A stretch of 63,927 bases of DNA, the filler included, from Folioceros fuciformis (lineage: Eukaryota): assembly GCA_049999805.1 (NCBI GenBank). It is 8 parts of 8 records of this genome, joined end to end, with 100 filler letters (N's around TTAATTAATTAA, not from the genome) between each part and the next. Parts side by side here need not be neighbours in the genome. Positions count along the whole stretch, not along the records: positions 50,223 to 57,600 come from JBNGIO010004111.1; 7 more parts are not named here. One strand, written 5' to 3'. The translations under genes and the position numbers were made by a program. Below, piece after piece: positions 1 to 63,927 of the stretch (the stretch's first letter is position 1; each line of letters starts with the position of its first letter). The notes beneath the pieces were generated by a model, which saw nothing but the letters and a program-made list of their open reading frames with translations, was not told where the DNA came from and did no database searches.

Positions 1-249
1 TTAGGACTCAGCATAACCCAAACAGCGCGAGTTCGATTCTCGCGACGGCCTGGGACGTCGCCCAACCACGATTCCGAGCACCGGTTTTTGTTTTTGTCTC
101 CATTTCTAATAAATTTCGAAAATGTGGTACAATAGGGTATTAAAAAATGGTTTATTATGTAAGTTAGAAAAGTATGGAGATATCAGAGAGAAGGACTGGA
201 AGATGTGAAAAGGGTAGCGGGGATTGTGTGTAACGCGATGCATGGGTTC

Positions 250-3200
250 TCATGGGACTCCCGGCTTGGAGGTCCAGAATGCAGTGGGGAGTCCTGGAGC
301 AATGCATGATCGGACAAGAAGGATTGAACCCTTGCCATGTAGAAGGAACAGTGGAGTCAACAACTTCGTAGCGCTGTGGTACAGTCGCATGCTTTTCGCA
401 GCACGGACCTGGCCTGCAACGAGGTGCGGGAAGTGGGCCTCTGTTGCGGCCTGTTTATCTGGAAGGGTACAATCTTGTTGGCTTCCTATGAGGTTTGGAG
501 TTTGTGAAGTGCGTCCACTCTGCCGGATTTTGGAGCGTACCTTCTCTAACAGGCTGTGAAGTTGTTGATGCAGTGGGTGCTGGCGGTCATGTACCGTGAA
601 GCTATGGACTTCCTGCCCATGCTGAATCCAGCTCCTGCCAGGATGCTTCCAGGCACGCTCCTTCTGCCGCTGTGCCTGCACTTCCAGTGCGCAGTCCAGG
701 AGGCCGGCGTCAGCGTAAATATGTGACATGAGCACGTAGGCAGCACCGTGCTGCGGTTGCAGTTGGACTGCTGAGGCGAATGCTTGCTCTCCCAGAGCTA
801 CGTTGCCGTGCTTCCGACAGGCGCCCAGTAAGCACACCCACAGGGCCAGATCTGGCTGTACGGGCATGGTGGACAGCATGTCTTGTATCCTCTCGAAGGA
901 TCCTGATCGCCCGAAGAGGTCCACCATGCTCACGTAGTGCTCGATTTCTGGGGTAATGCCAAACTCTTGGCTCATGGAGTTGAAGTACTCTACACCTCGA
1001 GCAACTGATCCAGCGTGACTGCATGCCGAGAGGAGAGACAGAAATGTCACTCCGTCTGGCCGGACCTTTCCCTCCTGCATCTTCTCATAGCATTGAAAGG
1101 CCTCCAAGCTACGCCCGTGCTGTGCGTAAGCGGCAATCATGGCAGACCATGTCACCATGTCCTTTGTGAGCATTTTGTCGAAGACGCTGCAACAGTCTTT
1201 TAAACTTCCACACTTGGCGTACATGTCCACTAAACAGTTCCCGATGCCGACGTCGGAGTCCAGGCCCCGATCCAGAATCTGGGAGTGAAGCCCCTTTCCC
1301 TGATCTAGTGCGCCAATGCTGGCGCAAGCTTTCAAAAGGCAGGCAACTGTGACGGGATCGACTGGTTTCATGCCCTCCTGCTCCATCCTCCCGTACAGAG
1401 CGAGAGCTTCTTGTCCCAACGCATGGTTTGCATATCCAGCAATCATGACAGTCCATGTCACCACATCTTTTGAGGTCAATCCATCAAAAACTTCGCGAGC
1501 ATCTTGCAAACTACCGCATTTGGCATACATGTCCACCAGGCAGTTGCCAATAACCACATCAGCATCTAATGCTTGCCGCTGAATCTCGCGATGGAGTTCC
1601 TTGCCCTGCTGCAAAAGACCGAGGCTGGCACATGCTTTCAAAAGCGTTGCAAATGTGACGCCATCAGCCAGACTAATGCCCTCCTGCTGCATCATTTGGT
1701 GGAGTGTGAGAGCCTCCTGGCCAAGTCCGCGCTCAGCATAGCCAGATATCATGGCAGTCCATGTCACCACATCTCTTCCAGACAACCTGTCAAACACTCT
1801 GCGAGCATCCCCCAAGCTCCCACATTTAGCATACATATCAACCAAAGAGTTCCCAATAATCACATCCTTTTCGAGTCCTCTCTGCTGGATCTCAAAGTGC
1901 AGCTCCTTGCCCTGATGCAAAGCACCGACACAGCCGCAGGCTTTCAGCAGGCACACATATGTAACGCGGTTGGCTGAAGAAATACCCTCCTGTTGCATAC
2001 TCTCATACAGCATCAGAGACTCTTGACCAAGCCCTTGCTGCGCATAAGCAGCGATCATGGCAGTCCATGCCACCACGTCCCTGTTGGGCAGTCTGTCAAA
2101 CACTGCTCGTGCATCCTCTAAGCTGCCACATTTGGAATACATGTCCACTAAGCTGCTGCCAACGACCAATTCACCCTCCAACCCTTGGCTCTGAATCTGA
2201 CAGTGGATCTGCTTTCCCTCATGTAACGCTCCCATACTGCCACATGCTTTCAAAAGGCAGGCAAACGTAATCTGGTCTGCTGGAGTGATGCGCTCTAGCT
2301 GCATGCTTGCGTAAAGCCTGAGTGATTCCTGACCCAACCCACTTTGAGCATAACCTGCAATAAGAGACGTCCATGCTACCACATCTTTTCTACGAAGTTT
2401 GTCAAATACCTGACGGGCATACTCTAAGTTCCCACATTTTGCATACATGTCAACGAGACTGTTTCCGAGAACCCCATCAGCTTCCAGACCTCGTTCCTGC
2501 ATCTGGTAATGAAGCTCTATCCCCTCACGCATAGCTCCAGCAGTAGCACAGGCCTTCAGGAGGCAGGCATATGTAACATCATCGGCTGGAGTGATGCCTT
2601 CCTGTTGCATCCTCTGATACACAGAAAGGGCTTCCTCACCAAGCCCGTGCTCAGCATATCCAGCCATCATGGCAGTCCATGTCACCACGTCTTTCGCGGG
2701 CAGACCATCAAACACGCTACAAGCATTTTCTAAGCTACCACATTTGGTATACATGTCCACCAGGCTGCTGCCCACAAACACATTGACCTCTCCTATGCCA
2801 TTCAGAATATCAGCATGGACCTGCTTGCCTGATGCCAGATCTCCTATGCTGGCACATGCTCTAAGAACTGCCACAAACACATAATTGTCAGGCTTGACTT
2901 TGGAATCCCGCATCTGTTCATACAGTTTGATAGCCTGCTCAGAATTTGACAGTTCAAAATGGGCCAGAATAACAGACAACCACACGAAAGCGTTTGGTGC
3001 CTGCAAGTTGGTGAAGACATGCATTGCTTCGTCTAATCTCCCATGAGATGCATACATCCGGATAAGATGATTGGCCAAGAATGTGTTTGATTCATAGCCA
3101 CTTCCAAAAATGAGAGAGTGAAGACGCATGCCAAGATCGAGATCCCGCTGTTGCATGGACCTTTTCAGCACAAGGTAGAACACAGATGCTGAAACATAGT

Positions 3201-3285
3201 ATCCAAGCTCCACGAGAGGGACCAGAGCTTCAACGGCTTCAGTGAGCTGTCCCTCCTCCTCCATTTTGACCCACGTTGCACCCAA
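250..3285 (-). CDS. PLS-class PPR protein (E1-E2-PG box, degenerate DYW tail); organellar RNA-editing specificity factor-like
   Basis: 1011-aa ORF with repeated P-L-S triplets (DVVTWTAMIAGYA / VTYACLLKAC / GNSLVDMYAKCG), then P2-L2-S2, E motifs (WVCLLGACRKHG; AAYVLMSHIY) and PG box HPGRSWI. True 5' end unresolved: the frame is open up to 3420, the first ATG is at about 3264, and an upstream exon is likely. Confidence 0.93.
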   Translation of the reverse strand: MGATWVKMEEEGQLTEAVEALVPLVELGYYVSASVFYLVLKRSMQQRDLDLGMRLHSLIFGSGYESNTFLANHLIRMYASHGRLDEAMHVFTNLQAPNAFVWLSVILAHFELSNSEQAIKLYEQMRDSKVKPDNYVFVAVLRACASIGDLASGKQVHADILNGIGEVNVFVGSSLVDMYTKCGSLENACSVFDGLPAKDVVTWTAMMAGYAEHGLGEEALSVYQRMQQEGITPADDVTYACLLKACATAGAMREGIELHYQMQERGLEADGVLGNSLVDMYAKCGNLEYARQVFDKLRRKDVVAWTSLIAGYAQSGLGQESLRLYASMQLERITPADQITFACLLKACGSMGALHEGKQIHCQIQSQGLEGELVVGSSLVDMYSKCGSLEDARAVFDRLPNRDVVAWTAMIAAYAQQGLGQESLMLYESMQQEGISSANRVTYVCLLKACGCVGALHQGKELHFEIQQRGLEKDVIIGNSLVDMYAKCGSLGDARRVFDRLSGRDVVTWTAMISGYAERGLGQEALTLHQMMQQEGISLADGVTFATLLKACASLGLLQQGKELHREIQRQALDADVVIGNCLVDMYAKCGSLQDAREVFDGLTSKDVVTWTVMIAGYANHALGQEALALYGRMEQEGMKPVDPVTVACLLKACASIGALDQGKGLHSQILDRGLDSDVGIGNCLVDMYAKCGSLKDCCSVFDKMLTKDMVTWSAMIAAYAQHGRSLEAFQCYEKMQEGKVRPDGVTFLSLLSACSHAGSVARGVEYFNSMSQEFGITPEIEHYVSMVDLFGRSGSFERIQDMLSTMPVQPDLALWVCLLGACRKHGNVALGEQAFASAVQLQPQHGAAYVLMSHIYADAGLLDCALEVQAQRQKERAWKHPGRSWIQHGQEVHSFTVHDRQHPLHQQLHSLLEKVRSKIRQSGRTSQTPNLIGSQQDCTLPDKQAATEAHFPHLVAGQVRAAKSMRLYHSATKLLTPLFLLHGKGSILLVRSCIAPGLPTAFWTSKPGVP

Positions 3286-3624
3286 AGGTTGTGCTTCATG
3301 GAAATCTGACCCTGCAAGACTGGTGGGCTGCTGAACAAGGGACCTGTCTACTGAGCTTTGAGGTTCGACACAATTCGACTTACAAAGCCAGTCACAGCCG
3401 GCTCCAGCCTCAAATCCACGCTACAGCAACGCTGGAGCAGATGACCTTGTTGCTGCTCCCGGTACCGCTTAGCCAAGCTGATAAACAGTTTGAATTTCTT
3501 CCAAGGACACACACAGAAAACAACATGGTGGCTCTCGGCACCGATCAACCCCGGGACTGCATGGGCCGCATTTCTTCGGGCGCAACACACAAGGAGTTGG
3601 GCGCTAACCGGACGCACCATTTCT

Positions 3625-6229
3625 ATGCCCCCGCTTCAATCTGGCATGCAAGTAGGGTGGAAGCAATCGCGACTGGCAGGAAGACTTGGGGTTCTTCTAC
3701 AGAAATCAACATGCTTCTCCAGGTGCGGGAGAAGACAGCTGTTCGGCCCCACGATGTCTAGCACAGCCTATGCTTCTGTTCTGACCGTCGGCTCAAACTT
3801 GCAGGGTGTCCGAGGAAGGAGCAGATTTCGAGGGTGGACCCTGGATCGAATTTTGTGAGAATGGATTGCTCCGCGATGCAGTCGAAGCGCTGGGTGTGGT
3901 CGTGGAGCACGGGAAAGGAAAACCACACCTATCTCGTTCTCTAGTACAATGTGTGCTTAGAAGGTGCGTTCAACAGAGGGATCTGGTGCTTGGGAAGCGA
4001 GTGCACCATCTCGCTATTAAAACTGGCTTCGAGTCAGACACATTGCTGGCAACCCAGTTCATCCAGATGTATGCTGGCCATGGAAGGCTGCAGGAAGCAA
4101 CAAAGGCGTTCACTGACGTTCCTGTGCCGGACATTTTCATGTGGGAGTCAATAATTTTGGTACATGTAAGGCGTGAACAGCATAGGCATGCCATAACTTT
4201 ATACAAACGGATGCGAAATTCGCCCTTGAAGCCGAACAGTTATATTTTTGTGGCAGTTCTTAAAGCTTGTGCCTCAACAGCAGATTTGGCAGCAGGAAAA
4301 GAGATCCATGTTGATATTCTCCACACCTTCAGCAAGATAAATGGAATTATGGGCACCTGCTTGGTGGAGATGTATGCAAAGTGTGGTAGGCTGGACGATG
4401 CTCGCAGAGTGTTTGACACTCTGGCTGCAAAGGATGTGATTTTGTGGACTGCCATGATCTCGGCATATGCACAGCGTGGGCTCGGTCAAGAAGCCCTAGA
4501 CTTGTATGCGAGTATGGTACAACAGGACAAGGCCCGAGCTGATCATTTCACATATGCTTGTCTTTTAAAAGCATGCGCTAGCATAGGGGCTTTACATGAG
4601 GGCAAGGTACTTCATGGTCAGATACGCAACGGAGGTCTGCAGGATGATATGATCATCGGTGCCTGCCTTGTGGACATGTATGCCAAGTGTGGGAGCCTAG
4701 AGGATGCCCGTAAAGTGTTTGAAAGCTTGTCCAAGAAGGACGTTGTCACATGGACTGCTATGATCACAGGATATGCTCAATGCGGACTCGGCAAAGAGTC
4801 TTTGTCTCTTTATGCCAGGATGCAGCAGGAGGGGTTAAGTCCAGTCAATCATGTTACATTTGTGTCTCTCCTAAACGCGTGTGCTAGCGCTGGAGCTTTC
4901 CATGACGGCAAGAAGCTTCATTCCCAAATACAGAAAAGGGGTTTGGAAACTGATACAGTTATTGGCAACTGTCTGGTGGACATGTACGCAAAATGTGGCT
5001 GCCTTGAGGATGCCCGCAAGGTTTTTGACAGTTTGCCCAATAAAGATATAGTGACATGGAACACAATGCTTGCAGGCTACAGCCAGAAAGGGCTTGGTCA
5101 AGAATCCCTTGATCTCTATGCCATAATGCCAGCAAACGAGAGACTGTCAGCTGATTCTGTTACATATGTGTGCCTCTTGAAAGCGTGTGCTGATCTTGGA
5201 GCTTTACATATGGGGAGGCATCTTCATTTCCACATCCAGGAAGGAGGTTTGGCATCGCAGGTAGCTGTAGGCAGCAGCCTGGTGGACATGTACGCTAAAT
5301 GCGGTGAGTTAGTAGATGCTCACAGATTGTTTGACAGGCTACCCATGAAAGATGTGGTGACATGGACAGCATTGATTGCTGGATATGTGGAACATGGGCG
5401 TGGCGAGGAAGCCCTTACCCTCTATTCCAGGATGCAACAGGTTGGAATTATGCCAGCTGATCATGTCACATTTTCCTTCCTTTTGAAAGCCTGTGCTGCT
5501 GTTGGGGCTGTCGACCGGGGGAAGCAGCTTCATGTCCAGGTTCAGTGCCGAGGTCTGGAAGGTGACGTGGCTGGGCCCCTGGTGAACATGTATGCAAAAT
5601 GCGGCCACCTAGAAGATGCATGCCAAGTGTTTACCAAACTGCATGGACGAGATGTGGTGACATGGAATGCCATGATCTCTGGGTTTGGACAGCATGGGTT
5701 GGTTGATGCAGCTGTGGTATGTTACGAGAAAATGCGGGTGGCGGGAATCCGCCCTGATGAAATCACCTTTCTTGCACTCATATCTGCGTGTAGTCATGCT
5801 GGACTGGTTGACAGGGGCATTCAATACTTCGAATCCATGAGCATCGATTATGGCCTAACTCCAGATATTGAGCATTATGTTACTTTGCTGGATCTGCTTG
5901 GACGTGCAGGATGCATGGTCAAGGCCGCAGAGTTGTTATCAACAATTCCCATGCAGCCTAATCTGGCTGTGTGGTTGTGTTTGCTGGGTGCCTGCCGGAA
6001 ACATGGAAATGTAGGGTTGGGAGAAGAGGCATTTCGTCGTGCAGTTAGTCTGGAGCCCAAGCATCCTGCTGCATATGTATTGATGGCACACATATACTCT
6101 GATGCCGGCCTCTTGGACGAGGCATTGAGGATGCAAGGGTTGAGAGAGAGACAAGGCGCATGGAAGAATCCTGGGCGAACATGGATTGAGCTTGGGCACG
6201 AGATACACACATTTGTCGTGGGTGAGTGA
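3625..6229 (+). CDS. PLS-class PPR protein ending just after the PG box (no DYW); predicted exons 3625-3722 and 3805-6229
   Basis: 807-aa ORF with PLS triplets, E1/E2 and WKNPGRTWIE...HTFVVGE*. Donor AG|GTGCGG at 3723, branch-like CTGAC at 3781 and acceptor TTGCAG at 3804 join an Arg/Ser/Leu-rich leader (MPPLQSGMQVGWKQSRLAGRLGVLLQKSTCFSR) in frame. PPR call is strong; exon 1 is a prediction. Confidence 0.92.
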
Positions 6230-6499
6230 CAACGGTTGCTGGTGACGGTTGTCGCCGAATTGCAGCTCCTCTGGGCCTGCCGTGGATAAGCTGGCTGTAT
6301 GGAAGGTCTCTGCTGAACACAGCAGAAAAATGTTATCTGCGAGCCCCAAAGCTGAAATTGGTTACCGGGCTGATTACAGTAGCAGGAGTTGGAACTTTTG
6401 GAAACGCGAGATACGTCACTGCGAGTTTAGCGAACGGCGTCTTTTTGCATCCGCCCCGCCTTCGGTGAACTAGCTTGAAATACCTTTCTGGCGATCTAC

Positions 6500-7624
6500 T
6501 CTCATTCATCCTCTTCAGTAGAAATTGTTGGAAGCCAACATCATGACGCTCACTACACTTCTAGCGTCCTGTACCGTTTTGCACCCGAATTGTGTCCCAG
6601 GTATCACCGGGGAGTAGATCCATGAGCTCCTGCGTAAACGCATGAACCCTACAAGAATCTTGAGAGGAAAAGAGGAAAGCTTCCCAACCTCTACAATCAC
6701 GTAGGAAGTTTCGTTGTCCGAGTCTTGCATGGAATCATATCAGGGAACGCGTAGCCGGAAGAGGTCCAACCAATAGTCTACGCTGATGAGGTGGTTGCCA
6801 GAAGTACGGGAAAGACGAAATCTTCATGTGAAAGCTTTACGATACCGTGCTACGGTAGCAGCGAAACTTCGCTACATTCCTTCAGACATCAGCATGGGGC
6901 AAGTCGCAAGCTACAACTCATGCACCTGGACAAGCAGCTGACAAACAGTTGCGGCCTTCGGCGGGGTATCAGTTGGCTGATGGCAAGCGGGATGAGATGG
7001 CAGCAATTCTGCGGAAAGCGAGCCTCAGTGTGAGCTCAACGATGCGGGATTCCATTAAAGTGAAGATAGATCACTCTCCTGTTGTGCGTTTAGTGGTACA
7101 TAGGATGCCGGGATGTTGACAGGTAGCCTTCCGTGGCACTGCAGCGAGCGTCGGGGGCGGCAATGCTTTGAAGGGAGTGACGTCGTACCTGCTGGAGCTG
7201 TTGGGGGAGACGTGGACCTACTGTTTGTTCTTTAGGCTGGCAGCATCTATGGAACGCCGAGTGGAGACGATGCAGGATGTAGAGCGGCGGGTCGATCCTG
7301 TAGGGCTAACACAGGACTGTGTTGTTTTTTGTTCCACTTGCTGTCTTGTTGGATTTCTGTAGGCGGATGCGTCTTCTCCAATAGGGCAGGCATACATATC
7401 CTATCGAGATTTCCTGCAGGACAGATCCTGTTGATTCAACTAGACAGATTCTTGAGGGCTAACCGGACGGGGCCTACACGTTTCACAGGGCAGATTTTTT
7501 GAGCCTGCAAGACAGATGTTCTTAGTCCCATGTCGGGGAGCCACGGGAAGTTAGAACCAAGGAGGTTCGCGCTCCTGGCTCCCGGCCATCACTAACCTCT
7601 TTCACGACATCCCAAGAAGAGATT
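6500..7624 (-). mobile_element. Possible degenerate LTR-retrotransposon gag/protease remnant
   Basis: Broken short ORFs with protease-like composition (IVEVGKLSSFPLKILVG). No diagnostic motif intact. Confidence 0.25.
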
Positions 7625-7914
7625 NNNNNNNNNNNNNNNNNNNNNNNNNNNNNNNNNNNNNNNNNNNNNNNNNNNNNNNNNNNNNNNNNNNNNNNNNNNN
7701 NNNNNNNNNNNNNNNNNNNNNNNNCTCCTCCTCAATTCAGCCATACTGACTGTATCTCGGTTTGGGACTTCGATGATCCCAAAGAAAATAGGAATTCAGC
7801 TTGAGGTAAAGGAAAACAATTTTTCATAAATAATAATTAGGACCTTTTCAAAGAAACATTATCTTCCTATATCAGATTTTTTTTGTTGTTGTTAAAAGAA
7901 CGGTTTGCCGGTAG

Positions 7915-8285
7915 CATTAGGGCATTGATTTCTAGGAAGGGCGGTTAGTTTGTGATTAGTACATTGGTCTTTGGGAAGCGCAATTTATTTCGTCAAGCGC
8001 AAAAATGGTGGTATGTGATTAAGACATTGCTTTCCAGGAAGGGCGTTCTGTTCTGTGATTAGGACATTGGACTTTGAGAAGGGCGGTCTAATCCATAATT
8101 AGAACATCGGTCTACGAAAAGGGCAATCTAATCCATGATCAGGACATTGGTCTTTGGGAAGGGCGGTTTGTTCCGTGATTAGGACATTGGTCTGCGGGAA
8201 GTGTGGTCTGTTCTTTGATTAGGACATTGGTCTTTGGGAAGGGCGGTCTATTCCGTGATTAGGACATTAGTCTATGAGAAGAGGC
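7915..8285. repeat. 40-bp tandem repeat (GATTAGGACATTGGTCTTTGGGAAGGGCGGTTTGTTCCGT), about 7 good copies plus degenerate ones
   Basis: Unit starts recur at 8137, 8177, 8217 and 8257. Confidence 0.9.
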
Positions 8286-8329
8286 GCCATAGCCACTTGC
8301 CCACCTCCCTCCAAACTACCTATGTGTAC

Positions 8330-8815
8330 TCACACCAAAAGAACATGTGCTAAACCCCTTACCAATAGAGCAACTGCTGACTACCTCCTTGTATTGGCAC
8401 CAAAAGAACAATGCTAACTACCTCCTTGTACTTGCACCAAAAGAACAAATGTTGACTACCTCTGTGTACTAGCACCAAAAGAACAAGTGCTGACTACCTG
8501 CGCGTACTCATACCAAAAGGACAAGTGCTGACCACTTGCCAAAAGAACAAGTGTTAGCTACTTGCATATACTCGCACCAACATAACAAGTGCTGACCACA
8601 TACCAAAAGAACAAGTGCTGACAACTTACCAAGAGAATGAGTCCTAACTACCTACGCGTACTCGCACAAAAAGAATAGATGTTGACCACTTGCCAAAAAA
8701 ACAAGTCCTAACTACCTACGCATACTCGCACAAGAAGAATAGATGTTGACCACTTGCTAAAAGAACAAGTGCTAACTATATGCGCATACTCGTTCCAAAG
8801 GAACGGGTGCTGACT
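8330..8815. repeat. Tandem repeat with core CCAAAAGAACAAGTGCT(G/A)AC, in long (~38 bp) and short (~24 bp) variants
   Basis: Core recurs more than 10 times, followed by either ...TACCTGCGCGTACTCGCA or ...CACTTG. Confidence 0.85.
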
Positions 8816-8999
8816 TTTGTTGGCTGTGCCCAGAGGGCACGACACGTTCAGTAGAATTTCTTCGGTGCCCTAACCAGCAATAAGTCCCAGTTGTTGGCCG
8901 TTGGCAAACAAGCCTTAGGGGGGACACCCACTGCTAACCATAAGAGGTTGACCGCAACTCACTACCATCACATTGAAAGTCTTAGCTTGGGAACCATTG

Positions 9000-9586
9000 G
9001 TTTGCATTGGATATTCTGTTGTGACCAAACCAAACAATGGTAAACTTCTACCGTGTGATAACTGAAGAAGGACCTAGCGCGGCCTTGTTGGCTACTCGAA
9101 GATTTTGGCCACTCCAAAAGATTTGGTGCATGGTGAGATGGCAATTCTTTCCAAGGCATAACCGACATCGATTCATGGGATAGATTATGGGATTGAGACT
9201 CGTGGGATGTTCTTCCTTCACTTGTCACTGCCTAGCTTGTATGATACAGAACAACATTGTAATGGCCTTACCTCCCTTCGAGAGGCCATCCCCTCCTCAC
9301 GGGCTTGGCCGTCCAACACGCCACGAATAGCTTGCTTGTATCAACCACTAGGCCAAGGAATCATTCAGCCTTTTAGGACTCAATATTGAAAATAAGTATA
9401 GATGTATATCAGGCACTTGTTACGTTGGCAAAAGCTTGGAGGATTTATGTTAGTCCACACACCATAAGTAATGGTTGGAGGCAAAGTACCTTAAATGCAA
9501 TAGAGCGAGCAGAAGATAGGACTCAATTACATGAAAGTATAAAGTTGAATGCCCAACCAACATATGACGATGATGACCTTAACTAG
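9000..9586 (+). mobile_element. pogo/Tc1-mariner (DDE_1) transposase remnant
   Basis: Frameshifted fragments PSNT...YQPLGQGIIQPFRTQY and IDVYQALVTLAKAW...VSPHTISNGW match the DDE_1 motifs PNTT..LQPLDQGII..FK..Y and A...AW..V...TI.NCW. Confidence 0.7.
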
Positions 9587-10542
9587 GATGATTTATTTCA
9601 TACCAATTCATTGGATACCCAAATATTGAACCTACAACAAGGTTTATGTAGGTTAACATTGTTAACTTCTAGCAACAACATGATATCAACAAATGTTGGA
9701 TATTCCACCATAACTATGGAAACAGAAGTGAACATTGAGTAGGGTCAAAATGTGGAGACAACATTTGTTCTCACAAAAGCTAAAATATGAGCTTTACTAT
9801 TGCCTCATAGTGGTGAGAAGAGCTTGCCGAAAATATTGAAGATGAAGTAATAACCATAGAAGATGCATGTGAAGATGAGATTTTTCTCCTGAATAATTTA
9901 TTTATTTTTAATTCTAAAAAACATACTCTTTAAAATGGTCCTAGTTATCATTTTAAGTAAAATAAGGCTTTCGTTTATGTTCTTCAACAATGTGGAGGCC
10001 TTTTAGTTCTCGGATTCCTCTATCCGGGAGTCTGTGTGGTGACAAGGTTGGAAGATAACTTTATTTCAAGAAATGGCAATCTACTGTCCACTGTACTGTG
10101 TGGTGCGGGTGCAGGGAGCTGTGGTAGCCTGCCTGATGCCGACTGCTTTCTCTGGTCCAGGATGGCAGTCGGCCGGACTGCCTACTGCATAAACACACAA
10201 CCGAGAAGCAAGTTTTGCAATTCAAGCCGGCAGGGCCCGTGCGTCCAGTGCAGCTTTCAAGCTAGCATATGGCTTGATTCGTGTGTGTGAGGACCGCGTT
10301 CCCCTTATGTTTGACTGGCGCGTTCGATTTGTTGGACGATGCTTCCACGATGCTGCGACGGTTGGGGATGCACAAACAGTGGACGACAGTCCGTCTGCAA
10401 TCTTGCGGCAGTTGCAAGTGGGTGAGCTGGGTTGGGTTGGGTGGTGCGGCCTCTCGACTGAGCTCTCGTGGGCTTAGTATGTGAGGAACTGGGGCCATGG
10501 CGGATGCAGGAAACAGGCCGCGTCCTGTTGCGGAGGGGGGTG

Positions 10543-10642
10543 NNNNNNNNNNNNNNNNNNNNNNNNNNNNNNNNNNNNNNNNNNNNTTAATTAATTAANN
10601 NNNNNNNNNNNNNNNNNNNNNNNNNNNNNNNNNNNNNNNNNN
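10543..10642. other. Artificial scaffold spacer (N-TTAATTAATTAA-N); same spacer at 27200-27299, 32800-32899, 37339-37438, 41310-41409, 50123-50222 and 57601-57700
   Basis: Identical 100-nt blocks containing a stop-in-all-frames linker. Confidence 0.97.
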
Positions 10643-13600
10643 GTCCCCATACATTCTTAGGGCTGTTGCCGCCTTGTGACTTCACGGCACTCTTGATTGA
10701 GGCCGGGTGGGAGTCTTGGCAGGATTTTATCAGGAAATTTGAGCGGTACGGTGATTTTTGTCGTCTGATTGGAATTTTCGCCCACATTGTCGTTTGTTCT
10801 TGTTTCTTGCGGGTTTTTGGTGCTTGGTTCGCTGAGATTTTGGTGCGGGGGCGCAGGTCTGTTGCGATAGGCAGAGGTGCTGCCGGTGACTATGTAGCCT
10901 TGGATACTTCCGAGCAGAAGCAGGAAGGAGCGGCAGTCTCCACAGATGAGCGCATGGACGACCTTATCTGGCATCTTGGCACCTCCTTGAGTCTGTGATG
11001 TGTTGCTGTGGGGGATAGTATTTTTTTTTCCGAGGACCGGGCATGAGAGAGGGACCTCGGTCTTCGTAGGGAGCTGCTATGCGTTGAGACTGGTATATCC
11101 AGATTTGGTTGTTCGTGGTGGCTTTGCACCTGAGGCTCGTATTGCTGATTGAGCGATTTTTGTTGCAGCCTGACGCGTTAACGGCCTTGCGTGGCCCAGT
11201 AGCAGCTGGTATGGAAGGTGATGAAGGCGTGGGTTTGGGAATTTTGACACCAGTTTATTTGCGAGTGCTGCATACGTGTTTACCAAGGCGGATCTGCGAC
11301 GAGGCACGATGTCATGGCACACAGGATTTGCATGGAAGGTGCCAGTCGACGTGCAGGTGGTTCAAGTGCATCACCATGGATATGCATGTAAGCACGTCCA
11401 CGAAGTTTGCGTAACAGGACGCTTGTGAATGCTCAAACCTGGACGGACGTGGATCATGGTCTGCGGGCATGTCATTGCCAAACCCAGTGATGTAGCAGCG
11501 AGGGGCGGTGGCTGGTGCATTGGACTGTTCCTGCTTGCTGCGAGCGGTGTGCAACAGGGACAGGAGCCCGTGATGACGACTATTGGGATAGGACTGGCGG
11601 TGTCCATGTATTGCTTTGAGGTGGCCTGTTTTACGAACAATAGCCAAGATGGTGGGGAGTATTGAAATCGGGGAAAGCCCATGGTGCTTGGCGAGAATGT
11701 TATTGTGCGTACCGACGAGTCTCGCCTTCGGAGTAAGTTGAGTTAGAAGGTTGTGTGGCGATGGACCTGGTAGCAATCGTGCACAAGGTAGCCGAACTTT
11801 AGGATGTCCCTCCGTAGTACTTGCTGTCGGGATCGTCTCATGCTAGTAAGCACAACGAATGGGAAACGAGGTTCTCATACATAAGGTCGAACTTCCACCC
11901 TCGTTGCACACACAAATGCACTACCAGCCCCAACGAACGTGATGCTCATGTTGAACTTCCATCCTTCCGGTCTTGCTTCTAAATCAACAGTGGTTGGATG
12001 CACAGCTCTTCAGTTGGTCGGAACAACACTTTGTTCATTCGTTCCTCTGATACGCACTCTGATTACGAGACAGGTTTCTGATGAACACGAACACGTTCTA
12101 GAGCAACGTAAAGAAACGAGCAGCCAGACCCAGCTCGAGCTCTTCAGCTAGACGACGTTGGAGGCTCGTCTCATCAACTAGCTATCAGGATTGTGGATGA
12201 CAGGTGGGAAGTTTGGGTGCCAGGTCCAGCTGGGGCTTTGTTGACTTGGGCAACTTCCCCTTTCTGCCGACGCACACCTCATGCATGGCTGGCTGGCTGG
12301 CTGGCTCATACATGACAATATCTCTCATGCCCGTCCGTGGAGGAGCAAGTTGAGGACTAACACAACTTACCTCCGCACCGTGAAGCAGTCACCGGGTGTA
12401 AAACCCGACGACATCCCCTCCCCAGGACTGAAGCGTTCAGCCAGCGCTCCTGAGTGTGATTTCGAGCCGGAACTGCGGTTCTCAAGACCATCCTCGAGTA
12501 TCTTCGGCAATCTCAGCAAGAAAGGCAGAACAAGCTCCGTGTGGGGACTGCTGTTGTATAGTCAACATCAGGTTTATCCAGTGCCTGTTGCCACCATCCC
12601 CGGGGTTGGTGGCACCAGTTCCCACCTTCCTCCAGATTTCTCTTTCAGCCGTTGTGACGTGCAGCAAAACATCCAAAAGCAACGTCAGTAGGTGGTGTAA
12701 AAGTTGAAACCACGGGTTAGGGCAGCAGCGACTGGAGCGGAAAAGGCTGGCAACCTGGCAGCCAGCCTCGCCCCTCCACAGGTTTCACAACTCCCTGCAT
12801 CTTTTGCCTACCTTAGTTTACCATACTTTTGCAGCACTGACTGTGGAGCAATCAGGCACACGAAAAGGTAGCTGCGACATGGACGATACTATCTTGTGGC
12901 ATCTATCTGTTTCCCAAGGCTGGCAGCAGGCAACGTATCTATGTCACACATCCTTTCCTTTCCCCAGGCCACGCTCGGAAACAAACATGGGGATTCGGGC
13001 CCGGGTCCCAACAGGCCCTTGCCAGCCACATGCTACTGGGAGTGTGAGCTCTGCAAAACCACCCAGACTTGTGCGTGTGCGTTGTTCCTGCAACCGAGTG
13101 GGCTACAGCAGGAGCGTACACAGTACCCTCTGGGATGGCACGGCAATTAGGGCGCCGATAATGAGTGGGCTCACATGATTCTTACGTCTTGTGAGGAGAC
13201 TAGCACATGTTTTGTCACAATGCCCTTTGCATGTACGCAGCAGTCGCCAGCAGCTCGCCGGGGGCAGGGAGGGCAAAGTTGGGACCAAGCTGGTGGGGTA
13301 GGCAGTAGGCACACAATCCATGGCCCAAGTCGGCGGTGGTAGTAGACAGGCTCCAGTTTAGGGCTTCACTCGGACGTCCCAAGCCCGGGCCGACACTCTC
13401 CACCAGGGGTAGCGACTGGGTCAGCGTGGGGTCGGATCGGGAGCAGAAGAGGACAGTCCCAGTCGGCTGGCTGTTGCAATAGTAACGCTAACCCGTGAAC
13501 AAGGGCCATCCCATCGTTGCTGCCGAGCTGTTGAAAGTTCTGTCAGAGGATGCCACAGGTCGAAGTCGCATCCCGTTCGTGGTACATACACCGCGTTGGC

Positions 13601-15014
13601 AACTCAGAAAGAACCCAGACAAGGAACGGTCTCTGCCGTCCCAACATGACTCTCAACGGGACTGGCGACTTGCAGGTGAGATCCGATTCCGATGTGATCC
13701 TCCACGCTATATACATATTTTGTTGGTACAAATGTTTCTCTACTCAGTTTTCTCTTCCCTTCCATGGTCCTTTGCCCTTGGCTTGCTGGCATTGCCCAGA
13801 CCCGTCCTGGTGGCCACCTCGGTAACAGGCAGTTGGAGACCGGGGACGGCTCCGTAACTCAGTTCTCGGGACTGCAGCTCGGGGAAAGAAAGCATCGAAG
13901 TTCGGACTGGGCTGGAGCCTGCAAATGAGCAAATGCAATGTATGCAACATGCGGCCTAAAGTTGGAAATATTTGGGCATGCAAAGGGGGATGGATATGCC
14001 GGCTGGAGGCTGCCGGATGCACCCGCGCGCACGCAATGGGGCAAGGCATCAGATTCTCGTGCGCTCCACGTGTCTCAAAAAAAAAAAAAAAAAAAAAAAC
14101 GCCGTGTTTGCATAAGCATCAACTCTCAGTCACCCTCAAATGTGTGTTGTTAGACGTGCAAAAGCCAAAGCGACCGTTTTTGCAAGCACAAACGGAGATG
14201 GTGGTGCGGTAATGAATGAGCAATGCGGCTTGCGTGGTACGATGCCCTGCGTAAGCCTACGTCCTCCCCCGTCATATTAAATGCAGGGCACCGCAGTCTC
14301 CTGCTTGCATAGGAGGTGGGTACATGGCGTGATAGCCTATCTACCCGCTGCTGCTTCACAGCCAGCCAAGCCCGCCAGCCAGCCAGCCCTGTAACCTGCT
14401 ACCTGTTGCCCCTGGCCCCTGGCCCCTGGCCCCTGATCCCTGGCCTCCGGTCCTCCAGACAAAGTGTAAGTGGAAGTGTTTGGTCCCCACCAGTGCCACT
14501 CGCACGCATTAGTCCAGGCTTCCGGAATCGGAGATTACATTCCTCAGGATTTCCCTGCAGCGAGCGAGGAAGAGCGAAGAGTAGTGGGCACTGAGCACCG
14601 GGCACTGCACACTGCACACAGCACAGGCCCCGACGCTGCATCCCCGACCCTTAATGCTGTTCCGCGTAATGTGGCCATGCACATCGAGGATACGAGCTTG
14701 ATCTGCGCGACCCACGGGGGCTTGTTTGTCGGGTTTACAATGTTCTGACAGCTCCCACTCTTGTAAGCAATTCGTTCCGTACCTTCCTCCCCTGCTGGAG
14801 TGGAGTTGAGAATGCTGCCTGCCTGCCTCCCTCGTGCTACTGCCGCATCTCCCCAGTCTCGTGGCGTCCGCTTACATTTTTTACGGGGAGAGTGGAGGAT
14901 CCTCTGCCGTCCTTTTCTCGCTGTCGCCTTACCGGAGCTGAATTCCTCGTGCTTTCGGATCTGCCTGTTTGCCTGCAGCTCGCTTTCGCACCGATAGCCG
15001 GCAGGCGGCCTGAG

Positions 15015-17961
15015 ATGGCAATCGAGCAGCCCGCGCCAGCGTCGGTGGAGCAGGAGGGCAAGAAATCTGCTTCTGCTGAATCCACTCCCATCATCTCCTC
15101 GCTGGATCGATCCACCGGTCCCGCGCCTTTGCCGGTTGATGGGTGTGCCACCGAACTTGGGCTGGATGCTAGCGAGTCTGCGGAGGAGGATGCCTCGTTG
15201 CGAGAGGACCAGGAGGTCGTAGAGGAGGTGGCCGTTGCAAGGGAGTTGGAAAAAGCATCCAAGGAGCAGCAAGCGCAACCTCTGGTGGTGGAGGAAGCCA
15301 AGGAATTGCAATCTGCAAACGTGAATGTGCAATTGCCGGTTGTTGTGGACAAGAATGGCAAGCCGGCGGGTCCCAGGACTCCCAAGAAATCTCCCGGCAA
15401 GGGCTCGCCGAGGACCCTCAGTGTGGCCGTACCCAAGGCGTTGGCGGAGAAGACGCCAGACAAGAAATCCCCCAAGCTCACGTCCGCTAAGTCCCCGCAA
15501 GACAAGGGGCTGCTCACCCCTGAATCGGGGAAGAGGACGCAGGACAAGGCTGGAACTAATGGGCTTATTCCCGACCCGGCTGCCCTGGACNNNNNNNNNN
15601 NNNNNNNNNNNNNNNNNNNNNNNNNNNNNNNNNNNNNNNNNNNNNNNNNNNNNNNNNNNNNNNNNNNNNNNNNNNNNNNNNNNNNNNNNNCAAGCAAAAC
15701 CGCCTCTCAGGCTGATCACAAAACTCCAGAGAAGGGCGTCGTGAATCACAGACTCGGCCTCGCCAAGGTTGGTGCCCAGCAGACCCCAGGAGACAAGGCT
15801 TCGACCCCTTCGCCGAAAGGTAGCAAGGCATCGTCTCAGCAAAACACCCCGGAGAAGAGCGCTTCACAATCGTCCACTCCCAACAAGCTCACTTCAGGGA
15901 AGCTCTCTCCGAAGACAAGCCTGCGAATTCAGTCTCCTACCAAAAAGAGCGGCCTGTCTCCCAGGACTCCCAAGACACTCAAGACTCGCCTCTTCTCCGC
16001 CAAAGGCAATGGGAGCGCTGGCAACAGCCCGGGAAGTGAGGATGAACCGAAGACGGAAGGAGAGTCGCCAACAAAGAGATCGAGGGTGAAGCTTGCACTG
16101 GTAGAGGCTTACATGAAGGACGGGGATGATGCTCTAACTCCGGACTCGCCCAACATCGGCCCTACCTTGCTCAGGCTTGCAAAATCTTACCATGCTACGG
16201 GTGAAGGTCCGCAGAAAGCCAGGGAGTATGCCAGATATGCCGTCAAGTACTTCCAGAGCAAGGCCGAGGGGAAAGCAAGCCTGGACTTGGTTCTCAGCTT
16301 GCACATTCTGGCAGCTCTGCACTGCCGACTGGGGGAGTATAGGGAGGCCATTCCGGTTTTGGAGCGCTCTCTCACTGTGCCGGATCTGGAGCAGGGCTTG
16401 GAGCACTCTTTGGCCCTGTTTGCTGGGCACATGCAGCTGGGGGACACCTATGCGCTAACTGGAAACTATCACGATGCTGTGCAAGCATATCATGAAGCTT
16501 TGCGACTGCAAAAGGAAGCACTTGGCGACTCAGATCCTCGGTTCGGGGAAACTTGCCGCTATGTGGCCGAGGCACATTTGCAGGTAACGCCGTCCTCCAC
16601 TTGTCCTGCGTTTTCACATTCAGTTATGGTGCATTGCAGCTCTTTCATGGCCACCTGGCCGGCTGGCAGAAGGTTATGCATATTGCTTGAATGTGTGGGA
16701 TGACACGGAAAGGCTTGGCTGTACAGGCTATGCAGTTTGATGAAGCAGAACAGCTGTGCGAACAAGTTCTGAGGACGCACGGCTCGGACAATCCACCAGC
16801 TTCCGTGGAACAGGCAGCTGATAGGAGGCTCATGGCGCTGATCTGCAGTGAGAAAGGCGACTATGAGAAAGCTCTAGAGCATCTGGAGATGGCGAGTGCC
16901 ACTCTGCTAGTTAGTGGTGAAGATGCAGAGGCTGCTAGTGTCGACAACACAATAGGTGACACATACCTAGCGCTGGGACGGTACGACGAGGCAGTTTCTT
17001 CCTATCAAAAGGCACTGACTGTGCTCAAGTCCATAAAAGGAGAAAGCGATCCCACAATTGCCGCAGTCTATGTCAGCCTAGCAGAGCTATACTTGAAAAC
17101 AGGGAAATCGCGGGAAGCCAAGAGTTATGGTGAAAATGCCCTCAAGATATATGGCAGAAATGGAGTCAGTATTGGGCAAGATGACATAGCAGCTGGTCTA
17201 ACAGAGGTGGGAGCAATCTACGAAGCCATCAATGAGCGGGAGCAGGCCTTGCACTTACTTCAAAAGGCATTGCTCGTTTTGGATACTGCCCCTGGTCAGC
17301 AGAGTGCTGCTGCAGGCATTCTGGCTCAGATGGGGGTGATGTATTACGATATAGGCAAGCACGTCGAGGCCCTGAATGCTTTCAAGAGTGCTATTGTGAA
17401 GCTAAGGACGGGTGGGGAACGGAGGAAGCCCCTACTCGGTCTCGTGCTCAATCAGATGGGTCTGGCCTGTGTAGAGCTGTATGAGATAGATGATGCAGCT
17501 GAGATTTTCGAGGAGGCCAAAGCCATCCTGGAAGAAACGTGCGGTCCTCAACATTCTGATACTCTGGCAGTGTGCACGAATCTGGCGGGCACCTACGATG
17601 CCCTGGGCAGGTCTGTCTCATTTTCATGTAACATGAGCTATCCACACCTTACCAGCAAATACCGCCATGCTCTGCATCGTGGGCTCACTACCTGTGTGTC
17701 TGTTTAATGCTTCCTTGCAGATCAGATGAGGCTATCAAATTGCTGGAGTACATTCTTCAGGTGAAAGAAGAATCTCTGGGAACGGTGCATCCAGACTTGG
17801 CAGAGGAAAGGGCTGTGCTCTTGGACCTGTTACGAGCTGTCGGACGATCAAGAAGTCGCAAGTCGAACACTCTGCAAGAACTCCTTGATATTGCCCATGA
17901 AGAGAGTAGGAGATTCAGGGAGCTGGAACTAGCCAAGCAAGTTTCAACAACTTCGAGCTGA
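15015..17961 (+). CDS. KLCR: Kinesin light chain-related (KLCR/CMU-like) TPR protein; exons 15015-16583 (contains an N gap at 15591-15690), 16727-17610, 17721-17961
   Basis: Family-like motifs LHILAALHCRLG, GHMQLGDTYA, GETCRYVAEAHLQ|AMQFDEAE, AADRRLMALIC and NLAGTYDALGR|SDEAIKLLEYIL...LGTVHPD. GT-AG introns keep the frame. Confidence 0.9.
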
Positions 17962-18474
17962 GTGCAGCCGTCGAGACAAGTTCCGCTGTATACTACCTGT
18001 CTGCGTTGCTACAAGGATACCTGCTACAGCCGTACGGGTCGAGGAACCAAGTTGCATGTGTTTGAGATCTGGCCCTAGTTCCAGGACTCGGTCCTTTTCC
18101 GTTTCGATCACATTCCAAGGCCCATGAATGGATTCCATCCACTTCCGACATTTTTTTCTTTCGCACCTGTGAGTAGATATAATACTTTTGGTTGTACACC
18201 TGCTAGTACCACTTCGGACAAGTTCTCAACGACAAATGTGCACATTGTGCTCCGGGGTGAAAAGGTTGGTCGTAGTCCAACCTTTCACAAACCTACTCTA
18301 CTCGATGTCCACAAAACTCACCTCCTACCAGTCAGGGTAGAATCTACCAGCACTGAAGACATACAATTGCTGCCTCGCAGCAGTATGCAATTTGTGGTGT
18401 CCATTTCACAAAAAAGAATTATAGTGTTGAGCAGTGTAATTAGTAAACAATGAGTCTTCTTGAATAGAAACGCC

Positions 18475-20926
18475 TCACGATGGTGACCACTTCACACTTT
18501 GCCGCACACCACGATAGATGAGGCCAAGAGCCCTGCCAATTAGTCTTACAAGGAGGAAGGAGATAGCGTCTCCCAACTTCGTCAGAAGGGCACGAAGCAA
18601 AGGTCCCACAATGTCTGAGAACTCCAAATACAATGTGTAGTTGTACCTCCTGCAGGAACGGTGGTTTCAGCTATCAGTTTACTCAAGCTCACTTCATAAC
18701 ACAGTTCAGTTTGTCAAGATCATCAACACAGTCATATCATCTTACCAGCCGGATAGGGACCTCAGTTCCCTGCTTCTTCTTGCAGGCAAATTGGAGCGTG
18801 TGAGCACGAGTTCCCTGTTATCCTCTTCCATACCGACATTATCATTCTTCCGGTCCTTTCTTAGTCTTTTCACCACATTCCTAGATCCTCTTTGCAACGT
18901 CCATAGCTCAAAGCGGTCCTCATACATGGCTTCCACGCAAGCCAGATTTCTTTGAAGCCAACCACGCAATGCTACCTGCAATGTAACACTGTTCAGGGAT
19001 CTTCCTGTAAATAGACTGGGGGACCACCCATAGACACCCATTGCAGAATCACAAGCTAATCAGCATTTCCTTTAAACTGCTATACAAGAATATGGAGTAT
19101 TTCAGGCACAATCTTTGTCACACAGGTGCTACTCTCACTTCAGCTTGGCACCTCATTGCGAAATCTTTCAAGTGCTCGTGTTGATGAGAGAGAAGGCCGA
19201 AGTAAAGCTCGCCAATCGCCGATGTCAACTCCCATTACATCAGACGAGGACCGACTGACATATATCTCCGCAGCGGCATCTGCCAGCGAGATCACTAAGT
19301 CCTCAAATATGTACTCAGCATATCGTGAAAAAACTTTCGAGGTGCATAAACTCCCAGACCTTCCAACCACGAAACCAACTGTCAGCAATGACACGAGAAG
19401 TGAGCGGACAATGTATACACCTCAACGGCAGCAGGGATGAAATGATATACCTCACAGTCTGGAATCGCAGGAAAAATAGAAAGTCCACATAAAGGTCTCC
19501 CTTCCCTTTTCTCCCAAGATAATCAATTACAAATGGAGCATCTGCAACGCCCATTCCTGCATCTACAGCAGCTCTACATGCGGCAAACTCTGCCTCCCTT
19601 GGCTGCACACTCTGGTGGTCAGCTATGCTAAAAGCCAACTCTTGCGAGATACAGGTTCGGCAGGCAGGCATCACTAGGCTGCACAAGGTGTACAAGCACA
19701 AGTTGGACCAGTCTACCGATTCCAAAGACTCGCTCGATTCAGAAATACCCTTGACCTGCAACAAGCGATGAAAACAACTTGTAAGATTGCATGTCCCATG
19801 ACTTTCATCACGATACAGGATTCCTGTGCACGAAATAGAACACAGGGCGCGATACAATTTGAAAGATGGAAATGAAATAGTTCAACGTGGCGTTTGAAGG
19901 CAATGCCTGCCTCACTACAAAGTTGCCGTGAAGCAGCTCTTAGCAACCTCAGCCTGGGTCCCCTGGCGATAGCCTGTAAGCTTAGCACGGGACTCTGAGC
20001 AGGACCTTCATCAAGTTCACCATTCTCCAGCTTTACAAGAGCCCTCCCCAGCTTGGCGTCAAACTTTCTCCAGATTTCTTCACAAAAACTACCTTCCTTA
20101 GGCTCATTCCGACTGTTTCGGATCTGCTTATTCACTGACCTGCCAATGCACTTCATGCGATGTCAGCCTTTCCCCGATCCCGGTACCTACAAACTTACGT
20201 TGAGCAGCAGACACTTGAAAATTGCAAGGCCGCTTACCCATCCAAGGACCCTGACGCAGACTTCTCATCTATATCCACCTGCTTACGTTGTGGCAGCTCT
20301 ATGCTGCGCTTGAGCTGGGAAAACGAAGGTACACGAAGAGAGCTCCCTCCTGGACTGACGATCCCCGCCATAAAAGCCAGAGCAATGCTCGAACATAACA
20401 CCAACTGATCCACAACGGGACCCCATTCCGTAGCCACTACTACCGCCATCTCGGCGGGCGCAAAGTTGCATCCACACTGCGAAAGGGAACTATGCCGCCT
20501 ATACATCCGCCTAAGATTGAAAGGTGCTGCCTTCAAGCAAAGCCTCCTAGAAAGTCCTCCAACTCCTGTACGCGTATGGCGACCACAATCCCCATGGCCA
20601 GCCGTGTGCTGTACTTCTAGTGAAGAGAAAAATCCCCTACATCCTAACAAGCTCGCAGGAAACAGAACCGAGTCTGTGGAAAGCATCGGCGACCATTCCT
20701 CATTCCTCCTCGACAAAATTCGACCCCCCGGCAAACGCGTAAACAACCTTCCTGAGCTCTCCGGCACCCTCCTAGACGCGACAGCAACTCCAAATCTCTG
20801 ATTCTTTCCCCGCTCGAATCCAAACACGGAAGAATTATGCGCCTCATTCTGCGCGCAAGAAAGCAAGAGATCGCGCCCGTTGCGAGAATCCGGGAGTGCC
20901 AGGATGGATGCATGGGAAACTGCCAT
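18475..20926 (-). CDS. Multi-exon DUF3685/Ycf55-like putative plastid protein
   Basis: Exon fragments DQLVLCSSIALAFMAG, RGPRLRLL, EDLVISLADAAAEIY, STRALERFRNE|VAL..WL..N...VEAMYEDRFEL and RSRELRSLSGW|RYNYTLYLEFSDI...LIGRALGLIYRGVRQS. Stop at 18475-18477. Internal exon boundaries are not all resolved. Confidence 0.75.
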
Positions 20927-21380
20927 TTCAGCATCACAAAGGCAAAGCGCTGGCAGCTTTCTTAGCTACGGACTACATTCTACACACAATCCCCGCAGCT
21001 CCAGCTGGTGCCGAGCAGGGAAGATCTCCTGTCCACCCGCGCCGGAACTCCTCACGTCCATTGCGTCCACACCACGGCTGCAGAAAACAGCGCGCACTGC
21101 ACACCGGGCCGAGCCTGCTCCGGAATTCCATAGCCTATCATGCGCGACGTGAGCCGCTGTTCGCCAGCCTAGCCGGCGTCCATCGCCAACTCCGAAGGGT
21201 CCCCACTATCGCCAGTTCAGGTGGCTACGGCCAAGTATTTTTCTTGGGCCATCCGTTGCGCAGCGCTGCCCACTCCCGGATTGCGGTTGGGTGAAGTAAC
21301 AGGAACCCTAACCGGGGGTTGAGAACGCCTCCCAACGGCCATCACACTGCAGCTACGTCAGACAAGCAAAGAAGGCGACC

Positions 21381-21635
21381 ATGGCGGTTGCGATTAGATC
21401 CGCGTGCCTGGCAACCTCCTCCTTGCTCTCGCGATCCCGGCGCCCTCTCCACTGCAGCAGGCTGGTATCCGAAAAATACTCTCCCGACTATGAACACGCC
21501 TACACAATGTACAACCTCCCGGCCATGAAGAACCGCAAGATGAAATTCGGCATCGCAGTGTTCGGCAGCGTGGCAATGGGGGCGATGCTGCCGGTCTTCC
21601 TCGTTTGCTTCGCGCAGCGAAAGGCTAGAGGCTAG
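21381..21635 (+). CDS. Small mitochondrial membrane protein, COX-X3-like (plant complex IV-associated family)
   Basis: 84 aa: Arg/Ser-rich presequence, then YEHAYTMYNLPAMK.RK.K and a TM helix ending Q.K..G. Resembles the remembered HAKHMYNLDRMK...VPIFAVVFQQRK family. Confidence 0.65.
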   Translation: MAVAIRSACLATSSLLSRSRRPLHCSRLVSEKYSPDYEHAYTMYNLPAMKNRKMKFGIAVFGSVAMGAMLPVFLVCFAQRKARG

Positions 21636-21758
21636 CCTTGCCGAAAGCCCCAGACTCTTCATCTTGTGCACATGTAAGGCTTTTGCAAATGCATCCATCC
21701 CCGGAAGATCAGATACATCACACTGTAAGAAAGTTCATCAATACAAGTCCGGCAAGCA

Positions 21759-22447
<689 letters not shown>

Positions 22448-22479
22448 CTATCCGGTTCATCCATCATCCTGAATGATAT

Positions 22480-23200
22480 ACCAGCATGCCCCGCTGCTTC
22501 ACATGCGAGCTTACGTTTACGGGCAGCTGGTAGACTATGTCGTCTTCCTCGTTGTACTCCATGCAACTATAGCCAGGGTTCTTCCACGCGCTTGCGATAT
22601 GCGTCCGTCCTTCTTGCTCGCTGGTGCCAATACATATGTCATCAGCAATGATGACAAATGCAGGGCTAGGGCAACGGCATGTTCGAAGGTGAGCCCCAGC
22701 TCCACAGTGCCATGCTTCCGTCATAAAGCAACAAGATAGCCACAAGGGCGGGCAAACCAGGTTGCATTGGCATTCTACAGAGGAGCTGCTCTGCTGCAGT
22801 CCAGGATACTACATCGCAGGGATAGCTTGTTGTACAAATGGTCTGCATCCAAAATGATCCTCCACTTGGCAACTTCCTGGCTACAATGTTATCAACAACC
22901 ACATCCGCTCCAAGACCTATTTCTGCAGCGCCTCTATGGATTTCCTTTTTATTCTGCAGAAATTCGATTTGACCGTGTCCACCAGTGGCCTCCTCTTCCG
23001 CAAGGGAGCCACATGCTTCCAGTACACCAACAAAAGCATAAGCGACTGGCCTGACACCACCCAGTAGCATATGCCTGTACATCTGCAGGGGGTCGACACC
23101 TTTATCCTGCTCAAAATGTGCTGACATCGTAGTTGTGCCCGTCCATGACCGTGATGACAATACAGTGCGCTAAGACAACCATGAAAACACACTTCCCCCA
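22480..23200 (-). pseudogene. Degraded PLS-PPR pseudogene fragment
   Basis: Frameshifted remnants LQMYRHM...AFVGVLEACGSLAEEE, DVVSWT, LLCRMPMQP and AWKNPGYS (PG box). Confidence 0.7.
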
Positions 23201-24039
23201 CAGCCTTTCATACGGACGTAGCACACTGGCAAGGCTCCTACACTGCACCTGCGTGACAGCCAAAAGGTGGCCTAAAATCTGCTGGACTGCAGACCATGAT
23301 TGGCCAAATGCTTATGCACTTTCCTAGTCTCAAACACCGCGGCCTTCTTTGTCGGAAAAAGTCAGCAGTAGGTCCTTGTGCACGCCTCTAGCACTTCACT
23401 GGCAAACTTTTGACAAATATCGCTTAGCACAGCTGCTTGGTCTATGCTTCACCTGTAAAACTCCAGATTCTGTGGTGATCACAGACATGTTATCCCAAAG
23501 CGCACATGCGGATGTGAGCCGAGTGGGCGCTTCCTGCAGTTTTGTGTCCCAATCCTGTTTGTTGAAAGTGGGATCTAGAACCAGATTCGAGGTCTCAACC
23601 ATGGACATCGCCATTTTTCGTCAGGCACATTTCGCGTCAGCACAGGGCCATCTGTACCAAAGGCAAGCCTCCGTACATGTCACAACAGCAGGACAGTGGC
23701 AGCGTCAACTGCAGGAGCCTGGAACCCGGGGAAGGCACACAAGAATCTGGACACTTTCAACATGTTGCTCTGCCCCCAATGTTGTCTTATGTTGCATTTC
23801 GGAGACCACAGTCTTCGAGTACATCCTTCAATCTTTTGCAACATTTGTTGACAACTTGACAAACATGCGTCGTTATGAAAGGTATAGGCCAGAGACCAGA
23901 TTTCAGCATTTAGTACCTATTCAGACATCTGCCCTGCCTCATGTAGCAAATGTGCCCGCCTGCTTGAAGACGAGCGTAAGGTTTGCCAGCAGCCGATACT
24001 CTTGTTGTGGCCGGCGGTCTCCTGCCGCAAATGCGTGCA

Positions 24040-24560
24040 TCTCTTTTGGTCTGCAGGGTCCAGCTCTGGCCGGGTTTCTTCCATGCGCCTGAGATCTGCC
24101 TCAACTCGTCAATCTCCTTGGCAGAACCCCACTGGCCGACTTGCCCGTATATACTTGTCATGAGGACAGAGGAAGCTGACAAATCTGGAGCTAAAGCCAC
24201 GGCGTGATCGAAGGCGAGCCTTCACGGCTCCACATCAAGTGCCGTGCTTGCCGCTGCAAGCGAGCAGAGAAAGCCACAGGGCAAGCCAGGCTCCATGAGC
24301 ATTCGGCAGAGAGGGCTCTGCAGGAATGCCACTCTTCCCAAACACGCTTGCGAAACAGTCCAGGACCCTTCTCAATCAGGCCACCAAGACTGCGGGGGGA
24401 CAGGACGGCCGGAAATGCCACACCACCACCCGGTTGGACATGCATGCTCTTCTCGCAGTCGCCTCCCTCGGCAGCAGCGCGGGGCGGCTCCGACAAAATC
24501 GCTGCTTCGCAGCAGGGTTGTAAAAGACAGAAGGAGCAGGTGAGGTGCTGGACATCGTCA
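24040..24560 (-). pseudogene. Second degraded PPR fragment (L2/S2-E-PG box)
   Basis: GGLIEKG, AFDHAVALAP..S.S.VLMTSIY...GAWKKPGQSW, with frameshifts. Confidence 0.7.
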
Positions 24561-25139
24561 CTGCTTGCAGTCTTAGCCCACAGCGGCTATCACAGTGCTA
24601 TTGTGCATGCTTGTCAGCTTCTACAGGGCTGAAACGGTCCCTACCAGGTGATCCTCCTCCCACGGAAGCATCCGTCTCCTCGCTGTACCCAGCACAGTGC
24701 TGGGCGTCCTGTATTTTGCAACTGAACTGCCGACCTTCATGCCAGCAGAATCCACGTCTGTTTCACCATTTGGTCCAGCGGGACGCGGGCTCCCATCTCC
24801 CTGGACGCCCTCCCAAAACCCTGTGTGTGGAAATCTTGGGCGTCGATGGCCATTTCTTTGCACACGACTTGACCCTACAACGACTCATTTATTAATCTGT
24901 CAGTCAGGTACTTCACTGTTTAATTAATCTCTTTTTTTCCGAAAAGCAAAATAATCTTTTTGGCTCAATGCTTCCTGAACTAGCTACAGTTACATGCTAG
25001 GTAACTACGATCTATCAGGGACATCCCATCTCTTTCCATAAAATTGTTAAATTGTTCTTTTTATGGAGGCATCTCTCAAACTTACAATTAAGAATCCATA
25101 AGCAGATATGTTTGAAAAGAATTATCAAGAAACCACTTG

Positions 25140-25760
25140 ACCAGTAACGCCCCCTTCCTTATACAGCGTAAAAGGAAGCAACGGCCTCGAATCTCGTCTA
25201 AACACTCCGCAGCGCTCCACTTACAATTCACTCACTCCCTCTCACACGACTCAGCACTAGGCTCCAAGTAGCCCGCCGTCCACTGACGACTCGCAGATCA
25301 CCTCCTCTAGGTGCTGCTCTTTATTCCAGATACTTACAAAAGAGTCTGGCGATCTACGGCCCACTGGCTACTGCCCTCGACTCTATCTGACAAGCTTGCT
25401 CTTCAAGCCCTCCACAGCTATGCCTCAAGGCTAGACTTCTCACTGTCTGCCTCTTTTTGTATCAGTGTATCACAGTATATCCTTAAGATCCTAACACTGG
25501 CCTATTTATACTCCACAGCTAAGCCACTGCTAAAGCTGGGAATGATACACACCACTCATCTTAGAATACTAGTGGTAATTACAACTCCATCCTTCTTAAG
25601 AGGTTTTGCCTGGAACACACAATTTGTTTACAAAGGCAGCAAGAAGCATACTTGCTTCTTCATCAGGACAGCTCTAGATTTAGCTTTCACCTTTCTACTT
25701 TTAACTTTCACCTTGTTTCACTTATGCCACCTTATGCCATTACTTGACCTGCACTTGTTG
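25140..25760 (-). mobile_element. Possible LTR remnant
   Basis: CT/CA-rich tract typical of plant LTRs and a minus-strand TATAAATAG near 25505. Ends not defined. Confidence 0.3.
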
Positions 25761-26049
25761 TAGAATTAATAAATCAATTAATGTTCTCCTCTACTCTTGA
25801 TCTACTTATGCTTCATGCCTAACCCAAAGCACACAGCTCTTATTATATTTATATAATAATATTATTAAATAAATGAATATGAATATACAATAGTAAGTAC
25901 TATCACCTTATTGCAATGGCATATTTATCCTAGTTACAATATATATTTCAAAGATTATGTAAATTATATTTCAAACACTATGCAAAGATATATCATAGGA
26001 ATGGAGTTCTTCCTCTATCCTCAATGGTGCACTAGGATAAGCACATTTT

Positions 26050-27000
26050 GGGAGCAACACTAAGGATGGAAAGCATTTCTTTAGCACTAGTGGTAGATAG
26101 ACTTCTTTGGCACCAGTGGTAGGTAGGCCTCTGCCTTCTACGAGCAATGGGTAGCTTTTAAGTATGATGTTCGAAGGCTAGTATCCTTTTTAGTCTTTGG
26201 TCCTACTTGAGTTGTTCTTATTTTTGGAGTAGATAAGACTTTCCATAGAAAGATAACACATTTTATCTTGGTAACAACATTTTATAAGTTTTTCGACAAC
26301 ATCTCCACACCCCTCTTTTATCTTTCGATGCTTTCAATTTCGTTGTCATGTTGGCAGGCACCGCATTGCCACCCATGGTGCATGAGGATGTCATGTTTGC
26401 CACCTATGTTGCATGAGGATGTCATGTTCTCAATGGCTAGGAAATATGGATTTCTTTCATATAGGGAACGTCCATATATCTTTCGTATAGGGAGGTTTCA
26501 CTTAGAGCCTACCTTTTTTTCATTAGGGGAAATAGGTTTGTGTTGTTGATGTTACGGATTCCACTAAGGATTCGATTTGCAAGCACCTCGTCATCAACCC
26601 CCTAATGGACGGTGGAGGGTTGGGCAAGAGCCAAAGTCCATAAGTGTTCTCCATTGCAACATGGGCATATTTTCATCCCCTTTGCTTCGAAGACTCACGA
26701 GGCCATGGGCAAGGACTTTTCATGGTTTATCAAGGAGTATGCAAAGGTTTATCATAAAACTACAAATGGTGTTCTTCCTTTTTTTTCTCTAGGATGGACT
26801 TCTTTCAACAATACGTTTTTTCTCTATGATGTAATAACACGTATCTATTGCTTTGTAAAGAGCATCGACTAACCAACCAACGTAACAAGCACAAGTCAAG
26901 TGGGTTCTTAGACATCGTTTATAGGTTGGCCTTTTTTATTCTACATCATGATATTTTGGGAGTAGTAGTTTATTATTCCACATCATGACATTTTGGGAGT
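26050..27000 (-). mobile_element. Degenerate retrotransposon internal sequence related to 58400-58900
   Basis: Shares CCACATCATGACATTTTGGGAG and TTTGGAGTAGAT..GACTTTCCAT blocks with 58487-58572. No intact ORF. Confidence 0.4.
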
Positions 27001-27049
27001 AGTAGTTTTGTCAATAGGATCGACTCCATGACATTTTGGGAGTAGTAGT

Positions 27050-27199
27050 TTTGTCAATAGGATCGACTCCAGTCTACGTGCAAGTGTAGAATAGGATCGA
27101 CTCCAGTCTACGTGCAAGTGTAGGAGAGGAGAGGAGAGAAGAGAGGGTGGTATTGGTGATCACAACCATGAAAACAATACACATCACCACTGTCTTACT
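27050..27199 (-). mobile_element. Partial copy of the Copia LTR found at 30796-31176
   Basis: Near-identical to 30880-30997 (AATAGGATCGACTCCAGTCTACGTGCAAGTGTAG...CACCACTGTCTTACT). Confidence 0.85.
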
Positions 27200-27540
27200 N
27201 NNNNNNNNNNNNNNNNNNNNNNNNNNNNNNNNNNNNNNNNNNNTTAATTAATTAANNNNNNNNNNNNNNNNNNNNNNNNNNNNNNNNNNNNNNNNNNNNG
27301 CTCGGAGCCACCCAGCTCGCCGTACACTTCCATAGATTGCTACTACGATCCTAAAACAAATCAATATTATGACTATGAGCTCAATCAAGTTCAAGTAAAA
27401 TAATTCACCCCAGAAATGGTTTCGTATGGCACGTTATGGGCTGACAGAAGTTCGTGACACACTGTGGTTACGACAGCACATGACAACGCCTGCAGCGATG
27501 TGACTCGGACGAAGGCAGGCCAGAGGCACCATGTATTGCT

Positions 27541-27549
27541 GCCACGTGG
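27541..27549. promoter_or_regulatory. G-box/ABRE (GCCACGTGG) about 110 bp upstream of ATG 27653
   Basis: Perfect CACGTG core with ACGTGGC on the minus strand. Function inferred. Confidence 0.45.
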
Positions 27550-27652
27550 AAAGTACCCTTGGCCGCTCCTGCGAGCCCCGGGACGAGAACCAAGGGAGGC
27601 GAGGTTGGAGCTAATTGACAAGCGAGACACGCAGACATCAGCCACAGCAACA

Positions 27653-28168
27653 ATGTCCGCAGGAGGAGTGCACTTGGAGGACACCAGCTCCATGTCGCAG
27701 CTGCTCACATCGGGACAAGGCCAGCCCAGGGGAGGATCCACAATCGAGCGATGCAGCCTGTCCACAGCAACTTCCAAGGATAAGTCGTCAGCACTGGCAC
27801 AGGCGCAGGCGCAGGGGCAAGAGCAAGAGCAAGAGCAAGAGCAAGATCAGTCTCACGAGGAGTCCCGCTCCAGATCCACCGATGAAGGCAGTACGATGAT
27901 CAGTGCCACCTCCGGCAGCCATGGCCGGAGCGGCGGTCCTTCTGTGCCGGAGCTGACGCCGGTTACCCGCGATGCCTACGGTGGGGGCCTCTACGGGATG
28001 GACGAGCACGAGCCGGCTCCCAGGACCGAGCAGGGCCTGGGCCGGGCCAGCGACTTCCAGAGCGCCGAGGGCTTGGCGGAGGACCTGCCCGCGCACCGCG
28101 TACAGCACGAGCCGCCTTCTACCGGGGACCGGGGGAGGGACATCACCGGCCAGTCCTACATACAGTAG
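27653..28168 (+). CDS. Hydrophilic plant protein of unknown function with conserved-looking C-terminus (AYGGG.YG...QSA.G...PPSTGDR..DITGQSYIQ)
   Basis: Intronless ORF with good start context (ACAATGTC). The C-terminal motifs resemble a small land-plant family recalled from memory. Confidence 0.75.
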   Translation: MSAGGVHLEDTSSMSQLLTSGQGQPRGGSTIERCSLSTATSKDKSSALAQAQAQGQEQEQEQEQDQSHEESRSRSTDEGSTMISATSGSHGRSGGPSVPELTPVTRDAYGGGLYGMDEHEPAPRTEQGLGRASDFQSAEGLAEDLPAHRVQHEPPSTGDRGRDITGQSYIQ

Positions 28169-28199
28169 CTCGATACTGTCCGATACTGCTCTGCTCGTC

Positions 28200-28595
28200 C
28201 GTTTGGTGCTAGGGTTTATGAGACTGTAACTCTCGGGTTTTTTATGCATTTGGTGTTAGGATTTGTGACACTGGAACTCTCGGCTTCCTTGCGCATTCGC
28301 TGCTATGTTTGTGAGACGGGAACTCGGAACCTTCGGCTTCCTTGTGCATTGGCTGTTATGGTTTGTGAAACGGGAGCTCTTGGCTTCCTTGCGATTTGGT
28401 GTTGTGGTTTCTGAGACGGGAACTCTCTGCTTCGTTGTGCGTTTGCTGTTGTGGTTTGTGAGCCGGGAACTCTCGGCTTCTTCGTGCATTTTCATGTTGT
28501 GGTTTGTGAGACGGGAACTCTCGGCTTCCTTGTGCATTTGCTGTTGTGGTTTCTGAGGCGGGAACTCTCGGCTTCCTTGTACATTCGCAGTTAGG
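28200..28595. repeat. ~47-bp tandem repeat (TTGTGGTTTGTGAGACGGGAACTCTCGGCTTCCTTGTGCATTTGCTG), about 8 copies
   Basis: GGGAACTC recurs at 28418, 28465, 28513 and 28560. Confidence 0.9.
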
Positions 28596-29086
28596 GTTAG
28601 TCAGGATTTACCGCTTGCCTTCCGCGTTTGCTTATGCTTACGAGCAGGAGGAATCTGAAAGCTTTTCTTGCTCTTGATTTCGCGTTTGCTTTTGCCCCGA
28701 GTTGTGCGTCGTTCCGTTTAGGATAGAGTTCGTGTGCACGTCTCAAAGTGCACAGAACTTGCAGTCTGGAATGCACTGTAACGGGCACCATGGTACCCTA
28801 ATCTGATGCTGTGGGAACCGGAATGGAATGCCCCAAGCAGTTGTTCTGAGTCGATCTTGCCAATTTGTTCAACTGGTAGAGTATACGGAGGAACCGAGAA
28901 GCACAAAAGATGGTTTCATTGAGTGAGTGATGAGCCTTCCACATCAAAGACGTCAACCGAACAGCGCAGTGCGCCTTTAATGCTTTGGCAGATTACCGAA
29001 AATAACAGAACTACGGGCATAGCCGGCCTCACAGCGCCGTGAGCACCGAACGGCACAGTGCGCAGCTCACTGCGTGACTTTACGAC

Positions 29087-29222
29087 CCTTCGTAATAAGC
29101 GGGCCGGGTCGGCATATAAGCGGGAACCTTCGTNNNNNNNNNNCCTTCGTAATAAGCGGGCCGGGTCGGCATATAAGCGGGAACCTTCGTAATAAGCGGG
29201 CCGGGTCGGCATATAAGCGGAT
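29087..29222. repeat. 40-bp identical tandem repeat (CCTTCGTAATAAGCGGGCCGGGTCGGCATATAAGCGGGAA), collapsed at a 10-N gap
   Basis: Three identical units flank the gap. Confidence 0.9.
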
Positions 29223-29467
29223 CGGGGCGGATCGGGTAGCAGTGGCTTCACGTAATGACGATGATATATAATCTCGCTGGCTTAGCCGTACGGCTGGATA
29301 GGGTGTGGTTAAACCCTAAACCTATGGAGTTGCACCATGTTATTACCATGGTTTTGCATGCATGTATGGAGTATATATCGTGGTTCAATATACGTTATTG
29401 GTTACATACGTTTTAAGTAATTTCTTGAGAAGTTATTTTTTAAATTTATTTCTTAGAAATCACATAT

Positions 29468-30168
29468 TTACCCAATATAGTTGGAGCTATTGATGGGTCA
29501 CATATTAAATTAGCTGCACAACCAAGTAAACAAGACAATCCTATGGCTTATTGGTGTCGCCATGATATTCATTCTATTGTTTTGCAAGAAATCTATGATG
29601 CTGACAAGTTATTCCTAGATGTTTCTGGCACACCTCTTGGTGGAGTACATGATGCAACTATTTTAAGGGGGAACAATATATGGCAAAGGATGGTTCAAGG
29701 TCAAATTTTAACAGAGTCATCCTTGGAGGTTTCTCGGACAATAATCACTTCTTATATTGTGGGGACAGTGCATACTCTTTGATGCCTTTTTTAATTGAAG
29801 CATTTCATGCAGTGAGAGGTAACAATGAGAAAGCCAAGTTCAACAAGAGCATGCGTCGCGGATGTGTGAAAATAGAGAATGTATTTGCTCTATTGAAGAA
29901 CAAATAGCGTATACTGAAGAACTTAAATGTGAGGTTGAAATATGCACCTCAAGTTGTCAGGGCTTGATGTGCACTTCACAATTATTGCATTACGATTGGA
30001 GAGGCCAAACCTAGTGATGTTGATGAGGACCCATTTCCTTTACATGGCCTCCACAATAGGAATATGTGGGATGATATATTTATTAGGCAGATGCATAGTG
30101 AGGCAAAAATAAGGAGGGAAGCTTTATTTCAAGGCTGGAAAAATTCCCAGCATGGGGAGGCTACATAA
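29468..30168 (+). mobile_element. PIF/Harbinger DDE_Tnp_4 transposase remnant
   Basis: LPNIVGAIDGSHI, GGVHDATIL, GDSAY, FN...R..IENVFALLKNK and CALHN motifs, with a frameshift and stops. Confidence 0.85.
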
Positions 30169-30795
30169 TTTTGAGAAGTATATTGTGTGTAACAAAAAAA
30201 CAAATCCACACAACAAAAACTTAGAATCGTTTAGCTACTGCTCGTCCACATTCTAATTCGTGCTTTTCTTTGGAGGCCACTTTCCTAAAACCCTAGCTAT
30301 GTGTAATTGGTTATCCAATTGCGTCTATTGTTTCTTCATATCATGCTCTTATAGAAGTGATTGCATCTTCACAGAGTTTTCCATTTTGGCAGCCTCAATT
30401 GCTAATAGGCATTGAGCAAAAGCGGCTAACCCAGCAACAATGTCCTTGCCCAATGCTACAGAAGACCTCTTGTGCTTCACTTTTCAACATCATACACCCT
30501 CTTGAGCTTGCTAGTCACTGTCGTCGTTACAAGGTGAGGATGCAGGCTCCGGTATGGCCTAATGGCCATATGCTCTTGCATTGTTCAATGAAAGAAAAGA
30601 AGACCACACACAAGATTGCATGAGGTTAGCATTCTCCACTTACAACAAACTTTGTTGTAAGTGGTAGGTACACCAAATTAGCAAACATTGAGAATTAGCA
30701 TGCACATAAGATTGTGGAGAGCACGTATGCTTGGAGGCGTGACAACATAGCAAGCACCTCAGTCAGGCATAAATCTTTGCATCGTACAAAACCTT

Positions 30796-31176
30796 TGTTA
30801 CGTAGAGCTAGGAATCAGTGGTGGAGGTGGACTGCTTGCACCCACACCATCCACAGGTGTGCCATCTAGTGTCTTGTCTGTCAATAGGATCGACTCCAGT
30901 CTACGTGCAAGTGTAGGAGAGGAGAGGAGAGGAGAGAAGAGAGGGTGGTATTGGTGATCACAACCATGAAAACAATACACATCACCACTGTCTTACTATG
31001 GAGATCCGAGGTCTCCATTTAAGTAGTACATTTAGGGCTACACAACTTCCAGGTTCAATATGGGATAATCTACACTATCCTAAGTTCACTAATAACTAGA
31101 ACTAGTCTAGTATGAACCCAACTGGGATAACTAACACCACATGAGTTTAGCTCATATAGAGCTCGATAACTCAACA
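30796..31176 (-). mobile_element. 3' LTR (381 bp, TGTTGA...TAACA) of a Ty1/Copia element; polypurine tract at about 31177-31185
   Basis: On the minus strand, GAGGAGGAG|TGTTGAG directly follows the pol stop. Terminal TG...CA. Confidence 0.8.
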
Positions 31177-31189
31177 CTCCTCCTCGAGC

Positions 31190-32799
31190 TCAACATAGCA
31201 TCTGTACGCCTAACATAGCTCGGAATTTCTTCAGCTTCTCTGCTCCCATTGGCTTAGTAAATATATCGGCTATCTGCTCGTCTGTGTTGACATACACAAG
31301 ATCAATAGCTCCAGATAAAATCCTTTCGCGAAGAAAATGATAATGTATTTCAATGTGTTTTGTCCTGGCATGAAACACTGGGTTTCGCGCCAACTGTATG
31401 CTGCTAAGATTGTCACAGTAGATAACAACCTTGTCGTTGACCTGCAATCCGAAATCTCCGAGTAACTTACAAATCCAAGTCACTTCACACGCTGCCATTG
31501 CTGCGCCTCTGTATTCAGCTTCTGTACTAGACAAAGCCACTGTAGGCTGCTTCTTGCTACTCCATGTAATTGCTGCACTCCCAAGTGAAAAAGTGAATCC
31601 ACTTGTAGATCTACGATCAGTAACACTGCCTGCCCAATCTGCATCTGTGTATCCACACAGGTTTATTTCTAAATCTGCAACATAAAAGAGAGCATGATCC
31701 ATAGTTGCCTTCACATAGCGCAATGTTCGCCTTACTGCATCCAAATGTGGCTTTCTTGGCGCCTGCATAAACTGACTTTGCAATCCCACTGTATAGTTCA
31801 AATCTGGTCGGGATAGAGTGAGATATATCAAGCTACCCACAGTCTTCCTGTACATTGTTGGATCTTCAAGTGCTTCACCATCATGAGCACTGAGCTTTAG
31901 ATTTTGATCCAAAGGAATCGAGATTGGCTTGCACTCAACCATACCATACTTAGTTAGTACATCCGACGCATACTTCCTATGTTACAGCCAAATGCCTGTG
32001 TTGGTTCGTATAATTTCAATGCCCAAAAAGAACCTCAGTTCACCTAGGTCCGCCATCTTGAACTCTTGTTGTAGAAGTTCCTTGATCTGCTCCACTTGAT
32101 CCAACTGATTACCTCCAATGATTAGATCATCCACATAAATGGTCACAAAGACCAGTCGTTTTGTACTTTTGCACACATACAACGAATGATCCGCATCTGC
32201 CATGTTGAATCCGATGTGAATCAGATGCTGAGCAAGATGCTCATGCCAAGCCCTCGGGGCTTGCTTCAGTCCGTACAACGTTTTTTTCAGCTTGCACACA
32301 TGATTTGGATGATCCAAATTCTCATATCCTGGTGGCTGGTCCATGGATACTTCTTCCAGCAATTCTCCATGTAAAAACGCATTCTTCACATCCATATGAT
32401 GTAGGACCCAACCTTTCGATGCCGCTAGTGCGATCACGGTTCGAATTGTTGCCATTTTGGCAACTGGACTGAACGTCTCCTCAAAATCTATTCCATATGT
32501 CTGGGCATATCCCTTGGCCACAAGCCTTGCCTTGTACCTGTTGATACTACCATCTGCGTTGTGTTTGACCTTGTACACCCATTTGCAACCTATTGGTTTC
32601 TTGCCTTCAGGTAGTTGTACTAGGTCCCATGTTGCATTCTGATTTAACGCATTCATTTCTTCATCCATAGCATGTTCCCACTTTGTGTCTCCAATAGCTT
32701 CTTCAAAGCTTCTTGGTTCCACATCCTGTACAACCTTTGCCATATAGGCATGGTGCCTAGCTACATAGCTATCATAGGTCAACCGCTGTATTGGAACCT
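31190..32799 (-). mobile_element. Ty1/Copia pol (RT-RNase H) with one in-frame stop at 31982-31984
   Basis: KARLVAKGY, MDVKNAFLHG, LYGLKQAPRAW, IYVDDL, YTDADWAG, SSTEAEY and ADIFTK. Confidence 0.95.
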
Positions 32800-34342
32800 N
32801 NNNNNNNNNNNNNNNNNNNNNNNNNNNNNNNNNNNNNNNNNNNTTAATTAATTAANNNNNNNNNNNNNNNNNNNNNNNNNNNNNNNNNNNNNNNNNNNNG
32901 CATGGACGTATCCTGCGCTGGCTGGGCTGGGCTGGGAGGGGGCAGCGCAGCCGGCAGACCCTGGACTCGAAAGCGACGCGCAGGCGCAGCAGCAGCAGAA
33001 GAAGAAGAAGACGGCAGGCAGGCAGGCCGACAGAAGGAGAGACAGATGTGCGGGGTAGAGCAGGACCAGCCGCCGGAGAAGTCCAGGCAAGCCAAGGTGC
33101 GGGGGAAAAGAAAGGGAGGAGCCGCAACAACAGCAGCAGCGGCAGCAGGAGGCAGGCAACAAAGTGCTGGGCCGACGACGCGGGCAGAGTCGAAAGAGAG
33201 AAGAGATAGCGGCGCTGCACATAAGCGTCCACCCTTCCCTTTCTCTTCGACTTCCTCTCCGTCTTCCTCTTCCTCTTCCTCTTCCTCTTCCACTTCCCTC
33301 CTTCCCCTTGCCGGGCAGCTGGTGGGCTGGGCCAATCGGACGTGAAGGCCGACGCGGCGTAGGAGGCGGAGGTCCAGACACAAGGCGACAAGGACGGGCC
33401 TGGGGACCTGGGATGGCGGGCTGCCCGTCCGTCCATCTGCCTGCTGCGCCTGCCCGCCCGCCCGCCATCGCCACAGTCCAGGAAGCCGCATTTTAGCCGC
33501 ATCGGCCAGTACAGGCCTTAGCCTTAGGAGGAGTGATAACGGTAATGGGCGCCGATAGCGTGTGGTGTTTTAACTTAAGCTCAGGGGGGCTGTTAAGGGT
33601 TTGACTGCGAGTATCTGCAAGCAGATTTGGTGGGCCCCGCGGGTGGGCCCCGCCTCCCATCCCCCCGTCCCGACAGCCCAGCGTCCCTGGGCCCTCAAAG
33701 CCGGACCCGGAGCCGGAGCACAGGAGGTGAGAGAGAGACTCGGAGGTCCCATCACACATACATGATGTACTGAACTGTACTGTACATGGAGATGGTGAGG
33801 TGCATATATATGCATGTAAGTACATATGTATATATAAAGGCCGGCAGCAGCGCCATGGTAAAGATTCTGAAATAACTGCGTGGTAAAAACGAGGTGGAGA
33901 GGACGGGGCGGCCAGGGCCCCTTTACGGCCTTACTCTCACCGTCGCGGCCCTCTCCTCACGTGGGCGAATAGCACGCGCGGAAAGGGAGCGGGATATGCG
34001 GCGGGATCCGGGGGTGTGCGCCAGGCGCCACGCCCATCTGCTGCCTCAAAGGAGCAACCAAAATCCCCCAAATTACGGGACTATGGATCGCATGCCCCAT
34101 CATGATCATGTCTGGACCACCACCACCACCACTACCGTTCGTTTCCCCAAATATTCACAAATCCCCCCAAACCTACGCCTTCACATACATACATACATAC
34201 CCTTGTATTCTCTTCCTCTGTGCTGTGCTGTGCTGTGTCCAGGAGTCCCGTCCCGGCTGTGTGGAGCGTCAAACAAGGACGATTCCTAGTCGCTTCGTCA
34301 TCATGAGTCGCCTGGTCGTCACGCGTCTTTGTAACGTTCCTG

Positions 34343-34441
34343 CCAGACCTGGCCTGGCCAGACCAGACCAGGCCAGACCGGACCAGACAAGACCAGACCA
34401 GACCAGGCCAGGTCAGGTCAGGTCAGACCACACCACACCAG
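34343..34441. repeat. (CCAGA/CCAGG)n pentanucleotide microsatellite
   Basis: Direct inspection. Confidence 0.85.
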
Positions 34442-34949
34442 GCGAAACTGTCATTAGCCGCAACGCGCTGTTTATTAACCTCCTGTCCTCCTTCCCTTCG
34501 CTTCCCCTCCCTTCTCTTGGCTTGTCTTCTCCATCTTCTAATAACCACCTAAGTAAGCCGTGCGTACGGTTCATGAATGAAGGGATATTAGTGGAGCCCC
34601 CTCATTGGTACCGCAGATATTGTTTCTGCGCTCCTTTCTGGAATCTTGCATCTTGTTATTTTGGTGTTCATGTATTTGTATGGTAGGGGCAAGATAAGGT
34701 GATACCGCTCTAGGGAGGTTTGCTTGCATATCTCTCCATCTCGCTAGACCTAGAGCTGTACGACTTCATGCTCTCTTTGCTCTCATATTTATCTCTTGTT
34801 CGTANNNNNNNNNNNNNNNNNNNNNNNNNNNNNNNNNNNNNNNNNNNNNNNNNNNNNNNNNNNNNNNNNNNNNNNNNNNNNNNNNNNNNNNNNNNNNNNN
34901 NNNNCCTCAGTTATCAATGCAACATTGAGGAGGTAGCTAGCTGGAGTGA

Positions 34950-36330
34950 AGCATTATGAAAAAGGTTGCACACAGCTTGCAACTTCCTGCTCACACACGG
35001 TACCACAAAGGTGAACAAACATGAAGCACAAAGCGGCTTAACCAAAGTTATCACTCCACCCAAATCATCACTTCACCTCTTCCACTCTACATGAATTCCC
35101 CACAGATTCTGGTCTCCGAGTAGTTACCACTTCTCTTATGACAACTCCTGCACAAGAATCTACCATGTAAGACCTCCGGCCAGGTATAGGGTCAGTGGGA
35201 CTTTTAGATGTTGAAGCTTTTTTATATGAGTGAGAATGTCATTCTCTTCTTTCATTCACAAACCATGGTATTGGATTGTCACACTAGCCACTCTTAGCAA
35301 TGTTCCAAACTTGATATATATTCTTCAACCATTTGCAACTAGTGTTTATTGAAGTAGGAAAACCTCAACATTTGTCTTTGTGATGGCGTCCTTTCTTTAA
35401 CAAGAGTAGATAAGATCCCAAAAAGACCTAACAAGAGTAGATAAGATCCCAAAAAGACCTAAGGACAGATGAGTCTAAGATAAGGGCCCTTTCTACTTGC
35501 ACTTAGTGCTTTCCTAGAAGAAAGGCATGAAGATCCCTCAATCCTGCCCTAGAGAAGGAGTTGAAAGATGGTAGGGCCTCCTAGGTTTGCATTGATAGTA
35601 AAGACTCACTCGCTTATCTGAGAGACACCTATGAAGGAAAAAAACAGCCTCCTCAACATTCGAGATGAAATCCTTTATAAGAGGAAAATCTTCGAGCGAA
35701 AAATCAAGAGGTGAAAGTTGAAACTGAAGGGCCACCTACAAAGATAGGTGGCAAGGGCTTAAGTCTTTATGGTTAGCAAGCCAATGCACCCAAAGGCAAT
35801 TAGCAAGCATTCTTGCTAATTGCCTTTGGGGGCAAAATCACCAACGGTTCACTCAAAGGTGCATAGGCGTATGATGTCCCTTGACACCTCCATAGCCTAC
35901 TAGTTGAATTTCCTAAGACTTATAAGAAAATTGAAGAAGGGAGCAATAGTTCTAATGATGTAACTTCGTCACCCCACAAAGTAGAAAGAAAGAATACCAA
36001 GACTATGATTCATAAGAGCCCCATGATGGGAGTCAAGTCCGTGTCCAAAACCGCATCCATAAATCAATGGAAAAAATCAAGAGGTTCCATAAGAACTCTC
36101 AAGACTTGCAATCCCTACAAGGAGACAATATACCCTACACTTTCCTCTTCTCAAATATTGAAGAGTGGCCACTCTTTAAAATTTGAGCAATACTTTCAAA
36201 AAAGTGTTTTTCAAAGACCCAACTTTGCATTGAGACAGCTTTACCCATCAACCCATCCAAGAGAGCTTCGTGGATTAGAGGTCGAAGGTTGCCTTCGCTT
36301 TGTCCCCTAGCTTGAGAATATATCATGTGC
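34950..36330 (-). mobile_element. Possible highly degenerate retroelement (LINE-like) remnant
   Basis: Coding-like composition broken by stops. No intact diagnostic motif. Confidence 0.25.
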
Positions 36331-37047
36331 ATGTTGTTGATTTAAAAACTCCTCTTGATGGTAGGACCATGTTATTAGTCAACCTTAAACAGCAAGGCAT
36401 TGAAGGAGCGAACAAATGGAATGAGAGAGGCCTACTATGGAGGCAAAACCCCGGGCACGGATTGCCAACGGGTTCCACCTTTAGTGGCCACACTTATCCC
36501 ACTGTCGTTGAGACATTGGGTTTCGTTCCCACGAAGGAGTGATGGGGTTCCTTGCTGCTGTGGATGGAGGGTCGGACTTGATCGACTCGATGATGGATTC
36601 GAGGGCTCCCCTCCAGCTCCGATCAGGCGTAGGACAGGCCTCGCTGTCCGGCGTTCAGCTGCACCTCTCTCGGTGCCCACAAACTCACTCTAGTCACTAC
36701 AACGACCCTAACATCTCAGATCTGCGACTTCCCTCACTCACTTCACTCACTCTCTCACTCCAGCACCAACACCAGCAACTAACAATGACACCACTACCTT
36801 CTACACTCCCCTACTGACTCCTCCTACCCGGCAAGAGTCACTAGACTAACCCCAAACAAAAGGAAGAAGGGAACACACTCCCCTCTTGGGTATCTCCTCC
36901 CTACAACCTTACCAGACGCCATGACACATGGCCGGCCTACAGCACTTGACCAAGCAAGGAACAAGAGTGGACAGGTCGAGAGAAAGACACATCCTTTACA
37001 ATCAAGAGCTAGGGGCAAGCCCCTTCACCCTGGTCATTACACCTTGT

Positions 37048-37220
37048 GATCCTACCAGACACTATACAACTGGCAACACGCTGCCCGCGATCCTACCAGA
37101 CACTGTACAGCCGGCAACACACTGCCTACGATCCTACCAGACACTGTACAGCCGGCAACACATGGCTTGCGATCCTACCAAACGTTGCACAGCCGGCAAC
37201 ACACTGCAGGTCCTAGACCA
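37048..37220. repeat. 41-bp tandem repeat (GATCCTACCAGACACTGTACAGCCGGCAACACACTGCCTAC) within an LTR-like region (about 36690-37338)
   Basis: Unit starts at 37048, 37089, 37130 and 37171. Confidence 0.85.
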
Positions 37221-37479
37221 AGCAAGGACAGACCACAAGAGCTCAGGAAGAGAGGACCTCCAAGAGCTCACAAAGGGATAGATTGACTCCCAAAGTGAAT
37301 GACTCCCTCCTCCTACAGGCTCACCTGATCTTATAGGANNNNNNNNNNNNNNNNNNNNNNNNNNNNNNNNNNNNNNNNNNNNTTAATTAATTAANNNNNN
37401 NNNNNNNNNNNNNNNNNNNNNNNNNNNNNNNNNNNNNNAAATATAAATAAAATTCAAGTGAGGGTTGCATTACGCTCCC

Positions 37480-49037: not shown

Positions 49038-49725
49038 CTATACACTTTGGTAAAAAATTATATTACCATATCCATAATTTCCTTCTCCATATTAACTTCA
49101 ATGGACTTTACAACTTCTGATTCCATGTTGAACTTTGGTGAGATCTTGAGTTGATACAACTTCTCCTTATCTTGTTGTAAAGCTTTCCTTTTACACGTTC
49201 TTATGCTACCTTCACTCAAGTTCAACAAACCCATTAAAGGCGGCTCTTAAGAGCCCACTATTAATAACAAGAATACAGGACTTAGGTTACTTCCTACACT
49301 TACCACTTAAATCCAACAAATTAAATAACATCGAATGCCTCCGAATTAAGGTGATGAAGGTGATTGCTGCCCACACCACTCGAAACTTATCTCGCCCACA
49401 CCTCACAACAAGCACGTTGGTGATGGGATTGAAGTACTTCACTGTTGCAATACAAAATACAAAATTGGTTCCAAAGTAATCTGGATTAGTACAGTATCCA
49501 ACATTTCATTACGAGGGGAAAAAAAAAAAAAAAAAATCTTCTTGATAGCCAGCCACCTTGCAAGGAGATTTGGGACATGCTAAAACCTAGGTGCCCAAAA
49601 TTCAAGAGCAAGCTCTCTTTAATGGCATGGCTCACAATCTTCTTCCAAGGTAAGGACTCAACAACTTGGAGCTTGTCTTGCCATATTAACTCCAAAACCA
49701 TGTACCTATTCTTAAATGCCACCAT
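49038..49725 (-). CDS. POP5: RNase P/MRP subunit POP5; exons 49725-49557, 49441-49304, 49209-49038
   Basis: MVAFKNRY...IKESLLLNFG..G...SLQ|VKYFNPIT....VRC.R...VWAAIT...LLDLSG|SIRTCK. Canonical introns keep the frame. Confidence 0.88.
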
Positions 49726-50223
49726 CTTGGCTTTCCTCTAAAGTTTCAAAGTATTTGAAAGATGTTGTGTAAATATTCAATATATATACATCTACTTGAC
49801 TTCTCACATAAATATAAAAATGTCTATATGTAGAAGTGCCTCTATAGATAGGAGATAGATCTATTAAGAATGATGTGCAAAAATAGACTTTCACGATTGA
49901 ATATTATTCATTATTTTTTATTCTATAAATATATAAAATACTCATATATAGTAAGAACTATTATAAGTCAAAATAAATTCACGTCATTAGACCCTAGGGT
50001 AAATAATTTTTCCATCTTATTTTTCTAAAATAAATAAAAAAGCTTCATAAGTAGATACATTTGGTCATCGAGTTCATTAAAAAAACAAAATTGTGAATGT
50101 AAGTGCTGAAAGTAATAAGATGNNNNNNNNNNNNNNNNNNNNNNNNNNNNNNNNNNNNNNNNNNNNTTAATTAATTAANNNNNNNNNNNNNNNNNNNNNN
50201 NNNNNNNNNNNNNNNNNNNNNNG

Positions 50224-50514
50224 AATGTTCAAACATGGTCATCGGATAACACTCTTAACTACCCAAATATGGACTGTCAGTTAACATTGAATTCCAATGG
50301 AGACTTAGTGATTAACAGTGCTAGCAATGCACTTCAAATTTGGTGGCACTCTAGAACTGGGTATGGTTCAATAATGCATAGTTTTTATGTCCTTGCAGTT
50401 TCTGCTCGTGAAATGGTGGCCAAAATTGCAAGATTAGACCATCACACGAAAAAGGTGCTCCAAGTTATATGGACTACTACGTTAGATATTCCTTCTGAAG
50501 AACCCATAAATTGA
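50224..50514 (+). CDS. 5'-truncated bulb-type (GNA/B-lectin)-like domain protein
   Basis: Open frame from the scaffold edge: TWSSDN...CQLTLNSNGDLVI.....WHSRTG, resembling W.S.T...C.L.LQ.DGNLVIY...W.S.T. Confidence 0.55.
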   Translation, partial: NVQTWSSDNTLNYPNMDCQLTLNSNGDLVINSASNALQIWWHSRTGYGSIMHSFYVLAVSAREMVAKIARLDHHTKKVLQVIWTTTLDIPSEEPIN

Positions 50515-51477
50515 GCTTTGAGTTTGAGGTGCAATGCTTATGGGCATAAGTATTTGCAAAGATTTTTGTAATTATTATGAGAATAAATTGATAATAATTT
50601 GGTGATGAGATTTTGTTGGGTTTGATTTTGTTGGGTTTGATTTCGTTGGGTTTTGTTTGTTGAGTGAGCTTAGCACAAGCATGTGTTAAGGAACGTGTGT
50701 TGTTGTGTGTGATGGGTTGTGTAAGAAAGTGTAAAGTGATGTGAAGGAAACTTGGCATCATGGATGTGTACCTCAACATAAGCTACTTCCCCTTTGTGGC
50801 CAGCTTTTGTTGTACTTGAATGAAGTACCTTTTTTTGGTGTCAAACAAAAAGGAACCTATGGGAGGAGTAGGTCAAGTTTCCGAGAAGGAAAAGGTGGTG
50901 AGGAGAAGTAAAAAAAAAAGTGAAGATACAATAAAGAAGGCAAGTAAGTAGGTAAGTAGGAAAAGCAATGTGGTATGGAGATGTGGAAAGGAGGTGCGTG
51001 AGGAAGCAAAAGCGATGTATGTGGAGGGGTTGGGAGTGGGATGGCAGAGCAGGAGGAGGAGCTGAAAACTTGTAAAGCTTGTGTGGCATAGCATTAAAGG
51101 GGGAGAGGGAGAAAAGCTGTTACGAAGGAGAGGTGGAGAGAGGAGAGGAGAGGAGGATACATAGTTGCAGCCGGGGGATCGGGAATCGTGGCTCCTATGA
51201 CTTGGTGGTGGGTTACCTAACCGGGCGGGCTGGCTGGCTGGCTGGCTGGCTGGCTTTGTGGCCCGCCAAGAGGAGGAGAGGGGAGGGAGGAGGACAGAAT
51301 AATGGGGGGACGGGAAAAGGAGGAAGCGGGTAATCGAGTAGAAAAAAGAAAAAATGGGGTAGAAATCCCTAAGTCCTGAATCTGCACGTGAAGCGTGGAA
51401 TAGTGGAGTTACAACGGCAAATTGATTGAAGTCCAAGTGCGGAGGTGAGTACGCTGGAATCGCATTTGCCAGCCAAC

Positions 51478-53003
51478 ATGCCGGGTGCCGTGGACAAGGA
51501 CGCGAAGCACAGCAGAGAGGCAGCAGCAGTTGCTTTACAGCTTTTCAGGAGCATCGGCTTGGACGAGCGCACTGCCCACAACGCCATTTCCAATTCCAAG
51601 CTCTCAGCCCAGCTGAGGCAGGTGATCAGCGAGGTGGGTGTGCACACCCCGCATTGCTGCTGCCGCTTTGGGTGCCGGTGCGAAGCTGGCTGCCCGGCCA
51701 ATGGCAATGCGCCACCCCGAGGCCGCCCCGCTTCCCCCCGTTCTGGTGCCTGATACGTGAGAAGTGTTGGGCGCTGCGGTGCAGGCAGGAGTGGGAGATG
51801 GGTGCGACGGGGCTGTGGGAAATCTGCTGTTTGCGGTACGGCCGACGCCATTCCGGGTGCTGTGAAGGTGGAGTTTGTGGGATGAAGTGGCTGAGTTTGT
51901 TGACGGGGTGTGGCAGGTGGCGACCCAGTATCCTGTGAACGCGCTGCGCCACCGGGGGGCGTTGCTGGAGTATGTCACGAGCTATAAGGTGTGGTGGGTG
52001 CTTCGCCAACCCTTGTGGGCGGGAGCAGGTGGAATTTGGGTTGGAATTCCGGGGCCTCATACGTTGTGGGTGCAGATAAGGAGCGTGTCGCAGCTGGAAG
52101 GCGCGTTTGGGTATTTGGCGTCCGTGGGCTCGGGGGCGTTGGATTACAGGGAGCTGGAGAAGAGGAGCGGTTTAGGTGAGTGGAAGGAGGTGTTGGGTTG
52201 TGCACGGCGCGTTGTGGGTCGTGTTGTGACGGGTGGGTGTGGCTGGGGAATGCGAATTTCAGGAGTGGACGGCTCTGCTGACCGCATCAGGTTGGCTGTG
52301 GAGGAGGTGGTCAGGTTGAATAAGAAGCAGCTTCTGGTTGAGCCTCATCGGATAAACGGTGGGTTTTTCTTGCTCACCTCGGTCTGTGGCGTTCAGTGTC
52401 TGGCTTTCTTGCGAGAGAAGGATTGAGGAAGATTTGTGTCCTGAATGGTATTGGTACTGGTGCTGGGTGCGTTCAAGGCACTTGCACTCAATGCGGTCGT
52501 CTTGCCTCTGTTTCAGTGGGAGCCTTGCTTGGTCAAGCACGGGAGCAAGTGCCATGGGCTGATTTGAAGCAGTTGAAGGTATCGCTTCGCGGGTCCAGGA
52601 ATAGACGTCTGTCTGCTCGGATGTTTGGAAGGAATGTTGGGTTTTCTCTTTTACGCTTGTGGGCTCCCTCCTCCATTCATGTCTCGTGTCTCGTGTCTCC
52701 TGCTTTGCTTTGCTTTGTTTTCCCTCTCCAGGCAGAAATGGATTTCCAGCTCAAACGAGTGCTCGGCGAAAGTACTGCTCTGGACGAGCAGGAGAGTTCA
52801 TTCACCAAGAAGAAGGAAAAGCTAAAAGTTGAGGTACGTTGTGGCTGGCTGCGATAGTCTGGATGGCAGGAGCTTCCCCATTTTGAGCTGCCTCTCCTTG
52901 TGTCGGCCCTCTTCGTAAGGTTTGTTCCATGCCTTGCCGTGGTGCAGGAGCCGACCAAAGGTGCAAAAACTGTCTCCGCTCCTGAGCCAGAAGAGACTGA
53001 CCG
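51478..53003 (+). CDS. Glutaminyl-tRNA synthetase N-terminal appended domain only (8 exons: 51478-51633, 51785-51835, 51917-51988, 52076-52175, 52263-52358, 52517-52578, 52732-52833, 52948-53003)
   Basis: LFRSIGLDERTAHNAISN, GCDGAVGNLL, VAT.YP.NAL.HR..LL.Y, QLEGAF, VG.LLG..R...PWAD and KKKEK match the plant GlnRS N-terminus. All introns are GT-AG and phase-consistent. No catalytic core (RFPPEPNG) in the scaffold. Confidence 0.9.
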
Positions 53004-53140
53004 GTATGCTGTATACATCTCTGAGTGACAAACCGTAGCGCAGCTGTAGCTGTAGTGATTTCTCAGCGTCAGGTTGAGGACTGGAAACTCTTGTTTTTCT
53101 AAGCCTCTCTTTCCTCCTTTTGCCGTCGTCCTTGCCTTAG

Positions 53141-53903
53141 CCGAGGGAGGGAGCTTGGGGAGACAGGGAGGGGGGCGGTGCCAAGCATGCGCGGTTCCAA
53201 GGAAGGTTCCGTGGTGAGCTCGCAAGCCAATCCCAAAGGCCTGCAAAACGGCTTGCAAAGTCCAGGCAGTCCCTTGGATTCACAGATGATGCTTTTGGGA
53301 GTGGACAAGAAGAAGTCCAAGAAGTTTCTAACCATTGTCAGGTCCATCTTCCACGTTTCCATGCCTTCCTTGCCCTGCAAGTGGCTAGCCCTGCCTCCAG
53401 GCCCCTCGGATTCCCCTTCCCTGGGCAGCCGCATCACTGGCACTCTATTTGGGTTTAGGAAAGGCCATGTGCATTTCGTGGTGCAGGAAGATCCCAAATC
53501 CCAACCTGTCCTACTGCTGGAGCTGGCCACACCCACCAGCTCCCTTGTCAAGGAGATGGCCTCGGGGCTGGTCAGGATTGCGTTGGAATGCGAGAGGACT
53601 CCCAACAGGGGAAGGTTGTTCCAGGAACCCATGTGGACTATGTACTGCAACGGAAGGAAGACAGGGTATGCCATCAGACGAGTATGCTCGGAATCGGACC
53701 TCCATATTCTGACTTTGGTCCAAGCTGTGTCAATGGGTGCCGGCGTGCTCCCCATAGACGACGATGGCCCCAATGGCGAGCTCATGTACATGAGAGCTCG
53801 GTTCGAGAGGGTTGTGGGTTCCCGGGATTCTGAGGCTTTCTACATGATGAACCCTGATGGCACTGGTGGGCCAGAGCTCAGTATCTTCTTGTTGAGAATA
53901 TAG
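53141..53903 (+). CDS. MIZ1: MIZU-KUSSEI1-like (DUF617) domain; predicted last exon of a fusion with the GlnRS N-domain (alternative: independent start at ATG 53187)
   Basis: TGTLFGFRKGHVHF.VQEDP...LLELA.PT..LVKEMASGLVRIALEC, WTMYCNGRK.GYA, VSMGAGVLP and GELMYMRARFERVVGSRDSEAFYMMNPDG.GGPELSIFLLR. Confidence 0.93.
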
Positions 53904-55658
53904 ACGACTTGGCCACACCCGGCGGGCGGCCACGACATTTTAACACAGCTGATCATCACTAACTGCAGTCTTGTCGCCATACACGTCCTCCAGATGGTTC
54001 TGACCAGACAACAGAGCTCAGCTCAGCTCAGACCAGCCCAGCCCACTCCACGACAGCGATGGAGCCAACTGGTGGAGTCTGCAGGTTATTTGCTAGCTGG
54101 AGCACAAGTCCTTGTAATTTACGTCGCAGGGGAGAGGAGATGTGCCATATCGTGCAGAGCATTGCACTGAGTTTTTCCAGCAGAGTGTGTGGTTCACGTC
54201 CCTCAAATGTGTGTGTGTGTGTCTCGAGGTACAAGGGTAGCAGGCCAGACGTGTGGAGGAGGAATCTCTGTGTACAGATTAGAAGGGTGGTGATGGCAGT
54301 GTGTCACCCATCTGGAGATGTCAAGAGGCACGCAGTCTGATGGCCCCTCAGCACAGCACGGAGAAGCTGGGTTGCGCCGAATGGATGCCGTATCTGTGGA
54401 AGGATGATGGAAGATAGATGTTCCTCCCCTCCCCCCCCCCCCCNNNNNNNNNNNNNNNNNNNNNNNNNNNNNNNNNNNNNNNNNNNNNNNNNNNNNNNNN
54501 NNNNNNNNNNNNNNNNNNNNNNNNNNNNNNNNNNNNNNNNNNNCCTCCACTCCACTCCTCATTCTCACTCCTTGGCTGTTAGTTGGGCATGGAGACTTCG
54601 GGAAACTATTCATTTGCAGAGAAGACATTGCTGTTAGCATGTAATATTCATGTGACAGTTCTGCTCGGCAGGCAAAGAGCCATGCGTCTCGTGCTTGCTT
54701 GCCAGCTTGCTCCCTCCACTAACTGACTGATCATGGTGACTCATTATTATGCTGTTGCCCAGAGTGGCAGGAGCACCTTTCTCTACACCCTCTTGCTACC
54801 TCAGCAGACCCAGTAGCAGAAAATGCTTGGCACAGGACTCAACAGCTCGTGAAAGTCCCGTTGTTGCCGATAGATTTATGATTCATGCTGGCTTGCTGTC
54901 TTGCTTGCTGGCTGTCACACTAGAAATGCTACACAGGCTGATTCACTGCCTGTCTCATAAATGCCCACGTGTTGCCCGCTACACGACAGACCAATCTTTG
55001 TGGGCACCACAGCTGCACGTTAGGCGGGTAGTAACGTGACACGATAGCCATAGTGTGTAATCAATTCTCTCCTTCCTCTCCTTGGAGGTGAACTGGAAGT
55101 AGGCTTGCCCTTCTTGGGAATCTCCCGTCTCCCGTGTATGTCTCTGGTCCACATCTTGCTTATTATTCGGTGCTCCAAAAAGGAATCACATCACACTGAC
55201 ACATTCTCTCCTGGTCCCGGTCCTTCTCCTGGTCCCGATCCTGGTCCTTACGTTCTCCACAGAAGCGTGGACTACAGGTTGTTTTGTACAGGATTGGCTT
55301 GCATTGGGTTGGGTTCCATCGGAGTTGTGTGAACAAAGCTTGATTGCTGGACCTTTTGGTTACACATAGCTCAAATCACTAAGTGTACATGAACACCTAG
55401 GTGCCATGAAGACAAATCCCAGCCTCGCAAGAAGCTGAAAACATGTCCCGAGGGGACGGAGGGAAAGTGGGGAGATCGATGCAAGTGGGCCGAAAAATGG
55501 AGGCATTTTTGAGGAAGGCCAAGATTATTATCATACATTATGTTTCAATTGAGTTTTAAATTTTTTTAGATCATCCGTATTTAGGGTATGTTCTCCTGAG
55601 CAATAGTACCTAATAATGAAATTCTATCAAGTAATAACAAGTAAGCAGCCCAGAAAGG

Positions 55659-56084
55659 CTAGAGAGTGAGAGGGAGAGTAGGCCGTCTTCTCCTCGTGGC
55701 CAAAGAAGCTTGAATCAAGGTAGAAATGAGTAGTATGTATATCAGATTTTTGCTTTCTACTTGGCGAATATAACGCTCAAGATTCCGTAGACGCGGCTCA
55801 TGAGAGGAAAGGACAGATACGTCGCGTTCAGTCTCGTCTACGCGATTCTTCACCTGGCGCAACCTCCTCTCCAGCAAGATAACACGACCCTCAAGCCCGC
55901 CTAGCACTCGTCCCAAGGCCCGAGTCGCGGTGTCTGCATCTCGTGGCGCCATATTGTCAATTACGCGGAGCCCCAGGCGTTGCACAGTCTGGTTAAGCCG
56001 GTTCAACCTGTTCTGAACGTGGTCTAAATCTGTTCTCACAACATCCCAGGTGAGATGAGCGCGACCGTTGCCGTTAGCTGCCAT
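55659..56084 (-). CDS. Hypothetical coiled-coil protein with C-terminal hydrophobic segment
   Basis: 141-aa ATG-initiated ORF with heptad Leu pattern (LDHVQNRLNRLNQTVQRL; LERRLRQVKNRV). No family recognised. Confidence 0.4.
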   Translation of the reverse strand: MAANGNGRAHLTWDVVRTDLDHVQNRLNRLNQTVQRLGLRVIDNMAPRDADTATRALGRVLGGLEGRVILLERRLRQVKNRVDETERDVSVLSSHEPRLRNLERYIRQVESKNLIYILLISTLIQASLATRRRRPTLPLTL

Positions 56085-56094
56085 CGTAACCAAG

Positions 56095-56640
56095 AAACCC
56101 GGTGCCTTCTTCCACACGGAGGCCCTGCACCAGTCTTTGCCGACACTCAGACTCGGATTCAGCTGCTGCAGACCTCAAACCCTGATCAACAACTCACGCG
56201 GACCGGAAGGCCCTGTCCTTGCGCTGGCGGAAAATGAAGACGCGGCCTATGCTGTTGCAAACCTCAAACCCTGATCAACAACACACGTGGATTGGAACTC
56301 TGTGAGAAGCACTGCCGGGCATGCCTGGCTTCCGCGACGATCAACCGGAAGGTCCTGTGCTTGCGCCTGCAGAAAATAAAGACGAGGTTTATGCTGTTGC
56401 AAACCTGGACCCCTGGTCAACAACACACAGAGTGGAACTCTCAGAGAGGCAGTGCCAGAACCCCGACGCCGTCTTCCACACGGATGGCCCTGGCCCTGAC
56501 CCTGGCTCTGTGCTTGCTCTTGCGGAATTTGACGACGCGAACCTTTTGCAAACCCTGATCAACAACACACATGGACTGAAACTCTGTGAGAGGCACTGCC
56601 GGGCATGCCTGGCTTCAGCTGTTTCACACACTGCCGAAAA
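56095..56640. repeat. Mosaic of dispersed direct repeats (AAACCCTGATCAACAAC..., GAACTCTGTGAG..GCACTGCCGGGCATGCCTGGCTTC, ACCGGAAGG.CCTGT.CTTGCGC)
   Basis: Modules recur near 56177/56266/56550 and 56202/56344. Confidence 0.75.
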
Positions 56641-56907
56641 TCAGCCTTAAAGTTTGCTTCACTCTGTGGAGCATCAAGGACTCTAGAAGGTGCACAGCGC
56701 ACAAATTCAGAAGATGGAAGGCCAATCGTGTGGCACTTAGAATCCGAAAGTCGTGGTAGTGCAGGCGCCGGTCCGCGGAATGCGAGAACACTAGATAAAT
56801 CACATTCGTGTCCGATCTGCTGTCGCGAGATTTCAAATTCTCAGACAAGTGAGCTCATGGTGTCGGGAACAAACATGCGAGTCACCAAACGCTTGTATGT
56901 GTGCGGA

Positions 56908-57600
56908 TATTTATTATTATTTATTTATCATTAGGCGTATGCAGCCGTGAGGCTATGACGCCGAACGTCAATCAAAAATAGATTGAATGGACACTTTGGG
57001 AAAACGCAAAAGAAAGAAGATTAGAGCAAATAAAATAGAAAATCTAGATAGCTATGTCAATAAGCCTAAGTTAAGTAATCACCAATCGCCTTGAAGTAAG
57101 AGAGAAGTTTTTCCCTGAGTTTGGGAACACTAAGAAGTTGGCAGATATCGCAGTAAGAGCCTTGAAACACCTGGATCCAAGTGTTGCGAGTGGCCATACA
57201 CTGGCCAAGGATGTGGTGACGAGTTTCTTCTGAAGACCTGCATTTCCGACAAAATGAATCCTCTGCAATGTTGAATCTCGTAAAGTAAGCCCCAATAGCC
57301 ATATGCCCAGTCCGAAGCTAGGTGAGAATTGATGAGAGCTTACGGTCATGGAGACCAAGGAGTTGTAGCAGCGAGGCCGAAGGGCCACCAAGCACCACCC
57401 TCTTAAGTACAGAAGCCTTAGTTGAGGAAACCCACCGTAAACGCCACTCTTGTAGAATTGCAGCATGAATTTGCTGGCGAGCTCTAGACACTGATAGGAT
57501 CCGATCTTCGCGGGAAATGGGAAGAAGAGTGGCAGCCTTAGCGGTTACATCTGCATGCTCATTACCAACTATATTATGATGGCCCGGAATCCAGTGGAGA
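56908..57600 (-). mobile_element. 3' end of a non-LTR (LINE) retrotransposon
   Basis: C-terminal zinc knuckle FCRKCRSSEETRHHILGQC, followed by a 3' stem-loop and a (TAA/TAAA)n tail at 56908-56933. Confidence 0.75.
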
Positions 57601-57700
57601 NNNNNNNNNNNNNNNNNNNNNNNNNNNNNNNNNNNNNNNNNNNNTTAATTAATTAANNNNNNNNNNNNNNNNNNNNNNNNNNNNNNNNNNNNNNNNNNNN

Positions 57701-57880
57701 GACGAGCGGAGAGGACGTTGAGACGAGCGGAGGAGGAGCGTAGAGACGAGCGGAGAGGACGTTGAGACGAGCGGAGGAGGAGCGTAGAGACGAGCGGAGA
57801 GGACGTTGAGACGAGCGGAGGAGGAGCGTAGAGACGAGCGGAGAGGACGTTGAGACGAGCGGAGGAGGAGCGTAGAGACA
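57701..57880. repeat. 44-bp perfect tandem repeat (GACGAGCGGAGAGGACGTTGAGACGAGCGGAGGAGGAGCGTAGA), at least 4 copies
   Basis: Period 44, built from two related ~21/23-bp subunits. Runs into the scaffold edge. Confidence 0.92.
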
Positions 57881-58889
57881 CGAGAAGAGAGGACGATTAC
57901 CAAGACCGAGTATTATTAATTGCAGCATCGGTCAAAACATGTGAACGGAGATATTACTAGCACCTACATCACACCTACGCCAGTTTTCTTTTGTCTGCTG
58001 AAAAATGGGTTAAATCTGACGATATTGTTATCTCCCTCCTTGGTGGTAAATGTTTGAAGAGGCTGTCTTGATGCAGGCATGTCCTGCTCATATGTAAATG
58101 CTTAAGCGGCTATCTTGCTGCAGGCATGTCCTGCTCATATGTAATTAAACACCGGATTGCCACCAACTACGCTACATAACGTTACAGTCCACCCTCCCTA
58201 AATGTTACTTGTTGGGAGGTAGTGCATTGGGTAATATTTAAGGAGATGTAACAATTAGAAAATTTAAGTATTTATAAAAAATATTTAAATTTATTAAAAA
58301 TATTTAAAACGTAAAATATATTACGATTACTTAACGTTAATTACAAACGGTGCCCTAAGGGCTAGTGTGGTATTAATTCCCTCTTAGAACCTAGTCCTCG
58401 GGTTGTTTGTCTCTAATTTTTTTGAATGTTAAAACTAATCTATGAAGTTCTTCTTAGTCCCATATTTCTTATGTGTTCTTGGTGTTCCACATCATGACAT
58501 TTTGGGAGCATTTGAAGGGGCTAGTACCATTGGATTGTTCCTCCAATCTTTGGAGTAGATGGGACTTTCCATCTCTTTTCCAATAATAGAAAATACTTTG
58601 TTTCTTCATGTTTGATGGAACTGAGTGCTTTTGTTAGCACGTCTGTTGTGTCATCCATTCCGTTGGGCAATAAAGAACTATAAACTTGCCTTCGTCAACT
58701 ACTTGCCTTATAAAGTGGAATTGTACCTCCACATGCTTTGTTCGAGCATGGAACTTTGGATTATACGTAAGTGCGATAGCACTTTGATTATCGCAATAAA
58801 GCGGCCTATGAATACTCTGGAATACTCTAGATCTCGCCTAACTCCGAAAGTTGGAGAAGCTGTTAGAGTCCATCTTTGCATGGATGGGT

Positions 58890-59130
58890 AAAAGAGCAAT
58901 ACTCATCCTTCATTGAACTGAGTGCGACTACTTGCTGCCGCTTACTACTCCAACTCGTTGCCGTTACTTCTAGTAAATATACATAGCTACTTGTGCTCTT
59001 TATATCGTCGATGTTGCCGGCCCAGTTGACGTCGCTAAAGCCTTTAAGTTGCAAAGGCTCTCCTTGCTTGATATGTGATTGGTAAAGAAACCCTAGGTCC
59101 GAGGTTGTGCGCACATCTAGTCCCCTCACC
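58890..59130 (-). mobile_element. Ty1/Copia RNase H fragment
   Basis: GFSDVNWAGNIDDIKSTS.Y...SWSSKRQ..VALSS. Confidence 0.8.
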
Positions 59131-59879
59131 TGGGGATCCCTCCTCCTGCCTGCGATGTGGATCTAAAGAGGAAGCGGGACAAAGAGATGGAGAGGGAAGG
59201 GCAAAAGAGGAAACGAGGACAAGAGGAGAATGAAGGAGGAAGGAGAAAGGGAGGAAGAGAGGGGTGGAAGAGAGGAAGAGAGGAAGAAAGGGATGGGAGC
59301 AGTCACAGCCCCTACCCAAGCTAGGGCACGGCCTCCACGGCCGTTTAGTCTTTTAGGCAATCAACCAAATCTGACATTTGACCCGGACCCTGACATACCC
59401 CATATTTCCGTTCCTAGGTTCAAACAATTATTTAACTATTTAATTATTTAATGATATTTAATTATTTAATACTATATACCTTTAATTAATATAAAACCAA
59501 TCACCAAACCTAGATTCAAACTTTCCCGACCCTATGGTCCTGTACNNNNNNNNNNNNNNNNNNNNNNNNNNNNNNNNNNNNNNNNNNNNNNNNNNNNNNN
59601 NNNNNNNNNNNNNNNNNNNNNNNNNNNNNNNNNNNNNNNNNNNNNAAATTAGGGAAAATAGGTAGAAAAAGAAAACCAAACCATACCACTATTAAGCCTT
59701 TCTCAACCAAAATAAACCACTACCCCAAACTTTGGAGGTTCACAATAGTGTCTCACAGGGGCAAGAACTAAAGATGGTGGTGTTGCGTTCTGGTTGGACA
59801 AATAAAGCTACTCCGATGCAAGAAATCAAGACACAAGCGAATTTGTATCCATCCATTCATAAGAGCAGTGGGCGATTTT

Positions 59880-60785
59880 ACAAGAGTTAGAGTCCAAGAA
59901 GGACGTTGGACTTTGGGGAGTCTAGCCGGGTGGTAAGAAGAATGGACCAAGAACTAGTCCCGAGCAAGAATGATGTGTTCACTAGTAGGCATGGTAGCAT
60001 GTTGTTTGCAGACTTCGAGGAAAAGTTCCGATGGTCGCTAGACAAAATGGTCTTAAAATACAAGTTAGAATTCACGCCGAAGATGGCGCTGAGAAAGATG
60101 AGTACATTTCTAGCTGGAGAAGCACTCATCTGCTATCGAGATTCCACAAAGAAGATCATAGAGAATGCATGAGAGTTGGTCAGGACCAGAAGAATGGGCA
60201 AGTCACTCAAAGAAGATGATGATGAAGCAAGAATTGCAGGACCCTCAGATGGTAACGTGCTTGGTGGATGAGATGTTTCTCTCGTTCGCTGAGATGTTTC
60301 CGGTCTCGTCCATGGAGAAAATCCAAGTTTGTTATCAAGCCAAATGAACCTCTCCGATCAGCGTATCTGAGGCTCTGATAGCTGGTGAAGGACACAAAGG
60401 CAAAAACAATGTGTGAGGCAACACAAATATACATCGCAACCTTGCCCGGTTGACAGCGAAGAGTGATCACCAACTTTCTACACATATTACATGAAGCAGA
60501 TAACGAGCTGGAGGAGGCTTATGAGATGGCTGAACGGGTGATGAAGGGTGATGCAGTCACCAATGCATACTGGGAGGAGCATCACATAGGTAAAGGGCAT
60601 TCTGGAACAACTAGCACCTCGAAGGTCGACGGCAGGAACACATACTGTGAGTAGACACGGTCAGCTTGGCTGAGAAGATTTTCACCCCCAAAGGAGAGAT
60701 CAATCAACAATGTTGTTGTAAGCAAAAATGCCAGCAAATGCCCGAAGTGTATTGGAGCACACTGAGTTAGTGAGTGTGACTACGG
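59880..60785 (+). mobile_element. Degenerate Ty3/Gypsy-like gag
   Basis: FLAGEAL..Y (retrotransposon gag-like) and a broken zinc knuckle CPKCIGAH*VSEC near 60738-60778. Confidence 0.55.
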
Positions 60786-61937
60786 GTCAGGAGGGGTAAA
60801 GGAGAAGGAGGTGCGTTGGGCTTGTAGCAAACCAGGACATATTGAGGCTGGATGCTGGCGCCGCGACTTGCCCAGGCCAACTAGCCAATGCCACTAGCCG
60901 ACCCTCGGCCTCCATATCCAGCCCGGGAGCCAACCACCAGCCTTGGCCTCCCAGATTCCCTGCCGCCCAGCAGGGCCATCCAGGTTGTCTGGCTAGATCC
61001 CCTGCAGCCGATCCGCCAGCCAGCCCTCCTACCAGCCTATTGCCGGCCGCTTGCCCAGAGGCCGCAAGCTGGCTCCTGCCATCTGAATCCGGCCAGATCC
61101 AGGCCACCACCCTGGATCCCGCCGGTCTGCTAATCTGGCCACCTGTGCTCTGGTGATCCCTATCCACCCGATGCACCAGGGCAGCGTCCCGACACCTCCA
61201 TCTTCGTCCCCAGCTTCCACTAGCAACAGCTAGAGGACCCCCCGCTCGCCTTCCATGACGTCCCAGGGTTTCCTATTCCTCCGTTACCTTATCCTGAGGA
61301 ACCAGAGCCCGTGTCCTATCTACCACACAACCTACCCTATTGACTCACCATAAATCTAGCTACTATTCTAACCTAATCTCCCAACCTTTCCTCTACAACA
61401 CTCACTCATAGACCCAAAAAAAAGAAAACCTATCATTTCCCAGGGGTCTATTCAGCATGTGGAGTCCACACACATTCAATGGATTTGCTCTTGAGCTGGT
61501 ACTGATAAAACACTGGCGCAGACCCAATGATGCTGGGATCCTAGGTGCAACAACCTCTGAAGTGTTAAGCATGATTAACGTTGATATTAATTAGTGCTAA
61601 TCCAGCTTATTGAGTTTGTACTAATTAGTGGTAAGAGTGATTAAGGTTATGATTAATATATATATATAGCTTATTAGACTTTGCTATGTTGGGCAAAAGA
61701 AGTATTGTAGGGTTTGGTTGGGGTCATTTATCCCACATTGGGCACGAAATGAGAGTGCCACCCATAGGTCCATAAAAGAAGGGATGAACCCACTTAGTAT
61801 ATGTAGTCTAACTCCCTCTTCACTTGTATTGTGTTGTTTTTGTAATTCTCCTTTTTATTTGAGTTTAAGAACCTTGTTATAGTGCTCTTAGTTTTGGGAT
61901 TCTGCATCTTGCTTCAACTAACTTGTTTTAACCTCCT

Positions 61938-62222
61938 TTGAGCATGGCGGGGGTGACATCTCAACATGAAGCTGTATGGGGGAGAGAATTAAGAATCGCA
62001 ACATCTGTAGACAATGGGAAGCAGGTATTACGGGTAACACGAGTAACACGAGAGCTAATTCAAATAGAATTCAAAACAGGTACACCAGATAGATGCATGA
62101 GACGAGTGCACTATCTTGTGTCAAAGGTAGAGAACTATGATGTCTTGCTTGGGGCTGATGCGACACATGGCCTCGCAATGGGGGTGGACCCATTACATGT
62201 TAGGAATGAAACCCTGACATAG
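61938..62222 (+). mobile_element. Retrotransposon aspartic protease-like remnant
   Basis: ...HYLV...NYDVLLGAD resembles the protease C-terminal YD.ILG.D motif. Confidence 0.45.
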
Positions 62223-62353
62223 TTTATACCCTAATTTCTAGACTAGAGGTTAATTACATAACTCAAAAGACATATTCAGTTTTGTACTTGAAAGACACTT
62301 TCCTTTTATTAACTAATGCTTTTCTTACAAGCACGCTTTGACATTTATTAGCA

Positions 62354-62365
62354 TGGTATCAGAGC
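62354..62365 (+). promoter_or_regulatory. LTR-retrotransposon primer-binding site (tRNA-iMet)
   Basis: CA|TGGTATCAGAGC: the canonical plant PBS immediately after a putative LTR end. Confidence 0.85.
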
Positions 62366-63572
62366 ACAAGCTCTACTAATCCACCTAATTGATTCTAGGA
62401 TGCTATAGACATACATGATTTATCTAACCACATAATACACAAATCTCTCTCTTAGAAATGTGTGATTGTGTGACTATTAATTCATCTTTGCCTGCACTCT
62501 AGAGATCATTAGTATTCTCTAAAAATAAAAAATGGATATGTAAATGAGTCTGTAGCATTTGCAAATGATGCGAAGACTTGGACGACAGCTTGAGGAGTCT
62601 TCATCACAATATGTGAACAGACAACACAGGAGTCAAACACACCAAGGTAAATCATCGCTTTGTGCATCGGTTTCCTCAAGGCCAACAAAGTCTGTGGGCA
62701 TCTCCTCCACCTGTGAGCAGGTCCCATCAGCTCAATTTGGGGGAAAGAGCTCCATCTACACTCCCCTACAATACCCATGGTAGACCAAGACGGTCAGACT
62801 CACCGACGTATTCAAATACTAACGGAGGGTTCAATACCCTTGATTCCTTGGTTGAATTCAAGCTGGAGGCTTTGCGTTCTAGCGTCACCAGCTCAAAGGG
62901 ATCAATAATTATGCAAATCCGTCGATAGCAATCCTTACTGTTGCAGCAGGGTGAGCGCATGATTGTGGTTCAAACCCTGCTTCACGGTATACAGAATTCT
63001 CTCTCCTTGCTATCGGAGAGACTAGAGCACCTAGAGATTAGATCTGCGTCTACTTCAATGCCGCAGGTACATCAGGTCGCCACCAATCTGCCAATTTTGC
63101 TGCACACACGCGAGGATTCCACCATGGCGCCAAAGTGTGGGCAATCAGATTTGTAAAGGCGAGGCGCTACGGGATCCTCTGCTCCAGATTAGAGGGGGGT
63201 CACGCGAGTGGCTTGCAGGCATAGTGTTGGAGGCACTTAGGTAGACTTCAATCGATGTTCTTCGCCAGGTTGACGGTTGATGAGTCCAGACACCTGTCAC
63301 AGTTTCACTTTCACCTGCAACGCTTCATGTTAGTCTAAATACTTTAGTACCTAACCCGAAGGGCAGCATTCTAGAAACGTCACTTACCTCCTTTAGATGT
63401 CATTTCGCTTTCTCCCATGTCGTTTGGCTTAAGTTGGTTGTGTGCGGACGCAGATAGTGATCTAGATGAGGACTTAGCAACATAACGTGCTTTTGTACAA
63501 TCCCTGCAATCTCAATTTCCTGCATTCATTCTCCCTCCACACTTAGCTACCCAAGGAGCACCTGTCACCAAT

Positions 63573-63927
63573 ATGGCTACTACTCCTAGACCTGGCAACT
63601 ATGCTGGAGAGTTCAAAGAGAAAGACCTTTTCGACGGCAACTCTGTGAACTATGAAAGCTGGAGAGCACGAATGCAAGCTTACCTGAATGCCCGTGATGT
63701 GTGGGAATTTGTTGATGGCACTATCCCAAATCCGCACAATGTATCTGCTACAGCAGCAGTTCAATCTACAGCAGATGAAAAGGCGAAATGGGACAAAGGA
63801 AACAAAGTGGCGTTCGCTATCTTGCTGTCTAGGCTGGATGCCACAACAATAATTGAGGTTGAGTTCCTGGCCACAGCAATTGAGGTCTGGACTCACCTCA
63901 AAGACACATACAAGGTGCAGAATGTCT
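63573..63927 (+). mobile_element. Ty1/Copia gag N-terminus (runs off the window)
   Basis: MATTPRPG...FDGNSVNYESWRARMQAYLNARDVWEFVDG...W..GN..A..IL...TAIEVWTHLKDTY. Absent from the ORF track because it lacks a stop. Confidence 0.88.

What the first reader, a model, noticed from the sequence alone, without database searches (positions are those of the whole stretch)
51478..53903. Predicted chimeric gene: GlnRS tRNA-binding N-terminal domain spliced in frame to a MIZU-KUSSEI1 (DUF617) domain
Seen: eight short exons reconstruct the whole non-catalytic N-terminal appendage of eukaryotic glutaminyl-tRNA synthetase, with every GT-AG intron in the correct phase and no stops, despite visible amino-acid divergence. 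Exon 8 ends at a good donor (CG|GTATGC, 53004). After a pyrimidine tract, the acceptor at 53140 (CCTTAG|C) leads in frame into the DUF617 ORF, giving 1458 nt (485 aa). No GlnRS catalytic core is in the scaffold. Known: this GlnRS domain aids tRNA binding, and MIZ1 is an ER-associated hydrotropism/Ca2+-signalling regulator whose genes are normally stand-alone. Inference: a partial duplication or exon-shuffling event created an RNA-binding MIZ1-type protein. I know of no description of this architecture. Caveat: reading through the donor gives DRYAVYISE*, which still resembles the ancestral NPYTIFPQPE. The donor is therefore newly recruited, and a truncated GlnRS-only isoform is also possible.
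Basis: partly seen in the sequence, partly recalled or inferred. Interest (0 to 1): 0.92.

Follow-up and report, generated by a model that had tools for sequence, protein, structure and literature searches.

The report
Expressed GlnRS N-domain–MIZ1 fusion gene
A land-plant gene splices the tRNA-binding front part of glutaminyl-tRNA synthetase in frame onto a MIZU-KUSSEI1-type (DUF617) signalling domain, and spliced RNA from four related organisms carries the same join, a protein design I could not find described.

Summary
Nine exons (51478-53903) give one open frame of 1458 nt, or 485 aa. Exons 1-6 are homologous to the GlnRS N-terminal appended domain (Pfam PF04558). Exon 9 is a complete DUF617/MIZ1 domain (E 3e-72).

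Contigs of four public runs were laid on the stretch. One organism is identical to the window and three are 90-95% alike, from four studies. They skip every predicted intron at GT..AG, including 53003|53141. Single contigs bridge the GlnRS-type exons and the MIZ1 ORF.

Of the 15 listed between-organism differences in the N-domain exons, 11 are synonymous in the predicted frame, against 1 and 0 in the other two frames. So the N-domain is maintained as protein.

A canonical GlnRS paralogue is also transcribed (loose ends). No fused form appeared in two large protein collections or in six paper searches.

Still untested: translation of the fusion, RNA binding, and how far the fusion spreads taxonomically. 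Two organisms skip exon 5, which removes part of the tail subdomain. Verdict: a real, conserved, lineage-restricted chimeric gene with a new domain architecture for two known families.

The parts
51478..51633 (+). Exon 1 with the start codon (ATG 51478-51480). It encodes aa 1-52, the start of the GlnRS N-terminal domain.
   Evidence: Pfam PF04558 E 5.8e-6, profile positions 4-34. Human GlnRS residues 23-60, E 0.0013. tblastn of P0135 gives 55% identity. Joint 51633|51785 is seen in X1, X2 and X4.
51785..51835 (+). Exon 2 (aa 53-69)
   Evidence: Aligned to P0135. Joints on both sides appear in the RNA contigs.
51917..51988 (+). Exon 3 (aa 70-93)
   Evidence: Aligned to P0135. Joints 51835|51917 and 51988|52076 are seen in 4 of 4 runs.
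52076..52175 (+). Exon 4 (aa 94-127). It ends in phase 1 inside the hinge motif G-L-G.
   Evidence: Pfam PF04558 positions 79-110, E 0.16. In the blastp alignment to P0138, G-L-G lies opposite G-V-G. The importance of the hinge comes from PMC3333875 section 14.
52263..52358 (+). Exon 5 (96 nt, aa 127-159), the first helix region of the tail subdomain. It is present in organisms A and B and skipped in frame in C and D.
   Evidence: Joints 52175|52263 and 52358|52517 are seen in X1, and a near-identical pair in X2. Joint 52175|52517 is seen in X3 and X4. Aligned to P0138.
52517..52578 (+). Exon 6 (aa 159-179). It holds a Trp that I take to be the conserved one of the family; that assignment was made by eye.
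   Evidence: Translation. The alignment to P0138 reaches aa 167. Joints in 4 of 4 runs.
52732..52833 (+). Exon 7 (aa 180-213), a Lys/Glu-rich linker
   Evidence: Translation. Joints in 4 of 4 runs. No Pfam hit of its own.
52948..53003 (+). Exon 8 (aa 214-232). It is cut short by a recruited donor, CCG|gtatgc.
   Evidence: Splice sites. Contigs of the canonical GlnRS paralogue in X3 and X4 match 52978-53009 and then read on into GlnRS-type sequence (tables 5 and 7).
53004..53140 (+). Intron 8 (137 nt). It holds the relic of the ancestral exon continuation and a stop at 53026-53028, then a pyrimidine tract and the acceptor.
   Evidence: Joint 'skips 137, GT..AG' in 4 of 4 runs. Read-through ORF 52858-53028.
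53141..53903 (+). Exon 9. It codes 15 codons upstream of the ancestral MIZ1 start (former 5' leader), then the complete MIZ1-like ORF (ATG 53187) and the stop TAG at 53901-53903.
   Evidence: ORF 53103-53903. Alignment with 8 stand-alone MIZ1-like proteins. Both listed differences in 53141-53186 are synonymous (2 of 2).
53433..53897 (+). DUF617 (MIZ) domain
   Evidence: Pfam PF04759, E 3e-72, 242.4 bits. Residues 83-237 of the 238-aa ORF cover profile positions 1-159 of 159.
53904..54435 (+). 3' UTR (minimum extent). The transcript appears to continue across the 54444-54543 N gap.
   Evidence: X1 record 3 covers 53140-54435 without a difference. Loose ends of X2 and X4 at 54415 and 54434 resemble the sequence after the gap (compared by eye).

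Best explanation
This is a real, expressed, lineage-restricted chimeric protein-coding gene.

Origin (inferred): a partial duplicate of the 5' part of the cytosolic glutaminyl-tRNA synthetase gene, holding the start codon and eight exons, came to lie directly upstream of an intronless MIZ1-like gene. A GT inside what used to be the middle of GlnRS exon 8 is used as donor. An AG 46 nt upstream of the old MIZ1 start codon is used as acceptor.

Shown: one mRNA with one 485-codon frame, the same join in four related organisms, and substitutions in the N-domain exons that are mostly synonymous.

Inferred product: a helical GlnRS N-terminal domain (aa 1 to about 180), a flexible charged or Ser/Gly/Pro-rich linker of about 150 residues, and a C-terminal DUF617 domain.

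Inferred working: the DUF617 part behaves like other MIZ1 proteins, peripheral on the cytosolic face of the ER and binding partners such as the ER Ca2+-ATPase or cytokinin receptors. The N-domain adds a second binding surface, for tRNA/RNA or for a protein partner of GlnRS. The GlnRS-derived 5' end probably also supplies the promoter and the start codon.
For: Spliced RNA. In one search (table 5) the joint 53003|53141 ('skips 137, GT..AG') is carried by one contig in each of X1, X2, X3 and X4. Of the other seven joints, five are carried by all four runs; 51633|51785 is missing from X3, whose contig starts at 51783, and the two joints flanking E5 are replaced in X3 and X4 by a direct E4-E6 joint. 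Bridging contigs (table 8) are X1 record 3 (1836 nt, 51916-54435, 0 differences), X2 record 4 (1989 nt), X4 record 7 (2341 nt, 51472-54327) and X3 record 5 (671 nt).

Frame. The CDS is 1458 nt with a single terminal stop. All nine exon pieces of X2 have the window's lengths, and its 23 gap letters all lie at places after the stop codon (tables 4 and 8). The exon 5 skip removes 96 nt and stays in frame.

Selection. Of the 39 coding rows among the 40 difference rows shown (84 more were not shown), the N-domain exons have 15. Of these, 12 fall on codon position 3 (p = 2.9e-4) and 11 are synonymous (expected fraction 0.24, p = 1.2e-4). Scored in the two other frames, 1 of 15 and 0 of 15 are synonymous. 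The 46-nt former leader has 2 of 2 synonymous and the MIZ ORF 17 of 22. Total divergence of the N-domain exons (40 of 600 letters in X2) is similar to that of exon 9 plus the UTR (55 of 1049).

Homology. See for the GlnRS N-domain. See for DUF617 (70-84% identity to stand-alone MIZ1-like proteins, over 100 invariant columns).

Parental gene. Contigs that match only 51538-51584 and 52978-53009 read on into canonical GlnRS-type sequence in X1-X4 (tables 5 and 7; translated by eye).

Family functions. GlnRS NTD: PMC3333875 (abstract and section 14) and PMC4838373 (passages). MIZ1: PMC6077737 (abstract) and bioRxiv 10.64898/2026.10.12.758437 (abstract, section 5 and passages).
Against: 1. Translation of the fusion is not shown. 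The old MIZ1 ATG (53187) is still there, so a MIZ1-only product from internal initiation or from a rare internal promoter is not excluded.
2. The contigs of organisms C and D lack exon 5. This removes about 32 residues of the tail subdomain and the second hinge glycine, and it argues against strict conservation of a tRNA-clamping fold.
3. The hinge reads G-L-G, not the nearly invariant G-V-G.
4. The substitution counts use only the 40 rows the tool printed out of 124.
5. The kind of run is a guess in the records ('RNA?'). I take the contigs to be RNA because they lack the introns.
6. Contigs show only the dominant form, so minor isoforms such as read-through to the stop at 53026 cannot be judged.
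7. PF04558 does not reach its curated cut-off on any single exon (26.8 bits against 28.6). The spliced product could not be scanned against Pfam.
Confidence: 0.75

Rival explanations
1. Promoter and leader capture only. The chimeric mRNA is real, but the only functional product is the MIZ1-like protein, made from the internal ATG at 53187. The GlnRS-derived exons would serve as a long transcribed leader that brings a new promoter.
For: The ancestral ATG and the full MIZ1 ORF are intact. The start aligns with the N-termini of stand-alone homologues. Exon 5 is dispensable in two organisms.
Against: A leader would not keep a 231-codon open frame in phase with the MIZ ORF. It would also not accumulate mostly synonymous changes in that frame (11 of 15, against 1 and 0 of 15 in the other frames). 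The exon skip keeps the frame. Scanning ribosomes would meet the ATG at 51478 (A at -3) long before 53187.
Confidence: 0.1
2. Two genes with a conjoined transcript. A truncated GlnRS-N gene ends at the stop at 53026, and a separate MIZ1-like gene has its own promoter. The spliced join would be a secondary read-through product.
For: The read-through frame ends 8 codons after the donor. Contigs cannot show rare isoforms or transcript starts (tool note).
Against: Only 158 nt separate that stop from the MIZ1 ATG. That leaves no room for a 3' UTR, a terminator, a promoter and a 5' UTR. The joined form is the one assembled in all 4 runs laid. Both listed changes in the former leader are synonymous (2 of 2).
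Confidence: 0.08
3. Artefact. Either the short genomic piece is misassembled, or the transcript contigs are chimeric assemblies.
For: The assembly is fragmentary: 22 runs of N and artificial spacers. Logan contigs are short-read assemblies.
Against: The stretch 50223-54443 is contiguous sequence. The join uses canonical GT..AG at the same bases in four organisms from four studies. It is also supported by the genomic intron itself.
Confidence: 0.02

Closest known systems
MIZU-KUSSEI1 (MIZ1) / DUF617 family, PF04759
   Same: The C-terminal domain is complete and highly conserved (E 3e-72). It is 70-84% identical to stand-alone MIZ1-like proteins of lycophytes, ferns, Ginkgo and liverworts. The coding part is intronless, like an ordinary MIZ1 gene.
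   Different: All 120 listed near-length relatives carry DUF617 only. The 14 longer ones carry DUF617 alone or with unrelated domains, and none has PF04558 or PF04557. Here the old start codon is internal, at residue 248, and eight foreign exons precede it.
N-terminal appended domain of eukaryotic glutaminyl-tRNA synthetase (PF04558; yeast Gln4 NTD, human GlnRS NTD; structurally GatB/YqeY-like)
   Same: The match is colinear over PF04558 positions 2-152. A hinge motif sits at the equivalent place and is followed by a charged linker. The start codon and first residues resemble those of plant GlnRS fragments.
   Different: There is no catalytic or anticodon-binding domain behind it. No class-I signature motifs occur anywhere in the window. 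The hinge is G-L-G instead of G-V-G. The sequence differs clearly from the same organism's canonical GlnRS transcript right after the conserved core of exon 1 (loose ends, translated by eye). Exon 5 is missing in two relatives.
Synthetase-derived modules reused outside aminoacylation. Examples: the Deinococcus GlnRS-YqeY chimera (PMC1865053, search listing only); the HisRS-like tRNA-sensing domain of GCN2 and the free-standing Trbp111/Arc1p-type tRNA-binding domains (both recalled, not from a call)
   Same: A tRNA-binding accessory module of the Gln-tRNA pathway is shuffled as a unit onto another protein.
   Different: The partner here is a plant ER-associated signalling protein of unknown biochemistry. 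It is neither a kinase nor another translation factor. tRNA binding is untested.
Chimeric genes born from partial duplication plus recruited splice sites (the jingwei or TRIM5-CypA type; recalled)
   Same: The parental gene is retained and a 5' fragment supplies the start codon. Splice sites are recruited, and the product is under purifying selection.
   Different: The recipient is an intronless gene entered through its 5' leader. The route, whether DNA duplication or another mechanism, is not resolved here.

Membership tests
MIZ1 / DUF617 (PF04759) | DUF617 domain above Pfam's gathering score, full length | tested here: met
   242.4 bits against a cut-off of 22.6, profile positions 1-159 of 159
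MIZ1 / DUF617 (PF04759) | Family-wide invariant residues kept | tested here: met
   More than 100 invariant columns are shared with 8 stand-alone homologues
MIZ1 / DUF617 (PF04759) | Stand-alone architecture (variable N-terminus plus DUF617, no other domain) | tested here: not met
   Eight GlnRS-type exons are spliced in frame upstream. This is the novelty, not a reason to doubt the DUF617 domain.
MIZ1 / DUF617 (PF04759) | ER association; binding of ECA1 or cytokinin receptors | not testable with these tools
   Known for Arabidopsis and Marchantia proteins only (PMC6077737 abstract; preprint abstract and passages)
GlnRS N-terminal domain (PF04558, tRNA_synt_1c_R1) | Match to the family profile above the gathering score | tested here: inconclusive
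   Only single exons could be scanned. E1 scores 26.8 bits against 28.6, and E4 12.4 bits at colinear positions. Indirect support is strong: the spliced product aligns with P0135 (itself PF04558, E 1.7e-23) at E 6.5e-38, and with P0138 over R1 positions 2-152 at E 6e-19.
GlnRS N-terminal domain (PF04558, tRNA_synt_1c_R1) | Conserved inter-subdomain hinge G-V-G and the conserved Trp (PMC3333875 section 14) | tested here: inconclusive
   G-L-G aligns with G-V-G of P0138. A Trp is present in exon 6, but its equivalence to yeast W160 was judged by eye. Exon-5 skipping in X3 and X4 alters the hinge.
GlnRS linker region (PF04557, tRNA_synt_1c_R2) | Profile match | tested here: not met
   No hit for E7 at E <= 1. 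E8 is too short to scan. The gene is cut inside this region.
Glutaminyl-tRNA synthetase (enzyme) | Class I catalytic domain with HIGH- and KMSKS-type motifs and an anticodon-binding domain | tested here: not met
   None of the six recalled class-I or GlnRS motif patterns was found in any of the six frames of the window. tblastn with the core pieces of P0138 found nothing. The transcript goes from exon 8 straight into DUF617. It is not a synthetase.
GlnRS N-terminal domain (function) | Binds tRNA(Gln) or RNA | not testable with these tools
   Needs EMSA or CLIP with the recombinant domain
Chimeric gene by partial duplication | Parental gene retained and expressed | tested here: met
   Contigs matching only 51538-51584 and 52978-53009 continue into canonical GlnRS-type sequence in X1-X4 (tables 5 and 7). 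Only fragments were seen, not the whole gene.

The most novel reading that the evidence does not exclude
The GlnRS-derived domain still binds tRNA(Gln) or another RNA, or docks to the synthetase's own partners. It would then make this MIZ1 protein an ER-anchored sensor or tether that couples tRNA or translation status to ER Ca2+ or cytokinin signalling. That would be a plant counterpart, built from different parts, of the way GCN2 uses a synthetase-like domain to read tRNA.
Probability: 0.15. Interest if true: 0.8.

Novelty: new variant of a known kind. Interest (0 to 1): 0.58.

Why it matters
MIZ1 is required for root hydrotropism and is linked to ER Ca2+ and cytokinin signalling, yet its biochemical activity is unknown. 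A natural, selected fusion to a module of known activity (tRNA binding, or docking of GlnRS) is a 'Rosetta stone' hint about what MIZ1 proteins work with. It is also a clean, datable case of gene birth by partial duplication with recruited splice sites. For synthetase biology it would be a rare case of the GlnRS appended domain being reused away from the enzyme. If the domain proves inert, the case is still a well-documented lineage-specific chimera, but of modest general interest.

Tried and rejected
1. Whole genome: none is held for this window. The canonical GlnRS locus and other copies could therefore not be searched.

3. Sequencing runs: no RNA holder is listed on record. The kinds of run are guesses.

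4. Intron 8 and the region upstream of 51472 have no contig cover in the four runs. I draw nothing from this about a read-through isoform or the transcript start.

5. Word-index search with exon 1 among longer proteins: 38 candidates, none scored.

6. phmmer of exon 1 against 1.84 billion representatives: 5 hits, none fused. Three are short plant GlnRS fragments, one is an animal GlnRS model and one is an unrelated repeat protein.

7. PDB search with exon 4: nothing. PDB search with the DUF617 profile: nothing.

8. Pfam on E3, E6 and E7: nothing. E5 gave only a meaningless 7-residue hit.

9. The spliced protein could not be given to Pfam, structure or database tools, because joined sequence is not accepted there. 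It was compared only inside scripts.

10. Cluster look-up of the GlnRS fragments gave no names.

11. Identity of the chimeric N-domain to plant GlnRS fragments (48-55%) is about the same as among those fragments (53-60%). This says nothing about acceleration.

12. Rfam on 50223-57600: nothing.

13. The structure prediction of the exon-9 product had not finished after repeated collection up. No fold statement is made.

14. P0012, a 439-aa DUF617 protein, was checked as a possible distant fused form. It carries DUF617 only.

The homologue lists of the MIZ1 preprint and of PMC9303528 might mention such a gene model, and I could not see them.
Full report
**What is in the sequence**

The stretch 51478-53903 (+) contains nine exons. 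Their boundaries were worked out from the three-frame translation and checked against splice sites.
- E1 51478-51633
- E2 51785-51835
- E3 51917-51988
- E4 52076-52175
- E5 52263-52358
- E6 52517-52578
- E7 52732-52833
- E8 52948-53003
- E9 53141-53903

All eight introns (81-158 nt) begin with GT and end with AG. Joined, the exons give 1458 nt with a single, terminal stop, which is 485 residues.

**What the two halves are**

The ORF from ATG 53187 to 53900 is a full DUF617 (MIZ) domain. Pfam PF04759 scores E 3e-72 and 242 bits over profile positions 1-159 of 159. Among proteins of similar length, 2335 relatives were found. All 120 listed carry DUF617 only. The best are 70-84% identical and come from lycophytes, ferns, Ginkgo, liverworts and unnamed transcriptome assemblies. 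An alignment with eight of them shows over 100 invariant columns. It places the Met at 53187 at about the position of their own N-termini.

For the upstream exons, E1 alone hits PF04558 (E 5.8e-6, positions 4-34, just under the curated cut-off). E4 hits colinear positions 79-110 weakly. In the PDB, E1 finds only human glutamine-tRNA ligase: 4 of 4 hits, best E 0.0013, residues 23-60.

A full HMMER pass of E1 over 1.84 billion representative proteins gave 5 hits. One is P0135, a 110-aa plant fragment that is itself PF04558 at E 1.7e-23. Another is P0138, an animal GlnRS model carrying PF04558, PF04557 and PF00749. Inside a script the spliced product aligns with P0135 over aa 1-109 (55% identity, E 6.5e-38). 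It aligns with P0138 over aa 5-167 (33% identity, E 6e-19), which corresponds to PF04558 positions 2-152 of 162.

So E1-E6 encode the GlnRS N-terminal appended domain. E7 and E8 encode a Lys/Glu-rich linker with no detectable PF04557 match. The hinge between the two subdomains is nearly invariant G-V-G in the family and is needed for tRNA binding in yeast (PMC3333875, section 14). Here it is G-L-G at the E4/E5 junction.

No class-I catalytic motifs occur in any frame of the window (the motifs were recalled). No other copy of either half is present.

**The decisive test**

One search for sequencing runs listed 20 holders from 7 studies. X1 holds 0.64 of the sampled words and the others 0.09 or less. 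I laid X1-X4 (coded organisms A-D, four studies) on 50700-54440. The contigs lack the introns, so I take them to be RNA-derived, although the records give the kind of run only as a guess.

The joints:
- 53003|53141 ('skips 137, GT..AG') is present in one contig of each of the four runs.
- Five further joints (E2/E3, E3/E4, E6/E7, E7/E8 and the E4 donor) are also present in all four.
- E1/E2 is present in X1, X2 and X4.
- E4/E5 and E5/E6 are present in X1 and X2, while X3 and X4 join E4 directly to E6.

Single contigs bridge both halves:
- X1 record 3 (1836 nt, 51916-54435, no difference from the window)
- X2 record 4 (1989 nt)
- X4 record 7 (2341 nt, 51472-54327)
- X3 record 5 (671 nt)

X2's exon pieces have the window's lengths, and all 23 of its gap letters lie after the stop codon. 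The exon-5 skip removes 96 nt and keeps the frame. The fused mRNA is therefore real and shared by organisms that differ by 5-7% in these exons.

**Is the N-domain kept as protein?**

The tool printed 40 of 124 difference rows, and 39 of them lie in the CDS. In the N-domain exons there are 15.
- 12 fall on third codon positions (binomial p = 2.9e-4).
- 11 are synonymous, where 24% would be expected (p = 1.2e-4).
- Scored in the two other frames, the same 15 changes give 1 and 0 synonymous.

The two changes in the 46-nt former leader (53141-53186) are both synonymous. In the MIZ ORF 17 of 22 are synonymous. Overall divergence of the N-domain exons (40 of 600 letters in X2, 44 of 604 in X4) is no higher than that of exon 9 plus the UTR (55 of 1049 and 73 of 1188). 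This is the signature of purifying selection on the predicted frame. It rests on a partial list.

**The parental gene**

Contigs in X1-X4 match the window only at 51538-51584. In X3 and X4 they also match 52978-53009. They then read on as different sequence (tables 5 and 7). Translated by eye, these loose ends look like a canonical plant GlnRS. The one behind 53009 runs into the conserved segment that precedes the catalytic domain.

So a separate GlnRS is transcribed, and exon 8 of the chimera is cut inside what is a longer exon in the parent. This fits a partial duplication with a recruited donor. It does not prove the route.

**Weighing the rivals**

- A pure promoter or leader capture would not preserve a 231-codon frame in phase, nor a synonymous-biased substitution pattern.
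- Two separate genes are hard to fit. Only 158 nt lie between the read-through stop and the MIZ1 ATG, and the joined form is what all four assemblies contain. Contigs cannot exclude minor isoforms.
- An artefact is unlikely. The genomic stretch 50223-54443 is contiguous, and the same canonical join recurs in four organisms.

Against my reading:
- Translation of the fusion is unshown.
- Exon 5 is absent in two organisms. This removes part of the tail subdomain and the second hinge glycine.
- The hinge valine is replaced.

**How it probably works**

The DUF617 part is so conserved that it most likely does what MIZ1 proteins do. They sit at the cytosolic face of the ER and bind partners. ECA1 is bound and inhibited in Arabidopsis (PMC6077737, abstract). 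Cytokinin histidine kinases are bound in Arabidopsis and Marchantia (bioRxiv 10.64898/2026.10.12.758437, abstract and passages).

The GlnRS N-domain binds tRNA in yeast (PMC3333875, abstract). In human GlnRS it is said to matter for catalysis, for assembly of the multi-synthetase complex and for ASK1 binding (PMC4838373, passages). In the fusion it could add an RNA- or protein-binding surface on a long flexible tether. The captured 5' end probably also changed where and when the MIZ1-like protein is made. These steps are inference.

**Novelty**

- Among 14 DUF617 proteins of 418 residues or more, none has PF04558 or PF04557.
- None of the 5 hits to exon 1 is fused.
- Paper searches: 'MIZU-KUSSEI' with 'glutaminyl-tRNA synthetase' gave one paper, a pennycress transcriptome seen only in the listing. 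The Pfam names and accessions gave two papers, neither holding both families. 'DUF617' with 'tRNA synthetase' gave none.
- The recent survey of MIZ1 across land plants does not contain the words tRNA, hornwort or 'domain architecture'.

Limits: the window's organism and its close relatives appear to be absent from the protein collections, and supplements were closed. I therefore rate this as a new domain architecture for two known families, not a new kind of system.

**Context**

The window is an artificial concatenation. Seven N44-TTAATTAATTAA-N44 spacers join separate pieces, and there are eight ordinary gaps. The piece holding the gene is 50223-57600. Neighbourhood arguments beyond that piece are therefore void.

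Noticed in passing
window 10543-10642, 27200-27299, 32800-32899, 37339-37438, 41310-41409, 50123-50222, 57601-57700: Seven spacers of the form N44-TTAATTAATTAA-N44 (a six-frame stop linker). They show that the window is a concatenation of separate scaffolds, so gene order across them is not biological. There are also seven 100-N gaps and one 10-N gap.
   Followed up: partly
window 250-3420 (-), 3785-6229 (+), 42959-46726 (+): Three long intronless PLS-type pentatricopeptide-repeat ORFs with E motifs (Pfam PPR E 1e-88 to 1e-106, E_motif hits). These are candidate organellar RNA-editing factors.
   Followed up: partly
window 14670-17707 (+): Two adjoining ORFs rich in TPR_12/TPR_10 repeats, probably one gene.
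   Followed up: no
window 40331-41353 (-): Copia-type reverse transcriptase fragment (PF07727, E 2.4e-44), cut by a spacer.
   Followed up: no
window 57071-57644 (-): ORFs that by eye resemble the RNase H/RT end of a non-LTR retroelement. Not scanned.
   Followed up: no
window 51605-51812: One X1 contig (208 nt, depth 17.1, against 36.9 for the spliced joint) retains intron 1. In frame, this would stop translation 39 codons after exon 1. It is either unspliced RNA or a minor isoform.
   Followed up: no
window 52263-52358: Exon 5 is skipped in frame in the contigs of organisms C and D but kept in A and B. In B the exon's last 4 nt are replaced by 3 other letters and the joint lies 1 nt upstream of the window's acceptor, which keeps the length (tables 5 and 5c).
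   Followed up: partly
window 51224-51255: A (GGCT)8 microsatellite about 220 nt upstream of the start codon. The read-laying tool skipped this repeat, and contigs of two organisms end at 51472, so the 5' UTR is undefined.
   Followed up: no
window 54444-54543: This 100-N gap lies inside the 3' UTR. Loose ends of relatives' contigs at 54415 and 54434 resemble the sequence right after the gap, so the true gap is probably only a few bases (by eye).
   Followed up: partly
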